A DNA stretch of 55,617 nt. Origin: an uncultured Syntrophus sp. GTDB taxonomy: Bacteria > Desulfobacterota > Syntrophia > Syntrophales > UBA5619. Positions within the stretch are counted from its first letter, which is position 1, and each line of letters begins with the position of its first letter. The translations under genes and the position numbers were made by a program. Positions 1 to 55,617 of the stretch are shown here, one piece after another. The notes beneath the pieces were generated by a model that did no database searches, was not told the origin of the DNA, and was given only the letters and a program-made list of their open reading frames with translations. The stretch spans positions 1 through 55,617 of the forward strand of contig CAZINF010000003.1 in the NCBI GenBank assembly GCA_964540555.1, written 5' to 3'.

Positions 1-136
1 TCCCGGAGACGGGTCCGATGCCGGGGAGCACCCCGACCAGCGTCCCGATGAAACAACCCACCAGGGCCCAGAAGAGATTCTGGAATGTCAGAGCGGTGGC
101 AAAGCCCTGGAAGAGATAGTCAAAGGAAAACCCCAT
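1..136 (-). CDS. tctA: TctA-family large permease of a tripartite tricarboxylate transporter, N-terminal fragment (gene runs off the window edge)
   Basis: Hand translation of the minus strand from the ATG at 136-134 gives [45 protein letters not shown]. This has the G-x-LPG-x-G N-terminal pattern also seen in the complete TctA at 23584-25122. It starts 9 nt after the tctB stop. Confidence 0.7.
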
Positions 137-145
137 GGTGACCCC

Positions 146-673
146 CTACTCAAACAGAAAACCCGAGGGGAAGGAGAGCCCCAGCAGGCGAATAAACAGA
201 ATGTATGAGACGACCGCGGTGATAAAGCTGATCACTATCGCCATCAGCCATTTTGACCGCTTCAGATACCAGATCGAAAAGGCGATGTAGGCAAATGTGG
301 CGAGCGGGAGCCCAAGCGGGTTCATAAGGGCGATGTAGCACCCCAGGCTCGCGAGCGTGACCAGGATCGTCCGGAACCCCTCCCCATCAGGCCATTTGAT
401 CGCGAGATCCGCCTCCCGTATGCTCCAGGATTTCAGGGCCAGTCCGCTTCCGCATATGAGGAGCAGGATGCCGACGGCCATGGGAAAGGTCCGGGGAGGC
501 AGGCGATGTGCGGCCCCTCCCGTGATGAACATCGACGCGGACATGATGAAAATGCCGAACAGGGCGATAAAACATCCCACGGCGATATCGGCAACTCTTT
601 GAGTCTTCACAACCACCTCCTGGTGCACTGAGTTTTTTCGAGGACGGCGCCTCCTGAGGTTTGAATCCGCCAT
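146..673 (-). CDS. tctB: TctB-family small membrane subunit of a tripartite tricarboxylate transporter
   Basis: 175-aa ORF with about four hydrophobic segments, lying immediately upstream of the TctA fragment. Size and topology match TctB. No tctC is adjacent. Confidence 0.6.
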   Translation of the reverse strand: MADSNLRRRRPRKNSVHQEVVVKTQRVADIAVGCFIALFGIFIMSASMFITGGAAHRLPPRTFPMAVGILLLICGSGLALKSWSIREADLAIKWPDGEGFRTILVTLASLGCYIALMNPLGLPLATFAYIAFSIWYLKRSKWLMAIVISFITAVVSYILFIRLLGLSFPSGFLFE

Positions 674-879
674 TGCTATGGCAGATCGACAACACTCGCC
701 CTAATCTCGCCAAGATGGGCAATATCAGCGACTGCGCATGTAGCATTAATTCAAGGTGATCGCAAGGATATTGCCAATTGCCAAAGGCAATGCTATTCGC
801 CTGTCCGGCAAGACGCCCCGTGCATTACAGCCTTGCCACGGCGCTCGCTCTCCAAGTCCGGCGATGACGCCGACGGTTT

Positions 880-2790
880 CTATGCCTCCTGCAGGAGCTT
901 TTCGACCAGTTTCACCCCGCCGCCGGCGTCGTGGGCGTAGCCGTCCGCGCCGATGTCGCGGGCATACTTCTCGTTCACCGGCGCGCCCCCGACCATCACC
1001 TTCACCACGTCGCGCAATCCCGCACCCGCCAGCGCCTCGATCACCTGCTTCATCTGCGGCATCGTCGTCGTCAACAGCGCGGACAAACCCAATATCTCCG
1101 GCCGAAACTCCTTCACCATCTGGACGAATTTAGCAACGGGCACATCGACGCCGAGATCCTTCACCTCGTACCCCACCCCCCGGAGCATCGTGATCACCAG
1201 GTTCTTCCCGATGTCGTGCATGTCGCCCTTCACCGTCCCGATCATCACCCGGCCTTTTGCCCCCGCCTGCCCGACCGTCAGGTAAGGCTCCAGCGCCGAT
1301 ACCGCCTCGTTCATCACCCGCGCCGACAAGAGCACCTCCGGGATGAACGCCTCCCCGCTCCGGAATCGCTCCCCGATCACCTCCATCGCCGAGAGCAACC
1401 CCCGCTGCAAGATGTCATCCGCCTTTGCCCCGCGCTCCAAGAGCTCAAGAATGTGCCCCCGAACCGATACCTGATCCCCGCCCAGAACGTCGTCCTGCAC
1501 CTGGCGGAACTGCTCATCCCTCTCCGGCTCAGCCGAACCACGTTTCTCTACCCCGCTCACCGCCGACGGCGTCACCGGGCGAAACGCACCCCCCTCCAGC
1601 GGCAGACGCCCCTCTTTTTCCACCCGCTCCCCGATCCGCACCAGTCTCTCGAAAACCGCCTGCGGGGGGGTAGTGTCGGCGATCCCCAGGATCATCCTCG
1701 TCCCCGGGGCCACCGCCTTGAACAGGTGGTCCAGGTACCCTTCGAACTCCTCGTCCGTCGTCGACTCCCGCAAGAGCAAGGTCGAGGGGATCCCCCCGAA
1801 GATCGTCAGCGTGTCCGCCCACCGGCGGTAATACTCCTCGATCGTCACCTTTGTCATCGGCGCCGGGCAGACCGCTTCGGCCACGTGCATCCCCGAGTCC
1901 CGGATCAGGTCCATCAACCCTTCGTTCTCTCCGTCGCAATGGCAAGAGACGTATTTCCCGCACGCCCCGAGACGCTCGGCAGCCCTGCGGATCCAGGGGA
2001 GAAGCTCTTTTTCAAAATAGGGGGGGTAGGTGATCATCTCATCGTAGTTTCCCCCCCAGTGGACCATTTCGGCGGGCGAGGCGGCGGTCAACTGCAGGCC
2101 CTTGTCGTAGAACGGCGCCATGCTCTCGGCCAGGCCCCGCATCTCTTTTTGATAATCGCTGTAATGAAAGTAAAACTCCGTGGCATCGAGAAACTGCTTC
2201 TGGATGTGGTGAATCGGCGAAGCGCAGCCGGTGAAGTATGCCGTCGCAATCCCGTCCTCGCCGATCTCCTGCTGCAGCCGCTCGAACTCTTCATAACGGG
2301 GAGCCAGGTCCGTGTTTTCGAACAGGCAGGCCACGATCGCGTAATCCTCACGCTTTTTGATGACTTTTTTGGCTATCCAGGGGATGGAGATGCCGGCCTT
2401 TTTCATCTCCTCGCTGTATACGGTGACGGTCCGCACCATCCCCTTGGGCGTATGGTATTCAACAGTTGTGCGCCCCTCTTCCCGCTGGATGCGGATCTCC
2501 ACCTTCGGCGAAAAAACGACGCGGACGACCTGCTCCCTGAGGGAGAAAATTCCCAGCGCGCGGTGGAGCATCGCGTCCGGTTCCGGTTGGTTGGCAAAAT
2601 CGGGAACGGCTTTGTGTAAAGCCCATCCCTCGGCGCGGCAGATCTGGTCCGGACTCTTCCCCCTGTGCCTCTCCGGCAGGGTATGGGCGAGGGCGTTGGC
2701 GTTGTGCCACAGATCCAGTCTCGGAACGTAGGGGAGGCGATCGGCCATCTCGCCTTGGATCGCCTTGAGGATTCGTTCTTTATGTGTCAT
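880..2790 (-). CDS. Bifunctional methyltransferase/corrinoid-binding protein (URO-D/MtaA-like barrel fused to a C-terminal cobalamin-binding domain; CmuA-like architecture), paralog 1
   Basis: 636-aa ORF. The N-terminal part resembles uroporphyrinogen-decarboxylase-fold methyltransferases (MTHKERILKAIQGEMADRLPYVPR, SCHCDGENEGLMDLIRDSGMHVAEAV). The C-terminal ~210 aa carry the B12-binding motifs DxHxxG (GDMHDIGKN), SxL (LGLSALL) and GG (MVGGAP). Confidence 0.8.
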   Translation of the reverse strand: MTHKERILKAIQGEMADRLPYVPRLDLWHNANALAHTLPERHRGKSPDQICRAEGWALHKAVPDFANQPEPDAMLHRALGIFSLREQVVRVVFSPKVEIRIQREEGRTTVEYHTPKGMVRTVTVYSEEMKKAGISIPWIAKKVIKKREDYAIVACLFENTDLAPRYEEFERLQQEIGEDGIATAYFTGCASPIHHIQKQFLDATEFYFHYSDYQKEMRGLAESMAPFYDKGLQLTAASPAEMVHWGGNYDEMITYPPYFEKELLPWIRRAAERLGACGKYVSCHCDGENEGLMDLIRDSGMHVAEAVCPAPMTKVTIEEYYRRWADTLTIFGGIPSTLLLRESTTDEEFEGYLDHLFKAVAPGTRMILGIADTTPPQAVFERLVRIGERVEKEGRLPLEGGAFRPVTPSAVSGVEKRGSAEPERDEQFRQVQDDVLGGDQVSVRGHILELLERGAKADDILQRGLLSAMEVIGERFRSGEAFIPEVLLSARVMNEAVSALEPYLTVGQAGAKGRVMIGTVKGDMHDIGKNLVITMLRGVGYEVKDLGVDVPVAKFVQMVKEFRPEILGLSALLTTTMPQMKQVIEALAGAGLRDVVKVMVGGAPVNEKYARDIGADGYAHDAGGGVKLVEKLLQEA

Positions 2791-2866
2791 TGGGAAAAGC
2801 CTCCTTCTGTCTGTTTGCCCCGTTTTGCCGCGCTAAAGACGGATAGGGTAAACGATCGACTGCAAA

Positions 2867-3853
2867 TCAGTTTACGGGATAATGGCAGCTCAGCCAATGA
2901 TCCGGTTCGATTTCAACAAACTCCGGCGCAACCCGTTCGCACTCCCCACGGCGATAGGGACAGCGGGGGTGAAAGACGCACCCCGAAGGGGGGTTGATCG
3001 GCGACGGGACGTCCCCGGGCAGGATGATCTTTTGTTTCAGGATCTTGGGATCCGGCATGGGGACGGACGAAAGCAGGGCCTCCGTGTAGGGATGGCGGGG
3101 CCGCTCGTAAATATTCCCGACCCCCGCCAGTTCCATCACCTTGCCCAGGTACATCACGGCCACCCGGTCGCTCATGTACTCCACCACGCGCAAATCGTGC
3201 GCAATGAACAGGTACGTGAGCTGGAACTCCTTCTGAAGATCCCGCAGCAGGTTGAGGACCTGCGCCTGGATCGATACATCGAGGGCCGATACCGGTTCGT
3301 CGGCGATGATCAGGCGGGGACGCAGGACAAGGGTGCGGGCGATGGCGATACGCTGGCGTTGTCCCCCGCTGAACTGGTGGGGATAGCGCTTCATGTCTTC
3401 CGGACGGAACCCCACCCGGGCAAGGACTTCCGCCACCCGGTCGCGAATCTCCCCCCGGGATCGGCACAGCTTGTGAATCCGCAGAGGCTCGGCGACGATC
3501 CGCTCTACACTCATCCGGGTGTCCAGGGCGGCGTAGGGGTCCTGAAAGATCACGGTCATCTTCTGTCTGAGCGGGTGCATCTCCGCATCGCTGAGGGCAA
3601 GGATGTCTTTCCCCTCGAACCGGACCCGGCCTGCCGTCGGTTCGATGAGCCTCAGCAGCATTCGTCCCACCGTGGTCTTGCCGCAACCGCTCTCCCCCAC
3701 CAGCCCCAGGACCTCGCCGGTATGAATCTTGAAGCTGACCCCGTCCACGGCATGGACGCACCCCACAGGCCGGGAAAAGACTCCTCCCCGGAGGGGAAAA
3801 TCTTTTTTCAGGTTCTCCACTTCGAGAAGCGGTTCGGTGCGATTAACAGACAT
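2867..3853 (-). CDS. ABC transporter ATP-binding protein, OppF/DppF type
   Basis: 328-aa ORF with Walker A (GESGCGKTT), the ABC signature (FSGGQRQR), Walker B (LIIADEP) and the Cys-rich oligopeptide-type C-terminal extension. Confidence 0.9.
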
Positions 3854-3918
3854 TTTCCACTCGTCGAGATATTTGGCAATCGCGATCCCTCAAGTTACAC
3901 AAAGGTCTCTTATCTCCC

Positions 3919-4911
3919 TTAAGTTCCATAGAGCCAGCAGGCCGCCTGGCGGCCGGAAGCGGGCACGAACAGGCCCGGGGTCTTTTCCCCGCAAACATCC
4001 ATCTTCCTGGAACAGCGCGGATGAAAGGGACAGCCCAACGGCATGTTCGTCAGTGCGGGAACCATCCCCTTGATCTCGCTCAGCCTCGATTTCTCCCGGA
4101 TGGCTCTGTCCGACGGGATGCTCCCCAGGAGCCCCAGGGTATAAGGGTGGCAGGGGTTTTCAAAAATATCGGCCACCGGCGCCTGCTCCACTATCCTTCC
4201 GGCATACATCACGATCACCCGGCGGGCGGTTTCGGCGATCACCCCCAGGTCATGGGTGATGAACATGATCGCCGTCCCGAATTTGCGCTTCAACTCATTC
4301 ATCAGCTCCAGGATCTGCGCCTGGATCGTCACATCCAGGGCGGTGGTCGGTTCGTCGGCGATCAGCAGACTGGGGTTGCAGGAGAGGGCCATGGCAATCA
4401 TCACCCGCTGACGCATCCCTCCGCTCATCTGGTGCGGATACTCGTGGAAACGCCGCTCCGGAGAGGCGATCCCCACTTCCCCCAGCATCGCCACCGCCCG
4501 TTCGCGGGTCGCGGACCGGGACAGGTCCTGATGCAGGCGGATCGCCTCGACGATCTGGTCTCCCACCGAATAGACCGGGTTAAGCGAGGTCATCGGTTCC
4601 TGGAAGATCATGCCGATTTCGCAGCCGCGGACGGAGCGCATCTCTCTGCCGGTGAGCGCTGTCAGCTCCCGCCCCTTGAACCAGATCCTTCCCCCCGCGA
4701 TCCGTCCGGGCGGGGACGGGAACAGCCGCATGATGGAGAGGGCGGTCACGCTCTTGCCGCAGCCCGATTCGCCCACCACCCCGAGGGTCTCTCCTCCCTG
4801 AATCTCAAAATCGATCCCGTCGACGGCCCTGGCCACCCCCCGAGCGGTATCGAAATAAGTTTTCAGCCCCTCTACCTTGAGAAAGACGGGCGGTTCACTC
4901 GTTTGGGTCAA
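3919..4911 (-). CDS. ABC transporter ATP-binding protein, OppD/DppD type
   Basis: 330-aa ORF with Walker A (GESGCGKS), the signature MSGGMRQR, Walker B (LLIADEPTT) and the C-terminal CPFHPRC motif. Confidence 0.9.
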
Positions 4912-4931
4912 CTATCGTCCTCCTGTCGTTT

Positions 4932-5879
4932 TCAGGTATGGCGGATTCGCGGGTCCAGAAAGGAGTAGCTGATGTCGGCCAGCAGGTTGAGAAAGGTCAC
5001 CGCCAGCGCCACCAGCAGCACCCCCGTCTGGAGCACAGGGAAGTCGTTGAAGAGGACCGCGTTCATGAGCAACCGGCCGATCCCCGGCAATGAAAAGACC
5101 ACCTCGATAATCACGATGCCGCCGATGAGACGGCCGATCCGCATCCCCAACAGGGTCACCACCGGAATGAGGGCGTTTCGCAGGACGTGACGGATGATCA
5201 CCTGGAACTCGGGAACCCCCTTGGCCCGCGCCGTCTGGACAAATTCCTCGTTGAGCACCTCCAGCATTGACGAACGGAGCTGCCGCATGATCTCCGCCGC
5301 AACCACCGAACCCAGGGAGATCGCCGGCAGGATCATGCCCTTGAGATTGCCGACCAGGTTTTCCCCTGGCGAGACATACCCCGACGAGGGAAGCCATCCC
5401 AGCCAGATCGAAAAGACCAGGATGAGGACCATCCCCAGGAAGAACTGCGGCATGGCGACGCCGCTCACGGCGATCACCGTTCCGGCGGTGTCCACCCAGG
5501 TGTTCGGACGGAGGGCGGAAAAGATCCCCATCGGAATCGCGATCAACAGGGCAAAGAGAATCCCCAGACCTAAAAGCTCCAGGGTAACGGGGAGCCTCTG
5601 GCCGAAGAGGGTCAGGACATGGACGCGGGTCCGGATGGAGATCCCGAAGTCGCCGCTGACGAGCGCCCCCAGCCATTTGAAGTACTGGACCACGATGGGT
5701 TTGTCCAGACCCAGCTCTTGACGGAGGTTCTGGATCATCGCCTCGCTGGCCCCTTCCGACCCGACAATAGAGAGCGACGGATCGCCCGGAAGCACCATGG
5801 AGAGGGTAAAGGAGATCAGGCTGACGACAAACAGCGTAATTAAGGTTTGCAAAATTCGTCTGATGAGAAAGGCTTTCAA
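4932..5879 (-). CDS. ABC transporter permease, OppB/DppB type
   Basis: 315-aa multi-TM ORF. The N-terminus MKAFLIRRILQTLITLFVVSLISF...LPGDP is typical of DppB/OppB permeases. Confidence 0.85.
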   Translation of the reverse strand: MKAFLIRRILQTLITLFVVSLISFTLSMVLPGDPSLSIVGSEGASEAMIQNLRQELGLDKPIVVQYFKWLGALVSGDFGISIRTRVHVLTLFGQRLPVTLELLGLGILFALLIAIPMGIFSALRPNTWVDTAGTVIAVSGVAMPQFFLGMVLILVFSIWLGWLPSSGYVSPGENLVGNLKGMILPAISLGSVVAAEIMRQLRSSMLEVLNEEFVQTARAKGVPEFQVIIRHVLRNALIPVVTLLGMRIGRLIGGIVIIEVVFSLPGIGRLLMNAVLFNDFPVLQTGVLLVALAVTFLNLLADISYSFLDPRIRHT

Positions 5880-5914
5880 TAGCGCTCCTTAACGCTGGAT
5901 CCCGTTTCTATGCA

Positions 5915-6742
5915 CTATGCACTTTGACTGAGCTGCTTGGGGTCGAGGATCAACCTCAGCCAGTCTCCGAGGACGGAGAAGGCGACAGTCGTCACATAGA
6001 TCCCCACCCCCGGCATCACCGAAAGCCAGGGGGCCCGTTCCAGCCATTTATAGCCCGTCTGGATCATAACCCCCCAGCTTGGGGTAGGCGGCTGGATCCC
6101 CACCCCCAAAAAGCTCAGGCTGCTTTCCAGGACGATCGCCGTTCCCACGGTGAGGGTGGCCTGAACGATGAGAGGCGCGGCCAGGTTGGGCAGCACATGG
6201 GTGAACAAAAGCCGGGCCGGCTTGCACCCAAAGGCCTTGGCAGCCATGATGAAGTCCCGCTCCAGGATCGAGAGGGCCTGGCCGTACACCAGCCGGGCGA
6301 ACAGCGGGCTGTAGACGACGGCGATGGCCACAATCACCGTCACGATACCCGGCCTCATGCTGGCCGAGAGGGCCAGCGCCAGGAGGATCATCGGAAAGGC
6401 CCAGATGGCGTCGACGATGCGCATGATGAGGGCCTGGATCGGTTTGAAATAGGCCGCCGCCAAACCCATCACCGTCCCCAGAAGGAGGGCGAAAAAAACA
6501 GAGACGAGGCCAACCACAAATGAGATCCGGGCCCCGGTCACGAAGCGGCTGAAAACGTCCCTGCCCAGATCGTCTGTCCCGAAGAGGTTCTTCCAACCGG
6601 GCGGATCCAGGGGCATAAACTGGACCGCCAGGGGATCGTATGGAGCGAGCCGGCTTTCCAGAATCGCAAAGACCGCCAGAATCAGCAGCGCCAGGATACT
6701 CAACCAGATCGATGCCCGCAGGGGAAATTTCATCTTCCTCAC
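5915..6742 (-). CDS. ABC transporter permease, OppC/DppC type
   Basis: 275-aa multi-TM ORF. The motif FGTDDLGRDVFSR is typical of DppC/OppC permeases. It sits before the B-type permease, an unusual order. Confidence 0.85.
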   Translation of the reverse strand: MRKMKFPLRASIWLSILALLILAVFAILESRLAPYDPLAVQFMPLDPPGWKNLFGTDDLGRDVFSRFVTGARISFVVGLVSVFFALLLGTVMGLAAAYFKPIQALIMRIVDAIWAFPMILLALALSASMRPGIVTVIVAIAVVYSPLFARLVYGQALSILERDFIMAAKAFGCKPARLLFTHVLPNLAAPLIVQATLTVGTAIVLESSLSFLGVGIQPPTPSWGVMIQTGYKWLERAPWLSVMPGVGIYVTTVAFSVLGDWLRLILDPKQLSQSA

Positions 6743-6805
6743 CAGAGAAAACAGCAGGGAAGGCGTCCTTCGATGCTCCCTGAATCACCTTCCCATCCCG
6801 CAGGA

Positions 6806-8383
6806 TCAGGCCAACCAGACCTCGCTTCCCACCAGCGAGCGCCAGTTGTTCCGCAACCCTTTGACTTTTTTGTGCGTCCCCGCGGCATGGGTAAGGGCTG
6901 TCGCAGAAGTGAGGAGCGCCTGATCGTAGACGATCTTGAGCGCCCCCTTCATCAGTTCGTGGCGTTTCGCCTCGCTGGAGGCCTCATTGTGTTCGTCGAG
7001 GATCCGGTCGAGCTGGGGTACGGAGATGTTGGACCAGTTCCCGGGCTCCTTGCTGGCAAGTCTAAACCGGTTGAAGCCGCCGATGTTGGTCGCCGCCTGC
7101 CAGAATCCGATCTCGAAGTCGTCCTTCTTCATGCTCTGGATCCACTCCAGACGCTCGGTCGCCTTCAGTTCCGTCTTGATCCCCACCGCATCCCACATCG
7201 CTTTGAGGAGTTCGCCGTAGGTGGTATCCGGCTCCCGGGAGATGACCGAGACACGGACCGTCACCCCCTTGGGATAGGCGGCATTGACCAGCTCTTTGGC
7301 CTTCTGGGGATTGTAGGTGTAATCGGGCCAGTCCTTGGGCGACCAGCCGGGCTGTCCCTGCGCGATATAGGGGTACTGGTGGGGGCGGGAGACGCCGAAA
7401 CCGGTGATCTTGGCAAAGCGGACCCGGTCGATCGCATAGCAGCAGGCGCGGCGCAGCTCCAGGCTGGTGAAAGGCCCCTTGCGCGGGTTGAACCCGCAGC
7501 ACACGTCCTGAAACTCGAAGGGGGGCATCTCTATATAGAGGAGGTCGGGGCTCTCCTTGATCCTGGAAACCTCGCGAGGGGGAGGGAAATGGACGGTGTC
7601 CAGCCCGCCGGAACGGAGGTCCAGAACCGCCTGGTCGATCTTCGGCCGGTAGTGCTCTTCCATCCCGTCCAGGTAGGGAAGGGCCTTGCCGTCGACCCCC
7701 TGCTTCCAGTAGTCGGGAAACCGCTCCATGACGACCTTCTCGTCAACGATCCAGTTCTTGTAGCGGAAGGCCCCGGTGCCGCAGCCTTTGCGGGCCAGCT
7801 CGTCGTCGCCGTGTTTTTCCTGGAAGCTCTTCGAAACCATTCCCGCCTGGCCACGGGCGGTGGAGAGGGTATAGATCAGACCCGCCGAAGGGTGCTTCAG
7901 GTTGATGGAGATCGTCTGTTCGTTGAGCACATCGACGCTCTCGATCTCTTTGAGATCCTGGGCCAGGAAAGATTTGGGATGCAGGCGCAGCCGGTCGAGG
8001 TTCCATTTGGCCGCCGCCGCGTCGAGCCTGCTGCCGTCGTGGAATTGAACCCCTTTGCGGAGGGTGAAGAGCAGCCGCTTGTCGCTCTTCTCCGCACGCC
8101 ACTCGGTGGCCAAGCTGGGGACCAGTTTGAATTCGGAGGTTTTCGGATCGATGATCACATCGACGAGGCAGTCGTACATCCCTCCGATGCAGGTGAAGGT
8201 CTCGCTGACCCGATGGGCGTCCAGACTGGGAGTGGTACGGTTCCGGGCATAGCGCCAGATACCGCCCCGTTTCACCGGTTCGGCGGCCCAGGTTGAAATG
8301 AACGGGCTCCCCGCGAAGGCCAGCGCCGCGGTCCCCACGACCGTTCCCTTGACAAACTCCCTTCTGGTCAATCCTTTCGACAT
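6806..8383 (-). CDS. ABC transporter substrate-binding protein, family 5 (Opp/Dpp/Nik type), with twin-arginine-like signal peptide
   Basis: 525-aa ORF with the leader MSKGLTRREFVKGTVVGTAALAFAG. Length and sequence are typical of SBP_bac_5 proteins. It is the first gene of the transporter block. Confidence 0.85.
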   Translation of the reverse strand: MSKGLTRREFVKGTVVGTAALAFAGSPFISTWAAEPVKRGGIWRYARNRTTPSLDAHRVSETFTCIGGMYDCLVDVIIDPKTSEFKLVPSLATEWRAEKSDKRLLFTLRKGVQFHDGSRLDAAAAKWNLDRLRLHPKSFLAQDLKEIESVDVLNEQTISINLKHPSAGLIYTLSTARGQAGMVSKSFQEKHGDDELARKGCGTGAFRYKNWIVDEKVVMERFPDYWKQGVDGKALPYLDGMEEHYRPKIDQAVLDLRSGGLDTVHFPPPREVSRIKESPDLLYIEMPPFEFQDVCCGFNPRKGPFTSLELRRACCYAIDRVRFAKITGFGVSRPHQYPYIAQGQPGWSPKDWPDYTYNPQKAKELVNAAYPKGVTVRVSVISREPDTTYGELLKAMWDAVGIKTELKATERLEWIQSMKKDDFEIGFWQAATNIGGFNRFRLASKEPGNWSNISVPQLDRILDEHNEASSEAKRHELMKGALKIVYDQALLTSATALTHAAGTHKKVKGLRNNWRSLVGSEVWLA

Positions 8384-8430
8384 GGCATCCTCCTTGTTGA
8401 CTTCTTTTTGTCATTCCGTGCTTGACTAAG

Positions 8431-8512
8431 CCTGCCCCGGACCTGATCCGGGGAATCCAGTGAGTGCAATGGGTTCTGGACCCCGGCGCCTGCCCCGGAC
8501 ACCGATCCGGGG
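8431..8512 (-). repeat. Two tandem copies of a ~24-nt hairpin-forming unit (CCTGCCCCGGA-N5/6-TCCGGGG), REP-like intergenic element
   Basis: Copy 1 at 8431-8453 is cctgccccggacctgatccgggg. Copy 2 at 8489-8512 is cctgccccggacaccgatccgggg. Each has a 7-bp stem CCCCGGA/TCCGGGG. They lie between paralog 2 and the SBP gene. Confidence 0.6.
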
Positions 8513-8609
8513 TCCACCGGAGTGACGGGTTTACGTGGCCGTCAATCCTGTCCTTTTCTCATTTCGCAGTGGAGGAGCCCCGGCCTCCATTGTCGAGACG
8601 CTCGAATCC

Positions 8610-10526
8610 TCAGTTCTCTCTCCCCAGGAGTTTCCCAACCAGTTTCACCCCGCCGCCGGCGTCATGGGCGTAGCCGTCGGCGCCGATGTCCCGGGCGTAC
8701 TTCTCGTTCACCGGCGCGCCCCCGACGATCACCTTCACTCCGTCGCCCAATCCCGAACTTCTGAGAGCCTCGATCACCTGTTTCATCTGCGGCATCGTTG
8801 TCGTCAACAGCGAAGACAAACCCAATATCTCCGGCTGAAACTCCTTCACCATCTCGACGAATTTAGCGACCGGCACATCCACGCCGAGATCCTTCACCTC
8901 GTACCCCACCCCCCGGAGCATCGTGATCACCAGGTTCTTCCCGATGTCGTGCATGTCGCCCTTCACCGTCCCGATCATCACCCGGCCTTTTGCCCCCGCC
9001 TGCCCGACCGTCAGGTAAGGCTCCAGCGCCGATACCGCCTCGTTCATCACCCGCGCCGACAAGAGCACCTCCGGGATGAACGCCTCCCCGCTCCGGAATC
9101 GCTCCCCGATCACCTCCATCGCCGAGAGCAACCCCCGCTGCAAGATGTCATCCGCCTTTGCCCCGCGCTCCAAGAGCTCAAGAATGTGCCCCCGAACCGA
9201 TACCTGATCCCCGCCCAGAACGTCGTCCTGCACCTGGCGGAACTGCTCATCCCTCTCCGGCTCAGCCGAACCACGTTTCTCTACCCCGCTCACCGCCGAC
9301 GGCGTCACCGGGCGAAACGCACCCCCCTCCAGCGGCAGACGCCCCTCTTTTTCCACCCGCTCCCCGATCCGCACCAGTCTCTCGAAAACCGCCTGCGGGG
9401 GGGTAGTGTCGGCGATCCCCAGGATCATCCTCGTCCCCGGGGCCACCGCCTTGAACAGGTGGTCCAGGTACCCTTCGAACTCCTCGTCCGTCGTCGACTC
9501 CCGCAAGAGCAAGGTCGAGGGGATCCCCCCGAAGATCGTCAGCGTGTCCGCCCACCGGCGGTAATACTCCTCGATCGTCACCTTTGTCATCGGCGCCGGG
9601 CAGACCGCTTCGGCCACGTGCATCCCCGAATCCCGGATCAGGTCCATCAACCCCTCGTTCTCCCCGTCGCAATGGCAGGAGACGTATTTCCCGCACGCCC
9701 CGAGACGCTCGGAGGCCTTGCGAATCCAGGGGACGATCTCCTTTGCAAAGAAGCTGGGATAGGTGATCATCTCATCGAAGTTGCCTCCCCAGAAAATCAC
9801 CTCCGCCGGCGAGGCGGCAATCTGGTCGATGATCTGGTCGAAAAAATTCCCGACGCTGGAGGCAAGGGCCTGCATCTGCCGGGCATAGTCGTGGTAGTGG
9901 TAATAGAAATCGGTAGCGTCGATGAAATATTTCTGAATGTGATTCATCGGCGAGGCGGCCCGCGTCGCCGTGGAAAAGGCCACACCGTCCTCTCCGATAT
10001 CGGCCCGCCATTTGACGAAGTCCGCCGCGTCGGGGAAGAGCGTGAGGTTCTCGAATATATACCCGACGACGGGGTAATCCTTGGCATCCTTGAGGACCGG
10101 TTCGGTAACCCAGAAAGCGGAGACGCCCGATCGCCTCATCTCCTCGGTATAGGCGATCGTGGTACTCACCGAACCGCGGGGGGTATGGTAATGGATCCTC
10201 GTCCGGTCGCCTTCCCGCTTAACCTCGATATCGACATCCGATGAAAACCGGAAACCGTAGACCATCTCTTTGTAAGAGAGGATCCCAAGCGCCCAGTGCA
10301 GGTTGTCTTCGGGCTTGCGGGGTTTCTGGTATTCAGGGTTGATCTTGTGCAAAGCCCACCCCTCGGTCCGGGCGATTTGATCGGGAGTGCTGTCATTATA
10401 ACGAGGAGGGAGGGTGCCGGCCTGGGCGTTGGCCGAATGCCAGAGGTCCAGGCGGGGCGCAAAAGCGAGGCGGTCGGCCATCTCGCCCCGGATCGCCTTG
10501 AGGATTCGTTCTTTGTGGGTCATCAT
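8610..10526 (-). CDS. Bifunctional methyltransferase/corrinoid-binding protein (URO-D/MtaA-like barrel plus cobalamin-binding domain), paralog 2
   Basis: 638-aa ORF with the same architecture and motifs as 880-2790. The C-terminal ~370 aa are nearly identical to paralog 1, and the N-terminal ~265 aa are only about half identical. Confidence 0.8.
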   Translation of the reverse strand: MMTHKERILKAIRGEMADRLAFAPRLDLWHSANAQAGTLPPRYNDSTPDQIARTEGWALHKINPEYQKPRKPEDNLHWALGILSYKEMVYGFRFSSDVDIEVKREGDRTRIHYHTPRGSVSTTIAYTEEMRRSGVSAFWVTEPVLKDAKDYPVVGYIFENLTLFPDAADFVKWRADIGEDGVAFSTATRAASPMNHIQKYFIDATDFYYHYHDYARQMQALASSVGNFFDQIIDQIAASPAEVIFWGGNFDEMITYPSFFAKEIVPWIRKASERLGACGKYVSCHCDGENEGLMDLIRDSGMHVAEAVCPAPMTKVTIEEYYRRWADTLTIFGGIPSTLLLRESTTDEEFEGYLDHLFKAVAPGTRMILGIADTTPPQAVFERLVRIGERVEKEGRLPLEGGAFRPVTPSAVSGVEKRGSAEPERDEQFRQVQDDVLGGDQVSVRGHILELLERGAKADDILQRGLLSAMEVIGERFRSGEAFIPEVLLSARVMNEAVSALEPYLTVGQAGAKGRVMIGTVKGDMHDIGKNLVITMLRGVGYEVKDLGVDVPVAKFVEMVKEFQPEILGLSSLLTTTMPQMKQVIEALRSSGLGDGVKVIVGGAPVNEKYARDIGADGYAHDAGGGVKLVGKLLGREN

Positions 10527-10634
10527 CCGTTTATCCTTGGTCTTTTGCCTGAAAAGGGAAATATCACTAATCTAAAGGGTTATCAACAACGACCTCTTTC
10601 TTTGCAACCCCTAAGATTTCTGGCGTCGCATTTC

Positions 10635-11237
10635 TCAACTCGCTTTGGGTAGATACATATGTGGAGTCGGGTAGGAAATAAAGGCGCCCGATATCCAGCC
10701 GATGATCATAAAAATAACGATGGCCGCGATGACCACCGCAACCGTGTACCCTAACGATTTCTCTTTTGGGGCTTTCATGAGAATGGGAATCCCTGTGTAG
10801 AGCAGATATAAGCTGTACAGGCCTAAGATCATGAGCATGCTCAGGGGGGGGATGACGACAAAAATCCCGGATAACCATCCGGCAGTATAGGAATATGCGG
10901 CCAGCTTGAGAGCCTGGTTCAGGTTCTTCTCACCGGCAAATTTCGGAGCGAGGAAGTCAATAATCAGAGCCAGGATGTACACGCCAATCAGTCCAAATAC
11001 ATATTGTACGACAGCAGAACCAATGGCGCTTGCAATCGGAATTCTGAATGTTGCCGTAAACGGCATACTGATGCCTATAAGCGACATCCCGATGATGGAG
11101 GCCACCGGTCCGATCGCTGCCAACGGCATGATATAGCTTCTATATAACTCTGAAGTCGTTGTGGTTTCGGCGGCAATGACCCCCCACTCGATTTTGGGTT
11201 GCAGCAATATCTTTTTGATGCGATCGACGATATTCAT
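10635..11237 (-). CDS. Yip1-family integral membrane protein
   Basis: 200-aa ORF with five predicted TM segments and an N-terminus ([19 protein letters not shown]) typical of Yip1/DUF1282-type proteins. Its start overlaps the htpX-like stop by 4 nt. Confidence 0.65.
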
Positions 11238-11836
11238 TTTTTGTCCTCCTTTATCAATTCAGTTCTCATCTTCATCAATCTTTCAATTCTCTTTTCAAGC
11301 GGCGGGTGCGTGCTGAATAAATTCATGATCGTTCCGCCGGAGAGAGGATTGACAATAAATATATGTGCCGTAGAGGGATTTGCATCCATAGGTCTTATCG
11401 TTGCCGCTTTTGACAGCTTTGCAAGGGCGCTTGCCAATGCTTCGGGCTTTCCGGATACCCTGGCGCCGCCGGCATCGGCATCGTATTCCCTGGATCGGGA
11501 TATGGCCATCTGGATGACTGTTGCCGCTATGGGTGCGATAATCGCAACCGCGATTGCGCTGATTGCATTTCCCTCCTCGCCGGAGCCGAAAAACATGGCC
11601 CACCGGGACAGCAGAACGACGGCAGTGGCGATGGTTGCCGTCATGGTGCTGATCAGAATGTCTTTATTTTTTATATGGGATAGCTCGTGAGCGACGACTC
11701 CTTCCAATTCGTCCCTGCTCAGGATTCTCAGGATCCCCGTTGTAAAAGCCACCGCCGCATGATCCTCGTTTCTTCCCGTTGCGAATGCATTAGGCGATTC
11801 CTTTGAAATAATATAAAAACCTCTACAAAGAGCCAC
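11234..11836 (-). CDS. htpX: M48 zinc metalloprotease HtpX homolog, N-terminally truncated (possible gene remnant)
   Basis: It has the HExxH site ([10 protein letters not shown]), the downstream REYDADAGG motif and the C-terminal [14 protein letters not shown], all HtpX-like. It begins with a GTG at the ...SPNAFATG region, so the ~85 N-terminal residues (TM1-TM2) are absent. An in-frame stop at 11840-11842 and the stop of the preceding gene at 11845 leave no room for them. Confidence 0.6.
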
Positions 11837-11844
11837 CGGTTATG

Positions 11845-12714
11845 TCAAGGAGATTCTGCTGACGGAGCGCATTGCCCGCCTCCAGCAACGGGGTGTCCGA
11901 GATGCGAAAGGACCCTGGCACTGAAAAGACCGGGCTGTTCCGCGACGGGAACGTGCAGGCTTTCCGGGATCGACACAACGGTCAGATTTCGGAAGTACAT
12001 GTGGGCGGTTTCCCTAAACACGCTTATGGGTTTGAAGTTCCGCCCTCCTTCGACATAGATCGTGGGAACATCGGTCCGGAAATGCTCGTGATACAGGGGG
12101 CGGTATCTCTTATCGAAGCGGTTGACGGCCCTGATAAAATCGATCGCGGTCCTGGCGGAGGTGCGGTGGAAACCCTCCTCGATGTAACGCATCCCATCGC
12201 CGTCCCCGGCAACCCGTGTTGTGAGAAGGCTGTTGAGAAAACGGAAGCCTTTCGTGCTGTTCAACAGCAGTTTAAAGAGCAGGACATTCAGATGGGGAAT
12301 CAGCAGTAGATGAAGATACCAGGGCATGAAGGCATACATCTCGATGAGCACCAGCCGATTGACGAGTCCCGGGTAACGCCGAAGCAGCTCCATGGCGATG
12401 TTGCCGCCCAGGCAGTTGCCGACAAGCGTCACGGGAGGATGGCCCATCGCGAGGATAAAATTCCTTCCAATCTCAACGAGCGCTTCGATCGAGACATCCG
12501 GCAGGGGAGGACTATTCCCGTAACCCGGCCAGGCCGGTCTGTAAACGGTATAGTGGCGAGCGAATGCGGCGTGACAGGGACCGAAGGTGTCTTCATTGCC
12601 TATCCAGCCGTGGAAAAAGACGAGAGGGGGTCCGGCGCCGCTTTTTTTATAGGAGATGGCGGTCCGGTTAATAAAGACCGACGATGAGGTCTCTTTGAGG
12701 TCATTGGGCGTCAT
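11845..12714 (-). CDS. Alpha/beta-fold hydrolase with Cys at the nucleophile elbow (G-N-C-L-G)
   Basis: It has the oxyanion HG (VFFHGWIG) and the nucleophile elbow LVGNCLGGNIA. The start is placed at the ATG at 12714, which forms an ATGA overlap with the upstream stop. The ORF track's longer start is at 12762. Confidence 0.65.
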   Translation of the reverse strand: MTPNDLKETSSSVFINRTAISYKKSGAGPPLVFFHGWIGNEDTFGPCHAAFARHYTVYRPAWPGYGNSPPLPDVSIEALVEIGRNFILAMGHPPVTLVGNCLGGNIAMELLRRYPGLVNRLVLIEMYAFMPWYLHLLLIPHLNVLLFKLLLNSTKGFRFLNSLLTTRVAGDGDGMRYIEEGFHRTSARTAIDFIRAVNRFDKRYRPLYHEHFRTDVPTIYVEGGRNFKPISVFRETAHMYFRNLTVVSIPESLHVPVAEQPGLFSARVLSHLGHPVAGGGQCAPSAESP

Positions 12715-13628
12715 GGCGCGTACCCTCTTTCCGACATATAGGTCCTGACCTGAGCCTTCCATTCTTCATACTGACGGGATGTATGATGTTTCCGCATATG
12801 ATCGTCCCACTGTTTTGCATGGTAGATCAGATTATCCACCAGGGCCGGCAGGGCAATCTCGGTCACTTTGTTGACGATCCCCATGAAAGAGGACAGGTTG
12901 CCTCCGGGGTTGCTGTCCACGTAATAGATACAGTCGGTTTTAAGGAGATCTTCCTTGCGTTTGATAAACTCCTTCGACAGCGGCGACAGGCGCCAGCTTC
13001 CTTCGTTTCTCGCGGTGCTGATGGCTTCCGCTCGATACTTTTCCATCTCTGGGTTGAGCTTATCCTGGCAGTGCATTTGTGGTTCCTGCGACCATTTGCT
13101 CTCCCAGGGGAAGGCAATGCGATTTGCGGACCGTTTCAGTGTATACTGACGAGGCGCTATCAGGGGCATGACGAGAAGCTGGTACAGATACCGGCCATTC
13201 TCGCAGGCGGAGGAATCAAAGACATAGGGCATGAATGTCCGCCTTTTGTCCGTTAACGAACCATTCTTTGGGTACTGCGGCGATACCATGCTGAAATGGT
13301 GGATGTCGGTAATGATATGCCAGGTCGTCGGGGGATCGACGGGGAGAAAGATCCGCATGTAACCCGCCTTGAAACCGCCGGGTGAGTCCAGCAGCCGGGT
13401 TACGGGTTTTCCCGAGGAAAGAAGCGCCAGGTCCGCTTCATTGAGCGAGATCTCCGGGATGTTCTGCATAAGCGGACGATCCGGCCGGACATCGAAACCG
13501 ATGACCGAACCTGCACTGTCCGCTTCAACTCGCGAGAGAGGCAGCAACAGGCAAGTCAAAAGGAAAGGAATGCATAAGAAAGGGATGATGTGCAATTCAC
13601 TTACCCATGTAATTTTCCGAGCAACCAT
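12711..13628 (-). CDS. Hypothetical exported protein (signal peptide; no family recognised with confidence)
   Basis: 305-aa ORF with a hydrophobic leader (IIPFLCIPFLLTCLLLPLSRVEA). It is translationally coupled to the downstream hydrolase. Confidence 0.5.
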   Translation of the reverse strand: MVARKITWVSELHIIPFLCIPFLLTCLLLPLSRVEADSAGSVIGFDVRPDRPLMQNIPEISLNEADLALLSSGKPVTRLLDSPGGFKAGYMRIFLPVDPPTTWHIITDIHHFSMVSPQYPKNGSLTDKRRTFMPYVFDSSACENGRYLYQLLVMPLIAPRQYTLKRSANRIAFPWESKWSQEPQMHCQDKLNPEMEKYRAEAISTARNEGSWRLSPLSKEFIKRKEDLLKTDCIYYVDSNPGGNLSSFMGIVNKVTEIALPALVDNLIYHAKQWDDHMRKHHTSRQYEEWKAQVRTYMSERGYAP

Positions 13629-14167
13629 GCCATCCTCTGCCCGAGTGATTTCACCAGTTCGATCCCCTCGGCGTCCTTTTCCACCTCGCCTTTTGCCCTG
13701 CCGACGCCGATCGCCCGCCCGACAATGATGATTTCGCCGCTCAGAAAGAAGTGGTCCATGGTGTCCAGCGTGTGGATCGCGCCGGATCGACGCATAGTCA
13801 CCACCGACGCACCGACCTTCTTTTTAAACATCCTTCCGTTGGACCTGGAGACGTAACCGCAGCGATCGATCAGGGCCTTCATCTCGGATGTCACATCCTG
13901 AAAATAGGAGGGCGAGCCGAGGATGATCCCGTCCGCGCCGAGCATCTTCTCGATATACTCGTTGGCGGCGTCATTTTTGACTGCACAACGCCGGTCCTTG
14001 GTCTCACCGCATTTTTCACAGGCGATGCAGCCGTGGATCTCTTTTTCCGAGAGCTGCACCAATTCGGTGTCGATCCCCTGTTTTTCGAGTTCGTCGAAGA
14101 CATGTCTGATAAGAACAGTGGTATTGCCGTCCCTTCTCGGGCTTCCGTTAAACGCAACGACCTTCAT
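13601..14167 (-). CDS. Flavodoxin-fold NADPH-dependent FMN reductase / iron-sulfur flavoprotein-like protein
   Basis: 188-aa ORF. MKVVAFNGSPRRDGNT is the FMN-reductase N-terminal motif, and there is a Cys cluster CIACEKCGETKDRRC as in Isf-type proteins. Confidence 0.75.
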   Translation of the reverse strand: MKVVAFNGSPRRDGNTTVLIRHVFDELEKQGIDTELVQLSEKEIHGCIACEKCGETKDRRCAVKNDAANEYIEKMLGADGIILGSPSYFQDVTSEMKALIDRCGYVSRSNGRMFKKKVGASVVTMRRSGAIHTLDTMDHFFLSGEIIIVGRAIGVGRAKGEVEKDAEGIELVKSLGQRMAWLLGKLHG

Positions 14168-14266
14168 GTGATGATCCTCCTTCTATTTCAGGTGTTTCTC
14201 GAAAAAACCCTTCACCCGGATGATCGAATCCGCTTCGGCCTCCGGATGGTGCTCGATACGATGCAT

Positions 14267-15031
14267 TCACTCATTCTTCACTTTTCCGACTGGCGCCATG
14301 TAAATGGCAAATTCATCAATGCCGTCGATTCTCAGCAACCGGTCCATCGCTTCCTGGTCATAAGCGGCGATGGCGCAGGTCCCGGCGCCGATCGCCTCGC
14401 AGGCCAGGTAGAGATTCTGGCAGACATGTCCGGCGTCGATGGCGATCACTTTATGCGCCGCCAGATCATAGCGCCATTCCATGCGGTAGGGCACCGCGGT
14501 CCAGATAAAGGTCACCGCTGCTATTCCCGGATAGGGTTGATCGAAAACGGCTTCTACGATCTTTTCATGGAGGCGATCTTCCGTGAATTCGAAAAGGAGT
14601 TGATGCTCCAATGGCAGATAACGGTACACTCCCGTTTCCAGGCTCTCGACGTTTAAAACACAGAGATAGGTTTCCAGCGCATGGCGACAGCCAGCGGAAG
14701 GAACGGTTCGATAGGCATGCCCACGATCGATTCGACCGCGAATGCCCTGGGTTGCCCAAAGAAGGAAAGCGAGCTCATCCATCGTGATGCGTCGGTTTAA
14801 AAAGGTCCTGTGACTCCTTCGGTTTCTGATCGCCTCCGCAAGGCTGATATTCGAAATCCCTTTCCCGGCATGAACCTTCGAAAGGTCTATTTTGACGGCC
14901 TTGTCGGGGACGGGCTTTTCGATCGGCGGCGGATCGCACCCCCGGTTTTGATCTGTCTTTGAGAAATCGATCCGCTTCCGAATCGTATCCTTGAGGAAGA
15001 ATCTGTATTGCTGCATGAGGGGATTGTTCAT
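14267..15031 (-). CDS. SagB/ThcOx-type nitroreductase-family dehydrogenase
   Basis: It has the nitroreductase signature (IRNRRSHRTF) and a C-terminal ...CQNLYLACEAIGAGTCAIAAY region. The start is placed at the MNNPLMQQ methionine; the ORF track's longer start is at 15091. Confidence 0.65.
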   Translation of the reverse strand: MNNPLMQQYRFFLKDTIRKRIDFSKTDQNRGCDPPPIEKPVPDKAVKIDLSKVHAGKGISNISLAEAIRNRRSHRTFLNRRITMDELAFLLWATQGIRGRIDRGHAYRTVPSAGCRHALETYLCVLNVESLETGVYRYLPLEHQLLFEFTEDRLHEKIVEAVFDQPYPGIAAVTFIWTAVPYRMEWRYDLAAHKVIAIDAGHVCQNLYLACEAIGAGTCAIAAYDQEAMDRLLRIDGIDEFAIYMAPVGKVKNE

Positions 15032-15056
15032 TTTTACTCCGAGTTTCCATGAATTT

Positions 15057-15431
15057 CTACAGAATGATATTGCTTCCCCCCGAAGCTGCACCGCCCGGAA
15101 CGATCAGTCGGGACTGTTCCTGCCGCTGCATTTCTTTGGCCTGTTCGACCAGGTGCGCCACGAACTCCTCCATGGCCTCCGAGAATTTTTCCATCGCCAG
15201 TTGAAGATTCTTGGCGTCGATAGGGAACTGGATGGGCATGGGGCCTTGCTGCGTATAGACTTGCGACTGCCCTACAAAAAAAACCGCGCGGTTTTTATCC
15301 GGCTCTCCGTTCGGTTTGACCGGCGTCAACCGGCGGATGGAACCAACTGTGAGATCGCTGAATACCTCTTCCCGATGAAGATTTTGCTGATTGAATCTGA
15401 CTTTCTTCTCTTTTCCTTCTGAGTCTGTCAT
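15057..15431 (-). CDS. Hypothetical cytoplasmic protein
   Basis: 124-aa ORF that fills the gap cleanly at the head of the minus-strand gene string. No family recognised. Confidence 0.4.
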   Translation of the reverse strand: MTDSEGKEKKVRFNQQNLHREEVFSDLTVGSIRRLTPVKPNGEPDKNRAVFFVGQSQVYTQQGPMPIQFPIDAKNLQLAMEKFSEAMEEFVAHLVEQAKEMQRQEQSRLIVPGGAASGGSNIIL

Positions 15432-15656
15432 GGTGTCCTCCCGAGTTAAGATCGGACATCATAACCCGCTTTTCGTTCTTTTCCAACTGTTATCATAGGG
15501 AATGTCAACGACCGGGGAATCCTGTCTTGACAAGACCCCGGACTTCGGCCATATCGTATTCCAATTTCCATTGAGGAGGCCTCTACGGCAGAAGACACCA
15601 CCCCCGACTTAACCACCGGAAGCCTGTGGCTCAACATCTGGCAGCTTTCGTGGCCG

Positions 15657-16949
15657 ATGCTTCTCATCATGATATTCAATTTCTTCGTGGGCTTCGTCGA
15701 CGTCTACGTTGCAGGTTTCATCAGCCCCGAGGTTCAGGCGGCGGTCGGCTTTGTCAGCCTTCTCTATTTCTTCGTCATCATCATCGCCAATGCGATCAGC
15801 ATCGGGACGGTGGCCCTGGTCTCGCGGGCCATCGGGGCCGGGGACCTCACGCGGGCTATGGAGGTGGCCAGGCAATCCCTGATTTTCGGATGTCTGGTCG
15901 CCGCTGTTCTGACCCTTGTCGGCTTTTTCCTCTCCCGCGAGATCGTCGCCTCGGCGGGGTTCCCGGAGAAGATCCGCGAGATCGCCGAAACACTGCTTAA
16001 GATATTCTCGATCGCCCTGGGGGCAAATTATCTCCTCATCATCTCCAGTTCCCTGTTCCGCGCGAGCGGGGACGTGCTGTATCCCCTCTTTACCATGTTC
16101 ATCGTGAGCGCCGTCAATATCCTCGCGGCTTTCGTCCTGGTCTTCGGCTGGTTCACATTTCCCCGGTTGGGGTACGCCGGGATCGGCGTCGCCACGGCGG
16201 TCTCGGTCACCCTCGGCATGGGGATCAATCTCGTTCTCTTTCCCCGGAGCCGGTGGCGGTCTATCTATAAGGGATCCTGGGCTCTCTCCTTTGAGACGAT
16301 GAAAAAGATCATCGATATCGGCTGGCCGGCGGCCATGCTCCAGATCGCCTGGAACACCGGAACGATCATCCTGTACAACATCCTCGGCCGACTGGGAGAG
16401 GAGAGCATCACCGCCATGGCGTCGATCTCCAACGGTCTGAGGATCGAGGCCCTCATCTTTCTTCCGGCTTTCGCCCTCAACATGTCCGCGTCGGTCCTTA
16501 TCGGTCAGAACCTGGGGGCGGGAAATCCTGAACGGGCGGAGCGGGCGGTATGGTGGATCGCCGCAGCGGGCGTCGTTACCCTAAGCGCCCTGGCCTTGGC
16601 GGTCTTCCTCCGGGCGGAGTTCTTTGCCGCCCTCGTGGCCAAAGACCCGGCAGTCCTTGCGGAGACCACCCGCTATTTACAGATCAACATGATCGCCCAG
16701 CCCTTCATTGCCCTTAGCCTGGCCCTTAGCGGCGGGCTCCACGGGGCCGGGGACACTCGGGGGACCATGTGGGTGATCATCATCTCCATATGGTTGATCC
16801 GCCTTCCCATCGCTTACTGCCTTGCCCTTCCCCTGGATTTCGGTGCGACGGGGGTCTGGTGGGCTATGGTGTTCTCCGTGGTCTGTCAGAGCTTCCTCAT
16901 GGCGGGGCGGTTCCGTTCGGGGAAATGGAAGCACCTGAATATGGGATAG
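15657..16949 (+). CDS. MATE-family multidrug/toxin efflux transporter (true start probably upstream of the annotated ATG)
   Basis: 430-aa ORF with 12-TM MATE-like repeats. The in-frame sequence upstream (…TTGSLWLNIWQLSWP-MLLIM) still looks like the conserved MATE N-terminus. However, no ATG/GTG/TTG exists in frame between the stop at 15528 and 15657. Confidence 0.8.
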   Translation: MLLIMIFNFFVGFVDVYVAGFISPEVQAAVGFVSLLYFFVIIIANAISIGTVALVSRAIGAGDLTRAMEVARQSLIFGCLVAAVLTLVGFFLSREIVASAGFPEKIREIAETLLKIFSIALGANYLLIISSSLFRASGDVLYPLFTMFIVSAVNILAAFVLVFGWFTFPRLGYAGIGVATAVSVTLGMGINLVLFPRSRWRSIYKGSWALSFETMKKIIDIGWPAAMLQIAWNTGTIILYNILGRLGEESITAMASISNGLRIEALIFLPAFALNMSASVLIGQNLGAGNPERAERAVWWIAAAGVVTLSALALAVFLRAEFFAALVAKDPAVLAETTRYLQINMIAQPFIALSLALSGGLHGAGDTRGTMWVIIISIWLIRLPIAYCLALPLDFGATGVWWAMVFSVVCQSFLMAGRFRSGKWKHLNMG

Positions 16950-17124
16950 GACTACCGGGAAAGTCTCTCCTTGAAGGGCGCCGTCGACGATCTTTTCCGG
17001 AAATTGGAGGCGGTGAAGCCCGGTGATTTAAAAACCAGCGGCGGCCACCTCCATTATTGCGGTCATAAAGGCATTACATCGCCCTGCTATTCGAGAATGC
17101 AAGGTAGGACGTCGTCATTGACAC

Positions 17125-17517
17125 TCATTCGACTGGCGCTTGAAATTCAAGCACTTTAACCAGGCGCTGTAAGTCATCTGGTGAAATCTCTAAAAACTCA
17201 AACCCAATTTCATATTTGGCAACTGCGCCCTCTGGAATCGGCTTTTGCCACACCGCCCTTGCCGTGCATACCATCGACGTATTATCCGGCAAGAAGAGTT
17301 CCAACTCCAACCGTTTTCCAATGTTGAGTTCTTCATCGCTGTATACGCGGATGCCGACGAGGCTAATGTTCATCACCGGGTTACGGCGCGAAATGAATGG
17401 CGCCGCGCGATAGAGAATCGGGGCGTTAAGGCGGGGGTATTTTCGACGATTTTCCTCAGTAGTCGATTCCATCATAATTCCCTCCATATTTATTTTTTCC
17501 CGTCTGAAAATACTCAA
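17125..17517 (-). CDS. PilZ-domain (c-di-GMP binding) protein
   Basis: It has the RxxxR motif (RRKYPR) and the (D/N)xSxxG motif (NISLVG) at PilZ-typical spacing. Confidence 0.75.
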   Translation of the reverse strand: MSIFRREKINMEGIMMESTTEENRRKYPRLNAPILYRAAPFISRRNPVMNISLVGIRVYSDEELNIGKRLELELFLPDNTSMVCTARAVWQKPIPEGAVAKYEIGFEFLEISPDDLQRLVKVLEFQAPVE

Positions 17518-17537
17518 AAACCTGACGGGACATCATT

Positions 17538-18350
17538 TCAGGCGATAACCCGTTGCAGATACTCCATGCTTGCCTTCGCGATCCTCTCCGCCCCGAATTG
17601 CATATCGAAAGCCTCGACCGACAGCCATCCGTCGTATCCCGCCGCGCGCAGCGCCGCAATAATCGGTTCGTAGCCGATCTCGCCCATGCCCGGTCCAAGC
17701 AGGTTGGGGTCGTTGACGTGAAAATGGGCCAGGTGCTTCGCCGACTCCCGGATGATCTGGGGGATCGGCTTGCGCTCGTAGCTCATGGCCTTCACGTCCA
17801 GTTGCAAACGGAAGTTGGGGTGGTCGATCCGCTCGATCAGCTCCACGGCGTCGGAGGCGCACATGAGAAAATCGGTTTCCCGCGTGCTGAGGGGCTCGAT
17901 CGCCAGCGTCACAGCGCGCTTTGCGGCAAGTTCCAGACACGGCGTGAAGACTTCCGCCGCGTACCCCATCGCCTCGCCTCTTTTTACACCGGGCAGCAGG
18001 TTCCTCTGCGTCGGCGAACCGATCACCATCACCTTCCCTCCCAGGTCCGCGCAGAGGCCGACGAGCTCCACGAAATACCGGGCCGTCTGTCTGCGGATAC
18101 CCGCATCCGGGTGCGTGATGTAGAGCCCTGGCGGTTTCATCAAGAGCCAGTGCAGGCCGATGATTTCCAGCCCCCGCGATTCGGCCGATTCGCGCAGCGC
18201 CGCCCGTTGCTGCGCCGTGATCAATTCCACACGGTCGGCCAGCGTGAAGGGCGCCACTTCGATCCCCTGGTAGCCAAGCGAGCGAATGAAATCGCAAAGC
18301 TTTTCCCACGGCCAGTTCACGAACAGCTCGTTGCAGATGCCGAGTTTCAT
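17538..18350 (-). CDS. Sugar phosphate isomerase/epimerase (xylose-isomerase-like TIM barrel)
   Basis: MKLGICNELF... is typical of AP-endonuclease-2/xylose-isomerase-like TIM barrel proteins. The start is trimmed to the Met that leaves a 14-nt gap to the SDR gene. Confidence 0.7.
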   Translation of the reverse strand: MKLGICNELFVNWPWEKLCDFIRSLGYQGIEVAPFTLADRVELITAQQRAALRESAESRGLEIIGLHWLLMKPPGLYITHPDAGIRRQTARYFVELVGLCADLGGKVMVIGSPTQRNLLPGVKRGEAMGYAAEVFTPCLELAAKRAVTLAIEPLSTRETDFLMCASDAVELIERIDHPNFRLQLDVKAMSYERKPIPQIIRESAKHLAHFHVNDPNLLGPGMGEIGYEPIIAALRAAGYDGWLSVEAFDMQFGAERIAKASMEYLQRVIA

Positions 18351-18364
18351 TTCGTCTCTCCCGA

Positions 18365-19118
18365 TTACAACCTGCGGAGATGAAACCCGCTGTCCACGTT
18401 GATGACTTCGCCGGTGGATATCGGGAAGCAATCCTGGGCAATCGCGACCACCGCGCGTGCGACCTCTTCCGGTTCGCCCCAGCGTGCAATCGGCGTCAGT
18501 CCTTCCGCGATCATCCGGTCGTATTTATCCCATACGGGGCTGGTCAGATCGGTGCGGATGAAGCCGGGTCGCACCTCGTAAACGTTGATCCCGCACTCCG
18601 CCAGGCGGTGGGCGAACAGCGCGGTCATCATTCCCATGCCGGCCTTCGAGAGGCAGTACTCGCCGCGGCTCGTGCTGCTCGTGTAGGCGCTGATCGAGCC
18701 GATGTTGATGATCCGGGCCTTTTCGGTTTTGAGTTCGATCATCCGGCGCGCGACGAGCTGGGTGAGAAAGAATGGACCCTTGAGGTTCGTCGCCATCACT
18801 TCGTCGTAACTGGTTTCGGTCATTTCGAGCAGATCCACCCGCCGGCGCGGCCCCATCGCGGCATTGTTCACGAGCAGATCGATCCGCGCGAACGCCTCCA
18901 GCGTTTGCGCGACCAACCGCGCGCGGTCCGCCGCGTCCGCGATATCGGCCTGTACGACAATGGCGCTCCCCCCGACGCCTTCCGCCAGTTTCAGCGCTTC
19001 TTTGGCCGCATCCGCGTTTTGGCGATAGTTGATAACGACGCGCCACTTCTCTTTTGCCAGTGCGACCGCAATCGCGCGCCCGATGCCGCGCGCGGCGCCC
19101 GTAACCAGTGCGACCTTT

Positions 19119-19126
<8 letters not shown>
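18365..19126 (-). CDS. Short-chain dehydrogenase/reductase (KduD/FabG-like)
   Basis: It has the TGAARGIGRAIA cofactor motif, NNAA, and the catalytic S...YxxxK (YCLSK). Confidence 0.85.
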
Positions 19127-20216
<1,090 letters not shown>

Positions 20217-20218
20217 AT

Positions 20219-21637
20219 TCACCCTTTCTTCGTCTCCCTGAGCTGCACAGCTTCCGGAAGCTGCCGGTAATAATCGTCGAGCGGATAACAACCAGAGACC
20301 AGACCGTTTCGCGGACCGGTCGTGCAGTCGCTGAACGTGCGGCAGATGAGCTTGGTCTGCAGAGGCCGTCCGGCGAGGACATCCGCGCACATCTCGGGAT
20401 ACGGCAGCACCATTCTCCCCAAGCCGACGAAATCGGCGTCGCCCTCGCGGACGACACGCTGCGCGACGTTCGGCAGCCACTCCTGCAGATAGGTATACGC
20501 CGAGCCCACCACCATCAGATCGGGGCGGTATCGCTTGAGCTCCGCCGTAACCGAGATCTGTCGCGCGACACCGCGAAGCGGATCCTCCGGCGGCAGATAG
20601 CCGTCCGACGGCGGGAACGTCGCGGGACGCGTGACATGCGGATTATAGTATGGGCTGCTGGCGGTGATGCACACCATCCGGATGCCGAGCGACGCGAGCA
20701 GATCCATGAATGCCTTCGGTTCGGTAAGATCGATCCCCAGCCCCGTGCCGTCTCCGCCGAAGGCAAAGCGGTATGTCCCTGAAAACGGTTCCGGCTCACC
20801 GACATCCCCGGCCCCCTTGCGAAACGGGATGAAATCGAACGCGCTCACGCGCACACCGATATCCAACCCGGGCACGCTCGCGCGAATGCCGGCGGCGATC
20901 TCGCGCAAGAAGCGGGTCCGATTTTCGAAGCTGCCGCCGTAGAGACCCGGACGGTCCACCGCGCTCAGGAATTCGTGCCCCAGGTAGCCGTGGCAGTGCT
21001 TGATGTCGACGAAGGCAAAACCCGCGCGTTTTGCGAGCTTCGCCGCAGCGATGAAGTCATCGATCAGCCGCTTGATTTCGTCGTCGGTCAGGAGGGGGGT
21101 GTCCTGCCCGATCCCCAGCCTGCGGTCGAGGATCGGATGGTGATAGAGTATCCGGGGTTCGTCGCGTTTCTTGTCGTTCGGTTTCGAGTATCGCCCCGAG
21201 TGCGTGAGCTGCAAACCGATGAGGAGATCATCGGTCCTGCCAGGGTGCGCGGCGATCAATCCCTCCCGCAGGGCGGCCAGGTCGCTGAGCGTGTTCGCGC
21301 CGACCAACAACTGGTTCGGGTTGGCGCGCCCGTCGTGCCGGACCGCGGCAGCTTCTCCGCCCCAGATCAATTTTGCCCCGCTCATTCCGAAACGCCGCCA
21401 GCGCCGGAAAGTCAGTTCGGAGGGACGGCCGTCGGCTGTGCCGTCCCAGCCTTCCATCGGCAGGATGCAGAAACGGTTGCCGATCGCAAAACCGTTCGCC
21501 AAACGGTACGGCTGTGCCAGCGGGGCATCCTCCCCGACCTGCAGGCGATCGTCCAGCGTAAGATCGATGCCGGCTTCAGTCAGGTAGGCTCTCAATTCAC
21601 CGGCGGTCTTGAATGAAGCGATGCGGGGGTATGACAT
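20219..21637 (-). CDS. NADH:flavin oxidoreductase, Old Yellow Enzyme family (long form)
   Basis: 472-aa ORF with TIM-barrel OYE-like motifs ([24 protein letters not shown]). Confidence 0.75.
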
Positions 21638-21729
21638 GAGACTCCTTGCTTCTTAAAGTTGAGGATGCGAGTCACGGTCCGGCAAGCCGCCGGGATTTAA
21701 ACCTTCGGCTCCAGTAGTGTATGTCGTTA

Positions 21730-21770
21730 TGCATACGAATAACGATCCTCGATGTCAACAAGTTTGTATC
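21730..21770 (-). promoter_or_regulatory. Sigma70-like promoter plus conserved operator block (copy A), upstream of the OYE-GH88-SDR-isomerase operon
   Basis: On the minus strand it reads TTGACA (21758-21753), a 17-nt spacer, then TATGCA (21735-21730). The 38-nt block 21733-21770 matches 26457-26494 at 34 of 38 positions. Confidence 0.5.
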
Positions 21771-21801
21771 AAAGAAAATATCTCCCGCGGAAAATATCTC
21801 C

Positions 21802-21830
21802 TTGACAAACGGGGAGCGCCTTCGTATCCT
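21802..21830 (+). promoter_or_regulatory. Sigma70-like promoter for tctCBA
   Basis: TTGACA (21802-21807), a 17-nt spacer, then TATCCT (21825-21830), about 80 nt upstream of the tctC ATG. Confidence 0.4.
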
Positions 21831-21911
21831 TTCGCCGTGGAAAACAAAGTTCTTTTGAGTCCTACACAAAAAGCATGTTCATCTCATTTAAAATAAAAAG
21901 GAGGTATCATC

Positions 21912-22922
21912 ATGAAACGAGTTCTATGGCTGAATGTTGCCCTCGCATTGCTCTATTTGGCGGTAGCGGTCGGCTCGGTGGCGGCTCAGGAATGGAAGCC
22001 AAACAAGCCTATCCGGATCATCGTCCCATGGGGGGCGGGCGGGTCGACGGACCAGGCGGTCCGGTCCATCACAGGAGACCTCGAAGAGGCGCTGGGGCAG
22101 AAAATCGTGATCGTGAACCAGCCCGGCGGAGGCGGGGCGATCGGAACACAGAGCGTGCTGGACTCCCCCTGCGACGGTTACACCTGGGCTTCGGGCGCGG
22201 TGAAGGATCTGGGAACCTACATGATTACCGGGACGGTGAAAACCAAAGTTCAGGATTGGAACCTGTACCTCAATTCCGCCAATGCCACCCTGGTTTCGGT
22301 CACTCCGAACGCACCGATCAAGGATTTCAAGGAATTTTTGGAAATGATGAAGAACGACCCCAAAAAGGTATCGGTGGCCGTAGCGGGAGTTCCGTCGGCC
22401 GGCCACTCGGCCATCGAGGCCATAAAGCGGGTGAGCGGCGGCGATTATAAACTCGTGAGCTACGACGGCGGGAACCCGGCGGTCATCGCCACGGTTTCGG
22501 GCGAAACGATAGCGACTCCCCAGCTCTTGAGCGAACAGATCGAGATGATCCGGGCCAAGAAGCTCCGCCCGCTCGCGGCGTTGACCCCCGATGACCTGAT
22601 CATCGACGGATACGGCACCGTTCCTTCGGCGACCAAGTGGCTTCCCAAGGTGGCGGCCGATCCCGTGTACTTCGGGATCTGGATTCCCAAGTGCGCCCCA
22701 AAGGAGATCGTCGAGACGATGAACAAGGTATGGAGGGAGAAAATCGCGACCTCCAAGGGCTTGAAGAACTTTGCCACCCTGCGCGGCCAGATCGTTGCGC
22801 CCTACTATGGCGAAGAAGCTCTGAAGAAAGCCTGGCCGTCGATTGTCAATGCGGCGTGGGGGCTTTCTGACGGCGGTAAAGCCAAGATAAAACCCGACGA
22901 AGCGGGTATGCCGCGTCCGTAG
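21912..22922 (+). CDS. tctC: Tripartite tricarboxylate transporter substrate-binding protein (TctC/Bug family)
   Basis: 336-aa ORF with a signal peptide and the Bug-family motif IRIIVPWGAGGSTD. Confidence 0.85.
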   Translation: MKRVLWLNVALALLYLAVAVGSVAAQEWKPNKPIRIIVPWGAGGSTDQAVRSITGDLEEALGQKIVIVNQPGGGGAIGTQSVLDSPCDGYTWASGAVKDLGTYMITGTVKTKVQDWNLYLNSANATLVSVTPNAPIKDFKEFLEMMKNDPKKVSVAVAGVPSAGHSAIEAIKRVSGGDYKLVSYDGGNPAVIATVSGETIATPQLLSEQIEMIRAKKLRPLAALTPDDLIIDGYGTVPSATKWLPKVAADPVYFGIWIPKCAPKEIVETMNKVWREKIATSKGLKNFATLRGQIVAPYYGEEALKKAWPSIVNAAWGLSDGGKAKIKPDEAGMPRP

Positions 22923-22941
22923 TCTTCGGCGGAATGTGAAG

Positions 22942-22977
22942 GGGCGGATGGCCAAAAGCGCTGTCCGCCCTTTCTTG
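22942..22977 (+). terminator. Intercistronic hairpin plus T-tract after tctC (attenuator or terminator)
   Basis: Stem GGGCGGA (22942-22948) pairs with TCCGCCC (22964-22970), followed by TTTCTTG. Confidence 0.45.
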
Positions 22978-23056
22978 ATGTCCTCCACGCGCAATGTGTC
23001 TGAATCCCCTCCTGGGTAACTTCAAAGTTACTCCTTGATAAAGCGCCCCCTGGGGC

Positions 23057-23569
23057 GTGGGTCGATATATGAAAAAAGCCGATTACCTGACTGGCCTGGC
23101 CCTTATCCTTTTGAGCGTCTATGTCCTGGTGGAGTCGTGGCGCATGCCGCGCATGGAGCACCTCCAGGCGCACCCCTTAAGCGTCCCGGGAATCGTTCCA
23201 GCGTTTCTAGCCATGGTCCTGTTGATCTTCGGTCTGATTCTGGTGGGACGCTCCGTCAGGGCAGGAGGGCACCGCCTCGGCGTGAGCCGGGAGGGCATTC
23301 GCAACACCCTCGCCGATCCCGGGAACCAGCGGCTGCTGTTGACGGCCGTGCTCACCTTTATATACGCCGGTGTGCTTGTAGGACACACCCCCTATATGCT
23401 GGTGACCGCACTCTTCATCTTCGTCTTTGTGTCAGCCTTTGAATGGCGCCGGGGGATGTCCCTCCGGGAAATAGGACGCGTAGGGCTGGCGGCCGCTATT
23501 TTGGCGGTTGTCATCGCCGTATCTATTTCCTACACCTTCGAGCGCCTCTTCCTGGTCACGCTCCCTTAA
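23057..23569 (+). CDS. tctB: TctB-family small membrane subunit
   Basis: 170-aa ORF with four TM segments, lying between tctC and tctA. Confidence 0.7.
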   Translation: MGRYMKKADYLTGLALILLSVYVLVESWRMPRMEHLQAHPLSVPGIVPAFLAMVLLIFGLILVGRSVRAGGHRLGVSREGIRNTLADPGNQRLLLTAVLTFIYAGVLVGHTPYMLVTALFIFVFVSAFEWRRGMSLREIGRVGLAAAILAVVIAVSISYTFERLFLVTLP

Positions 23570-23583
23570 GAGAATGGGGTATC

Positions 23584-25122
23584 ATGGGTATACTGATTGA
23601 CAACCTGGGACTCTTCCTGCAAGCGATCGGCGGTTTTATCACCCCGTGGGCGCTTTTTCACATGGCCTGGTCCACCTTGCTCGGGATCATCATCGGGGCG
23701 CTGCCCGGCCTCACCGCCACCATGGGAGTGGCGCTCGTCACCACGTTGACCTACAAGCTTCAGCCCGATCTCGCGATCCTCGTCCTCATCTGCGTGTACG
23801 TGGGGGCGATCTACGGCGGCAGCCGAACGGCGATCCTCCTCAATATCCCGGGGACCCCGGCGAATGCGGCCACGACCCTGGACGGCTATCCGCTGGCAAA
23901 GCAGGGGTTGGCCGGCCGGGCCATGGGCGTGGCCACGTCGGGGTCGGTTCTGGGCAGCATCATCGGCATGTTCTTTCTGGCCACGCTGGCGCCGCTGCTG
24001 GGGAACTACGCGCTGAAATTCCAGTCCTACGAGTTTGTCTGGCTGGCCATCTTCGGCATCGTAATCTCGGGGCACCTGACTTCGCTGGACGATCCCATCA
24101 AGGGATGGATCGCGGGATTTCTGGGCCTCTTGACCGCCATGGTCGGCCAGGAGGGGATTCACGCCTACGAACGGTTCACTTACGGGACCACCGAACTCCT
24201 GGGCGGCTTCGCCCTCATTCCCGCCATGGTGGGGGCCTTCGGCCTGGCCGAGGTGCTGAGCGCCATGCGGAACCCCCCGGCCGAAATGGCCCAAAACCCG
24301 CAGGACAGCGTGATCCCCAAACTGGAGGATATCACGAAATACTGGCGAACCATCATCCGGAGCGGGCTGATCGGGACGGTGATCGGCATCATCCCGGGGG
24401 TCGGCGAGGACATCGGGGCATGGGTTTCATACGCCGCGGCTCGGCGGAAGAGCAAGGAGCGGGAAAAGTTCGGGAAGGGCTCCATCGAAGGGCTGATGGC
24501 CGCGGAGACGGGGAACAACGCCGTCGTGCCCGGCGCCATCATTCCCGTGCTCACGCTGGCCATCCCCGGTTCGGCCCCGGCGGCGGTGCTGCTCGCCGCC
24601 ATGTTCATCCACGGGATCCGGCCGGGTCCCATGATTATGGTGGAGTCGCCCTTCTTCGTTTACCAGGTGGTGGCCATGGTCTTCTTTGCCACCATCGCCA
24701 TTCTCATTTATGGAATCGCGCTCACCAGGCCGCTTCTGAAGATCCTGGCGATCCCGCGGACCCGCCTCATGCCCGTGGTCTTCGTTCTCTGCGTCATCGG
24801 TTCATACGCCATCACCAGCCGGGTCTTCGACATCTGGGTGATGATCGGCTTCGGCATCGTGGGCTATATCCTCCGGGAGATGAAATACCCGATGGCCCCC
24901 CTGGTCCTGGGGATTATCCTGGGCGACCTTCTGGACAAAAACCTGCGCCGCGGCCTGGTGCTGACCGACGGGGACATTACCCCCTTCTTCACAAGGCCCA
25001 TCTGCATCGTCCTGTGGGTGATTACCTTTGCCTCGATCCTGATGACCATCGAGCCGGTCCGCCATGCTCTGCAGCGGTTCATCAAAAAGGTCCGGCCGGG
25101 AAAAAGGCAAAGCGCAGACTGA
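23584..25122 (+). CDS. tctA: TctA-family large permease
   Basis: A protein of about 512 aa starting at MGILIDNLGLF. It is multi-TM with TctA-like motifs (GALPGLTATMG, IPGVGEDIGAWVSY). The start is trimmed from the ORF-track 23443 to the Met after the tctB stop. Confidence 0.85.
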   Translation: MGILIDNLGLFLQAIGGFITPWALFHMAWSTLLGIIIGALPGLTATMGVALVTTLTYKLQPDLAILVLICVYVGAIYGGSRTAILLNIPGTPANAATTLDGYPLAKQGLAGRAMGVATSGSVLGSIIGMFFLATLAPLLGNYALKFQSYEFVWLAIFGIVISGHLTSLDDPIKGWIAGFLGLLTAMVGQEGIHAYERFTYGTTELLGGFALIPAMVGAFGLAEVLSAMRNPPAEMAQNPQDSVIPKLEDITKYWRTIIRSGLIGTVIGIIPGVGEDIGAWVSYAAARRKSKEREKFGKGSIEGLMAAETGNNAVVPGAIIPVLTLAIPGSAPAAVLLAAMFIHGIRPGPMIMVESPFFVYQVVAMVFFATIAILIYGIALTRPLLKILAIPRTRLMPVVFVLCVIGSYAITSRVFDIWVMIGFGIVGYILREMKYPMAPLVLGIILGDLLDKNLRRGLVLTDGDITPFFTRPICIVLWVITFASILMTIEPVRHALQRFIKKVRPGKRQSAD

Positions 25123-25159
25123 GCCGATCCTCTTATCTCGCTGTCCACTTGCCGACGGC

Positions 25160-26350
25160 CTATATTTTATCCAGCTCGACACGCATCCCCTTCTCTGCCG
25201 AAAGGTAAGCGGCATAGATCGCCTTTACCGTATCGATCGCCAGATCCAGCCCGGAGACCGGCTCTCTTCCCGCAAGGAGGCAGTCCGCAAAATCCTCCAG
25301 CTCCTGGGGATAGCCCCGGACCCAGTCTTCATCGGGGCTGGCGAAGTTCCAGCCGGCCTTCGTCTCCAGCTTTTCGGCGATATACTCGTCGCCGAAGATA
25401 TGTGGCGCCGGCGCATAGGCCACCACGGTGTCGTTGGGGTTGATGTTTACGTGCACCACCGAATTGGAAAGATAGACGGTCATGGTGTTGCGGACCCCGC
25501 CGAGAACGCCGTCGGAGGCTGTGACGACCGCCTGGGAGCCGTCCTCGAAATTCATGATCATCGTTGCCCAGTCTTCCACGTCCTCCCAGGCGCTGACGAT
25601 CCACTTTTTGGGTTCTTTCTGGAAAGACTCCATAAGGGTATGCCGCCCGACTTCGGCGGTCACGGATTTGAGGCCGATTCTTTTCTGGCCTCTCAGCAGA
25701 CCTTCATAGGCCTTGATGTGTAAAACAGCGGATACGGGGTGGGCTCCCAATCTCAAAAGGGCGCCTCCGCCGGCGCACTTCCACTTCCGGGAATAGGCTG
25801 CATGCGACCCGGAATGGCTTTCTTCACCCCGGATGTCCATGACCGTCCCCTTGCTCGCCTTCATCAGATTTTTCAGCTTGGACACGGGCGGGGCGTAGAC
25901 CCAGTTTTCCGCGTAGCAGAATGCGACCTTGTTGTCCCGGATGGCCCCGGCCACCGCCTCACAATTCGCCATGGCTTCGCGGAACATCGTCTCGCGGTCC
26001 ACGGCCAGCCCCACCAGTTCTTCCGGTCGGTCTGTCCCGAAATATCCCGTCAGAGGCTTTTCGCAGATCATGTGTTTGCCGGCCTGTGCCGCCTGGATAA
26101 TGAATTCATGATGCAGATCGGTGGGAACGCAGATATCGACGGCATCGATATCCTTCCTGTCCAGAAGGCGCCGGTAGTCATCGACAACATGGGGGATGCC
26201 GAAGCTCTTCGCCAGCGCCTCAGCGCTTGCCCTTGTCCGGGACGCTACCGCCAGGATTTCGACCTTCGCGCCCCTTAGGGGTTTATAATTGTTCAGATGC
26301 AGATGGGCCGCAAATTGGGCCCCGATGATTCCAATTCGCAGGGGTGGCAT
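25160..26350 (-). CDS. Gfo/Idh/MocA-family NAD(P)-dependent oxidoreductase
   Basis: 396-aa ORF with the N-terminal Rossmann motif LRIGIIGAQFAA and an EKP motif (MICEKPL). Confidence 0.8.
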   Translation of the reverse strand: MPPLRIGIIGAQFAAHLHLNNYKPLRGAKVEILAVASRTRASAEALAKSFGIPHVVDDYRRLLDRKDIDAVDICVPTDLHHEFIIQAAQAGKHMICEKPLTGYFGTDRPEELVGLAVDRETMFREAMANCEAVAGAIRDNKVAFCYAENWVYAPPVSKLKNLMKASKGTVMDIRGEESHSGSHAAYSRKWKCAGGGALLRLGAHPVSAVLHIKAYEGLLRGQKRIGLKSVTAEVGRHTLMESFQKEPKKWIVSAWEDVEDWATMIMNFEDGSQAVVTASDGVLGGVRNTMTVYLSNSVVHVNINPNDTVVAYAPAPHIFGDEYIAEKLETKAGWNFASPDEDWVRGYPQELEDFADCLLAGREPVSGLDLAIDTVKAIYAAYLSAEKGMRVELDKI

Positions 26351-26453
26351 GAAGCCCTCCTTTTTTACATGTAGTTGAATCTGGCATCATCTAATCTATG
26401 TAAGCCCTATGCAGAGCGAGTTTACGGGCAAGAGCATGTTTATCAACAAAGAA

Positions 26454-26494
26454 AGAATACGAATAACGATCCTTCATGTCAACATTTTTGTATC
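26454..26494 (-). promoter_or_regulatory. Sigma70-like promoter plus conserved operator block (copy B), upstream of the Gfo/Idh/MocA gene
   Basis: On the minus strand it reads TTGACA (26482-26477), a 17-nt spacer, then TATTCT (26459-26454). The block 26457-26494 is nearly identical to 21733-21770. Confidence 0.5.
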
Positions 26495-26709
26495 GCCATG
26501 AGTGGCGGCGGAGTGGCGGCTTTCAGAGGCTTACATACACCTACTTATCAATAACTTGCATGACTGACGGTATCGCAGATTAACGAAGGAAAGGTGCAAC
26601 GCTGGGTTTCACCGGCGCGCGGCCTTATGCGCGTCCGCGTGCTAACCGTTGTTCGCCGGCTCTTGGTCGGACTCTATCGGGGACGGAACCCTCGTCTTGG
26701 ACCTGGTCG

Positions 26710-26916
26710 TCAGATCTCTTCCTCGGAGATGCCTGCCAGTTTCATCAGATGCTTCAGCAAGCCAACCTTGAGGGACTGCCCACCGTGTATCGGAACGGAT
26801 AGGCGAACGACGCTGCCTTTCTTGCCGTAAATATGATGGCTTCCTTGAATGCGCAGCAATTCCCAACCCCTTCGCTCAAGGACCTTCGCGAATTCCCCGC
26901 CGGCCACCGACTTCAT
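26710..26916 (-). CDS. hicA: Type II toxin HicA (mRNA interferase)
   Basis: 68-aa ORF with the HicA-like core [10 protein letters not shown]...[17 protein letters not shown]. It overlaps the hicB stop by 4 nt. Confidence 0.85.
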
Positions 26917-27116
26917 ACGGCGATTTCCATTATGCGGTCGTGCTCGGCGACCAGTGCAGGAGAGACTTCAACTGACAGGCACCCTTCAACAGCCTCATAG
27001 AGGTTCTCTAATAGTGCCTCAAATGTCTCTCCTTGGGTGGCGCAGCCAGGAATCGAAGGCACTTCTGCCCAGTAACCGCCCTCTTCTGCCTCGTGTACGA
27101 CAACCTTGAGTTTCAT
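26913..27116 (-). CDS. hicB: Type II antitoxin HicB
   Basis: 67-aa [39 protein letters not shown]... is the classic HicB/UPF0150 N-terminal domain. Confidence 0.85.
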
Positions 27117-27188
27117 GGGACCTCCGTTGATATTGAGGAGCGATCGACTCCATATAAAAATCCTCGGTGACCTCCTAATCCTTTATAA

Positions 27189-27224
27189 AATACCCCGCTC
27201 TTTCGTTGTAAGAAACGGGGTATT
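27189..27224 (-). terminator. Hairpin with flanking T/A tracts (probable relBE terminator; bidirectional shape)
   Basis: A 9-bp stem, AATACCCCG (27189-27197) with CGGGGTATT (27216-27224). A T-run follows on both strands. Confidence 0.45.
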
Positions 27225-27479
27225 TTTCAGCCAGTCCATAATTTCCCTCCTCGTTTTTACGAGATGGAACGTATTCAACTGCCGTTTATATTCTGCTTAT
27301 TACTATCACAATTTTCATTTGAAATCTACTAAATCACAGAAGTTTGTAGACCTAACGACTTCAGGAAGGATCCCACACATCCAGTCAACCGAAAATCCCC
27401 CTCCCCAAGCTGCATGTTACATGAAGTGCTCACGGAAGATCCTGGGCAGGAAGAGGGGTAAAAGTTCATTCTGCGATGA

Positions 27480-27752
27480 TTAGCCTTTGTAGACATTTTT
27501 CCGATGCCCTATTCGCAAAACGAGAATCAGCAGAATATAATCTTCGATACGAACGATGACCCGATAGTCGCCAACTCGATATCTCCAGATCTCTCCGAAT
27601 TGTGACCCCTTCAACGGTTCGCCAATGCTACGGGGATCTTCCAGGGGAGCAATCCTCTCGTGCAAAAACTTTAGGATGCGCTTGGCGATTTGTGGATCGA
27701 GCTTGTCTAATTCCCGCTCTGCAGCGGGGTCGATCTCAATCTTCCAGCTCAT
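27480..27752 (-). CDS. relE: Type II toxin, RelE/ParE superfamily
   Basis: 90-aa ORF. ...[33 protein letters not shown] is the RelE/StbE-type C-terminus. Confidence 0.85.
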
Positions 27753-27960
27753 AGCGCTTCATCACGTCTTTCAGCGGTATGGGTTTGCTACGCCCGGCTC
27801 GAATATCTGTGAGTCGCTTTTCAGCGAGATAAATGTCTTCGATGTCATCAAGATATTCAAGAATGGCCTCACGGACATAAAAAGTCTTTGTTCGCCCGGT
27901 TTCTTTCGCCAGTACGTTCAACCGTTCCTCAATGCCTTCGGGAAGCCTGATTGCTAACAT
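27736..27960 (-). CDS. relB: Type II antitoxin, ribbon-helix-helix (RelB/CopG-like)
   Basis: [37 protein letters not shown] is an RHH fold signature. The start at 27960 is supported by an AAGGAGG 8 nt upstream. Confidence 0.8.
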
Positions 27961-27983
27961 TGGTTTTTCCTCCTTGCAATACA

Positions 27984-28013
27984 TGTATAGCAGAATGGAG
28001 TGCTCAATGTCAA
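27984..28013 (-). promoter_or_regulatory. relBE promoter with palindromic operator candidate
   Basis: On the minus strand it reads TTGACA (28013-28008), an 18-nt spacer, then TATACA (27989-27984). It overlaps the perfect palindrome ATACATGTAT. The 9-mer CTGCTATAC recurs at 28082-28074. Confidence 0.4.
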
Positions 28014-28123
28014 CGTTTTATCTCCGCCCAGGAGATCCTGGAGAGTGTGTCCTGGAGGGTGATGATTTGTTACGTATAGCAGGAAGTACATATTATCTGT
28101 CGTTTGCCACAAATCAATCCGAA

Positions 28124-29164
28124 TCACGCCGATAAAGGGTTACCATTCGGAAGGGAGTATTCAACCTCCGGCTTGAAAACGCAAGAACCGATGGCTGCCA
28201 GTTTCGCACTCAAGTCCTCATACATCTTCTCGTCTTGATACGTGCCTATGATAGCGCCCCCCGACCCGGCAAACTTGGCGCTGGCTCCGCATTGCCGCGC
28301 AACCTCCACCATCTGCACCTGCCAGGATGGTAGATTGCATATGCTGCGACGTGTGTCGAAATTCTCGTTGATGAGTTGTGCCAGCCTCTTCGTATCGCGG
28401 TTAAGCAGGGCTTCGCGCCCCCACGCTGCAAGTTCGGCAAAATGCTTCATGGCTTTGACGATCTTTTTCTCTCCCCGATCGAAGCGTCCGCGAATGTCAT
28501 TGTGGAACGCCTCGGTCGGTTCACTCAGGCTGCCGTGATAGGCCATGTAGAGCGGCGGTAATAGATCCGGAGACAGCGGCTCGTATTTGTATGCGGTCAA
28601 TCCCTGCACGAGATGTTCGCCGGCCGGATCAAAATCCATATACACCACGCCTCCGTACACCTGAATGACCCGGTCCTGCAATCCGCCTCCGATGCCGAGC
28701 TCGTCTTTCTCCACAGACAGCACAAGCGAGGGCTGTGCCTCACGCGCAATGTCGATACCGTAGAATTCCATGAGGCAGCGCAGCGTGGCAGTGATTAGCG
28801 CGCTCGATCCGGCCATCCCGACCTGGCGCGGTATATTCGCCTGATAACGTACGGAGAAGTTGCGTCCGTGGAGAGCGATGTCACTGGCCTGGCAGTACTC
28901 CACAAAGCGCTTGATCGTGGCCTTGATCAGTCGGATTCCGCCATAGTAGCCATGCAGTTTCACGTCTTTTGCAAGATCGTAAACCGACCTGAACCGAGCC
29001 CGGTCATTCTCGGCGAGTACGATATCTACCGAGTCCCATTCGTACAGCACGACCTGGGCGCAGAAATTGCGCACGATGATCGAGATGGTTTTGCCGTTGT
29101 AGCCGTCGGAAGGATTGCCGAGAAGTCCTGCCCGCGCGTATGCACGCTTACGAAGGATGACCAT
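28124..29164 (-). CDS. GHMP-family sugar kinase, glucuronokinase-like
   Basis: AYARAGLLGNPSDGYNGKTISI, GYYGGIRL, NIPRQVGMAGSSA and ELGIGGGLQDRVIQVYGG closely resemble the plant-type glucuronokinase branch of GHMP kinases. The start is set at MVILRK (ATG at 29164). Confidence 0.7.
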   Translation of the reverse strand: MVILRKRAYARAGLLGNPSDGYNGKTISIIVRNFCAQVVLYEWDSVDIVLAENDRARFRSVYDLAKDVKLHGYYGGIRLIKATIKRFVEYCQASDIALHGRNFSVRYQANIPRQVGMAGSSALITATLRCLMEFYGIDIAREAQPSLVLSVEKDELGIGGGLQDRVIQVYGGVVYMDFDPAGEHLVQGLTAYKYEPLSPDLLPPLYMAYHGSLSEPTEAFHNDIRGRFDRGEKKIVKAMKHFAELAAWGREALLNRDTKRLAQLINENFDTRRSICNLPSWQVQMVEVARQCGASAKFAGSGGAIIGTYQDEKMYEDLSAKLAAIGSCVFKPEVEYSLPNGNPLSA

Positions 29165-30059
29165 CGAGCAATCTCTCCAGATGCTTGCGGAGTGAAGGAC
29201 CTTCTTGTTTGTCCTCCAGGGCAAATTCCACGAACGCACGGAAATATGCCTGGAAGTTTCCGATATCATACCTCCGTTCGTTCCCGCGCAAGCGGATGCC
29301 ATACACCCGGCCACCCTCCTGGATCATAAGGTGAATGGCGTCGGTAATCTGCACCTCGCCGCCTTTGCCGGGCTCTATGCTTCGAATAGCCTCAAAGATC
29401 GTGGGCGCCAACACGTAGCGCGCAGCAATTGCCAGCGTGCTGGGGGCTTCTGAGATGGATGGCTTCTCGATGAGGTCCTCGACCTCAAAGATGTCCCCGC
29501 CGCTTTTGGGCTTGGCAATGCCGTAGCGACTCACTTCGCTCCGGGCCACCTCCTCGAAGGCGATGACAGCAGCCGCATGTTTCTCCACGAAACAGCGTTT
29601 CATCCGTTGCACAATATCGCTCTGGGCATGCATGCCGATGATGGAATCACCCAATGCCACGACAAACGGCTGGTTGCCGACGAACGCCTCCGAGCACAGG
29701 ATCGCGTGGCCGAGGCCCAACAGTTGGCGCTGACGGGTGTAGAAGTACTGGACCGCGGCGCGCTCGTATTCAAGTTCTGCCAGCAATTCCTCCTTGCCGC
29801 TCTCGCGCAATACACGGATGAGTTCCTCATTCAGATCAAAATGGTTCTCGATGGAGGCTTTGCCGGGACCGGTGATGAAGAGGAGTCGCTTCATTCCCAC
29901 ACGGGTCAGTTCATCCACCACATACTGCACCACCGGCTTACGCCCCACCGGCAGCATTTCTTTGGGCTGAGATTTTGTTGCGGGCAGAAGGCGCGTGCCC
30001 AGCCCGGCTACGGGTACGACCGCGATATCGATGTCCATGATCCGTTCCGGTGGAACCAC
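29148..30059 (-). CDS. galU: UTP--glucose-1-phosphate uridylyltransferase family (GalU-type sugar-1-phosphate nucleotidylyltransferase)
   Basis: It has VVPVAGLGTRLLPATKSQPKEMLPV and a VEKP-like motif (LIEKP). The GTG start at 30059 is preceded by GGAGG at 6-nt spacing. Confidence 0.85.
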   Translation of the reverse strand: MVPPERIMDIDIAVVPVAGLGTRLLPATKSQPKEMLPVGRKPVVQYVVDELTRVGMKRLLFITGPGKASIENHFDLNEELIRVLRESGKEELLAELEYERAAVQYFYTRQRQLLGLGHAILCSEAFVGNQPFVVALGDSIIGMHAQSDIVQRMKRCFVEKHAAAVIAFEEVARSEVSRYGIAKPKSGGDIFEVEDLIEKPSISEAPSTLAIAARYVLAPTIFEAIRSIEPGKGGEVQITDAIHLMIQEGGRVYGIRLRGNERRYDIGNFQAYFRAFVEFALEDKQEGPSLRKHLERLLDGHPS

Positions 30060-30071
30060 TCGTTACCTCCG

Positions 30072-30361
30072 TTATCTTTCGGGTTCTTCAGGCAATTGAG
30101 CACCGTGCCATACCGCCACAATCCATACTTCATCATCCTTAACCTTATAGAAAAAACGATAAGGATTTACAATAACTTCACAAAAAGGGAGTTCCGGAAA
30201 CTCCGGTAGTGGTCTTCCCGACTCGGGAAACTTCTTGAGTCGGGACAGAGATTTCTCTGCTTTCTGGCGAAAATTTATGCCGCAGAAGGCTTGTCGTGGT
30301 GAATATAAGCGATGGCTTCAAGAAACTGGCGGCGACCTGTGGGCGTAAATAAGATTCTCAA
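30072..30361 (-). pseudogene. parE: ParE/RelE-family toxin gene disrupted by a 1-nt frameshift (partner of the phd-like antitoxin)
   Basis: A TTG start overlaps the antitoxin stop (TTGA). Frame 1 reads (M)RILFTPTGRRQFLEAIAYIHHDKPSAA then TAA (30277-30275). The adjacent frame continues INFRQKAEKSLSRLKKFPESGRPLPEFPELPFCEVIVNPYRFFYKVKDDEVWIVAVWHGAQLPEEPER to the stop at 30074-30072. Joined together they make a full-length ParE-like toxin. Confidence 0.75.
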
Positions 30362-30639
30362 GGTTTTGCAGCCTGAAGATAATGGTCAGCTTCCTTTAGG
30401 ACGTTGTCGAGTTCATGACCAATTCCTGCCGCTATTTCTTTCTCGCCTCTGGCCAGCAAGTGCAAAATGTCCATTTCATGCTGTGTGTCTTTATAGACTT
30501 CCATGCTGACCATGACGGCAGCCGCTCGTCCACGTTGAGTAATGAAAACAGGTTCTCTCGAAGATGAAACCTTCTTCACCACGTCGCTGGCGTTTTGTCT
30601 GAGATCGGAAATGGGTATAATTTTAGGTGCACTTGGCAT
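30358..30639 (-). CDS. phd: Type II antitoxin, Phd/YefM family
   Basis: 93-aa ORF. IPISDLRQNASDVVKKV...EPVFITQRGRAAAVMVSMEVY is the Phd/YefM signature. Confidence 0.85.
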   Translation of the reverse strand: MPSAPKIIPISDLRQNASDVVKKVSSSREPVFITQRGRAAAVMVSMEVYKDTQHEMDILHLLARGEKEIAAGIGHELDNVLKEADHYLQAAKP

Positions 30640-30650
30640 TGGTTGTACCT

Positions 30651-30694
30651 CCTATGATAATAGGAATCGTACTACCAATGGATATTATAGTCAA
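30651..30694 (-). promoter_or_regulatory. phd promoter and palindromic operator candidate
   Basis: On the minus strand it reads TTGACT (30694-30689), a 17-nt spacer, then TACGAT (30671-30666). The palindrome CCTAT-GATA-ATAGG (30651-30664) lies between the -10 and the SD. Confidence 0.4.
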
Positions 30695-30835
30695 GCATTA
30701 CGACGATGATCTACACGCATGTGCTGCGGAACATGTCCAAAGCCCCGAAAAGCCCACTGGATCTACTCCTGGAATGATCACGGCAACCTGCAGTGCTCGA
30801 CAATGAAGGGATATGCCTATCGTTGTAAAATATCC

Positions 30836-30864
30836 TTGACATGTAGGGCCGCTTTTCTTATCTT
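30836..30864 (+). promoter_or_regulatory. Sigma70-like promoter for the CoA-transferase operon
   Basis: TTGACA (30836-30841), a 17-nt spacer, then TATCTT (30859-30864), about 75 nt upstream of the GTG start at 30939. Confidence 0.4.
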
Positions 30865-30938
30865 CACCGCACGAAGAAACCGCTTATCAATCCATCGCAT
30901 ATCGGCAAAGCAAGGGGAGAAGGCCAGGAGGAACGCGG

Positions 30939-32522
30939 GTGAAGGTCGTAAGCTTTGAAGAAGCAGTCAGCGCCATCCACGACGGCGACACCCTCCTGAT
31001 CGGGGGTTCGGGCGGCGGCCATGCCGTCCCCGAAGCGCTGATCGTTGCCCTGAAACAGCGATACCTGAAAGAAACCAAGCCAAGCCGCATCACGCTGCTG
31101 CACCCTGTCGGCATAGGCGATAACGTCAGCCAGGGCGTCGGCCATCTGGCCTATCCCGGTCTACTCAAGCGCATCGTCACCGCCGCTCTGGTCAACAGCC
31201 CGGCGATCCAGAAGATGGCCGAGCAGGACACTATCGAAGCCTACACCCTGCCGCAGGGCGCTCTCTCGCAGCTCATGCGCGAGATGGCCGCCGGGCGGCC
31301 CGGCCTTCTATCGTCGGTGGGTTTGCACACGTTCGTCGACCCGCGCCTGGGAGGCGGCCGGCAGAGCGCCTGCGCCCGCGAAGACCTGGTCGAGCTGGTG
31401 ACCCTGGTTGGGAAAGAATGGATCTTCTACAAGCCCTACACCGTCGACGTGGCCTTCCTGCGCGGTACGACCGCCGACGAGGACGGCAATGTGACCATGG
31501 AACGCGAGGCGGTCTTCGGCGAAATGCTCTCCATGGCCCAGGCGACCCGCCGGTCGGGAGGCATCGTGATCGTTCAGGTGGCCCGCCTGGCCGGGCGCGG
31601 ATCGCTCTCCTCCCGGCAGGTCAAGGTCCCCGGCATGCTGGTCGATCTGGTCGTCGTCGACCCGGGACAGCGCCAGACCTACTTGATGGAGTATTCCCCC
31701 GCCTACGCCGGCGAACTGCGCGTGCCGCTCTCCGAGATCACCCCCCTGCCGCTTGATCCCCGCAAGGTGATCGCCCGCCGCGCGGCCCTGGAGCTGGCCC
31801 CGGACGCCGTCTGCAACCTGGGGTCGGGCGTCTCCACCGGCATCGCCAACATCGCCGCCGAAGAAGGGATCCTCGAGAGGATCGTCCTCACCAACGAACA
31901 GGGGCTGATCGGTGGCGCCCCTTCAGCGGATGCCGGGGCCGCGGTGAATTACACCTCGATCGTCGACCAGCCCTACCAGTTCGACTTTTACGACGGAGGC
32001 GGGCTCGATCTGGCCTTCCTCTCGTTTGCCCAGGTGGACGCCCGGGGGAGCGTCAACGTCAGCCTCTTCAACGGCCGCATCATCGGCGTGGGCGGATTTA
32101 TCAACATCGCCCAAAACGCCAAGAAGGTCATTTTCAGCGGTACGTTCACCGCCGGCGGTCTGGATGTCGTCTGGGAGAACGGGGTGACCCACATCCGCAA
32201 GGAAGGCAAATTTCATAAGTTCAGCGCGCGGCTCGAGCAGGTCTCGTATAGCGGCCCTTACGCCCAGGAGCTCGGCCAGGATGCCTTGTATGTCACCGAG
32301 CGGGCGGTGTTCAGGCGCGGCCCAGAGGGGATCGAACTGGTGGAGATCGCCCCGGGGGTGGACCTGGAGCGCGACGTCCTGGCGCAGATGGATTTCCGTC
32401 CCCGGATCAGCGACGATCTGAAGGAGATGGACCGGCGGTTGTTCCTCGATAAGCCGATGGGGCTGGCGGCGGACCTGGCGGGCAAGGCGCCCTGCCGTGT
32501 GCCTGCCCGGCTCAAGAAATGA
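30939..32522 (+). CDS. Acyl-CoA:acetate/3-ketoacid CoA-transferase (family I, fused alpha-beta, YdiF-like)
   Basis: 527-aa ORF. The N-terminus is KVVSFEEAVSAIHDGDTLLIGGSGGGHAVPE, and there is an (S)ENG-like catalytic Glu region (LTNEQGLIGG). Confidence 0.8.
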   Translation: MKVVSFEEAVSAIHDGDTLLIGGSGGGHAVPEALIVALKQRYLKETKPSRITLLHPVGIGDNVSQGVGHLAYPGLLKRIVTAALVNSPAIQKMAEQDTIEAYTLPQGALSQLMREMAAGRPGLLSSVGLHTFVDPRLGGGRQSACAREDLVELVTLVGKEWIFYKPYTVDVAFLRGTTADEDGNVTMEREAVFGEMLSMAQATRRSGGIVIVQVARLAGRGSLSSRQVKVPGMLVDLVVVDPGQRQTYLMEYSPAYAGELRVPLSEITPLPLDPRKVIARRAALELAPDAVCNLGSGVSTGIANIAAEEGILERIVLTNEQGLIGGAPSADAGAAVNYTSIVDQPYQFDFYDGGGLDLAFLSFAQVDARGSVNVSLFNGRIIGVGGFINIAQNAKKVIFSGTFTAGGLDVVWENGVTHIRKEGKFHKFSARLEQVSYSGPYAQELGQDALYVTERAVFRRGPEGIELVEIAPGVDLERDVLAQMDFRPRISDDLKEMDRRLFLDKPMGLAADLAGKAPCRVPARLKK

Positions 32523-32559
32523 CGACCTCGTGAAAAGTCGCAAACGCCTTGAAGTTGAG

Positions 32560-32593
32560 GACGGCTTCGTAAAAAAATATTTACGAAGCCGTC
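32560..32593 (+). terminator. Perfect 14-bp stem-loop between the CoA-transferase and enoyl-CoA hydratase genes (no T-tract; attenuator or RNA-stability element)
   Basis: GACGGCTTCGTAAA (32560-32573), loop AAAATA, then TTTACGAAGCCGTC (32580-32593). Confidence 0.45.
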
Positions 32594-32614
32594 AAGAAAT
32601 GAAAGGATGTGCCA

Positions 32615-33442
32615 ATGTCGAACCGCAAAATGGAAATTCCATGCCCTGCCGAGGAGGCGGATGCCATCCGGGTGATCCGTCCCCGGTCGGGGGTAGCCCT
32701 GATCTCCATTGTCTCCGCGCCGATGGGGGTGCTGCGCCATGCCGTCAAGAGGTCCCTCTGGTCGGCCCTGAGCCGGTTGGAGGCTGATCCCGTGGTCCGC
32801 TGTCTGGTGCTGACCGGTACGGGCAATGCCTTTTCGGTCGGTTCGGATATTCGGGATTTCAGTCAGGATGTCGGGTGGCTCCTGGAGAATGAGTACTGGG
32901 AAGCGGGGCTCAACCAGGCCATCGAGGAGGCCCGTTTTCCGGTGATCGCCGCCTGCAACGGCCACACGCTGGGAGGCGGCGCCGTCCTGGCCCTGGCTTG
33001 CGATATCCGCGTCGCTTCGGCTTCAGCCAGATTCGGCTTTCCGGAAGTGAAAGTGGGCGCCTTCGCTTCGGGCAGCGGCACCCAGCGCCTCCCCCGCCTG
33101 GTGGGTCGGGGCCGCGCCCTGGACCTGCTCCTGACCGGCCGGGTCATCGACGCCGCCGAAGCCCTCGCTTACGGGCTTATCGAGTACGTCTTTCCGGATG
33201 GAGAGATGATCGAAAAAACGCTCGATATGGCCGAAGGGATCGCGTCGTTCCCGGGTTCGGTCACCTCTGCCACCAAGCGCTGCGTCAACGTGGGTTTGCG
33301 TGAGGGCATCCGCTCCGGCCTGGCTCTGGAGCAGGATCTGCGCGTCAAAACAGGCCGCGGCGCAGATGCCTCCGAAGGTCGGCAGGCCTTCCTGGAGAAG
33401 CGCCCGGCGCGCTTCAACGTCAACGAACCCTCGGAGGAATAA
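32615..33442 (+). CDS. Enoyl-CoA hydratase/isomerase (crotonase superfamily)
   Basis: Crotonase-fold motifs are present (LVLTGTGNAFSVGSDI, ACNGHTLGGGAVLALACDIRVAS, FGFPEVKVG). The ATG at 32615 follows GAAAGGA; a GTG at 32609 is an alternative start. Confidence 0.85.
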   Translation: MSNRKMEIPCPAEEADAIRVIRPRSGVALISIVSAPMGVLRHAVKRSLWSALSRLEADPVVRCLVLTGTGNAFSVGSDIRDFSQDVGWLLENEYWEAGLNQAIEEARFPVIAACNGHTLGGGAVLALACDIRVASASARFGFPEVKVGAFASGSGTQRLPRLVGRGRALDLLLTGRVIDAAEALAYGLIEYVFPDGEMIEKTLDMAEGIASFPGSVTSATKRCVNVGLREGIRSGLALEQDLRVKTGRGADASEGRQAFLEKRPARFNVNEPSEE

Positions 33443-33444
33443 CC

Positions 33445-34404
33445 TTGCGACTTGTGAGCTTCCGCCATCTTGAGCAAACCCGTATCGGGGCACTCCTTGG
33501 CGAGAGGGTGATCGATCTTAACCGCGCCTATCGGGCCTGTCTCGGATCCGCCGGTGAGCGAATCGATCCGTTCAAGGCAGATCGGACCGTTCCGGCGGAG
33601 ATGACCGATTTTCTGGCGGGCGGCGCGAAGACGATGGACGCCGCCCGTCGCGCTCTGGATTTCTCTAAGGAGCGAATGGACGATCCTGCCGGTCTGCCTA
33701 GCGATGAGGCAGGCGGTGTGTGGTTCCCCATTGAGGAGATCAAACTCCTCTCCCCCGTCCCCCGGCCGGGGAAGATTATCTGCATCGGTTTGAACTATCC
33801 CGGCGCGATCGACGCCCCCCGCCCGGAATACCCGGTCATCTTCCTGAAGGCCGCAAGCTCCGTGATCGGCGCCGGCGATACCATTTATCTTCCGCATTCG
33901 AGCCGGCAGATCTTCTACGAGGTCGAACTGGCCGCGGTGATCGGCTCGCGCGCCAAACACCTGACGGAGGAAAAGGCCCTGTCGTGCGTGGCCGGCTACA
34001 CGATGGCCAACGACCTCGGCGCCCGCGACCTGGAGAACCGCACCTCGCAATGGACGACCGGCAAGCTGATGGACACGTTCTGCCCGCTCGGTCCTTCCCT
34101 GGTCACCACGGACGAGCTGCGTCGGACCGACGACCTGACGATGACCACCCGCATCAACGGCAAAACCGTCCAGCTCGGAAACACCCGGGAGATGATCTTC
34201 GCTGTGCCCTTTTTGGTGAGCTACGTCTCGGGGCTGGCCACCCTCGAACCGGGGGATGTGATCCTCACCGGAAGCCCCAAAGCGATGAACGGCGAGCCGG
34301 CCCCGGTCCTTTTCCTGAAGCACGGCGACGTGGTCGAAGTGGAGATTGACGGCCTCGGCATCCTTCGGAACCCGGTCGCCGACGAACCGATGGAGAAAGG
34401 ATGA
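33445..34404 (+). CDS. Fumarylacetoacetate hydrolase (FAH) family protein
   Basis: 319-aa ORF whose C-terminal domain carries FAH motifs (KIICIGLNY, YEVELAAVIG, TGSPKAMNGEP...L..GDVVEVEIDGLG). Confidence 0.8.
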   Translation: MRLVSFRHLEQTRIGALLGERVIDLNRAYRACLGSAGERIDPFKADRTVPAEMTDFLAGGAKTMDAARRALDFSKERMDDPAGLPSDEAGGVWFPIEEIKLLSPVPRPGKIICIGLNYPGAIDAPRPEYPVIFLKAASSVIGAGDTIYLPHSSRQIFYEVELAAVIGSRAKHLTEEKALSCVAGYTMANDLGARDLENRTSQWTTGKLMDTFCPLGPSLVTTDELRRTDDLTMTTRINGKTVQLGNTREMIFAVPFLVSYVSGLATLEPGDVILTGSPKAMNGEPAPVLFLKHGDVVEVEIDGLGILRNPVADEPMEKG

Positions 34405-34405
34405 T

Positions 34406-35443
34406 ATGATGGACAAAACGTATCCGATGGCCTTCGTGACGGCACCCGGTGTGATCGAGTTCCTCCCGCACGAGCGGGTCCCCCTTGCCCCGCAGGAGGT
34501 GCGACTGGCGGTCAGGGCCGCAGCCATCTGCGGCAGCGACCTGCATATCTTCAAAGGGAAACACCCCTCCGCCCCGCTCCCCGTCAGCGTAGGACACGAA
34601 CTGGCCGGCGAAGTGATCGAGACCGGCCCAGCCGTGACGAAGATCAAGCCCGGCGACCGCGTCACCGTGGAGCCGGTGATCGCCTGCGGAACCTGTGATC
34701 CCTGTCGCCGCGGTCAATATCACCTCTGCCGGAATATCAGCTTCCAGTACCGCAAGGGGCAGGGCGCCTTCGCCTCCTATTTCACGGCGCACGAGGATCA
34801 CGTCTTTCGTCTTCCCGAAGGCCTCTCCTATGAGGAAGGCGCCCTCGTCGAACCCCTCTCCGTGGCGCTGCACGCCGTCAAGAAAAGCGGAGTCCGCCTG
34901 GGGAATACGAGCGCCGTGTTCGGCGCCGGGGCCATCGGGCTTCTCGTGACGATGCTGCTGAGGCAGGCATCCGGCGGCAGGACGTTCATCGTGGACGTCA
35001 ACGACTTCCGCCTGCAAAAGGGGCTGGAACTGGGGGCCGGCCGGGCCATCCACAACCGCCGGGAGGATGCCCTGGAGGTGATCCTCGCCGGGACCGGCGG
35101 GGCGGGCGTGGACTTCTCTTACGAAGCAGTCGGGATGGAGTTGACCCTCGTCCAGGCGCTCCAGTCGCTGCGCAAGGGCGGTACGGCGACGTTGCTGGGT
35201 ATTTTCGAAGACTCCCCCGTCGCTGTGCCGGTCAACCTCTTTGTTCAGAAGGAGATCGCCTTGCTCGGTTCGCAGGGCTACAACTGGGATTTCCAGGACG
35301 CCTTGACCCTCCTCGATCGAGGCTGCCTGGATCTGAAACCCCTCATTACCCACCGCATCGACTTGGAGGGACTGCAGTCGGGTTTTGAGACGCTTTTGAA
35401 CCCGGCCGCCGATGCCGTCAAGGCGGTGGTTGTGATGGGATAG
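34406..35443 (+). CDS. Zinc-dependent medium-chain alcohol/polyol dehydrogenase
   Basis: It has CGSDLHIFKG and GHELAGEV zinc ligands, the structural Zn cluster CGTCDPCRRGQYHLC and the GAGAIGLL Rossmann motif. The start at 34406 lies just after the FAH stop. Confidence 0.85.
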   Translation: MMDKTYPMAFVTAPGVIEFLPHERVPLAPQEVRLAVRAAAICGSDLHIFKGKHPSAPLPVSVGHELAGEVIETGPAVTKIKPGDRVTVEPVIACGTCDPCRRGQYHLCRNISFQYRKGQGAFASYFTAHEDHVFRLPEGLSYEEGALVEPLSVALHAVKKSGVRLGNTSAVFGAGAIGLLVTMLLRQASGGRTFIVDVNDFRLQKGLELGAGRAIHNRREDALEVILAGTGGAGVDFSYEAVGMELTLVQALQSLRKGGTATLLGIFEDSPVAVPVNLFVQKEIALLGSQGYNWDFQDALTLLDRGCLDLKPLITHRIDLEGLQSGFETLLNPAADAVKAVVVMG

Positions 35444-35562
35444 CCTGCCATTTCTCCATTGAACCACGGTGATTGGGTTTTTTGGAAGCAGGATCGAAAA
35501 AACCCGGAAAGGAAAGGCGTGGAACTCTTTTCCCGCCTGTTCCATTTCCCGGTCGCGGAGGG

Positions 35563-37434
35563 TCAGGGCTCCTTTTTCCTTATTTCTCCGATACCCAGCT
35601 TTTTTAAAGTCTCCGCTGTAGGTATGCCGGTTTTGGGATCCCACCCCATCAGGGTGTAATAATTTTCAACCATCCAATCCCATTTCTGCATGATGTTTTG
35701 CCCCTTCGCCGGACCATCGACCGGTATCGAACCATAGCGGGTGGAAGGACGTTCGAGTTCTTTCTTCAGACCGTGCCGGACGTTGAACATTCTCAGTTGG
35801 TTGACGACCCGCCGGCCGAGGGTAAAGGCATCGTCAAGGGTCCAGTTCCAGCCGGTAACGGCATTAAAGCATTCCAGGACCATTTTAGGGGCAGGCGATG
35901 CGAGTCGGCAGGTGCCGACACAATCGTCAAATTGTCGGATGCCGTTGTATTTGGCGTTAAAGGTGGAAATCTCCTCGTGCGAAAAATGATCCTTGATCGG
36001 TTCCATATCCACCATCTCCGGTTGTACGCCGGCCCAGGTCGCCTCGATCGTGCCTGTGTTGGATAAACAGGTGTCCATGAGCTCGAACCAGCGGGTTTTC
36101 CCCCGATGATCATGGCCCCTTGGCGCGGCGCCTTTTTGCGTATAGACGGCCCAGTCCGCCGCTTCTCCGCCTGTCGCCTGGGAAGCCCGCATCACCCCTT
36201 CGGCAAGCAGGTTCCCGAGATACCCCTCTCTCCTGACAATACGGTTGAGAAGCTCCTTCACCGACTCCACATTTCCCCAGGAAAGATCGAGGCCATCGGT
36301 CTCTTTGGTGGTAAAGAGCCCTTTCTCGAAGCATTCCATAACCCAGCCGACAACCCAGCTCGCTTCGTTGCAATCGATCCCCAGCCTGTCCACCTCATTG
36401 GCGAGCATCACGACGGCGCCCAAATCCGTGTTGCCGATTTGGGGGCCCCACGCGGAGAGTTGTTCATACTCGGGCTCTTCTCCGACAAACCCCGTGTAGG
36501 GTCCTTCCGTGACGGTGGCTTCCTTAACGTGCGCAAGCCTGCATTTATAGCAGGGCTTTGACCGCATCTTAAAATGGGTTCTCATATATTGACCGCCCAT
36601 TTTCTCGTGTTCAGGGAAAAGGTTCGTGGTGTAATTCTTGACCGGCAGGGATCCGCCGGCATGGATTCTCGAAAAACTTCCGCCGGTGCCCCATTGATAA
36701 TACTGCCCCCCTTCGCGGGTCATCGCATACCCAATCATCGCTTTGGCCTTCTCCTTGAGCAGCCCCGGATCGAGAACGCCGAAGGCGGGTTTTGCCCGGT
36801 ACGCCACAACCGCTTTGAGATTTTTTGAACCCATCACCGCCCCGAGGCCGTTGTGCCCGGCGACGTGTCCTTCATCCCCCGTGATACAGGCATAGCGAAC
36901 CCGATTCTCGCCCGCAGGACCAATGCCGAAAATACTGACCTCTTTGCTTTTTACAGCCAGATCGGATCGAATCTGACGCTCCGTCTCGTTGACATCCATT
37001 CCTGCAAGATGCTGTGCGTCATGAATCGTTGCTTTCCCGTCCTTGATGACCGAGTAGCTCAGTTTCGGGGCTTTACCCTTGAAGATAATCCCGTCATATC
37101 CGGAGAATTTCAAATAGGCGCCAAAGAACCCATTTGCCTGGGACGATCCCGCAAGATTCGTCATCGGGCCTTTCGCCATGATGTTTATCGTTGCGGCGCC
37201 CGCGACATCGGTTCCCGCCAGAGGTCCTGTCGTCCAGATCAATCGGTTTTCCGCATCATCCCACTCTACCCCCGGGGGAACTTCCTCATAAAGGTACTTT
37301 GCGCCCAGGCCGACGCCGCCCACCCACTTTTTGACGGTATCCAGATCCAGATCCGCTGATGAGGTGTTTCCGGTAGAAAGATCGACCCGTAAAATCTTTC
37401 CCGCATACCCGATGCGCGTTAAATCTGTTGTCAT
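35563..37434 (-). CDS. aor: Aldehyde:ferredoxin oxidoreductase (tungstopterin AOR family)
   Basis: 623-aa ORF with full-length resemblance to AOR-family enzymes (the N-terminal GKILRVDLS motif and the Cys ligand region CYKCRLAH). Confidence 0.85.
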   Translation of the reverse strand: MTTDLTRIGYAGKILRVDLSTGNTSSADLDLDTVKKWVGGVGLGAKYLYEEVPPGVEWDDAENRLIWTTGPLAGTDVAGAATINIMAKGPMTNLAGSSQANGFFGAYLKFSGYDGIIFKGKAPKLSYSVIKDGKATIHDAQHLAGMDVNETERQIRSDLAVKSKEVSIFGIGPAGENRVRYACITGDEGHVAGHNGLGAVMGSKNLKAVVAYRAKPAFGVLDPGLLKEKAKAMIGYAMTREGGQYYQWGTGGSFSRIHAGGSLPVKNYTTNLFPEHEKMGGQYMRTHFKMRSKPCYKCRLAHVKEATVTEGPYTGFVGEEPEYEQLSAWGPQIGNTDLGAVVMLANEVDRLGIDCNEASWVVGWVMECFEKGLFTTKETDGLDLSWGNVESVKELLNRIVRREGYLGNLLAEGVMRASQATGGEAADWAVYTQKGAAPRGHDHRGKTRWFELMDTCLSNTGTIEATWAGVQPEMVDMEPIKDHFSHEEISTFNAKYNGIRQFDDCVGTCRLASPAPKMVLECFNAVTGWNWTLDDAFTLGRRVVNQLRMFNVRHGLKKELERPSTRYGSIPVDGPAKGQNIMQKWDWMVENYYTLMGWDPKTGIPTAETLKKLGIGEIRKKEP

Positions 37435-37769
37435 GTTTCTTCTCCTTATTTTCCTTCCAGTATGGTTATAAGGGATGGAGCTTATTCAACGGCCTATCAG
37501 ATTTCGAAATTTCACTATCATGATTTGCATTTCAAATCTACTGTTTCCATGTAAGCGTGTGAGCAACCCGTTTCCATGACAATTTTCAATTGAAGACTTA
37601 CAGGAGGGATGCAAATCACGGCTAAAATCATTGACTGCTTCACGAAGAGAATATATATTTGACCCGTTTTATAAATCTCTTCAGCTTCAGCATCTGCCTT
37701 CGGTTGGCATGGTTTTTCCAACCGTTGGGGATATTGTGACCTAATTCAGGATAAAGGGGTGGAAAAGGC

Positions 37770-38606
37770 ATGATTGCGACTCGGTTTTTACGTCAATTTG
37801 TATTGGCATTGTGTCTTTCTCTGATGGCTGCCTGTGTATTTGCGCAAGCACAGCCGGAACGCAGAGATTACCAGCCAGTCGAGGGCCAGGAGGGCAAGGA
37901 TGTGGTATGGGTGCCGACTGCGCAGGTGCTTGCGGATAAAATGCTGAGCATCGCGAAAGTCAACCCGCAAGATTATGTGATCGATCTCGGCTCCGGCGAC
38001 GGACGGCTTGTCATCGCTGCCGCAAAGCGTGGCGCCCGTGCGCTCGGCATCGAATACAATCCTGATCTCGTCGCGCTGTCGAAGCGCAACGCTGCCAAGG
38101 CAGGCGTCAGCGACAAGGCGAAATTCATTCAGGCGGACCTGTTTGAAAGTGACTTCTCTCAGGCGACAGTCATTACGATGTTTCTATTGCCGGAAATCAA
38201 TCTCAGGCTTCGCCCGAAGATTCTGAATCTCAAGCCCGGCACCCGTATTGTTTCGACTTCCTTTGATATGGGAGAGTGGGCAGCCGACCAGACTTTCGAC
38301 GTTACAACGGGAGAGGGCTGTGACGGCGTCTATTGCCGGGCTCACCTCTGGATCGTACCGGCCAAGGTTGAAGGCACATGGAAACTTCCTCAAGGCGAAC
38401 TGATCCTCAGGCAACGCTTCCAGACGGTTTCCGGTATGCTCAAAACGGGAGCTGGCACCATGGCGATTACGGAGGGTAAGCTCAATGGGGATAAGATCAG
38501 CTTTACCGCCGGCGATGTTCAATACATCGGGCTTATCACCGGCGATGTCATCCTGGGGACCGTCAAAACCCAAAGAGAGACGGGAAACTGGAGTGCGACC
38601 AGATAG
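37770..38606 (+). CDS. Class I SAM-dependent methyltransferase with N-terminal signal peptide
   Basis: The leader is FVLALCLSLMAACVFAQA. SAM motif I is VIDLGSGDGRLVIAAA, and the post-I acidic residue is in GIEYNP. Confidence 0.7.
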   Translation: MIATRFLRQFVLALCLSLMAACVFAQAQPERRDYQPVEGQEGKDVVWVPTAQVLADKMLSIAKVNPQDYVIDLGSGDGRLVIAAAKRGARALGIEYNPDLVALSKRNAAKAGVSDKAKFIQADLFESDFSQATVITMFLLPEINLRLRPKILNLKPGTRIVSTSFDMGEWAADQTFDVTTGEGCDGVYCRAHLWIVPAKVEGTWKLPQGELILRQRFQTVSGMLKTGAGTMAITEGKLNGDKISFTAGDVQYIGLITGDVILGTVKTQRETGNWSATR

Positions 38607-38738
38607 GGATTTGTAGCGGTTCCATCCTGATCTGAAATATACAGACACGATGTTTTCCGTTGGGAAAGAAAAATCGCCGGAAGCAACGAACGCCCGGCTC
38701 AGCGGGAGCCCTCAGTTTGGGTGATCCGCAGCCGATGG

Positions 38739-39365
38739 CTATATCAGCTTTAGTCTGCTCAACGCTTGGCCTGGCGTAACGCAAATCTCATTAGCTCTCA
38801 TGACAGCCGAATTATCCGTCAACGATACAATTGCCCGGTTTAAGCGGGCAATAAGATGTTGATCTGTGGTTATGAACAAGTCGGCGTCAGCTTCCAGTGC
38901 TGACTCCAAATGTTCTACATCAAATTCCCTTTTTCTTGGTTTGGTGTGCGCAGGGTTTTCGCGCTTACTGTTCGGAACAGTAGTCTGCAACGCCCTTTCA
39001 TGATCATGCCCATCCAAGCTTAGCATGCCTCTGAGTGCTCCCCCAAACCGGCCACCGCATAATAAAGAACCGTCATATTTGTACGTACCGTCCGCTCGAC
39101 TAAGGGGAATAGGGGTTTTTTTGAAGTAGCCGTCCTCCTTGATTTTGGAGAACGACATTGGAAGGCCGTTTAGATAACAGTCAGGTAATTCTCTTTCAAT
39201 GCAAGCGTCATAGAGGAAAATGTGTTTCAAAGGATCAGACGAGACTATTTCGAAGATTTGGTCAAAGTCCGTCGCGTGCTTTTCTAAAACACAATTCTCA
39301 AGGGGCCTGCTGTTCTTAAGGGTCAGCCAGTGCCACCAGACACACGTATCAACAAAAAGCCTCAT
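38739..39365 (-). CDS. Hypothetical protein with PIN-like termini (possible nuclease), 84 nt downstream of the large methyltransferase
   Basis: 208-aa ORF. It starts MRLFVDTCVW (the first PIN acidic position) and ends ...EHLESALEADADLFITTDQHL (a PIN-like C-terminal acidic motif), with a ~100-aa unrecognised insert between. Assignment is tentative. Confidence 0.4.
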   Translation of the reverse strand: MRLFVDTCVWWHWLTLKNSRPLENCVLEKHATDFDQIFEIVSSDPLKHIFLYDACIERELPDCYLNGLPMSFSKIKEDGYFKKTPIPLSRADGTYKYDGSLLCGGRFGGALRGMLSLDGHDHERALQTTVPNSKRENPAHTKPRKREFDVEHLESALEADADLFITTDQHLIARLNRAIVSLTDNSAVMRANEICVTPGQALSRLKLI

Positions 39366-39449
39366 AAGTTCAATTCATTTCAAGATACGCGCCGCATCAC
39401 CCTTAGTGTGGCTACCCGCCGAAACGTTTCATGCGGCTGTTCGCAATTT

Positions 39450-42400
39450 TTATTGTTTCGTCCACGGATAGGTCGTCCGGATCACGTTCCGGTAGTTGTC
39501 GTCCAGGGATGGCTGCAAGGCAACAAGAACCGTGAGACGACGCGCCATTTCCGTGACGTAGCGGACTTCCTCCGGCGTCAAGCCTCGGCCGAGTAAGGGT
39601 TTCTCGCGGTACGAGAGCCACTTCTTGATGACCTGGTAACCGCCGATTGTGTAGCCCCAGACGGGTTGGGGAACGTTCCTCCAGCATGCGTTATCGTTAA
39701 GGAAAATGTCGCAGGCGCCGTCCTCCCGGCGGATCAGCTTCCCTTTGCCCGGCATGGTCACGCCACCTTTGCCGGCATGGCCCCATCCGGCGGTCAGATC
39801 CAAGTCGCCGGATTCAGGGTTCGCGGGTTTTCCGTCCACGCGCTGAAACAGAGCGATGTGCTTCAGGTCGTCACGAATCTTCCCGGCGGTCACGCCGGGA
39901 ACCGGCACTTCCGTATCCAGCAAGGCCGCCACCTGCCGACCGAGGGACGTGGAGGTGAGCAGCGAATCCTTCGCCTGCGGAAGCGGAATCCGCGGCCAGT
40001 CCTGGCGGATGCCGTCCGTGTTTTCGGCAAGATAGGCGGGCGAATAGCCGATGGCCAGCGCGTGATACCAGATCAATTCGGCGGTCTCCTGATCGGTGTC
40101 CGGGTCTGGCAGGTCAAGTGACGCCAGATAGGTGCGAGCCGAGGGGGACAGGTTGGCGGTGATCTTCTCCGATTCGGTTTCCATGCCCGGCAAGGTGTGA
40201 TTATCGACAGCTTGTCGGCTGAATCGGGTTGATGGCCCTGCGTTCAGACGGATCGGAAAGTGACGAGCATGACCGGAAATACAGTCATAATCACAGACAA
40301 CAGGCGAAAAGAAGAAGGGCGAGCCTTCTGGGTCTTTGTCGGCGGTGTCGCGAGTGATGAAAAACGCATTACCTTGAAAGCGTTGATTCAAAAGTTGCGG
40401 ACTTGGCTCGCTGAAAAGAGGACGCAAATTCTCCAGATAACACCACCGCACATCGTATGGTTTGAATGGATACCGGACGATACGAGATTCGTCGTATTGA
40501 AATTCACTTAAAACTTTCCGTCTTGCCTCGGGACCAACGATCCGGTTGCCGGTCATCATCAAAGGTGGGTAGATCCTCTCGATCTCCTCATTAGAAACTT
40601 CAGCATCGAAATATGAGGAGATCCGACCCGTAAGATGCTCTTTCGCCATGGAAATCAATGCGAATCCTCTACGTTCCACTGGACCGTTGTATGGAGGTGT
40701 CTTACAAAAATCGGTTAGTTTCGGCCATCCGAGATACGCGCTCGTAACATCCGATGGTCGAAAGCTCCAGCGGTTGTCAATTCTGGGTTTGGTCGTTTCG
40801 TATTGCACATCGAAGTCCTGAGCATTGAGGCTGGCAAGGAGATCGGTGCGTTTCGTCGCGCCCCAGAAATGGCGGAAATGGACAGCGGTCTCGCCATCCC
40901 GGAAACGGCTTCGCTTCACGAATAAACCAATGGTCGTGCCGACGCGGATGCCCTCGCGGTTCCATTCCGTCGAGAAGACCGACGGATCGGGTTTGCCGTC
41001 GGGTGTCAGCTTGCCCGTTTCACGGCTGTCGCCGTTCATGCAGTCTAGCCAGATGGCGTCGAACCCCTCCAGAAACCGCCGCCGCGCAACGACAAACGAG
41101 GGATCGCCCAGATAGGAAAAATTCGAGATGAACGACACGACGCCCCGACCTCCGACTTCAGCGATCCGCCGTTCTGCGAGCCGGAAGAAGCGGATGTAGA
41201 GATCGTCGAGATTGAACTTCTTGATGCCCCACTCGGAGATGAGGCCTTTTTTGTAAGGTTCGACCAGACCGTTTTCCTCCTCGGGACTGACACCGGCGAA
41301 GGCGTTGTAGGGCGGGTTGCCGAGGATGACCAGGATCGGCTTTTCCTGCTTCACTCGGCCGGCGGCGTCGCGTTCGTCGTCGAAACCGGGAAAGGCGATC
41401 TGTTTCGGCTTTTCCTTGGGCGGCTCCCAGCCGGTGAGGGCGTTGGTCAGATAGACCCCGACGCGTTCGGGAGGATCGCTGCGGTCGCTGAGCGGCGCAC
41501 CGAGGGTTTCGAGTTCCAGACCGAGCTGGAGATGAGCGATAACGAACGGTGCGGGCAGAATCTCAAAGCCGAAGACGCGCTCCATGGCGGCCTTCTTGAG
41601 ATCATTCGCAACCAGGGCGTCGCCGCCCTTGTCGTGCAGTGTAGCGGCGATGCGGCGGAGAACCGCCCGCAGATAGGCGCCGGTGCCGCAACAGGGATCG
41701 AGGACGATCACGTTCGGGTCCGTGAGTCCGTCGGCGAGACCGAGTTCGGAGCGGAGGACCGCGTCCACGCGTTCGACCTGGTAGCGGACGATCTCCTCGG
41801 GGGTGTACCAGACGCCGAGTTCCTTGCGCAATTCAGGATCGAACGCGTGCAGGAAGGGCTCATAGAAGTACTGGACTGCGTGCCCCTCGTCAAAGGACCG
41901 GAAGAACTCCACGCGGTCCACGCGATTCAGGGCGGCTGCGGTCCAGTCGAGAACTTCGATAAGGCCCAACGTGCCGAGACGGGCGGGGTCGGCGACTTGA
42001 ACGAAAAGGGCGCGGAGCATGGGAACGCGCAAGAGGTAATGGGCGGAGCGCCAGTCGAAGCCGCCGGCGACGGCATACGGCGCCGCCGTCTCTCGGAGGG
42101 CATCGGCAAATCCGGTTTTTTCACTCAGTTTGGCATCGCGCCGCCGCGCCCACAGGACCCAAGCCGAGAAGACGCCGTAAAAGAGGGTTTGAATGAGCGT
42201 CGAACGAAAAAAATGCTCGCCCTTCTCGCCTTCGAAACGCAGGCTGAGGGCGTCTTCGAGCGCCTGTCGAAGGCTGGTCAGGGCCGGGAGATCAGCTTGA
42301 TCGATGCGAAGCCTCGCGTCATGGGCATAGGAGGCGAGAATGCCGGCCACGTCTTGTGGAGCGGCCAGCGGTGCATTATGGAGCAGCACACGCTTCAAAT

Positions 42401-42932
42401 ACTCCAGCATGCGTTCGCCGTGTTCTGCCGACGCCCGGCGCGGCTGGGCGGTGAGACGCCAGAATTCGCCTTCGGACTCTGCCAGCGTGAAGGATTCCAG
42501 AACGCACGGTTGTCCGGTCGGGCCTTTCCCGATGAGGGCGAAGGCGCGGAAATTGGTCACAAGCACCATGCCGTACTTTTTCCAGTATCGCTCCACCTGC
42601 TCGGATCCGGCCACCCGGCGGACATCTTCAGACGGGGGTTTGGCTTCTATCACACCACGCGACGGGTTCTGAACCAGGAAGGGGTCCTCCTTGGCGTCCG
42701 CGCCGCGTGACTTGCGGTGGAACTGATCCGCGGAGAACAGGCCGCCGTCGGGAAGTCCGGCACCCCGGTTGGCAAGGTTGATGACGCAGCGGACCTTGGG
42801 GGAAAGACCTTTCCCTATGCCCGAGAGCAGCCGTTCCAACGCCGGATAGAACGAAGTCTCGGCCACGCTGGATCTTGTATCCCGAACTTCCCCCATCTCG
42901 GTCAGGTAACGTTCTATCAGGTTTTCGGGCAT
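39450..42932 (-). CDS. Large single-polypeptide N6-adenine DNA methyltransferase with N-terminal PD-ExK nuclease-like motif (type IIG/IIL or type ISP-related restriction-modification enzyme)
   Basis: 1160-aa ORF. SAM motif I is VLDPCCGTGAYL (about 41669-41710). Catalytic motif IV is NPPY (41318-41307, in LVILGNPPYNAF). The N-terminal candidate nuclease motif is GLPD (D62, 42749-42747) ... VIEAK (E96/K98, 42647-42639). The C-terminal WGYTIGGYQVIKKWLSYRE motif is, as I recall, seen in the type ISP/MmeI-like C-terminal domain. Confidence 0.7.
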   Translation of the reverse strand: MPENLIERYLTEMGEVRDTRSSVAETSFYPALERLLSGIGKGLSPKVRCVINLANRGAGLPDGGLFSADQFHRKSRGADAKEDPFLVQNPSRGVIEAKPPSEDVRRVAGSEQVERYWKKYGMVLVTNFRAFALIGKGPTGQPCVLESFTLAESEGEFWRLTAQPRRASAEHGERMLEYLKRVLLHNAPLAAPQDVAGILASYAHDARLRIDQADLPALTSLRQALEDALSLRFEGEKGEHFFRSTLIQTLFYGVFSAWVLWARRRDAKLSEKTGFADALRETAAPYAVAGGFDWRSAHYLLRVPMLRALFVQVADPARLGTLGLIEVLDWTAAALNRVDRVEFFRSFDEGHAVQYFYEPFLHAFDPELRKELGVWYTPEEIVRYQVERVDAVLRSELGLADGLTDPNVIVLDPCCGTGAYLRAVLRRIAATLHDKGGDALVANDLKKAAMERVFGFEILPAPFVIAHLQLGLELETLGAPLSDRSDPPERVGVYLTNALTGWEPPKEKPKQIAFPGFDDERDAAGRVKQEKPILVILGNPPYNAFAGVSPEEENGLVEPYKKGLISEWGIKKFNLDDLYIRFFRLAERRIAEVGGRGVVSFISNFSYLGDPSFVVARRRFLEGFDAIWLDCMNGDSRETGKLTPDGKPDPSVFSTEWNREGIRVGTTIGLFVKRSRFRDGETAVHFRHFWGATKRTDLLASLNAQDFDVQYETTKPRIDNRWSFRPSDVTSAYLGWPKLTDFCKTPPYNGPVERRGFALISMAKEHLTGRISSYFDAEVSNEEIERIYPPLMMTGNRIVGPEARRKVLSEFQYDESRIVRYPFKPYDVRWCYLENLRPLFSEPSPQLLNQRFQGNAFFITRDTADKDPEGSPFFFSPVVCDYDCISGHARHFPIRLNAGPSTRFSRQAVDNHTLPGMETESEKITANLSPSARTYLASLDLPDPDTDQETAELIWYHALAIGYSPAYLAENTDGIRQDWPRIPLPQAKDSLLTSTSLGRQVAALLDTEVPVPGVTAGKIRDDLKHIALFQRVDGKPANPESGDLDLTAGWGHAGKGGVTMPGKGKLIRREDGACDIFLNDNACWRNVPQPVWGYTIGGYQVIKKWLSYREKPLLGRGLTPEEVRYVTEMARRLTVLVALQPSLDDNYRNVIRTTYPWTKQ

Positions 42933-43221
42933 GATACCTTATTCCATTCTGCTTACGATCGGCAATGTCTCATATTGGCGAACGAGTCTACTCAGCGGCC
43001 GCCCGCTTGCGACCGGTCATTCCTGCGCCCTATGATCTTGTGAAGCGTGTGGGAAGGTTCCTGCACGTGGACAAGAAATCACTATTCAGTCATTTTGTCA
43101 ATGATTTTAGGAATGATTGTTCTTGCCATCCGGGGCGCTTGATGTTATTTTTCATATACGTTTATAGACTAGATGAGCGACAGACCATTCAATGCGGTGT
43201 GCAGTGGCCGAATAGAGCTTC

Positions 43222-44220
43222 ATGAAATACCTTGGACATCTTTCCAAAAAAGATCCCCTCTATGGGTATCTGCGCTGCGACATCCTCCCGCAGCTCGGTG
43301 TCGACGGCGTTTCCCCCGACTTCCGGGTGTATGGCCTTCAGGCATCCAACCATGTTTACCTTTACGAAGAGCTGAGCAGCCGGATGTGTATTGTCGGAAA
43401 GTTTTTTTCCGGCATCACAGGCCGCTCGCCGGAGACTGCCTGCCATCACATGGAGCGGGAATTCAACAATCTTCATTATCTGCGCAGCATCGGCTTTACC
43501 GGCTATCCCCATTACATCGTCCGCCCTCTCGGCCGCAATGCCGGTCTCAACTGTCTTCTGGTTGAGGAATTCTGCTACGGCACGTCTCTCGACACCTTTA
43601 TCATCAAGGCGATCCAGGAAGGTGCGAGAGAAGCCTTCTTTCAGAAACTCGCCTCTCTCGCCTATTTTCTCGCTACCCTGCACAATAGGACTGCTACCGG
43701 TGACCGGGTGGATATGAACCGGGACTGCTCCTACTTCGACCGGGTCATGGATCAGTTGAAAAACTGGGGACACATCGGATGGGATGAGGCTGAGGATTTC
43801 CACCGGCTGAAGGAGCAGTGGCGGGAAAAGGGGTTTATGTGGGAGGACAACCAGGTCCTCGTCCACGGCGACGTGACACCCACCAATATCCTCTTCGGTG
43901 ACGGCCCCTGGGTCATCGCCATCGACCTGGAGCGCATGAAACCGGCGGACCGGGTCTTCGATGTGGGGCGGGTGGCCGCCGAGATCAAGCATTTCTTCAT
44001 GCAACACACCGGCGATAAATGGCTGGCGGAACCTTTTATCGGGCACTTCCTCTGGGAGTATGCCTGCCACTTCCCCGACCGGGACAGCGCCTTTCGGTCC
44101 ATCACCCGGCGCGTTCCGTTTCACATGGGGATGACCCTGCTGCGGATCGCGCGCAACTCGTGGATCACCAATCATTACCGCCGACAGTTACTGGATGAGG
44201 CAAGGATGACATTGAGGTAG
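43222..44220 (+). CDS. Aminoglycoside-phosphotransferase/choline-kinase-fold small-molecule kinase
   Basis: 332-aa ORF with the catalytic loop VHGDVTPTNILF followed by IDLERM (the APH-family Brenner and DxD-equivalent motifs). Confidence 0.7.
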   Translation: MKYLGHLSKKDPLYGYLRCDILPQLGVDGVSPDFRVYGLQASNHVYLYEELSSRMCIVGKFFSGITGRSPETACHHMEREFNNLHYLRSIGFTGYPHYIVRPLGRNAGLNCLLVEEFCYGTSLDTFIIKAIQEGAREAFFQKLASLAYFLATLHNRTATGDRVDMNRDCSYFDRVMDQLKNWGHIGWDEAEDFHRLKEQWREKGFMWEDNQVLVHGDVTPTNILFGDGPWVIAIDLERMKPADRVFDVGRVAAEIKHFFMQHTGDKWLAEPFIGHFLWEYACHFPDRDSAFRSITRRVPFHMGMTLLRIARNSWITNHYRRQLLDEARMTLR

Positions 44221-44227
44221 AGGTGCT

Positions 44228-44950
44228 ATGGCAATAAAGGGGATCCTTTTTGATCTTTACGGGACATTGATCGATATCGAGACCGACGAGTCCATGGAAG
44301 AGATATACCGCGGAATCGCCCATTATCTGACCTACCATGGGGTATGCCTGCACCGGTGGGAGGTGCGGGATCGTTACTACCGGATCATGAAACAACAAAA
44401 AGAACTGTGCGGAGAGGAATACCCGGAAATAGACGTGGAGGCCATTTGGAACACTTTCCTCGAGCAGGAAGGTGTAAAAGCAGACCATGAACGTCGGAAA
44501 CTTGCCTTGATTCTTGCCCAGCTCTACCGGGGCATATCCCGGAATCGTCTCCAGCTTTACCCCGGCGTGATGAAGGTGCTCGACGAGCTGCGCCCCGCCT
44601 ATCGCATGGTCCTCATTTCCGATGCCCAACCCTGTTACGCCCTGCCGGAGATGAAGGCGGTGGGACTGGACGGCTACTTCGACCCCGTCATCATCTCCGC
44701 AAATTACGGATTCAGGAAGCCTGATAGGAGGCTCATCGAGAAGGCTCTCGACATCATGAAACTCATGTCGGCCGAGGTCATCTGCGTGGGTAACGACATG
44801 TACCGGGACATTTACGGGGCGAACCGGCTCGGCATCAAGACCATCTTCGTCGACTCGAACCAAGGAGACAAATACCACGAGAATGTAACCCCCGACTACC
44901 TCGCTCACCGATTTGAGGATGTACTCAAGGGAGTGAAAGCACTGCGATGA
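44228..44950 (+). CDS. HAD-superfamily hydrolase (haloacid-dehalogenase-like, DxYGT subtype)
   Basis: Motif I is ILFDLYGTLID, motif II is LISDA, and motif IV is VGNDMYRDI. Confidence 0.75.
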   Translation: MAIKGILFDLYGTLIDIETDESMEEIYRGIAHYLTYHGVCLHRWEVRDRYYRIMKQQKELCGEEYPEIDVEAIWNTFLEQEGVKADHERRKLALILAQLYRGISRNRLQLYPGVMKVLDELRPAYRMVLISDAQPCYALPEMKAVGLDGYFDPVIISANYGFRKPDRRLIEKALDIMKLMSAEVICVGNDMYRDIYGANRLGIKTIFVDSNQGDKYHENVTPDYLAHRFEDVLKGVKALR

Positions 44951-45058
44951 ACGTTTCAGAATGCTTTGTCGCCGGGACAGTACAAGGGGGACGCCTTTTG
45001 CCGGTGCAACAGAAGCATCCTGTTGGAATTCCCCGTTGACATCGTCAACTTCTGTTAG

Positions 45059-45113
45059 TGGTAGGTATAGCCTACCAATCAGCTTACCATCGATCCTCAT
45101 TGTCTTTTCCCAT
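45059..45113 (+). promoter_or_regulatory. Conserved hairpin-plus-box element, copy A (TGGTAGG-loop-CCTACCA, 15 nt, ATCCTCATTGTCTTTTCCCAT)
   Basis: It has the same architecture and spacing as 49261-49312. It lies in the 573-nt non-coding gap upstream of the sensor kinase operon. Confidence 0.45.
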
Positions 45114-45523
45114 ATTTCACATTATTTTCGATCTCACGACGGCGTCTGATATGAAAAATCATTGCCGGACACGCTGGACGGTAATTGCCGAAGGCGACCG
45201 CACCATGGTCGAATGATTGATTATCATTGTTGAAAAGAGAGGAAATCGACATGGATCAGAAGGCATCGGAATAGGGAAGGCAGCAACTTCAGGCTCACAT
45301 CGAGGGGTTTCTTGGACAGGCTCTCAGGAACGACATGCAGAGTATCGAATACAAGCCACGCTTCATCGTTCCCCTGCTGGAGATGCCATCCGAGTATAGC
45401 AAAAACGAATGTCAGAAAATGACCACATGAAGGGCATGCGGGCTCATCTGACAGAAGAGATCCATATTTTCTCTGGCCGTAGCGACTTTTTATCATTATA
45501 TTGCCGATCAAAGATTACAGAGG

Positions 45524-47887
45524 TTGTCCATGGATAAACCGATGACCAGACTTTTCATTGGATTGAAATCCGTTTCGAAATCGGGAACCTTAAAAACCGG
45601 CAGAAACTTGGCGATCTTATCAGGCATCGCGGCGCTCATCGGCCTGTGTCTGATCAGTCGTCACAATTACCTTTTGTTTCATGTTCTTGTTGAACTGTTC
45701 AGTATTGTCATCGGCGTGACCCTTTTCATCGTTGCCTGGAATTTACGGCGCACGATAACCAACCATTACATCCTGTTTGTCGGCATCGCCTATCTGTTTG
45801 TCGCCGTCCTGGATACCTTTCACACCCTGAGCTATAAGGGCATGGGCGTATTTGCGATCGACAGCGCCAATACCGCAACACAGCTTTGGATTGCCGCCCG
45901 GTTCCTCCAGAGCGCCTCTCTTCTCGCCGCCCCCTATTTCCTGAAACGCAAATTGAACAGCGAGGCAACGGTTTTTCTTTTCACCGTGTTTGCCGCTCTC
46001 ATCTTAGGTTCCATCTATCTCTGGAACTTCTTTCCCGCATGCTACATTGAGGGGAGAGGATTAACGCCCTTTAAGATTGCCGGCGAGTATATTATTTCTT
46101 CGATCCTCCTGATTGCCCTGATTTTTCTTTATAAGAATGGCTCCCATTTCGACGCCGTGGTGTTGCGATGGATCGGTGTCTCTATCGTTGCAACCATCGT
46201 CTCCGAACTGGCATTCACGTTTTACGTCGGTGTCTACGATGTTTCCAATCTGATCGGTCACTTTTTCAAGATCATCGCGTTTTACCTGATTTACAAGGCC
46301 GTCGTCAAAATGGCTTTCATCAAGCCTTACGATCTCCTGTTCAGAGATCTCATCCTGAAACAGGCGGCTCTCCAGGAAGAGAAAAAAAGGGCGCAAAGCT
46401 ACCTCGATATTGCGGGGATCATCGTCGTCCTCAATATGGATCAAACCATCGCCCTGATCAATAAATCAGGCTGTCGCCTCTTGGGATATGGGGAAAGAGA
46501 GGTGATCGGTAGAAACTGGTTCGACACGTTTATTCCTGAACGAATCAAGAATGAAGCGAAGGACGTCTTTTCAAACCTGATCACCGGCAACCTCGAAGGA
46601 ATCGATGTTTATGAAAACCTGATTCTGTCCGTAAGCGGTGAAGAGCGGTTGATCCGGTGGCAAAATAGCCTATTGAAGGACGAACACGGCCGGATCACCG
46701 GCACACTCAGCTCCGGCGAAGACATTACCGCGTGGAAAAAGGCCGAAGCGGAAAAGACGAATCTGGCCACCTTCCCCCAACTCAATCCGAATCCCGTTGT
46801 CGAAGTCGATCTGTCGGGGAAGGTCCACTTTCTCAATCCCGCCGCTGAGCGATTATTTCCCGATCTTCGCCGGCTCGGTCCCGCGCATCCCTGGCTGAAA
46901 GGTTGGGATGCCTGGCTCAGCGGCTTTCTCCGCGACAAGGGCCAGGAGGGGCAGAGGGAGATCGAAGTCGGCGAAAGATGGTTCAATCAAACGATGTATT
47001 TCGTCCATGCAATCGAACGGATCCGAATCTATGGGCTGGATATCACCAAGCGCAAGCGGGCAGAAGAAACGCTGCTGAATATCCATGAAGAACTGGAGCA
47101 GCGGGTCCGGGAACGCACGCTTCAACTCGACACGGTACAGAGGGCTTTACAGAAATCCCATGACGAACTGGAGCGCCGGGTGGAGGAGCGGACGGCCGAA
47201 CTTGAAGCCGCCAACAAGGAATTGGAAAGTTTCAGTTACTCCGTTTCCCATGACCTTCAGGCCCCCCTGCGCGCTATCGATGGGTATGCCCGCATGATCC
47301 TCAGGGATCATACGGATCAATTTGATGAAGATACGAAACAGAAATTCGGTACGATCAGACGCAACGCCCAGATGATGGGCCAGCTCATCAACGATCTTCT
47401 CGCCTTCTCACGCCTGGGTAGGCAGGAAGTCATACCGTCAAAGCTGGACATGGGCGGTCTTCTCAATGACGCGTGGAAAGAACTGCAGATGATCTATCCG
47501 GAAAGAAAAATGATCCTGGACGCCCAGGCGATGCCGCCCGCTTTTGGAGACAGGACGCTCATCAAGCAGGTGCTGCTCAATCTTCTTTCCAATGCCATCA
47601 AATTCACAAAATATCGCGAGTGCGCGAAAATTGAAGCTGGAGGATACGCCGATGGAAAACAGCTTGTCTATTATATCATCGATAATGGGGTCGGTTTCGA
47701 TATGACATACCACGATAAAATGTTCGGCGTGTTTCAGCGTCTCCACAGCAGTGACGAATTTGAAGGGACGGGGGTCGGCCTTGCGATCGTCGAACGCATC
47801 ATCCATCGTCATGGCGGGCGTGTATGGGCGGAAGGCATGCCGGACCGAGGCGCATCCTTCTATTTTTCCCTGACAAAAAAGGAGTGA
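45524..47887 (+). CDS. Sensor histidine kinase: multi-pass membrane N-terminal domain (MASE3-like), PAS region(s), HisKA, HATPase_c
   Basis: 787-aa ORF with about 7 TM segments at the N-terminus. The H-box is SYSVSHDLQAPLRAI. The N, G1 and G2 boxes are in LLSNAIKF...DNGVGF...GTGVGLAIV. Confidence 0.85.
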   Translation: MSMDKPMTRLFIGLKSVSKSGTLKTGRNLAILSGIAALIGLCLISRHNYLLFHVLVELFSIVIGVTLFIVAWNLRRTITNHYILFVGIAYLFVAVLDTFHTLSYKGMGVFAIDSANTATQLWIAARFLQSASLLAAPYFLKRKLNSEATVFLFTVFAALILGSIYLWNFFPACYIEGRGLTPFKIAGEYIISSILLIALIFLYKNGSHFDAVVLRWIGVSIVATIVSELAFTFYVGVYDVSNLIGHFFKIIAFYLIYKAVVKMAFIKPYDLLFRDLILKQAALQEEKKRAQSYLDIAGIIVVLNMDQTIALINKSGCRLLGYGEREVIGRNWFDTFIPERIKNEAKDVFSNLITGNLEGIDVYENLILSVSGEERLIRWQNSLLKDEHGRITGTLSSGEDITAWKKAEAEKTNLATFPQLNPNPVVEVDLSGKVHFLNPAAERLFPDLRRLGPAHPWLKGWDAWLSGFLRDKGQEGQREIEVGERWFNQTMYFVHAIERIRIYGLDITKRKRAEETLLNIHEELEQRVRERTLQLDTVQRALQKSHDELERRVEERTAELEAANKELESFSYSVSHDLQAPLRAIDGYARMILRDHTDQFDEDTKQKFGTIRRNAQMMGQLINDLLAFSRLGRQEVIPSKLDMGGLLNDAWKELQMIYPERKMILDAQAMPPAFGDRTLIKQVLLNLLSNAIKFTKYRECAKIEAGGYADGKQLVYYIIDNGVGFDMTYHDKMFGVFQRLHSSDEFEGTGVGLAIVERIIHRHGGRVWAEGMPDRGASFYFSLTKKE

Positions 47888-47893
47888 CATTTC

Positions 47894-48340
47894 TTGATGA
47901 ATATGATCGAGATCCTGATCATTGAAGATAATCGTCAGGACGAAGTGATGATTCTGGACGCCTTCCGTGAGCAAAACATCCATGACAAGATCCGTGTCCT
48001 TCATGACGGGGAGGAAGCGCTGGATTATTTTTTTGGCCCTCATGGTTGCCTTCGGAAGGCAGACATCTGGCATCCCAAATTCGTCCTGCTCGATTTAAAG
48101 CTTCCCAAGGTCGGCGGCCTGGAAGTTCTAAAATGCTTAAAATCCGATGAGCGGGCCAGGAACATCCCCATCATCATATTTACTTCATCGAATGAAGCGA
48201 AGGATCGAAACGAAAGCTACCGGCTGGGGGCCAACAGTTATATCGTAAAGCCCATGGATGCGGATTGTTTTTCACGTTTTGTCGTCGACATCGCCTCTTA
48301 TTGGCTCATGATGAACAGGACCCCCTATCAGGAGGCGTAG
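47894..48340 (+). CDS. Stand-alone response regulator receiver protein
   Basis: 148-aa ORF with the REC motifs EDN..D, VLLDLKLP and IIFTSS...K. Confidence 0.85.
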   Translation: MMNMIEILIIEDNRQDEVMILDAFREQNIHDKIRVLHDGEEALDYFFGPHGCLRKADIWHPKFVLLDLKLPKVGGLEVLKCLKSDERARNIPIIIFTSSNEAKDRNESYRLGANSYIVKPMDADCFSRFVVDIASYWLMMNRTPYQEA

Positions 48341-48389
48341 CCTCGGCATGTGATCATCCCATTCACCGGGAAAGGATAGATGTTGAACC

Positions 48390-49259
48390 ATGGAAAAAAG
48401 AGAATTGCATATATTGATCCTGGAAGATGTAACGACGGACGCCGAACTGATCAAGGATGAACTCAGGGAGGCCGGCACGGTCTTCACGCCGAGTTGCGTT
48501 AAGGACAAGGTGTCTTATCTCAAAGCCTTGGACGAATTTTCACCGGATATTATTCTCTCGGATTATTCCTTGCCGTCCTTCGACGGGATGTCGGCGCTGA
48601 AGCTCGCCGGGAGAAAATGTCCGGACGTGCCCTTCATTTTCGTCTCGGGGGCGCTGGGCGAGGAAACGGCCATCGAACTGCTTAAGCAGGGGGCGACGGA
48701 TTATGTACTGAAGAGCCGGTTGTCCCGTCTAAACCCGGCCGTCTCCCGGGCGCTCCAGGAAGTAAAGGAACGAAAAGAACGGAAAATGGCGGAGGAGGAG
48801 CTGAAAAAAAGGGAGCAGGCTCTGGAATTGAAATCCCGAAGCCTTGAGGAGGCCAATACGGCATTGAAGGTCTTGCTTCGACACCGGGAGGAAGACAAAG
48901 CTGCCCTTGAAGAACAGGTATTAGCCAATGTTCGAAAACTGGTTCTACCGTACCTTGAAAACCTGAAACATCTTAACTTAAATGAAAAGCAAGTCGCTCA
49001 GGTTAAAATTGCCGAGGAGAATCTGAAGAAGATCGTGTCTCCATTTTTACGCAATCTGGCATCGCGCTATCTCGAACTGACCCCGAGAGAGATTCAGGTG
49101 GCCAACTTTGTCAAAGAGGGAAAGACCACCAAGGAGATGACCGAGATTCTCAACATATCGGCAACGGCCGTGGACTTTCACAGGAAGAACCTCCGTTCCA
49201 AATTCGGTATCAAAAACAAAAAAACCAATCTGCTGGCCTTTCTTTCTTCCCTCTCCTGA
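48390..49259 (+). CDS. Response regulator: REC domain, coiled-coil linker, LuxR/GerE-type HTH
   Basis: 289-aa ORF. REC is LILEDV...ILSDYSLP. The C-terminal LTPREIQVANFVKEGKTTKEMTEILNISATAVDFHRKNLRSKFG is a LuxR-type HTH. Confidence 0.85.
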   Translation: MEKRELHILILEDVTTDAELIKDELREAGTVFTPSCVKDKVSYLKALDEFSPDIILSDYSLPSFDGMSALKLAGRKCPDVPFIFVSGALGEETAIELLKQGATDYVLKSRLSRLNPAVSRALQEVKERKERKMAEEELKKREQALELKSRSLEEANTALKVLLRHREEDKAALEEQVLANVRKLVLPYLENLKHLNLNEKQVAQVKIAEENLKKIVSPFLRNLASRYLELTPREIQVANFVKEGKTTKEMTEILNISATAVDFHRKNLRSKFGIKNKKTNLLAFLSSLS

Positions 49260-49260
49260 C

Positions 49261-49312
49261 TGGTAGATTTTACCTACCATTAGCCATCCATTCAATCCTC
49301 ATTGTTTTCCAT
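49261..49312 (+). promoter_or_regulatory. Conserved hairpin-plus-box element, copy B (TGGTAG-loop-CTACCA, 15 nt, ATCCTCATTGTTTTCCAT)
   Basis: It starts 2 nt after the LuxR-type regulator stop and ends 57 nt before the glycogen-synthase-like ATG. It matches copy A at 45059-45113. Confidence 0.45.
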
Positions 49313-49368
49313 CTCCCTGGATACTAAAGTATGACCAACACAAAACTGCATAAGGGTGAAAGCTCAAC

Positions 49369-50904
49369 ATGTCATCTGAATTTCTCGATCGTCATCCAAA
49401 AAAAACGGCAGTTCTCCTGATTGCACCCGAGACGGGCCGTCTGCCGAATGGAATGGGGCCTCTGGCCAGGTTTATCTCCGGCAAGAGCGGCGGTATGGGC
49501 GATGTGATCTCAACCCTTTGCGAAGGCCTGACGCGCCGGGGTGTTGAGTGTCATCTTGCCACGCTGAACCTGACCAAACGTTTCCAGCAGGAGAATAATC
49601 TGAACGATGATCAGTGGGACAGGATTATCCACACTATCGACCCGGGGCACATCCATCTGGTGAACTCCGCCATATTCGACAATCTTTCCGATGCCTATGC
49701 CGGAAATGCCGTTCTGAGCGCCGCCGAGTTCCAGAAGATTCTCGTCAATCAGATCATCACGAATATCCGCGCCAGAAACAGAGGTCGCCTCATCATTCAC
49801 AGCCATGACTGGATGGCGGGGGGTGTCATCACTGCGGATGCAAAGCTGCGGGGATGCCCGGTGCTTCATACACTCCACAATGTTCACACGGCCCATATCC
49901 CCCTGGACCTCTTTGTAGGCGTCGATACGGGAAAGGTATCCGATTACCTCTATCGCTCCGAGGACCGGGGGAAAGCGTCCATTGATTGCCAAGCCACGGC
50001 GATCAAGAATGCCAATCTGGTCAATTTTGTGGGGGCCCGCTTTCTCAAAGAAATCGTCGATGACCAATTTGCCGATCGACCTATCATTCCCCAAAGCGTT
50101 CGCCGGGAAGTCAAGGTAAAGTATGATCATGGCGAGACCCGCACGATCATCAACGCCCCGGCTCTGAATATGTACCCCGAATATGGCGAGCATCTGATAC
50201 GGAAATATGGCCCCGAGGATGACGTCATCGCTGCCAAGCGGGAAAACCTCGTAGAGTTTCAGAAGAGGACCGGGCTCAACGTGAACCCCGAAGCCATCCT
50301 TTTATATTGGCCGTCCCGCCTGGACCCCTCTCAAAAAGGGATCGAACTCCTCGAGACGATCGCCCGACAGTTTGTCACCACCCATGGAGATTCGCAAATC
50401 GCCATCGTCGGCAACGGCGTAGGCAATGATCGGACCCACGAAGAGATATGCGGAAGAATCGCATGCGCCTCCGGGGGTAAGATCACCTACCAACGCTTCA
50501 GCGAGCCGCTGTCGATGCTGGGCTTTGCCGCGGCCAACGATGTGTTCGGCGCTTCTTTGTATGAACCCTGCGGCCAGATCGATCAGATCGGAAATCTTTT
50601 CGGGGCAACAGCCACAAACCGTGATACGGGGGGCTATCATGACAAGATCCAGGAGATGGCCCTGATGAGCGATGGCGCATCGGAAGACTCCGGCAACGGT
50701 TTCCTTTTCAAGGATTATGACACAGGGGGGCTATGGTACGGGCTGTCCAGGACAGTCCAGTTTCACCGGCGTTCTCCGGAAATCCGGGAAAGGCAAATCA
50801 AGCGGATAATGAAAGAAACCAGGCAGAGACACGATCCCGAGCGGATGATCGACGGATATATCCGTGTCTACGAGGAGCTGAACGGCGGAGTGCCCCTTGC
50901 GTAG
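49369..50904 (+). CDS. glgA: Glycogen/starch synthase-like glycosyltransferase (GT5)
   Basis: 511-aa ORF with the K-x-G-G-x-G-D-V motif (GKSGGMGDVISTL), HSHDWMAG, and a C-terminal GT-B half with ASLYEPCGQ. Confidence 0.75.
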   Translation: MSSEFLDRHPKKTAVLLIAPETGRLPNGMGPLARFISGKSGGMGDVISTLCEGLTRRGVECHLATLNLTKRFQQENNLNDDQWDRIIHTIDPGHIHLVNSAIFDNLSDAYAGNAVLSAAEFQKILVNQIITNIRARNRGRLIIHSHDWMAGGVITADAKLRGCPVLHTLHNVHTAHIPLDLFVGVDTGKVSDYLYRSEDRGKASIDCQATAIKNANLVNFVGARFLKEIVDDQFADRPIIPQSVRREVKVKYDHGETRTIINAPALNMYPEYGEHLIRKYGPEDDVIAAKRENLVEFQKRTGLNVNPEAILLYWPSRLDPSQKGIELLETIARQFVTTHGDSQIAIVGNGVGNDRTHEEICGRIACASGGKITYQRFSEPLSMLGFAAANDVFGASLYEPCGQIDQIGNLFGATATNRDTGGYHDKIQEMALMSDGASEDSGNGFLFKDYDTGGLWYGLSRTVQFHRRSPEIRERQIKRIMKETRQRHDPERMIDGYIRVYEELNGGVPLA

Positions 50905-50925
50905 TAGACGGCGTCTAAGTGAATT

Positions 50926-51034
50926 TTCCCTTCCTTGGCGGGAGGGGATTAAGGGGAGGGGGATGGAACACGTTGAAATCCAGTTACTTTCGACTCCCAC
51001 CCTAACCCTCCCCCGTCGAGGGGGAGGGGTTTTG
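50926..51034. repeat. G/C-rich imperfect palindromic REP-like element ending in a terminator-like hairpin
   Basis: Inverted copies of a CCCTCCCC...TAA..CCC unit occur at 50926-50975 and 50995-51034. The core hairpin is CCCTCCCCC (51006-51014), GTCGA, GGGGGAGGG (51020-51028), followed by GTTTT. It lies just after the glgA-like stop. Confidence 0.55.
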
Positions 51035-51082
51035 GACAGGGGCTAAACATGTCATATCTTTTTTAAGAAAGGAGGCAGGAAA

Positions 51083-51538
51083 ATGTATAAGAAAGTTTTG
51101 GTTCCGTTGGATGGTTCAGATTTGGCCGAGTGCATGTTGTCACACCTCAAATCCCTCTTCAAGGATGGATCGGTGGGAGAGGTGACCCTCTTGAATATCG
51201 TCACCATCGATATCCCTTGGGGAGACTTGGAGGGCGGGCACTTCGACTTAGAGGCACTCAGAAAACAGGTCTTCACAATATCAAAAAATTACCTTGCAAA
51301 AGTGGAATCCCGACTGAGTCCCGAAGGGATAAAGGTAAAAACGGTGTCCGTGGAGGCCAACAGGCCTGCCGAGACGATCATGGATTATGCCAAGAAAAAC
51401 GGCACGGAACTGATCATCATGGCGACCCACGGTTATACAGGATTCAAGAGGCTGATGCTGGGGAGCGTGGCGTCCGGTGTCCTGAATCAGTCCGCTGTTC
51501 CCATACTCTTAATCAGGCCGGAAGCCTGCCGCCTGTAG
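51083..51538 (+). CDS. Universal stress protein (UspA family)
   Basis: 151-aa ORF: MYKKVLVPLDGSDLAE... and the C-terminal LIIMATHGYTGFKRLMLGSVASGVLNQSAVPILLIR. Confidence 0.9.
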   Translation: MYKKVLVPLDGSDLAECMLSHLKSLFKDGSVGEVTLLNIVTIDIPWGDLEGGHFDLEALRKQVFTISKNYLAKVESRLSPEGIKVKTVSVEANRPAETIMDYAKKNGTELIIMATHGYTGFKRLMLGSVASGVLNQSAVPILLIRPEACRL

Positions 51539-51547
51539 CAATAGCCG

Positions 51548-51588
51548 CGGGTATGAACCCTCCGGCAGGGCTGGAGGGTTCATACCCG
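51548..51588 (+). terminator. Perfect 16-bp stem-loop after usp (no T-tract)
   Basis: CGGGTATGAACCCTCC (51548-51563), a 9-nt loop, then GGAGGGTTCATACCCG (51573-51588). Confidence 0.5.
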
Positions 51589-51725
51589 GGCAAGCTCGGG
51601 AAGAGGATGCGCGAATAACCTTCCCCGAAATGGTTTACGGGCTACGGTGACAGCGTGTGACCCAAGAAGCTGTGAAACCGACCTTCCTGGAAGCGACCGG
51701 GGAAAGACCCCATCTAAGGTGACCT

Positions 51726-52004
51726 ATGAAAGAAAGGATTGAAAAAAGAAGGATATGCTTCAGGTATCTTGACCCGGAGGCCGAGGCGGTATTTTTGTCC
51801 GGAGGCTTCAACGGATGGAATCCTGAAGCAAACCCCATGAGGAAAAACAGAGAAGGCGTCTGGTCGACTGTTGTGAACCTCTTCCCCGGGATCTACGAAT
51901 ACCGGTTCATCGTTGATGGTCTATGGAAGAACGATCCGGCTTGCGATCAATATCATTTGAACCAATATGGCAGCCATAACTGCATATTGACAGTCACCCG
52001 GTAA
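51726..52004 (+). CDS. Stand-alone glycogen-binding module (CBM48 / AMPK-beta-like E-set domain)
   Basis: 92-aa ORF. FRYLDPEAEAVFLSGGFNGWNPEANPMRKN.EGVWSTVVNLFPGIYEYRFIVDGLWKNDP is the CBM48 pattern. Confidence 0.75.
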   Translation: MKERIEKRRICFRYLDPEAEAVFLSGGFNGWNPEANPMRKNREGVWSTVVNLFPGIYEYRFIVDGLWKNDPACDQYHLNQYGSHNCILTVTR

Positions 52005-52215
52005 TGTAGCCTCCCATTCTGTATAACTTGCGACCTCTAAGAGTCGTATCTTTTTCCCTGTCGGTTGATGATGGAAAAGTTGGTGGCGGATTACGATACA
52101 TTTACGTTGTAGACACGGAATAAAAACCGGCGACACAAAGGAACAGGGTGTGCATAGCATGGCTTGGTATGACCATAACGTGAGATTTTTTACATTATTA
52201 AGAAAGGAGAAGACA

Positions 52216-52590
52216 ATGACCAAACAGACAGGAATTTATAAATGTACAGTGTGCGGGAATATCGTTGAAGTGGTTCACGCAGGCGACGGGGAACTGGTAT
52301 GTTGCGGCCAGCCGATGCAATTGTTGAGGGGAAATACCACTGATGCCTCGCGTGAGAAGCATGTTCCCGTTATCGAGAAAATGCCGGACGGAGTGAAGGT
52401 GAAGGTGGGAAGCGTAGCCCACCCCATGGAGGAGAAACACTATATCGAGTGGATCGAGATGATTGCCGACGGCAAAGTCTGCCGGCAGTTTCTCAAACCC
52501 GGTCAGGCGCCGGAAGCCGACTTTCCCGTGAAAGCTACTGCAATGACAGCGCGGGCATACTGCAACCTGCACGCGCTGTGGAAGTCCTGA
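52216..52590 (+). CDS. dfx: Desulfoferrodoxin (2Fe superoxide reductase)
   Basis: It has the desulforedoxin-type CxxC...CC centre (CTVCGN...VCCGQ) and centre II ligands ([23 protein letters not shown]). The ATG at 52216 follows AAGGAGAAG. Confidence 0.9.
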
Positions 52591-52621
52591 TTTACTCTAG
52601 ACGTATTGAGAGGTGTTGGGT

Positions 52622-52864
52622 ATGAAAGGGCCTGTCAAAGCCGTCAGGACGCTCGACTGCATGGGACTGTATTGCCCCGAGCCGCTGTTCCAGACACGGG
52701 AGAATATTGACCAGATCAAGCCGGGCGAGATTCTGGAGGTCATCACAGACGACCCGGCGGCGGAGGAGGATCTCAAGAGGTTCGCCAAGCGTGCGGGCCA
52801 CGAGGTTGTGTCCTTTGATAAGGACGACGACCGCATGCGATTCTTGATCAAGAGGAGTGTGTGA
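52622..52864 (+). CDS. tusA: TusA/SirA-family sulfurtransferase
   Basis: It has the CPxP active-site motif (LDCMGLYCPEPLF) and an ~80-aa two-layer alpha/beta size. The ATG is at 52622; the ORF track starts at a GTG at 52613. Confidence 0.85.
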   Translation: MKGPVKAVRTLDCMGLYCPEPLFQTRENIDQIKPGEILEVITDDPAAEEDLKRFAKRAGHEVVSFDKDDDRMRFLIKRSV

Positions 52865-52908
52865 CCATTCGTGGGGGTCACGACCGACCAGAAAAGGAGA
52901 TGATAGGC

Positions 52909-53271
52909 ATGCCAGAGAAGAAGTTTATCCTGTATGTTCAGACGAGTGACGCGCCCGAGAGGCAGTATTCGCCCCTGGTGCTGGCGCAGACGGCCACGGC
53001 CATGGCGCTCGATTCCAAGATCTACTACCTGGGCATGGGGCTCAAGATCCTGCTGCCCGGCGCGGCCGAAGCTATTAAGATGGGGTCGTTCCCGACCGTG
53101 AAGGAGATGATGGACAAGGCCATGAAGATGGGCGTTGAGTTTTACGCTTGCGAGGCATCCAAGCAGATGCTGGGCTGGGACAAGGTCACGCTCATCCCCG
53201 GCGTCAAGATCGTCGGCGCGGGTACGCTCAATGACCTCGCGCTCGATGCGGGCGCCGCGATGTGGTTTTAA
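52909..53271 (+). CDS. DsrE/DsrF-like family protein (putative sulfur-relay protein)
   Basis: A protein of about 120 aa starting MPEKKFILYVQTSD, with a conserved Cys in FYACEAS. The start at 52909 follows AAAAGGAG. Confidence 0.65.
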   Translation: MPEKKFILYVQTSDAPERQYSPLVLAQTATAMALDSKIYYLGMGLKILLPGAAEAIKMGSFPTVKEMMDKAMKMGVEFYACEASKQMLGWDKVTLIPGVKIVGAGTLNDLALDAGAAMWF

Positions 53272-53280
53272 GAGAGAGGT

Positions 53281-54462
53281 TTGGAATGCCCGCGCAGGTC
53301 TACCTGGACTACCAATCGTCGAAGCCTGTCTGATCCCCGAGTAGTCGACGCGATGCGCCCCTGGTTTACCGAGCGCTTCGGCAACCCCAGTTCGCTGCAC
53401 CTCGACGGCGACGAGGCCACTGACGCCCTCGAGAGGTCCCGTGATAGGGTTGCGCAGTTCATCGGCGCGACCAAGGACGAGATCATCTTCACATCGGGTG
53501 CGACCGAGTCGAACAACCTTGCCATTATCGGATACGTCACACGCAACCGCAGGCGAGGCGACCATGTCGTCATCGCGGAAAGCGAGCACATCTCGGTCCA
53601 CAACATCGCCAAGGCAATAGAAAAACAGGGCTTCAAGGTCAGTAAGGTGGGGGTTGACCAGTATGGCCGGGTAAGCGTCGAGAAACTCCGAAAGAAGATC
53701 ATCGACACGACAATCCTCGTGAGCATCGGCTGGGCGAGCAGCGAGATCGGCACCGTCCAGCCCATGCAGGAGATCGCCGATGTGCTGCACGGCAAGGGCA
53801 TCGCGCTGCACAGCGACGCGGTTGCGGCCGAGGGGCTCGTGCTTATCGACGTGAGCAAAGTCGCTGTCGACCTGCTGACTCTCTCCGCCAACGACCTCTA
53901 TGGCCCCAAGGGCCTGGGCGCACTCTACATCAGGAAGAACGTGAACATCGCGCCGATTATGCCGGGCGGCGGCCAGGAGAAAGGTTTGCGATCCGGTAGC
54001 GAAGCCATGCCCGCCATCGTGGGCATGGCGGCCGCAGCGGACATCATGGCCTCCGAGATGCCGGCGGAGGCGCCCAGGCTCGCGCAGTACCGCGACCGGC
54101 TCATCGAGGGGGTGCTCGGCCGGATTCCCAAGTCGTATCTCAACGGACACCCCCGGGAGAGGCTCCCCAGCAATGCGCACTTTCGGTTCGATGCCATCGA
54201 GGGCGAGTCGTTGCTGCTGTCCCTGAAGGACAAGGGCATCGCCGCCTCGACAGGCTCCGCCTGCTCGTCGAAGACCCTCGAGCCCTCGCACACGCTCATC
54301 TCCTGCGGGCTGCTCCACGAGGAGGCGCACGGCTCGCTGGAGTTCACCTTCGGCAGGTGGAGCAGGCCCACCGACGTGGACCGCGTGCTTGAGGTCCTGC
54401 CAGGCATCGTCGAGAGGTTGCGCAGTCTATCACCACTCTACGAGAAAGAGGTAAAGGCATGA
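53281..54462 (+). CDS. iscS: NifS/IscS-type class V aminotransferase-fold protein lacking the PLP-binding lysine; 5' end frameshifted
   Basis: It has GATESNNLAI, SEH, HSDA and the persulfide-loop GSACSS. The SxHK motif reads SAND (53884-53895). The SD-preceded ATG at 53286 gives MPAQVYLDYQSSKPV then TGA (53331). The long ORF continues in the +1 frame with DPRVVDAM. Confidence 0.8.
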   Translation: MECPRRSTWTTNRRSLSDPRVVDAMRPWFTERFGNPSSLHLDGDEATDALERSRDRVAQFIGATKDEIIFTSGATESNNLAIIGYVTRNRRRGDHVVIAESEHISVHNIAKAIEKQGFKVSKVGVDQYGRVSVEKLRKKIIDTTILVSIGWASSEIGTVQPMQEIADVLHGKGIALHSDAVAAEGLVLIDVSKVAVDLLTLSANDLYGPKGLGALYIRKNVNIAPIMPGGGQEKGLRSGSEAMPAIVGMAAAADIMASEMPAEAPRLAQYRDRLIEGVLGRIPKSYLNGHPRERLPSNAHFRFDAIEGESLLLSLKDKGIAASTGSACSSKTLEPSHTLISCGLLHEEAHGSLEFTFGRWSRPTDVDRVLEVLPGIVERLRSLSPLYEKEVKA

Positions 54463-55268
54463 AGTCGACCAGCTACAGCGAGAAGACGCTCGACCACTTC
54501 CGCAACCCACGCAATGTGGGCACCCTTGAAGGCCCTGACGTGGCCGTAGGCAAGGTGGGCAACCCCGTCTGCGGCGACCTGATGTATATGTACATCCGCG
54601 TCGGCGATAACCGTATCGCGGACATCAAGTTCCAGACATTCGGCTGCGGTTCGGCCGTCGCCACGTCGAGCATGACGACCGAGCTTGTGAAGGGGATGAC
54701 CCTCGACGAAGCGATGAAGGTCACCCGCGGTGACGTCGCCGACGCCCTGGAAGGTCTGCCGCCGATCAAGATGCACTGCTCCAACCTGGCCGCGGATGCG
54801 CTCCACAACGCCATCCAGTCGTGGCGTGAGGGCCGCCGCGGGGAAACGCCGGAGTCCCCCAAGGCCGGCGAATTCCGCACCTCCTGCGGGTTGCCCGTGA
54901 CCAAACCACCCGCCATCGAAGGTGCAGAAGCGCTGCTCGGCAAGGGCGTCTACCGTAGGGTCGAGGATCCAGGGGCGTTTGTCGACAAGAGGGTCCTGAT
55001 CGTCGACAGGGGCAAACCCTCCGTCGATGTGGCGCTCGATCTGACCAAGCACACGGGCAGGGTGATCTTCATCTCCTCGACCAAAGAGCCCTCTTCCAAG
55101 GACGACCCGCGCGCTCCGCTCAAGCGGTCGGACGTGAAGGTCATCTACGAGGCCGAGCCCATCGCCGTCCTGGGTGAGGGTGAGGTAGAGAAGGTCCGTG
55201 TGCATGATATTAACGAAAACGAGGAGTACGAGCTGTTTATCGACGCTGTTGTGATACTCAGTCTCTAA
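54459..55268 (+). CDS. iscU: IscU/NifU-N-type Fe-S scaffold fused to a degenerate thioredoxin-reductase-like (pyridine-nucleotide oxidoreductase NAD-domain-like) C-terminal segment
   Basis: The IscU ligands are present (GNPVCGD, FGCGSAVATSS, MHCSNLAADAL). The C-terminal ~120 aa (GKGVYRRVEDPGAFVDKRVLIVDRGKPSVDVALDLTKHTGRVIFI...VEKVRVHDINENEEYELFIDAVVI) align in pattern with the TrxB NADPH domain but lack its CxxC and GxGxxA. Confidence 0.7.
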   Translation: MKSTSYSEKTLDHFRNPRNVGTLEGPDVAVGKVGNPVCGDLMYMYIRVGDNRIADIKFQTFGCGSAVATSSMTTELVKGMTLDEAMKVTRGDVADALEGLPPIKMHCSNLAADALHNAIQSWREGRRGETPESPKAGEFRTSCGLPVTKPPAIEGAEALLGKGVYRRVEDPGAFVDKRVLIVDRGKPSVDVALDLTKHTGRVIFISSTKEPSSKDDPRAPLKRSDVKVIYEAEPIAVLGEGEVEKVRVHDINENEEYELFIDAVVILSL

Positions 55269-55342
55269 CCAGCCACTAGAGCCGATTCCCTGACGTACAA
55301 GGCTCAGCGGCGAAACCGTGAGGTATCAATAAAAAAAGGAGG

Positions 55343-55600
55343 ATGGAAATGAAGAAATTTACAATGGTATTGGTCTTTGTCGGAGTCATGGTTTTTGGGA
55401 TTAGTACAGCTATGGGTATGCATCATGCAATTAAAATTCAAGAAAAGGAGGGAATAGGAAAATATCTTACCGATACTGAAGGGAAAGCCTTATACTGGTT
55501 TAAAAAAGATTCTCCTGGGAAAAGCGCTTGTACTGGCCCTTGTTTAGAAAAATGGCCCATATATCCCATCTTTACCACTTTAATTGCCAAGCATAGGTAA
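55343..55600 (+). CDS. Small exported protein of the COG4315-like 'secreted repeat' type (possibly truncated)
   Basis: It has a signal peptide, then LTDTEGKALYWFKKDSPGKSACTGPCLEKWP. This is the Y-x-F-x-x-D plus C-x-x-x-C-x-x-x-WP pattern. The ORF ends shortly after the motif, near the window edge, in low-GC sequence. Confidence 0.5.
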   Translation: MEMKKFTMVLVFVGVMVFGISTAMGMHHAIKIQEKEGIGKYLTDTEGKALYWFKKDSPGKSACTGPCLEKWPIYPIFTTLIAKHR

Positions 55601-55617
55601 TCATTCATTTTGCAAAA

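Follow-up and report, generated by a model that had tools for sequence, protein, structure and literature searches.

The two fusion methyltransferase genes par1 and par2 and the ABC importer encoded between them probably form an uptake-plus-demethylation unit of a large, unstudied enzyme family; our literature search found no biochemical data on any member. Taking the region 1–10587 of the window (the whole stretch of 55,617 nucleotides that was analysed) together, we consider it fairly probable that it is a catabolic import-plus-demethylation module which needs a second methyltransferase (MT2) and an activase encoded elsewhere. This reading builds on the gene content, fold, motifs, family relationships, conserved synteny and mosaic structure observed directly. 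An earlier note on this DNA had linked the importer to the methyltransferases and recognized the URO-D fold, and both hold. Its further suggestions, namely a kinship to CmuA, self-contained enzymes, one paralog loading and the other unloading the cofactor, and an unusual coupling to an importer, are not supported by the data presented below.

All seven minus-strand genes proposed earlier are present as ORFs (Table 1). The order of the permeases, C-type before B-type, is also correct, as the second permease alone carries BPD_transp_1_N in addition. The start of par1 follows the OppF-like stop after 76 nt. Beyond what had been described before, the module runs on past par1 into TctB, located 206 nt downstream, and the 5' end of TctA.

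Table 1. Features of the module and their positions in the window.
Feature	Position (nt)	Strand	Basis
TctA, 5' end, runs off the window	1–136	minus	translation equals start of L083 TctA; DNA 85% match
TctB, small membrane subunit of a tripartite tricarboxylate-type transporter	146–673	minus	PF07331
par1, fusion gene, 636 aa	880–2790	minus	ORF; Pfam; AlphaFold2; Foldseek
par1 B12 cap and Rossmann domain, residues 425–636	883–1518	minus	Pfam
par1 disordered linker, residues 396–424		minus	model
par1 methyltransferase domain, residues ~1–395	1606–2790	minus	AlphaFold2; Foldseek
749-nt identical tract, copy in par1	1148–1896		sequence comparison
OppF-type ATPase	2867–3853	minus	ABC_tran and oligo_HPY
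OppD-type ATPase	3919–4911	minus	ABC_tran and oligo_HPY
OppB-type permease	4932–5879	minus	BPD_transp_1_N and BPD_transp_1
OppC-type permease	5915–6742	minus	BPD_transp_1
Family-5 periplasmic solute-binding protein	6806–8383	minus	ORF; SBP_bac_5, 206 bits
Two near-identical GC-rich hairpins	8435–8512	minus	sequence and fold
par2, fusion gene, 638 aa	8610–10526	minus	ORF; Pfam B12-binding_2 and B12-binding
749-nt identical tract, copy in par2	8881–9629		sequence comparison
par2 5' flank, homologous to 5' flank of the L083 single fusion gene	10527–10587	minus	marks recombination junction

The binding protein carries the leader MSKGLTRREFVK with a classical twin-arginine motif (TRREFVK), in line with the leader type assigned before; model TIGR01409 scored 16.4, just below its cut-off of 16.7. 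The binding protein and the permeases score best on nickel-, glutathione- and peptide-type models, all under cut-off. For the binding protein the best NCBIfam scores are 99 bits (Opp5A_nikA) and 98 bits (GsiB), and the named equivalogs (NikA, GsiB, DppA, OppA, CntA) are all far under cut-off. The OppB-type permease reaches 325 bits on Opp2B against a cut-off of 350, and the OppC-type permease is Opp4C/Opp2C-like, again under cut-off. The best PDB sequence match of the binding protein is the uncharacterised 5u4o; 5u4o, AgaA, DppA and YliB are matched with E-values from 1e-38 to 1e-23.

Between par2 and the binding-protein gene the two hairpins noticed earlier are both present and near-identical: CCCCGGATCGGTGTCCGGGG at 8512–8493 and CCCCGGATCAGGTCCGGGG at 8453–8435. 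The spacer measures 226 nt (8384–8609) compared to ~58 nt and 15 nt in the related loci L088 and L089, respectively, and the hairpins, which are without a U-tail, sit in a lineage-specific insertion of ~170 nt. The window contains no further copies of them, nor did we obtain a match to any Rfam element including the cobalamin riboswitch. A spacer of 226 nt with two hairpins could separate transcription units, a point against the module reading.

Sequence alone is insufficient to assign the N-terminal domains to the URO-D fold: PF01208 gave 19 bits for par1, under the cut-off of 23.9, and no match for par2. The assignment is established by the structure model and the family profile. AlphaFold2 modelling of par1 gave a pLDDT of 79.7 when the full protein was used and of 86.5 (pTM 0.86) with the N-terminal domain, and in Foldseek the latter matches uroporphyrinogen decarboxylases and MtaA of M. 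mazei (E 5e-10 to 5e-9, TM 0.55–0.65). In the wider fusion-methyltransferase family all of 29 diverse members match PF01208, and many members are standalone methyltransferases of ~395 aa. The best match of the family profile is CdmB (E 1.1e-10, 44 bits; MtaA 3e-3, 19 bits; CmuA 6e-4, 21.8 bits), a remote match that is confined to the C-terminal two-thirds of the barrel. CdmB is a chloromethane MT1 (substrate:corrinoid methyltransferase) of the O-demethylase branch (PMC13222342). The close clade has a C283-H284-C285 cluster where a barrel strand ends. The wider family conserves H284-x-D286 but neither C283 nor C285; in the pocket alignment, the polar H284 and D286 of the window proteins take the place of Phe and Gly in CdmB. 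Each paralog belongs to a subfamily of its own type, with 85–89% identity of par1 to P0002–P0006 and 86–89% identity of par2 to P0013, P0015 and L096_a676.

B12-binding_2 and B12-binding were matched in both paralogs. The carrier domain is of the MtgC/MtbC type (183–223 bits), with matches to 1y80 (E 7.5e-54) and MttC (E 5e-43). The B12 motifs that had been called intact are present as D523-x-H525-x-x-G528, S570-x-L572 and G601-G602; over 38 homologues these residues are invariant, except for L572, which is at least 90% conserved.

We compared the neighborhoods on 11 contigs carrying the same binding-protein clade (52–90% identity). On nine of them the binding-protein gene adjoins a fusion gene or the separate genes that correspond to one, with differing flanking genes. 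The arrangements comprise MT-ABC-MT as in the window (L088, L098), MT-ABC (L089, where the fusion is followed by the short spacer and SBP-C-B-D-F), ABC-MT (SBP-C-B-D-F and then the fusion, L095 and the contig of P0164), a single translocator surrounded by three fusions and four binding proteins (L096), and unfused MT1 and corrinoid genes within the operon (L097). L097 encodes a standalone methyltransferase of 402 aa (49% identity to residues 1–398 of par1) and, after it, a corrinoid protein of 228 aa (53% identity to the C-terminus of par1); the Opp operon that contains the two genes belongs to the same binding-protein clade. This recurrence with varied flanks and varied arrangements supports a functional link between importer and methyltransferases. 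Coupling to importers, earlier thought to be exceptional, is the norm in this enzyme family, usually with TRAP transporters. In 27 of the 44 genome loci, TRAP genes adjoin the fusion; the neighbors of more distant members include transporters of the TRAP or TTT type as well as pterin-binding methyltransferases (MT2) and a methylene-tetrahydrofolate reductase; and the nearest par1 orthologues, like par1 in the window, adjoin TctBAC, in a fusion-TctB-TctA-TctC synteny (L083–L085).

The importer might instead be adjacent without a shared function, that is, an Opp-type system for peptides, glutathione, nickel/cobalt or a metallophore that was placed there by recombination of the paralogs. The types of its best-scoring models would fit such a role, cobalt supply would suit a corrinoid enzyme, the cassette has visibly integrated by recombination inside a resident fusion gene, and no methyltransferase gene accompanies the binding-protein orthologues of L090 and L091 (62% and 57% identity). 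Against this stand the linkage on nine contigs with differing flanks and gene orders, the interleaving of unfused genes with permease genes in one case and the several binding proteins and fusions per translocator in another. Moreover, the named equivalog models are far under cut-off, no cobalamin riboswitch or other Rfam element is present, and TRAP or TTT importers accompany further members of the enzyme family in the same way. We therefore regard mere adjacency as unlikely.

The earlier note had listed the MT2, a separate corrinoid protein and an activase as missing from the window. For MT2 and the corrinoid protein this agrees with both Pfam searches on the larger ORFs and tblastn over the 55.6 kb with URO-D, pterin-binding and corrinoid-protein queries; for the RamA/RACE activase it agrees as far as the larger ORFs scanned, none of which gave an expected Pfam match. 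The window has no tetrahydrofolate-pathway gene either. In relatives, genes for a pterin-binding MT2, for a second URO-D methyltransferase with a corrinoid protein and for a methylene-THF reductase lie beside the fusion, which makes self-contained methyltransferases unlikely. A pterin-binding MT2 is encoded directly upstream of a par2 orthologue (NF005719, 303 bits, cut-off 259), and in L032 the order is fusion, DctPQM, corrinoid protein, URO-D methyltransferase, methylene-THF reductase and pterin-binding protein. The window system most likely depends on partners whose genes lie elsewhere.

We also considered an MT2-type role in the reverse direction, in which the URO-D domain moves the methyl group from CH3-Co(III) to an imported acceptor, e.g. 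a thiol, in methylation or methyl-thiol metabolism like MtaA/MtsA-type enzymes or Mts fusions. The fold also matches MtaA (4ay7, E 2–5e-9), the C283-H284-C285 cluster sits where MtaA-type enzymes bind zinc, and corrinoid systems can run towards methylation, as the estrogen methyltransferase does (PMC7448270). However, the family profile favors the MT1 CdmB over MtaA, both cysteines are unconserved family-wide, in relatives a pterin-binding MT2 and an MtaA-like URO-D protein distinct from the fusion fill the MT2 role, and the methylene-THF reductase of L032 fits an oxidation of harvested methyl groups. The reverse role thus appears improbable, slightly more so than mere adjacency.

The paralogs are mosaics, a feature absent from the earlier description. 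Their N-terminal 240 aa are only 52% identical while the remainder is 84–100% identical, and the same contrast between the two paralog types is found in the independent assembly L096. In the window the mosaic includes a perfect 749-nt repeat that extends from the second barrel half through linker and cap into the Rossmann domain; it may stem from recent gene conversion or from a collapse in the assembly. Because the catalytic barrel half and the B12 chassis are common and the N-terminal 240 residues divergent, two specificities are suggested: most likely each paralog would serve a donor of its own, or the two would remove different methyl groups from a single donor. A division of labor, one paralog loading the corrinoid from the substrate and the other unloading it to an acceptor, would fit two paralogs that bracket a transporter in a window without MT2. 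It is contradicted by the shared catalytic half, by a complete B12 domain in each paralog, by single-fusion modules (L089, L095, the P0164 contig, L083), by a paralog number that rises with the binding-protein number in L096 and by the dedicated MT2 next to the par2 orthologue, and we give it very little weight.

In the preferred import-plus-demethylation reading we infer which way the methyl group moves, that tetrahydrofolate accepts it, that the genes are co-transcribed and what kind of substrate is used. The Tat-exported family-5 binding protein and the OppCBDF-type ABC translocator would import one or more small methylated organic solutes, with the TctBAC transporter encoded just downstream of the fusion and importer genes. 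Our best guess for the substrate is an O-methyl compound (ether) that bears a carboxylate, or else a methylated compound of amino-acid or peptide-like type. Each fusion would combine an MT1 (URO-D-fold TIM barrel) via a flexible linker of ~30 residues with its own corrinoid carrier, which would hold the cofactor base-off/His-on through H525. The methyl donor would be bound in the barrel and pass its methyl group to Co(I) of the tethered B12 domain, yielding CH3-Co(III). This would be unloaded to tetrahydrofolate by a pterin-binding MT2, and oxidised Co(II) would be repaired by a reductive activase, both encoded outside the window. As the window contains no MT2, no tetrahydrofolate-pathway gene and, among the larger ORFs scanned, no activase, the second half-reaction rests on the relatives.

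CmuA/CmuB of Methylorubrum extorquens CM4 and Hyphomicrobium chloromethanicum resemble the module in that an N-terminal URO-D-superfamily methyltransferase and a C-terminal corrinoid domain share one polypeptide, in that a separate pterin-binding MT2 of the relatives would pass the methyl group to tetrahydrofolate as CmuB does, and in nearby methylene-THF reductase genes. The earlier label "CmuA-like" thus stands for the domain order only. The methyltransferase domain has no detectable similarity to that of CmuA (nothing by BLASTP, 5.7% probability by hhalign), it fails the MtaA/CmuA model TIGR01463, on which CmuA scores 456 bits, and the cobalt-ligand His525 is kept, whereas CmuA has Gln. Because unfused neighbors occur in the L097 operon, we conclude that the fusion arose independently of CmuA; in addition it is coupled to solute importers. 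That par1 and par2 are true CmuA-type halomethane dehalogenases is highly improbable given these differences, the polar H284 and D286 and the fact that a gas needs no binding-protein-dependent importer, even though the closest solved relative CdmB acts on chloromethane (PMC13222342).

The three-component systems of the UroD superfamily (CdmBCA, MtvABC, OdmABCD, VdmABCD, MtoABCD) share with the window system a URO-D-fold MT1, a carrier of the MtbC/MtgC type and an expected pterin-type MT2 and ATP-dependent activase, and CdmB is the best solved-structure match. Extensions in the N-terminal part of the barrel define its substrate site (PMC13222342), and by analogy they likely do so in the window family. 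In contrast to these systems, MT1 and carrier are fused in the window, the genes lie within transporter operons, and the family is a separate clade with weak PF01208 scores which conserves H-x-D and Glu residues where CdmB is hydrophobic. Its hosts are Desulfobacterota/Syntrophales and Burkholderiales, not Bacillota acetogens.

MtsD, MtsF and MtsH of Methanosarcina acetivorans are, like the window proteins, natural fusions of a corrinoid domain and a URO-D-type methyltransferase. In the Mts proteins the corrinoid domain stands at the N-terminus, opposite to the order in par1 and par2; they are of the MtaA/MtsA type, use methyl sulfides as substrates and coenzyme M as acceptor. With Opp/Dpp/Nik-type importers, including those with the opine-binding AgaA and AccA, the transporter has the full SBP-C-B-D-F set and the oligo_HPY ATPases in common. 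It differs from them in that its components reach no named equivalog model, that corrinoid methyltransferase genes are the specific partners of its binding-protein clade, and that in L096 additional binding proteins go along with additional methyltransferase paralogs.

The seven ORFs of the module were found on the minus strand exactly where the earlier note had placed them, and Pfam confirmed the importer parts: a family-5 binding protein (SBP_bac_5, 206 bits), two permeases (BPD_transp_1) and two ATPases (oligo_HPY). The permease order is indeed OppC-type then OppB-type, the latter carrying BPD_transp_1_N, and the suspected twin-arginine-type leader of the binding protein (SBP) reads TRREFVK. 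Both fusion proteins, par1 and par2 (approximately 636 aa each), carry a B12 cap and a B12 Rossmann domain in their C-terminal third. The motifs DxHxxG, SxL and GG are present as described and are invariant in 38 homologues, except for the leucine of SxL (at least 90% conserved). As had also been stated, neither a methyl-corrinoid:acceptor methyltransferase (MT2) nor a separate corrinoid protein is encoded anywhere in the 55.6-kb window, and nothing similar to an activase was found among the window ORFs scanned. No cobalamin riboswitch or other Rfam element was found in the window, and no tRNA. For the SBP no named substrate class was reached: the models for NikA, DppA, OppA, GsiB and CntA all stayed below their curated cut-offs (NikA-type 99 bits vs 600, DppA 67 vs 1005). 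The two hairpins reported between par2 and the SBP gene were recovered at 8512–8493 and 8453–8435. Compared with the related contigs L088 (approximately 58 nt) and L089 (15 nt), both of which lack the hairpins, this spacer (8384–8609) has approximately 170 additional nt. The extra sequence could represent the insertion of a small repeat element; its two near-identical GC-rich hairpins have CCCCGGATC...CCGGGGCAGGC in common. The hairpins themselves were rejected as a repeated element or terminator, with no other copy in the window, no U-tail and a fold z-score of -1.4.

The SBP belongs to a distinct clade, in which identity runs from 90% down to approximately 44% and then falls to 37%. On 9 of 11 contigs (the window counted, one inferred) a member of this clade is linked to a fusion gene or its unfused equivalent. 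The neighbourhood of importer and fusion on which the earlier note had built its import-plus-demethylation module is thus kept in relatives. For the inferred case, the eleventh contig, co-location follows only from the SBP P0136 and the fusion P0072 both being reported on a 7,666-bp contig. Because the flanking genes differ between contigs, the linkage is not mere inherited local synteny. That the fusions merely happen to stand beside a peptide or nickel importer is unlikely, as the linkage persists in varied arrangements. In L096, an independently assembled relative, three fusions (one par2-type, two par1-type) and four SBP paralogs are interleaved with a single permease/ATPase set.

Gene order around members of the SBP clade and at a Burkholderiaceae locus (L032). 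C and B, permeases; D and F, ATPases; identities refer to the window SBP.
Contig	Positions	SBP identity	Gene order or content
Window	par1 880-2790; SBP 6806-8383; par2 8610-10526		fusion-SBP-C-B-D-F-fusion
L098		90%	arrangement as in window
L088		~87%	arrangement as in window (88% nt identity)
L096 (GCA_041643175.1)	359-17259	78-89%	fusion-SBP-SBP-C-B-fusion-SBP-D-F-fusion-SBP
L095		76%	SBP-C-B-D-F-fusion
L089		70%	fusion, 15-nt spacer, SBP-C-B-D-F
L097		61%	unfused URO-D and corrinoid genes interleaved with permease genes
P0164 contig		52%	SBP-C-B-D-F-fusion, M20 peptidase, D-Ser-dehydratase-like enzyme, OCD-family enzyme
L090		62%	without methyltransferase
L091		57%	without methyltransferase
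L032 (Burkholderiaceae MAG)	5700-21300		PhyH dioxygenase, two PanB-like ketopantoate hydroxymethyltransferase homologues, GntR, fusion, 283-aa protein, DctPQM, corrinoid protein, URO-D, methylene-THF reductase, pterin-binding protein, amidohydrolase

None of 44 more distant genome loci (46–61% identity) contained this SBP. The same loci featured TRAP DctM (27), PhyH dioxygenase (15), a separate URO-D methyltransferase (14) and a pterin-binding protein (10), with a recurrent order of fusion, DctP-Q-M, corrinoid protein, URO-D and pterin-binding protein. Judged by its gene content, the L032 operon seems to encode all of a methyl-to-methylene-THF route, in a lineage to which corrinoid demethylation is not normally ascribed. 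P0006, an orthologue of par1, is encoded between an FMN reductase gene and the TTT transporter genes TctB-TctA-TctC. With Opp, TRAP and TTT partners across the relatives, the family as a whole is characterised by its coupling to solute importers, and the transporter class is interchangeable. Next to the methyltransferase-free Opp orthologue operon of L091 we noticed a PhyH dioxygenase gene (18899–19729). Its product is 52–55% identical to the PhyH proteins encoded approximately 4–7 kb from fusion-plus-TRAP loci (L008, L014, L020, L032, L034), and it may point to another, oxygen-dependent way of using substrates of the same class.

The assignment of the N-terminal domain to the URO-D fold was borne out by structure prediction. 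In Pfam searches par1 reached 19–21 bits with PF01208 (gathering cut-off 23.9) and par2 gave no match; across the family 29 of 29 members matched at E≤0.01 (best 8e-16), and many homologues carry a precomputed PF01208 assignment. Because a Foldseek search with the full-length model was swamped by the B12 domain, the N-terminal domain (residues 1–400) was modelled alone using AlphaFold2 (pLDDT 86.5, pTM 0.86). The model is a TIM barrel to which a beta-meander is added at approximately residues 89–141, and its top 23 Foldseek matches were all URO-D or MtaA (E 5e-10 to 2e-6, TM 0.47–0.65), among them uroporphyrinogen decarboxylases and the methylcobalamin:CoM methyltransferase of M. mazei (E 5e-10 to 5e-9, TM 0.55–0.65). 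A domain profile searched against 1.84 billion cluster representatives collected 252 clusters (50% identity) at E<1e-30 and 2142 at E<1e-3, many of them standalone proteins of approximately 395 aa. Against the PDB, a narrow profile of 14 sequences reached CdmB of Acetobacterium dehalogenans only non-significantly (E 0.47). The match turned significant once the standalone relatives had joined the profile: CdmB was then the best solved structure (E 1.1e-10; MtaA 3e-3). CdmB is a chloromethane:corrinoid methyltransferase (MT1); in the UroD superfamily it falls in the O-demethylase branch (PMC13222342).

The domain thus seems to stand, remotely, nearer to characterised MT1s than to MT2s, and par1 and par2 each include, as an MT1 would need, a corrinoid carrier of their own in which DxHxxG, SxL and GG are present. 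An MT2-type or methylating role of the fusions is improbable, as the family profile favours CdmB (44 bits; CmuA 21.8, MtaA 19) and relatives have separate MT2 candidates. H284-x-D286, E305 and D372 are conserved family-wide, the flanking C283 and C285 only in the close clade. Since H284 and D286 lie opposite Phe and Gly of CdmB in the alignment, a polar substrate pocket, and not a haloalkane tunnel, is probable.

Taking par1 and par2 as MT1s, we propose that the SBP-dependent importer, and perhaps also the TctBAC transporter encoded just downstream of par1, would bring in a methylated solute, which the URO-D barrel of either protein would offer to the Co(I) of the B12 domain tethered to it. 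An MT2 encoded elsewhere would move the methyl group from CH3-Co(III) to tetrahydrofolate, and an activase, also encoded elsewhere, would repair Co(II). The tetrahydrofolate step is proposed by analogy with relatives: in L086 the gene for a pterin-binding MT2 (above the curated cut-off) immediately precedes that for a par2 orthologue with 86% identity, and an MT2 adjoins the fusion orthologue in L032 too, together with the methylene-THF reductase.

The two paralogs are mosaics. Over the first 240 residues par1 and par2 are 52% identical, and each is 84–89% identical to its own subfamily. Residues 283–556 are 100% identical between the two in the window and 84–92% between the subfamilies in relatives. 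L096 shows the same mosaic at the nucleotide level (60% vs 84–85%); Burkholderiales paralog pairs did not show it. Since the paralogs differ mainly in the N-terminal module and SBPs multiply with the fusions in L096, par1 and par2 most likely serve different donors. The idea that one paralog loads the cofactor and the other unloads it did not hold up: modules with a single fusion and the catalytic half common to both paralogs make it very unlikely. Within par1 and par2 lies a 749-nt perfect direct repeat (1148–1896 and 8881–9629, copies 7733 nt apart) with flanks of 60–87% identity, resulting either from recent gene conversion or from an assembly collapse in which one copy's consensus was borrowed.

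The window is syntenic with L083, a contig with a single fusion gene orthologous to par1, at MatE and the FMN reductase gene and at par1, TctB and the start of TctA; furthermore the 60 nt preceding par2 correspond to the region 5' of the L083 fusion gene. The par2-Opp segment therefore sits inside what is one fusion gene in L083. Such a layout would be expected from recombination between a resident fusion gene and a fusion-Opp-fusion cassette of the kind seen in other contexts in L088 and L096. G+C content is 0.60–0.62 across the module (1–10000) and 0.52–0.55 just upstream (10001–16000), where genes for Yip1, an M48 peptidase, a hydrolase, FMN reductase and nitroreductase are located. The two stretches containing most of the paralog genes show a strong negative GC skew (approximately -0.16).

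Regarding the substrate, the TTT and TRAP partners suggest carboxylates, and the distant relationship to CdmB and the O-demethylases suggests methyl groups of the ether type. The amino-acid or peptide derivative proposed in the earlier note agrees with two relatives in which M20 peptidase, PLP-enzyme and OCD-family genes are neighbours; sugar-acid-type neighbours were found in other contexts. Further neighbours in relatives comprise ILVD_EDD dehydratase, NIPSNAP, aldolase, creatininase-family, PfkB kinase, PhyH dioxygenase, Iso_dh and thioesterase genes. Because the contexts vary too much, no single substrate can be named from them. Elsewhere in the window, a second TTT system (17500–26400; TctC 21912–22922, TctA 23443–25122) is surrounded by genes for an SDR, a GH88-like hydrolase, an old-yellow-enzyme-type flavoprotein and a GFO/IDH/MocA oxidoreductase, with a GHMP kinase and a nucleotidyltransferase beyond it (28124–30059); these genes suggest that a pathway for uronates or sugar acids is encoded close to the module. 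At 30939–37434, genes for a CoA-transferase, an enoyl-CoA hydratase, an FAA-hydrolase-family protein, a zinc alcohol dehydrogenase and a tungsten-type aldehyde:ferredoxin oxidoreductase fit an anaerobic organic-acid or aromatic degrader, and the closest named homologue of par1 comes from a Syntrophales MAG. A 1160-aa ORF on the minus strand (39450–42932) combines an N6 DNA methylase domain with a C-terminal specificity domain of Type ISP and probably encodes a restriction-modification enzyme of this type in a single chain; the two adjoining ORFs (43189–45100) have no Pfam match.

Corrinoid methyltransferase systems govern the entry of methoxylated, methylated and halogenated compounds into one-carbon metabolism in anoxic habitats. 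We tentatively consider it possible that importer-coupled corrinoid demethylases form a widespread uncharacterised class, in which an exchangeable N-terminal specificity cassette of 240 residues on a common barrel-plus-B12 chassis diversifies together with matching SBP paralogs. If so, methyl groups would be harvested from non-classical donors such as O-methylated amino-acid, peptide-like or sugar-acid compounds, for which we know of no anaerobic demethylase, and the class would be at work in strict anaerobes (Syntrophales, Desulfobacterota) and Burkholderiales alike. The mosaic structure of par1 and par2 suggests an exchangeable N-terminal module as the seat of substrate specificity. The Burkholderiales members, which occur alongside methylene-THF reductase and PanB-like genes, hint at B12-dependent methyl harvesting beyond strict anaerobes. 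As the fusion genes sit in transporter operons, the matching SBPs provide a direct experimental handle on the substrates.

The description of the fusions as CmuA-like holds for the domain order (methyltransferase, B12 cap, Rossmann domain; Pfam and AlphaFold2) but not for the sequence family. Comparing par1 with the real CmuA encoded on pCMU01, BLASTP aligned only the B12 domains (33% identity) and gave no match for the methyltransferase domain, for which profile-to-sequence alignment with hhalign returned 5.7% probability. A tblastn search of the N-terminal domain against all plasmids, pCMU01 included, was likewise without match. With TIGR01463 (cut-off 235 bits) CmuA scores 456 bits, and the window domain has no NCBIfam match at E≤0.01; membership in this MtaA/CmuA family was ruled out, the B12 domain being all that par1 and CmuA have in common. 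At the lower-ligand position CmuA has a Gln (GNTQDIGKN), whereas the window proteins keep the cobalt-ligand His (GDMHDIGKN). A CmuA-type use of halomethane is highly improbable given this His, the failed TIGR01463 and a methyltransferase domain without CmuA similarity. In L097 a standalone 402-aa homologue (49% identical over 399 aa) is directly followed by a corrinoid protein of 228 aa that shares 53% identity with the C-terminus of par1. With such unfused neighbours and a methyltransferase domain without detectable similarity to that of CmuA, the architecture arose by fusion of adjacent MT1 and carrier genes, independently of CmuA.

In MtsD/F/H-type fusions the corrinoid domain is N-terminal to the methyltransferase, the opposite of the order in par1 and par2 (Pfam). 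To our knowledge CmuA is the only natural fusion of an MT1 and its carrier that has been characterised; artificial ones have been built for O-demethylation biocatalysis (PMC9930637). The present family is a second, independent one and far larger than that of CmuA: at least 569 matching stretches were found in GTDB species-representative genomes, matches to the B12 domain only included, and full-length fusions account for approximately 40 of the best 80 GTDB loci. Among published families the mlp clusters of Firmicutes (PMC10418091), the Bathyarchaeia-specific MtgB of approximately 300 aa (PMC10989822), the MtmB-like estrogen methyltransferase EmtAB (PMC7448270) and the MttB-type glycine betaine system MtgBCD (PMC12478193) were checked and are unrelated. 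A description of the fusion family was not found in the searchable literature, and its members are annotated by their sources only as cobalamin-binding proteins. What is already known is the type of system to which the family belongs, that of MT1 and corrinoid carrier. New are the independently evolved fusion, the distinct URO-D clade, the modular paralogs and the systematic occurrence within operons for importers, in this case a family-5 ABC system.

What the first reader, a model, noticed from the sequence alone, without database searches (positions are those of the whole stretch)
1148..1896. 749-bp perfectly identical core inside otherwise diverged paralogs (partner copy 8881-9629): mosaic pattern of recent gene conversion or module sharing
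I aligned the two genes at a constant offset of 7733 nt. The stretch 905-1147 vs 8638-8880 is similar but has scattered mismatches. In 1148-1896 vs 8881-9629 I could find no mismatch by eye; the first differences are G/C at 1147 and G/A at 1897. The stretch 1897-1980 has a handful of mismatches. Beyond about 2000 the DNA diverges, so the N-terminal ~265 aa are only about half identical. The first ~55 nt of the two ORFs (2736-2790 vs 10472-10526) are again nearly identical. The invariant block encodes the last third of the barrel, the linker, the B12 cap and the DxHxxG loop. The variable block is the part of the barrel expected to bind the methyl donor or acceptor. This looks like two substrate specificities kept attached to one homogenised cofactor module. 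An assembly artefact is the trivial alternative.
Basis: seen in the sequence. Interest (0 to 1): 0.7.

Follow-up and report, generated by a model that had tools for sequence, protein, structure and literature searches.

The report
Gene conversion between two methyltransferase paralogs
Two neighbouring genes for vitamin-B12-dependent methyltransferases keep very different front halves but repeatedly copy their back halves onto each other; this is a clear but not unprecedented case of gene conversion limited to one part of a gene.

Summary
Window 1148-1896 and 8881-9629 are identical over 749 nt at a constant offset of 7733. The flanks are 87-93% identical and the 5' 790 nt of the genes only about 60%.

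The two genes (A, 880-2790; B, 8610-10526; both on the minus strand) encode a URO-D/MtaA-fold barrel fused to an MtbC/MtgC-like corrinoid domain. They bracket an Opp/Dpp-type ABC transporter.

Synonymous divergence is saturated in the N-terminal part (dS 1.8), zero in the core, and 0.3-0.4 in the flanks. Orthologues differ by dS 0.4-0.7 in the same core, so selection alone cannot explain the identity.

The same B-ABC-A operon occurs in three other uncultured relatives (L176, L171/L009, L177). All show the same mosaic and the same change point at gene nt ~790. Their identical tracts differ in length and position (143, 44 and 375 nt).

N-terminal trees group sequences by paralogue type (100% bootstrap). 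C-terminal trees group A with B of the same genome in three genomes (98-100%, also with third codon positions only).

This is recurrent, domain-restricted gene conversion, and the window carries the most recent tract. Closest precedents are mtrA-1/mtrA-2 and mtmBC/mtbBC in methanogens. Consensus collapse in assembly may exaggerate the "perfect" identity, but it cannot produce the mosaic.

The parts
880..2790 (-). Paralogue A, 636 aa. URO-D/MtaA-fold barrel (aa 1-~395), linker, B12-binding_2 cap (429-501) and B12-binding Rossmann domain (513-622).
   Evidence: ORF and translation. Pfam and NCBIfam. Structure model and fold search.
8610..10526 (-). Paralogue B, 638 aa, with the same architecture. 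Its N-terminal 263 aa are 53% identical to A.
1148..1896 (-). Copy 1 of the 749-nt identical tract, the most recent conversion tract (codons 299-548 of A).
   Evidence: zero differences, dS = 0.
8881..9629 (-). Copy 2 of the 749-nt identical tract, in B.
892..1147 (-). 3' tail of A, paired with 8625-8880 in B. 89% identical, dS about 0.33-0.37. Product of older homogenisation.
1897..2000 (-). 5' shoulder of the homogenised region, paired with 9630-9733 in B. About 91-93% identical, dS 0.31. It ends at the change point shared by all four genomes (gene nt ~790).
2001..2790 (-). Divergent N-terminal two-thirds of the barrel of A, paired with 9734-10523 in B. About 60% nt identity, dS 1.8, dN 0.38. 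Never homogenised.
2867..8383 (-). Opp/Dpp-type ABC transporter between the paralogues: SBP_bac_5 at 6806-8383, permeases at 5915-6742 and 4932-5879, ATPases at 3919-4911 and 2867-3853.
   Evidence: Pfam and NCBIfam. Same synteny in L171, L176 and L177.
146..673 (-). TctB (tripartite tricarboxylate transporter subunit) directly downstream of A.
   Evidence: Pfam. A orthologues in L003, L099 and L104 are also followed by TctB(AC).

Best explanation
A and B are old tandem paralogues in one operon (B, ABC transporter, A). Each encodes a corrinoid-dependent methyltransferase: a URO-D/MtaA-type barrel fused to its own corrinoid-binding domain.

Homologous recombination between the two copies, which lie 7.7 kb apart in direct orientation, repeatedly copies stretches of the 3' ~1,100 nt from one copy onto the other without reciprocal exchange (gene conversion). 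The 749-nt identical block is the latest such tract in this genome. The 87-93% flanks are remnants of earlier tracts.

Conversion never passes gene nt ~790 (codon ~264). Upstream of that point the copies are only ~60% identical, which is too divergent to support recombination. A tract that crossed the point would also overwrite the part of the barrel that differs between the two types.

Shown here: the tract, its statistical significance, the age of the duplication, the recurrence in several genomes, and the fixed boundary.

Inferred, not shown: RecA-type recombination as the mechanism; that the variable part sets substrate specificity; that homogenisation keeps both enzymes compatible with shared partner proteins.
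For: 1. The tract is real and non-random.

2. Synonymous sites: dS for A versus B is 1.82 in codons 1-263, 0.31 in 264-298, 0 in 299-547 and 0.33-0.37 in the tail. Orthologues differ by dS 0.39-0.69 in the same core, so these sites are free to change.

3. The same B-SBP-permease-permease-ATPase-ATPase-A operon is present in L176, L171/L009 and L177. L176 is collinear with the window at ~88% identity. The duplication therefore predates these lineages.

4. All four genomes show the same mosaic. Within a genome, A versus B is 59-62% identical over nt 61-780, and 96.9, 92.4, 95.2 and 84.3% over nt 840-1900. The change point is at nt 790-792 in every genome. The longest identical runs are 749, 143, 375 and 44 nt and lie at different positions.

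5. The trees disagree. In the N part, B-types are monophyletic (100%) and winB pairs with L176B (100%). In the C part, winA pairs with winB (100%), L176A with L176B (100%), and L177A groups with L177B and L170B (100%). Third codon positions alone give 98-100%. Protein trees agree and add the pair P0009(A)+P0017(B) at 100%.

6. Of the B-type N-domains among the top hits, 31 carry a different C-module cluster. Only the 4 B-types from the window's clade carry the A-like C-module.

7. In a related metagenome, the contig that ends inside B (L097) and the contig that starts inside an A-type 3' part (L104) overlap by exactly 127 nt, starting at gene nt 871. L099 starts at nt 786. Short-read assemblies of relatives therefore break at the edge of the homogenised region.
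Against: - No reads are available, so identity of exactly 100% cannot be verified. Bubble popping or polishing in assembly could erase a few real differences.
- The C-terminal module is also the more conserved part at protein level across the whole family. Part of the N/C contrast is therefore plain constraint.
- L171 shows no recent conversion: its A and B are 84% identical in C and are not sister sequences. Homogenisation is therefore episodic, not continuous.
- The donor of the latest tract could not be determined.
- No experiment links the variable part to substrate choice.
Confidence: 0.85

Rival explanations
1. Assembly or consensus artefact. The two copies really differ in the core, and the assembler collapsed or polished them to a single sequence, or built a chimeric contig.
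For: A 749-nt exact repeat is longer than any short-read k-mer. Related short-read assemblies do break there. No read data could be inspected.
Against: - The mosaic and the two-copy operon recur in four independent assemblies from different projects. These include indel-rich assemblies that look long-read-derived (my inference from the frameshifts).
- L177 has a 375-nt identical run and L176 a 143-nt one.
- The contig path B-N, core, B-tail, ABC transporter, A-N, core, A-tail is the only linear path through such a repeat.
- Copies that differed by ~10% would not be collapsed by an assembler.
- At most, a true identity of ~98-99% was rounded up to 100%.
Confidence: 0.07
2. One ancient domain swap (module sharing) created a chimeric B gene. 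The similarity since then reflects slow divergence under strong purifying selection, with no ongoing conversion.
For: The C-module is the conserved part of the family. All B-types of this clade carry an A-like C-module, whereas 31 other B-types do not. This fits a founding exchange at the base of the clade.
Against: - A single event predicts separate A and B clades for the C-module. Instead, same-genome pairs are sisters in three genomes with 98-100% bootstrap, also at third codon positions.
- dS is 0 in the window core, against 0.4-0.7 between orthologues.
- The identical tracts lie at different places in different genomes.
Confidence: 0.05
3. Both copies acquired the core from an external donor (horizontal transfer or a mobile cassette) rather than from each other.
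For: None directly. The C-module phylogeny is reticulate. For example, the tail of winA is closest to that of L090B.
Against: - No mobile-element features flank the tract.
- The tract lies in frame inside both genes.
- No closer external sequence was found. The best outside match to the core is ~89-90% identical.
- Intragenomic exchange between copies 7.7 kb apart is simpler.
Confidence: 0.03

Closest known systems
[quoted passage not shown] 2015, PMC4632066)
   Same: Two paralogues lie in one operon of a corrinoid methyl-transfer system. The corrinoid-carrying domain is homogenised by repeated gene conversion while the other domain stays different. Trees group sequences by genome in one part of the gene and by paralogue in the other (abstract read).
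   Different: That case is archaeal and concerns a membrane complex subunit. The unshared part there is a transmembrane domain gained by fusion. Here the genes are bacterial and soluble, the unshared part is two-thirds of a catalytic barrel, and the boundary lies inside a domain rather than between domains.
Recurrent concerted evolution of mtmB/mtmC and mtbB/mtbC in Methanosarcinales (PMC6053082)
   Same: Paralogous substrate methyltransferase and corrinoid protein genes are homogenised repeatedly over long periods. The authors link concerted evolution to membership of protein complexes.
   Different: There whole genes with the same substrate specificity are homogenised. Here only the 3' 58% of a fused gene is homogenised, and the two copies probably have different specificities.
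CmuA of chloromethane-utilising Alphaproteobacteria; fused corrinoid/methyltransferase proteins MtsD/F/H of Methanosarcina
   Same: A single polypeptide combines a URO-D-superfamily methyltransferase domain with a corrinoid-binding domain. The N-to-C domain order in CmuA is from my own knowledge. The fused Mts proteins are cited in PMC10418091.
   Different: No sequence-level membership was shown. The N-domain hits no NCBIfam model and only weakly hits Pfam URO-D. To my recollection the Mts fusions have the opposite domain order. The substrate is unknown.
MtaA/MtbA-type methylcobamide methyltransferases (PDB 4ay7) and uroporphyrinogen decarboxylase
   Same: The N-domain model superposes on UROD and on M. 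mazei 4ay7 with TM 0.55-0.64 and E ~1e-7.
   Different: Sequence identity is 11-15%. The domain has an inserted four-stranded beta-meander (aa 89-124) and is fused to the corrinoid domain. The canonical zinc motif was not verified.

Membership tests
Gene conversion / concerted evolution between paralogues | In the affected segment, paralogues within a genome are more similar to each other than to their orthologues in related genomes. | tested here: met
   Over C nt 840-1900, winA-winB is 96.9% identical against 88% to the L176 orthologues. L176A-L176B is 92.4% and L177A-L177B is 95.2%. Same-genome pairs have 98-100% bootstrap support.
Gene conversion / concerted evolution between paralogues | The duplication is older than the divergence of the genomes compared. 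| tested here: met
   The same B-ABC-A synteny is present in L176, L171/L009 and L177. The N-part tree separates A and B types with 100% support, and dS is saturated.
Gene conversion / concerted evolution between paralogues | Homogenisation includes synonymous sites, so it is not explained by purifying selection. | tested here: met
   Core dS is 0 against 0.39-0.69 in orthologues. The third-position tree gives the same same-genome pairs.
Gene conversion / concerted evolution between paralogues | A discrete tract that is significantly longer than expected from the distribution of differences (Sawyer-type test). | tested here: met
   The observed run is 749 nt. The permutation maximum is 71 nt over the whole gene and 349 nt when restricted to the similar 3' part, with 0 of 100,000 permutations reaching 749.
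Gene conversion / concerted evolution between paralogues | The physical reality of both copies and their junctions is confirmed by reads that span them. | not testable with these tools
   No read data are available. There is only indirect support from independent assemblies and from contig breaks at the repeat edge.
Corrinoid-dependent methyltransferase with fused corrinoid domain (CmuA-like architecture) | A corrinoid-binding module consisting of a four-helix cap plus a Rossmann domain with the DxHxxG motif. | tested here: met
   PF02607 (1e-16) and PF02310 (1e-27) both match. The protein contains GDMHDIGK. MtgC/MtbC models score 183-223 bits, below their equivalog cut-offs. PDB 1y80 matches at 7e-54.
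Corrinoid-dependent methyltransferase with fused corrinoid domain (CmuA-like architecture) | A URO-D/MtaA-superfamily TIM-barrel methyltransferase domain. | tested here: met
   PF01208 matches A weakly (19 bits, below the 23.9 cut-off) but is precomputed for most family members. The fold search hits UROD and 4ay7 with TM 0.55-0.64 from a model with pLDDT 74.
Corrinoid-dependent methyltransferase with fused corrinoid domain (CmuA-like architecture) | A zinc site of the H-x-C-x(n)-C type, as in MtaA and CmuA. | tested here: inconclusive
   H284, D286, E288 and N289 are invariant, and C283 and C285 are conserved in at least 90% of sequences. The spacing is C-H-C rather than H-x-C, and C308 is not conserved. 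No metal modelling was done.
Corrinoid-dependent methyltransferase with fused corrinoid domain (CmuA-like architecture) | Sequence membership in a curated CmuA, MtaA or Mts family. | tested here: not met
   No NCBIfam model matches the N-domain. No PDB chain matches it by sequence, even with a profile.
Corrinoid-dependent methyltransferase with fused corrinoid domain (CmuA-like architecture) | Demonstrated methyl transfer from a substrate to the bound corrinoid. | not testable with these tools
   This requires biochemistry.

The most novel reading that the evidence does not exclude
The homogenisation is maintained by selection and is not just a by-product of proximity. Two substrate-specific barrel fronts must both work with one set of shared partners: a methyl-corrinoid-accepting methyltransferase and a reductive activase that dock on the barrel end, linker and corrinoid module. 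Conversion keeps the shared interface of the two genes in step, and the fixed limit at codon ~264 marks the functional border between the 'specificity' and 'interface' parts inside a single TIM barrel. This would be a natural, evolving two-heads-one-module design in an uncharacterised and very widespread bacterial methyltransferase family.
Probability: 0.25. Interest if true: 0.55.

Novelty: new member of a known kind. Interest (0 to 1): 0.4.

Why it matters
This is a clean, well-replicated bacterial example of gene conversion confined to part of a gene. It has a boundary inside a catalytic barrel that is fixed across lineages, and tracts of different ages in four genomes.

It has three practical consequences:
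- It marks which part of an abundant but uncharacterised family probably carries substrate specificity. The family is a URO-D-type barrel fused to a corrinoid domain, with more than 1,600 relatives at E <= 1e-20 in metagenomes.
- It shows that whole-protein trees of this family are misleading.
- It explains why short-read assemblies of these organisms break inside these genes.

It does not reveal a new kind of mechanism.

Tried and rejected
- Exact-protein look-ups of A and B found no other contig.
It gave no named close organism.
- Sequence searches of the N-domain against PDB found nothing significant, either with the single sequence or with a profile.
- The full-length model's fold search was dominated by the B12 domain. 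A separate N-domain model was needed.
- Rfam gave no hit in the window and hence no cobalamin riboswitch. The promoter and terminator scans were uninformative.
- The donor of the 749-nt tract could not be inferred. The window core shares slightly more alleles with B-types (26:19, 56:39, 61:38, 45:42), but those references are themselves converted.
- I tested whether the A-like/B-like pair of a more distant lineage sits on one contig. L172 has ABC transporter plus an A-like gene but no B upstream, and L175 has a B-like gene alone. The outgroup grouping Ao+Bo in the C-tree therefore shows recombination, but not necessarily recombination within one genome.
- The first bootstrap script, which used Biopython, timed out. 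I replaced it with my own NJ code.
- Purifying selection alone and a single ancient chimera were both considered and rejected (see rival explanations).

Full report
**Observation.** At a constant offset of 7733 nt, window 1148-1896 equals 8881-9629 without a single mismatch. This is the longest run, at 749 nt. The first mismatches are at 1147 and 1897. The 3' flank 892-1147 has 28 mismatches in 256 nt. The 5' shoulder 1897-1979 has four, and from about 2001 mismatches are dense. Overall the two ORFs are 82% identical with no indel between them other than one extra codon at each end of B. Random placement of the 350 differences gives a longest run of 31 nt on average, with a maximum of 71. Even when the test is confined to the similar 3' 1122 nt, none of 100,000 permutations reached 749.

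**What the genes are.** A (880-2790) and B (8610-10526) lie on the minus strand. Both carry a B12-binding_2 cap and a B12-binding Rossmann domain with GDMHDIGK, which is the DxHxxG motif. The nearest curated models are the MtgC, MtbC and 'pyl_corrinoid' corrinoid proteins, all below their equivalog cut-offs. The best solved relatives are the Moorella corrinoid protein 1y80 and MttC. The N-terminal 400 residues have no sequence match in PDB. A model of this part (pLDDT 74) superposes on uroporphyrinogen decarboxylases and on the M. mazei MtaA-type methyltransferase 4ay7, with TM 0.55-0.64. Pfam URO-D is precomputed for most family members. The proteins are therefore corrinoid-dependent methyltransferases in which a URO-D-superfamily barrel is fused to its own corrinoid domain. 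To my knowledge this is the CmuA architecture, although no sequence membership in any named family was shown. The identical block spans codons 299-548: the last barrel strands, the low-confidence linker (396-424), the cap, and the start of the Rossmann domain including the His loop.

**Context.** Between B and A lies an Opp/Dpp-type ABC transporter: SBP_bac_5, two permeases and two ATPases. Downstream of A is TctB, and upstream of B are Yip1 and HtpX. The rest of the contig looks like an anaerobe, with desulfoferrodoxin, aldehyde:ferredoxin oxidoreductase and NifU. The closest named relative of A is from a Syntrophales MAG. The family is large, with 1,675 proteins at E <= 1e-20 among the candidates scored.

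**Selection versus recombination.** Nei-Gojobori estimates for A versus B are:

| Codons | dS | dN |
|---|---|---|
| 1-263 | 1.82 | 0.38 |
| 264-298 | 0.31 | |
| 299-547 | 0 | |
| tail | 0.33-0.37 | |

. In the same core, orthologues from other assemblies differ by dS 0.39-0.69 and dN 0.06-0.13. Synonymous sites in the core are therefore free to change, and their complete identity cannot be due to constraint.

**Age of the duplication and recurrence.** The same operon, B-SBP-permease-permease-ATPase-ATPase-A, is found in three other places:
- L176, a JGI contig collinear with the window at ~88% identity;
- L171 and L009, from ENA;
- L177, from ENA.

Identity between A and B within each genome is as follows:

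| Genome | nt 61-780 | nt 840-1900 | Longest identical run |
|---|---|---|---|
| window | 59-62% | 96.9% | 749 nt |
| L176 | 59-62% | 92.4% | 143 nt |
| L177 | 59-62% | 95.2% | 375 nt |
| L171 | 59-62% | 84.3% | 44 nt |

Third-position identity in nt 61-780 is 42-49%, which is saturated. The switch from dense to sparse mismatches falls at gene nt 790-792 in every genome. The longest identical runs lie in different parts of the 3' region.

Neighbour-joining trees with 500 bootstraps give opposite answers for the two parts. In the N part all B-types form a clade (100%) and winB is sister to L176B (100%). In the C part winA pairs with winB (100%), L176A with L176B (100%), and L177A groups with L177B and L170B (100%). 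Third codon positions alone give 98-100%. Protein trees agree. They add P0009 (A-type) with P0017 (B-type) at 100%, and they group the C-modules of a more distant A-like/B-like lineage together at 100%. P0125 is the C-terminal fragment of the split B gene in L177. It falls in the 90%-identity cluster of the A-type P0009, which matches the near-identity of the A and B C-modules in that lineage. Among the top hits, 31 other B-type N-domains carry a different C-module cluster. At least three independent homogenisation events after the lineages split are needed, on top of an older exchange. This is recurrent, domain-restricted gene conversion, and the window holds the youngest tract.

**Artefact check.** I could not inspect reads. 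Several indirect arguments stand against an artefact:
- The mosaic is present in four assemblies from different projects. Some have the scattered frameshifts typical of long-read assemblies, which is my inference.
- In a related metagenome, the contig that ends inside B (L097, preceded by HtpX-Yip1 as in the window) and the contig that begins inside an A-type 3' part followed by TctB (L104) overlap by exactly 127 nt from gene nt 871.
- Another contig (L099) begins at nt 786. Short-read graphs of relatives therefore branch at the edge of the homogenised region, as expected if their copies are also near-identical there.
- Copies that differed by 10% would not be merged by an assembler.

What remains possible is that a few true differences in the core were erased by bubble popping or polishing.

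**Mechanism and meaning.** The simplest mechanism is RecA-type non-reciprocal recombination between direct repeats 7.7 kb apart. Tracts cannot extend upstream of nt ~790, either because homology collapses there or because such tracts are selected against. This is inferred, not shown.

Each N-type is well conserved among orthologues (dN/dS about 0.1-0.15). The two genes also sit next to different uptake systems. This makes different substrate specificities plausible but unproven. Orthologues in other genomes lie beside a Pterin_bind methyltransferase and stand-alone URO-D genes, which are candidate shared partners. Keeping the corrinoid module and barrel end of both enzymes matched to shared partners is an attractive reason for the pattern. 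It echoes the link between concerted evolution and complex membership proposed for prokaryotes (PMC6053082), but I rate it as speculative.

**Comparison with what is known.** Domain-restricted, long-lasting gene conversion has been described for mtrA-1/mtrA-2, where the corrinoid-binding MtrA domain is homogenised and the other domain is not (PMC4632066). Recurrent concerted evolution has been described for mtmB/mtmC and mtbB/mtbC (PMC6053082). A search for gene conversion in corrinoid methyltransferase paralogues returned only those cases. The present case differs in three ways: it is bacterial, it occurs in a fused and uncharacterised family, and its boundary lies inside the catalytic barrel. 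It is the same kind of phenomenon.

**Verdict.** The gene-conversion interpretation is supported and extended, since the process is recurrent with a fixed boundary. The functional gloss is plausible but untested. The case is a new member of a known kind and of moderate interest.

Noticed in passing
window 11234-11836 (-): The HtpX (M48) gene appears N-terminally truncated. It is 200 aa and matches only residues 88-273 of the 278-aa orthologue in L176. An alpha/beta-hydrolase ORF starts 8 nt upstream. The window, L090 and L097 also carry a Yip1-domain gene (10635-11237) between HtpX and B that L176 lacks.
   Followed up: partly
window 39450-42932 (-): A large 1160-aa ORF has N6_Mtase and Type_ISP_C domains. 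It is probably a single-polypeptide Type ISP restriction-modification enzyme.
   Followed up: no
window 21912-25122 (+): A second tripartite tricarboxylate transporter set is present: TctC at 21912-22922, a small ORF at 23035-23442 with no Pfam hit that may be TctB, and TctA at 23443-25122. It is separate from the TctB next to gene A.
   Followed up: no
L171 2522-4453 and 10001-11900; L009 6104-8032 and 13643-15475; L177 10001-11921: In the ENA assemblies the A and/or B genes, and several neighbours such as the SBP in L009, are split by frameshifts. This is most likely long-read assembly error rather than pseudogenisation. It was not resolved.
   Followed up: partly
L097 (end) and L104 (start); L099 (start): Contigs from Ga0194127 and Ga0194119 end or start inside these genes, with an exact 127-nt overlap between L097 and L104. 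The homogenised region fragments short-read assemblies of this clade and can create chimeric bins or gene calls.
   Followed up: yes
L007 112-987 and 3211-4212; L175 4339-5367; L171 20697-21770: Stand-alone Pterin_bind (CdhD/MeTr-like) and URO-D genes lie next to orthologues of B in other genomes. They are candidate partner methyltransferases. None was found among the window ORFs I scanned.
   Followed up: no
A aa 89-124 (window ~2419-2526, -): The model shows a four-stranded antiparallel beta-meander inserted into the URO-D-type barrel, with high pLDDT (>90). It lies in the variable, never-converted part and may act as a substrate lid.
   Followed up: no
L172 1-480: The contig carrying the A-like P0011 begins about 480 nt upstream of the SBP gene, with no B-type gene tail. 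One reading frame there (…NVQELQRKLYQKAKHDW*) resembles the start of a group II intron reverse transcriptase. That resemblance is from my recollection only.
   Followed up: no

Follow-up and report, generated by a model that had tools for sequence, protein, structure and literature searches.

Clade-specific linkage of tusA and dsrE-like genes to an A. fulgidus-type IscS–IscU pair in Bacteria and Archaea

Sulfur-carrier genes lie upstream of an Asp-type IscS–IscU pair

In the window analysed here, that is, the whole stretch of 55,617 nucleotides, genes for the sulfur carrier TusA and for a single-cysteine DsrE-like protein stand directly upstream of a gene pair encoding an IscS-like protein, in which aspartate replaces the Schiff-base lysine, and an IscU scaffold. 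While the IscS(Asp)–IscU pair is already known, its clade-specific coupling to TusA/DsrE genes appears to be new. We lean towards the reading that tusA-dsrE-iscS(Asp)-iscU constitutes a four-gene module for Fe-S assembly, built on an A. fulgidus-type IscS–IscU pair of the "MIS" lineage, in which a dead IscS would act as a platform and sulfane sulfur would be supplied via the DsrE-like protein and TusA. To our knowledge, every well-studied Fe-S machine (ISC, NIF and SUF) begins with PLP-dependent cysteine desulfuration. The A. fulgidus IscS–IscU complex has served as a structural model of cluster assembly for more than ten years, and reviews still ask how it functions with a dead desulfurase; the carrier linkage offers a testable answer as to how such a system could be supplied with sulfur.

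Linkage across genomes

Among 23 Asp-type loci retrieved with IscS or IscU as seed, either or both of tusA and dsrE are located directly upstream at 22, including those of A. fulgidus and Asgard archaea, whereas neither gene was found within 6 kb at any of 71 Lys-type loci (0/71; Fisher p = 1.5e-20, a value that overstates independence because the loci are mutually related). The single exception is an Asp-type IscS–IscU pair (L172) with neither tusA nor dsrE found within 5 kb. A recurrent gene order, tusA-dsrE-iscS(Asp)-iscU, was seen in Desulfobacterota/Syntrophales-like bacteria, Actinobacteria, Asgard archaea, Bathyarchaeia, Hadesarchaea and Archaeoglobi, and the synteny and co-occurrence test proposed in the earlier note is thus positive for these four genes in both bacteria and archaea. 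That note had also regarded the composition as undescribed, which does not hold for the IscS(Lys→Asp)–IscU core, known from A. fulgidus, but does hold for the linkage of tusA/dsrE to Asp-type IscS, no description of which was found in the literature.

When the search was reversed and seeded on the DsrE-like protein (80 loci), a recognisable IscS was present beside the carriers in 44, a further nine TusA–DsrE loci ended at a contig edge, and every readable IscS motif (42/42) was of the Asp type. Approximately one-third of the close homologues of the DsrE-like protein occur without IscS, either alone or as DsrE–TusA pairs, and the carriers are therefore not dedicated to the Fe-S module.

The gene block in the window

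The features of the block are as follows:

52216..52590, + strand: dfx, two-iron superoxide reductase (desulfoferrodoxin), 124 aa
52622..52864, + strand: tusA, sulfur-carrier protein, 80 aa, active-site Cys in GLYCPEP
52909..53271, + strand: dsrE-like, single-Cys sulfur-carrier candidate, 120 aa
53286..54462, + strand: iscS-like, Asp type (A. fulgidus IscS2 type), reading frame broken at 53331
53331..53333, + strand: frameshift site, extra T at 53331 giving an in-frame TGA after canonical codon 15
54459..55268, + strand: iscU, whole gene, NifU_N over residues 1–124 plus an added C-terminal domain
54459..54833, + strand: iscU scaffold domain (residues 1–125), with Cys38, Asp40, Cys63, His106 and Cys107
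54834..54905, + strand: IscU linker (residues ~126–149), predicted disordered, holding the nearly invariant Cys143
54906..55268, + strand: IscU C-terminal domain (residues ~150–269), resembling the NAD(P)H-binding domain of low-Mr thioredoxin reductase

As described in the earlier note, the five genes (dfx, tusA, dsrE-like, IscS-like and iscU) are co-directional on the + strand and closely spaced, with successive gaps of 31, 44 and 14 nt followed by a 4-nt overlap of iscU with the iscS stop. No terminator-like sites were found between the genes of the block. A single + strand terminator-like match within it, at 53247–53259, falls inside the 3′ end of dsrE.

The dfx product scores 213 bits against TIGR00320 (cutoff 146.9) and also matches PF06397 and PF01880. 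It comprises the N-terminal FeS4 domain and the neelaredoxin-type Fe(His)4Cys domain of a desulfoferrodoxin (2Fe superoxide reductase), and the CxxC...CC motif of centre I is readable, as are the His/Cys ligands of centre II, in agreement with its previous designation as a superoxide reductase. TusA matches PF01206 with 90.8 bits and carries the Cys-Pro-x-Pro of the family within the motif D..GL.CPEP, as had been noted; across 13 cassette TusA proteins and E. coli TusA, D..GL.CP.P and DDP show no variation and the two following Ala almost none. It is not, however, an equivalog of E. coli TusA (61 versus a cutoff of 78). The DsrE-like protein exceeds the cutoffs of both PF02635 (52.9 bits) and PF13686 (55.9 bits), which places it in the DsrE family, and its nearest solved structure is 3MC3, a DsrE/DsrF-like protein (1.5e-10). 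Its sole cysteine resides in "YACEAS", and the Cys of "CEAS" remains unchanged from bacteria to A. fulgidus, which bears out the conserved cysteine assigned to it. The protein is not a DsrE2 equivalog (NCBIfam NF047629, 34.5 bits, cutoff 210). Adjacent dsrF/tusC and dsrH/tusB were not found, the window block and every cassette examined containing one DsrE-family gene only.

The Asp-type IscS and its scaffold partner

The IscS-like protein has the type I (IscS/NifS-like) aminotransferase class V fold (PF00266, 226 bits), and its best PDB matches are 4EB5, 4EB7 and 4HVK (2.4e-135; 4EB5 chain A over residues 17–388). The E. coli IscS complex entries 3LVJ–3LVM, a group from which a physical IscS–TusA complex is known, are also among the PDB matches. 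The protein scores below the NCBIfam equivalog cutoffs for both NifS (TIGR03402, 441 versus 530.75) and IscS (TIGR02006, 351 versus 643.2), and shares ~55% identity over its full length with A. fulgidus IscS2 (PDB 4EB5/4HVK). The position of the E. coli Schiff-base Lys206, which corresponds to Asp199 in A. fulgidus, is occupied by Asp (codon 53893–53895), such that the local motif reads SAND here, SSND in A. fulgidus and SGHK in E. coli IscS. The loop Cys (E. coli Cys328) is retained (codon 54262–54264) within the loop STGSACSSKTLE, and iscU follows directly downstream. The earlier note was therefore right that the protein lacks the lysine of the PLP aldimine and keeps the persulfide-loop cysteine, and further residues have changed with the lysine: H104, D180 and C328 are kept, but Q183 is replaced by Ala, H205 by Asn, K206 by Asp and R354 by Glu. 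Indeed, Q183, H205, K206 and R354 are lost together in Asp-type IscS proteins, whereas H104, D180 and Cys328 are retained, and in a neighbour-joining tree of 129 loci the Asp-type proteins group as a single clade. Judged from these sequences, the loss of the substrate-binding Arg354, Gln183 and His205 makes a normal PLP desulfurase reaction by Asp-type IscS very unlikely. The protein is not of a new kind, but by its sequence belongs to the A. fulgidus IscS2 type.

IscU matches PF01592 with 152 bits, as well as PDB 7C8M (1.4e-52) and chain C of 4EB5 (7.8e-48), and scores slightly below the cutoff of TIGR03419 (181.8 versus 187.9). C38, D40, C63, H106 and C107 are invariant across 38–40 homologues, as befits an IscU/NifU-N scaffold.

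A proposed sulfur relay and its relation to known systems

The genomic linkage lends support to a sulfur relay of the following kind. The IscS-like protein would be catalytically dead in cysteine desulfuration and, by analogy with the A. fulgidus structures, would offer IscU a dimeric platform, while the Cys of its own mobile loop would provide the fourth ligand to the nascent [2Fe-2S] cluster. Sulfur would enter as protein-bound sulfane sulfur, with the single-Cys DsrE-like protein and TusA taking up persulfide, polysulfide or thiosulfate-derived sulfur and passing it from Cys to Cys, via the IscS loop Cys, to IscU. We infer this direction of flow, which would be the reverse of the E. coli IscS→TusA→TusD route.

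In E. coli, sulfur for tRNA 2-thiouridine is relayed from IscS to TusA and on to TusBCD, and the two arrangements have proteins of the IscS, TusA and DsrE families in common. In contrast to the block described here, sulfur there originates in PLP-dependent cysteine desulfuration and moves outward from IscS; moreover, TusD acts within the TusBCD heterohexamer, whereas the DsrE-like protein is a lone, single-Cys member of its family, and TusB, TusC, TusE and MnmA are unlinked here. A parallel in gene arrangement is found in the TusA/DsrE3/DsrE2 transferases of sulfur oxidisers (sHdr, rDsr), where tusA and single-Cys DsrE-family genes also stand side by side and the proteins are thought to move sulfane/thiosulfonate sulfur from Cys to Cys (PMC11094781). 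These transferases supply dissimilatory enzymes (sHdr, DsrC/DsrAB), whereas here an Fe-S scaffold pair is the linked acceptor, and the score of the DsrE-like protein falls below that of the DsrE2 equivalog. Fe-S assembly in an anaerobe without a cysteine desulfurase is also a feature of SMS (SufB*–SufC), although its scaffold proteins are unrelated and sulfur carriers are not known for it.

The closest known system is A. fulgidus IscS2–IscU (AF0564/AF0565; PDB 4EB5, 4EB7 and 4HVK, with the D199K variant in 4R5F), crystal structures of which have been published (PMC8918507, PMC7585200). A. fulgidus IscS is without desulfurase activity, binds PMP and contributes a Cys ligand to the IscU cluster, and its sulfur source is an open question in the literature (PMC8918507, PMC7585200). 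As in the window, Ser-x-Asn-Asp stands in for Ser-Gly-His-Lys, the Cys of the loop is conserved, and the gene directly downstream encodes an IscU with its canonical ligands; a dsrE-like gene also lies directly upstream, at a distance of 10 nt from iscS2. The differences are that the host here is a bacterium, that tusA is located inside the block, whereas A. fulgidus has two tusA genes, together with a second dsrE, ~6 kb away, that a ~120-residue domain resembling the NADPH domain of TrxR is added to an IscU that measures 153 aa in A. fulgidus, and that dfx is adjacent. The portions of the published A. fulgidus work available to us contained no mention of a carrier gene beside iscS2.

The two-gene core of an IscS-like and an IscU-like protein is shared with MIS (MisS–MisU; Garcia et al. 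2022 via PMC13066941), which lacks chaperones, ferredoxin and an A-type carrier and occurs in archaea and anaerobic bacteria (PMC13066941). The MIS components listed in this 2026 review include no carrier protein (PMC13066941). Whereas a cysteine desulfurase and no extra carrier are described for MIS, the desulfurase here appears dead and is coupled to two genes for sulfur carriers. Against the MIS definition given there (PMC13066941), the core pair fits; an inactive catalytic site and a pair of linked carriers fall outside that definition.

Alternative explanations

The carriers may not be an obligatory part of cluster assembly. IscS(Asp)–IscU could build clusters from Fe2+ and ambient sulfide, with TusA/DsrE buffering or detoxifying reactive sulfane sulfur or regulating the interaction of IscS with IscU. 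In A. fulgidus, free sulfide has been hypothesised as the source (PMC8918507), the minimal SUF system (SMS) works with sulfide (bioRxiv 10.1101/2024.03.20.586028; PMC13066941), and DsrE4-type proteins have been proposed as detoxifiers of reactive sulfur species (PMC11094781); the carrier-free Asp-type pair and the location of the module among stress-defence genes would also be in keeping with such a role. However, if the carriers had nothing to do with the missing function of the dead IscS, their near-perfect, clade-specific adjacency to it (22/23 versus 0/71) would be difficult to account for, and an invariant loop Cys would be unneeded merely as a ligand, although this argument is weak because a ligand role alone could conserve it. 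Taken together, we regard free sulfide as an unlikely sole source. Less probable still is an outward flow, in which TusA and the DsrE-like protein would load sulfur at IscS (from the IscU cluster, or from sulfide on the loop Cys) for tRNA thiolation or for molybdenum cofactor or thiamine synthesis. The E. coli 2-thiouridine relay does indeed begin with IscS, TusA and the DsrE homologue TusD, thiI precedes the Geoglobus cassette, and the nearby TusA/DsrE genes of A. fulgidus sit with ThiS and ThiF. Yet no genes for TusB, TusC, TusE or MnmA were found in the cassettes, IscU is always present with its cluster ligands intact, and a dead desulfurase has no evident means of making the persulfide that would be passed on.

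Translation from the canonical ATG at 53286 yields MPAQVYLDYQSSKPV followed by a stop, this start being out of frame with the remainder of iscS, and the extra T at 53331 is absent from all ten close relatives aligned. The 393-aa IscS reading frame given in the earlier note begins at TTG 53281, where the spacing to the ribosome-binding site is implausible, and overlooks this insertion. If the single-nucleotide insertion is real, the iscS(Asp) module could be decaying in this genome, with iscS either a fresh pseudogene or encoding a product that lacks the first 15 residues. Of the 11 sequences aligned, only that of the window carries the extra T, which does not lie in the sort of homopolymer run where long-read errors typically arise, and the alternative TTG start is only 1–2 nt from the ribosome-binding site. 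Against decay, the other 377 iscS codons are intact and the whole protein is 84% identical to the closest intact relative; the flanking genes are likewise intact, the other long genes in the window are without breaks, and the chance of a single assembly error is no smaller. We consider decay improbable, and it would bear on this copy only, not on the nature of the module.

The oxygen-defence neighbourhood

Dfx, rubrerythrin and flavodiiron genes are the most frequent neighbours of the module. Dfx homologues are located directly upstream or downstream of the cassette at 12 loci, including this window, and ~4–5 kb away at three more; the earlier proposal that Dfx belongs to the cluster and gives oxidative protection is borne out insofar as oxygen-defence genes are the commonest neighbours of the module, but dfx is a frequent neighbour rather than a constant member. 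Oxygen-defence genes are nearby in 11 of 26 Asp-type lineages versus 2 of 71 Lys-type loci, a contrast confounded by a Lys-type comparison set that consists mostly of aerobes.

The sulfane-sulfur relay favoured above could be accommodated in this setting: since the module is often found among Dfx, rubrerythrin, flavodiiron protein and rubredoxin reductase genes, it may serve Fe-S assembly or repair in strict anaerobes when oxygen intrudes, at which point sulfide would be oxidised to sulfane sulfur. Such placement among Dfx, rubrerythrin and flavodiiron genes suggests an anaerobe counterpart to stress-dedicated SUF. More tentatively, TusA and the single-Cys DsrE may be dedicated donors in an ancient and widespread desulfurase-independent Fe-S pathway of anaerobic Bacteria and Archaea (including Asgard and Archaeoglobi) that is wired into the oxygen-stress response, whereby sulfane sulfur arising from sulfide and oxygen would be used to rebuild clusters. 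If so, a dedicated-donor pathway would answer how A. fulgidus IscS–IscU obtains its sulfur and would give the "minimal" MIS system carrier proteins. The linkage points to a route for inorganic/sulfane sulfur into Fe-S clusters in anaerobes, including lineages near the origin of eukaryotes.

The extra domain of IscU

The linker of IscU has pLDDT values below 50 at residues 132–148, and its Cys143 is kept in at least 90% of homologues. The C-terminal domain that follows is modelled confidently by AlphaFold2 (ten-residue pLDDT means of 87–95), matches TIGR01292 over residues 152–266 (3.9e-10) and is matched by Foldseek to the TrxR-like 2ZBW (30% identity, rmsd 2.4 Å, 120 columns). G163, R178, G185, A192, R201, K227, G239, E253, Y257 and D262 are invariant within it, and D183 nearly so. 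Assignment as a low-Mr thioredoxin reductase was rejected (TIGR01292, 39 versus a cutoff of 343), the resemblance being to the fold of the NADPH domain only. An FAD domain, GxGxxG/A and CxxC were not found in the C-terminal domain, the motif positions reading D-R-G-K-P-S and Y-R-R-V-E-D, and it is probably not a nicotinamide-dependent reductase. Of the "TrxR relic" of the earlier note, the TrxR-like domain is retained but the relic is not, as a domain that is both conserved and well folded is not a decaying one. Rather, the extra domain is a conserved accessory that differs between lineages and could serve as a docking surface.

Organization of the five-gene block

The five genes described in the earlier note as co-directional, with short gaps or overlaps, do all lie on the + strand, between positions 52216 and 55268.

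Genes of the block (window positions, strand, identity)
52216–52590, +, dfx: complete two-iron superoxide reductase (TIGR00320, 213 bits; cutoff 147)
52622–52864, +, tusA: PF01206 match, GLYCPEP active site
52909–53271, +, dsrE-like: PF02635 and PF13686 matches, one Cys, nearest solved structure 3MC3
53286–54462, +, iscS-like: PF00266 match, Lys206 replaced by Asp
54459–55268, +, iscU: NifU_N at residues 1–124, then ~145 additional residues

Successive genes are separated by 31, 44 and 14 nt and the last two overlap by 4 nt. No terminator-like site is present between the five genes, the sole + strand match inside the block lying within the 3′ end of dsrE. The gene matches, the short spacers and the lack of an intergenic terminator thus establish that the five-gene observation is correct.

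The Asp-type IscS

The best solved relatives of the window IscS are structures of Archaeoglobus fulgidus IscS2, by itself or bound to IscU (4EB5, 4EB7 and 4HVK; 2.4e-135), with a full-length identity of ~55%. The SGHK motif of E. coli IscS reads SSND in A. fulgidus IscS2 and SAND in the window protein; entry 4R5F is the D199K variant of the A. fulgidus protein. In E. coli numbering, His104, Asp180 and Cys328 are kept in the window IscS and in all Asp-type relatives, whereas Gln183 is replaced by Ala or Pro, His205 by Asn or Trp and the Schiff-base Lys206 by Asp, and Arg354, a substrate-binding residue, is Glu, Leu or Gln. The loss of the aldimine-forming lysine (Lys206 to Asp) and the retention of the persulfide-loop Cys (Cys328), both noted earlier, are thereby confirmed. 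A canonical NifS or IscS is ruled out by the four replaced catalytic or PLP-site residues and by scores that miss the equivalog cutoffs of both NifS and IscS. To judge from these residues, the cysteine-desulfurase site of Asp-type IscS is dismantled, and the window protein is of an already known type, that of A. fulgidus IscS2. The A. fulgidus protein has no desulfurase activity and is found with PMP bound, and the [2Fe-2S] cluster carried by IscU has its loop Cys as a ligand; the source of the cluster sulfur is an open question, with sulfide having been proposed (PMC8918507, PMC7585200).

All 58 Asp-type sequences group into a single neighbour-joining clade, and none of the Lys-type sequences falls within it. 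Of the 150 nearest cluster representatives (50% identity), 21 have D, A, S, P, G, T, Q, R or M in place of Lys, and the nine different residues at this position therefore mark the Lys-less IscS-like proteins as a diverse group. Ala, Ser, Pro, Gly, Thr, Gln, Arg or Met is found at the Schiff-base position in representatives P0247, P0254, P0259, P0271, P0274, P0296, P0332, P0339, P0341 and others. Most of the non-Asp Lys-less representatives have also lost Gln183 and Arg354 while retaining the loop Cys. Together these representatives make up a wider set of presumably inactive IscS paralogues.

Linkage of sulfur carriers to Asp-type IscS–IscU

Full-length homologues of the 269-aa IscU number more than 100 among the matches listed (60–92% identity), from Syntrophales, Deltaproteobacteria, Actinobacteria and Thermoleophilia genome bins, and all three distant-lineage homologues looked up reside in tusA-dsrE-iscS-iscU blocks (hereafter the cassette) with unrelated flanks. 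A forward scan of one genome per species, scored with HMMs from the cassette proteins, returned 80 loci, nine of them Asp-type and 71 Lys-type. The nine Asp-type loci (Actinobacteria, Thor- and Promethearchaeota, Bathyarchaeales, Methanomethyliaceae) all have tusA directly upstream, and seven have dsrE too, whereas neither gene was found within 6 kb at any of the 71 Lys-type loci. A. fulgidus IscS2, used as a starting point, led to seven further Asp-type loci. The order is tusA-iscS-iscU in Ferroglobus and Geoglobus, and tusA-dsrE-iscS-iscU in a Hadesarchaea bin, an Archaeoglobi-like bin and a 'Thaumarchaeota' bin. In A. fulgidus itself, a dsrE-like gene lies 10 nt upstream of iscS2, and a ThiS-ThiF-TusA-DsrE-TusA-Pyr_redox_2 cluster (locus L087, AE000782, locus coordinates 45–3241) is located ~6 kb upstream; as a second sulfur-relay unit, this cluster could provide the missing TusA. 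An FeoB fragment and a DtxR-type repressor domain come after it.

Only one of 23 Asp-type loci is an exception, an IscS–IscU pair on an archaeal contig (L172, 5001–6571) where neither tusA nor dsrE lies within 5 kb. A sulfur-carrier gene is thus directly upstream in 22/23 Asp-type versus 0/71 Lys-type loci (Fisher p = 1.5e-20, a value that overstates independence because the loci are related to one another). The co-occurrence that the earlier note wished to see tested for all five genes holds for tusA/dsrE with Asp-type iscS-iscU, with dfx a frequent neighbour and not a constant one.

The reverse test comprised 80 metagenome loci seeded on the DsrE-like protein, all with at least 70% identity.

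Gene orders at the DsrE-seeded loci
tusA-dsrE-iscS-iscU: 33/80
tusA-dsrE-iscS, truncated after iscS: 4/80
dsrE-tusA-iscS(-iscU): 7/80
tusA-dsrE, cut by contig end: 9/80
dsrE-tusA without iscS: 9/80
dsrE alone: 18/80

All 42 readable IscS motifs at these loci are of the Asp type. The gene orders indicate that the carriers are mostly, but not exclusively, used with the module. A DsrE-like subfamily dedicated to the cassette is rejected on the last two classes of locus, some of which reflect contig-end cuts; of the two "dedicated" carriers upstream of the IscS-like gene, the adjacency stands and the dedication does not.

The predicted sulfur-handling residues of both carriers, the CPxP of TusA and the conserved Cys of the DsrE-like protein, are as first reported: TusA carries CPEP within D..GL.CP.P, which is invariant in cassette TusA together with a DDP motif followed by two nearly invariant Ala, and the sole Cys of the DsrE-like protein is invariant from bacteria to A. 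fulgidus. The latter is not a DsrE2 equivalog, and no dsrF/dsrH or tusB/tusC/tusE was linked to its gene. At two loci without IscS (L109, 1598–3715; L110, 1290–3407), a 706-aa thioredoxin-like DUF255 (Thioredox_DsbH) protein is encoded after the DsrE-like gene, and for some other close homologues without IscS TusA is the only gene to follow, an arrangement also seen in the DsrE/SirA pair of Methanococcus voltae (PMC9431491).

The C-terminal domain of IscU

The scaffold ligands Cys38, Asp40, Cys63, His106 and Cys107 of IscU are invariant in its homologues. In the AlphaFold2 model (mean pLDDT 85.5), the IscU domain is followed by a disordered linker (residues 132–148), within which Cys143 is nearly invariant, and by a confident C-terminal alpha/beta domain. 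By Foldseek, this C-domain resembles the NAD(P)H-binding domain found in thioredoxin-reductase-like proteins (best match 2ZBW; 30% identity, rmsd 2.4 Å, 120 columns). The FAD domain, CxxC and an HRR-type phosphate site are all absent, and in place of GxGxxG the sequence has D-x-G-x-x-S/A, the Asp that stands for the first Rossmann Gly being nearly invariant; a working NADPH-binding reductase therefore appears unlikely.

The domain had been regarded as a thioredoxin reductase relic. A decaying remnant is ruled out by its full length in the listed homologues, from bacteria to Asgard archaea, by many positions that are invariant across phyla and by the high pLDDT of the predicted fold. It is present in Desulfobacterota-like bacteria, Actinobacteria and Asgard archaea, and absent from Archaeoglobi, Bathyarchaeia, Hadesarchaea and several metagenome lineages. 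Thus, the C-domain is a conserved accessory that varies between lineages.

Dfx and the oxygen-defence neighbourhood

When all flanking ORFs of 60 cassette loci were clustered, Dfx was the commonest neighbour family (15 loci, always on the cassette strand), directly beside the cassette in 12 of the 15, before tusA (the arrangement in the window) or after iscU, and ~4–5 kb downstream in the remaining three. Rubrerythrin ranked second (10 loci), and a second rubrerythrin-like family, a flavin reductase–rubredoxin fusion and a flavodiiron protein were found at five loci each. Dfx appears to have been recruited repeatedly, given its differing positions and its occurrence in the cassettes of both bacteria and archaea. 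Dfx is a frequent associate and not a core member, contrary to its earlier inclusion in the five-gene set: the closest relatives found with IscU have ETF genes upstream instead.

At least one oxygen-defence gene lies within 6 kb in 11/26 Asp-type lineages (defined at 80% IscS identity) versus 2/71 Lys-type loci, a contrast confounded because the Lys-type set stems mostly from aerobes. At L150, L151, L154, L158, L106, L168, L173 and L010–L012, the cassette is located inside a block of oxygen-defence genes, these blocks comprising the flavin reductase–rubredoxin fusion, two rubrerythrin types, flavodiiron protein, peroxiredoxin and Dfx; an FTR1 iron permease gene is directly upstream at L173.

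Possible sulfur supply to the module

By homology to the solved complexes, IscS(Asp) is a dimeric platform with IscU, on which the loop Cys helps to hold the nascent cluster. From the clade-specific linkage, we suggest that TusA and the DsrE-like protein hand sulfane sulfur, Cys to Cys, to this loop Cys, which would be the chemical reverse of the E. coli IscS→TusA→TusD transfer, and the gene neighbourhood suggests that the module may serve Fe-S assembly or repair in oxygen-exposed anaerobes. Alternatively, sulfide, as proposed for A. fulgidus, could be used directly, with TusA and DsrE as accessories; the carrier-free pair at L172 would suit such a route, and the near-constant upstream carrier elsewhere points to supply through the carriers. 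Sulfur might also flow outward to thiolation pathways, the direction known from E. coli, where IscS has the Schiff-base lysine that Asp-type proteins lack.

A further possibility is that the window's own cassette copy is decaying, since iscS contains a frameshift that was overlooked in the earlier note. The canonical start, ATG 53286, has good ribosome-binding-site spacing, and its frame encodes MPAQVYLDYQSSKPV, a normal IscS N-terminus, before a TGA at 53331–53333; the long ORF runs on in a frame shifted by one base. When ten close relatives were aligned, an extra single T at 53331 was seen only in the window, where it breaks the frame after codon 15. No break occurs in the remaining 377 codons, and the protein shares 84% identity with its nearest intact relative. 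No frame breaks were seen in the other long Pfam-matching genes of the window (TctC, TctA, AFOR, histidine kinase, Type ISP enzyme, GHMP kinase and NTP transferase), which thus give no sign of general assembly errors. The T is either a fresh mutation or a single assembly error.

The earlier note knew of no described system of this composition. The IscS(Asp)–IscU core is already known from A. fulgidus; a full-text literature search, the coverage of which excluded two key subscription papers (Garcia et al. 2022, Pagnier et al. 2015), returned neither a TusA/DsrE linkage to a Lys-less IscS–IscU nor its oxygen-defence context. The carrier linkage offers a concrete, testable answer to the recognised question of where IscS(Asp)–IscU obtains its sulfur.

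Surroundings of the block in the window

Upstream of dfx (45524–52004) are genes for a MASE3-PAS histidine kinase, a response regulator (C-terminal part putatively LuxR-type, by reading the sequence), a universal stress protein and a small CBM48/AMPK-type glycogen-binding protein, and a 511-aa ORF, read likewise as putatively glycogen-synthase-like. At four loci, a member of this response-regulator family is found close to the cassette. After iscU, a gene for a Lipoprotein_15-repeat protein (55343–55600) is cut by the window end; in the closest relatives (locus L001, 13794–14213), a Lipoprotein_15-family gene lies near the cassette, next to methionine sulfoxide reductase (PMSR-SelR). G+C across the window (1–55617) alternates between blocks of ~0.60–0.63 and ~0.50–0.55 (10–16, 26–28, 36–40 and 44–52 kb). 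A 1160-aa Type ISP restriction-modification enzyme (N6_Mtase and Type_ISP_C; 39450–42932, − strand) is encoded in a lower-G+C stretch, and the cassette, at ~0.57–0.60, adjoins the low-G+C regulatory and glycogen genes.
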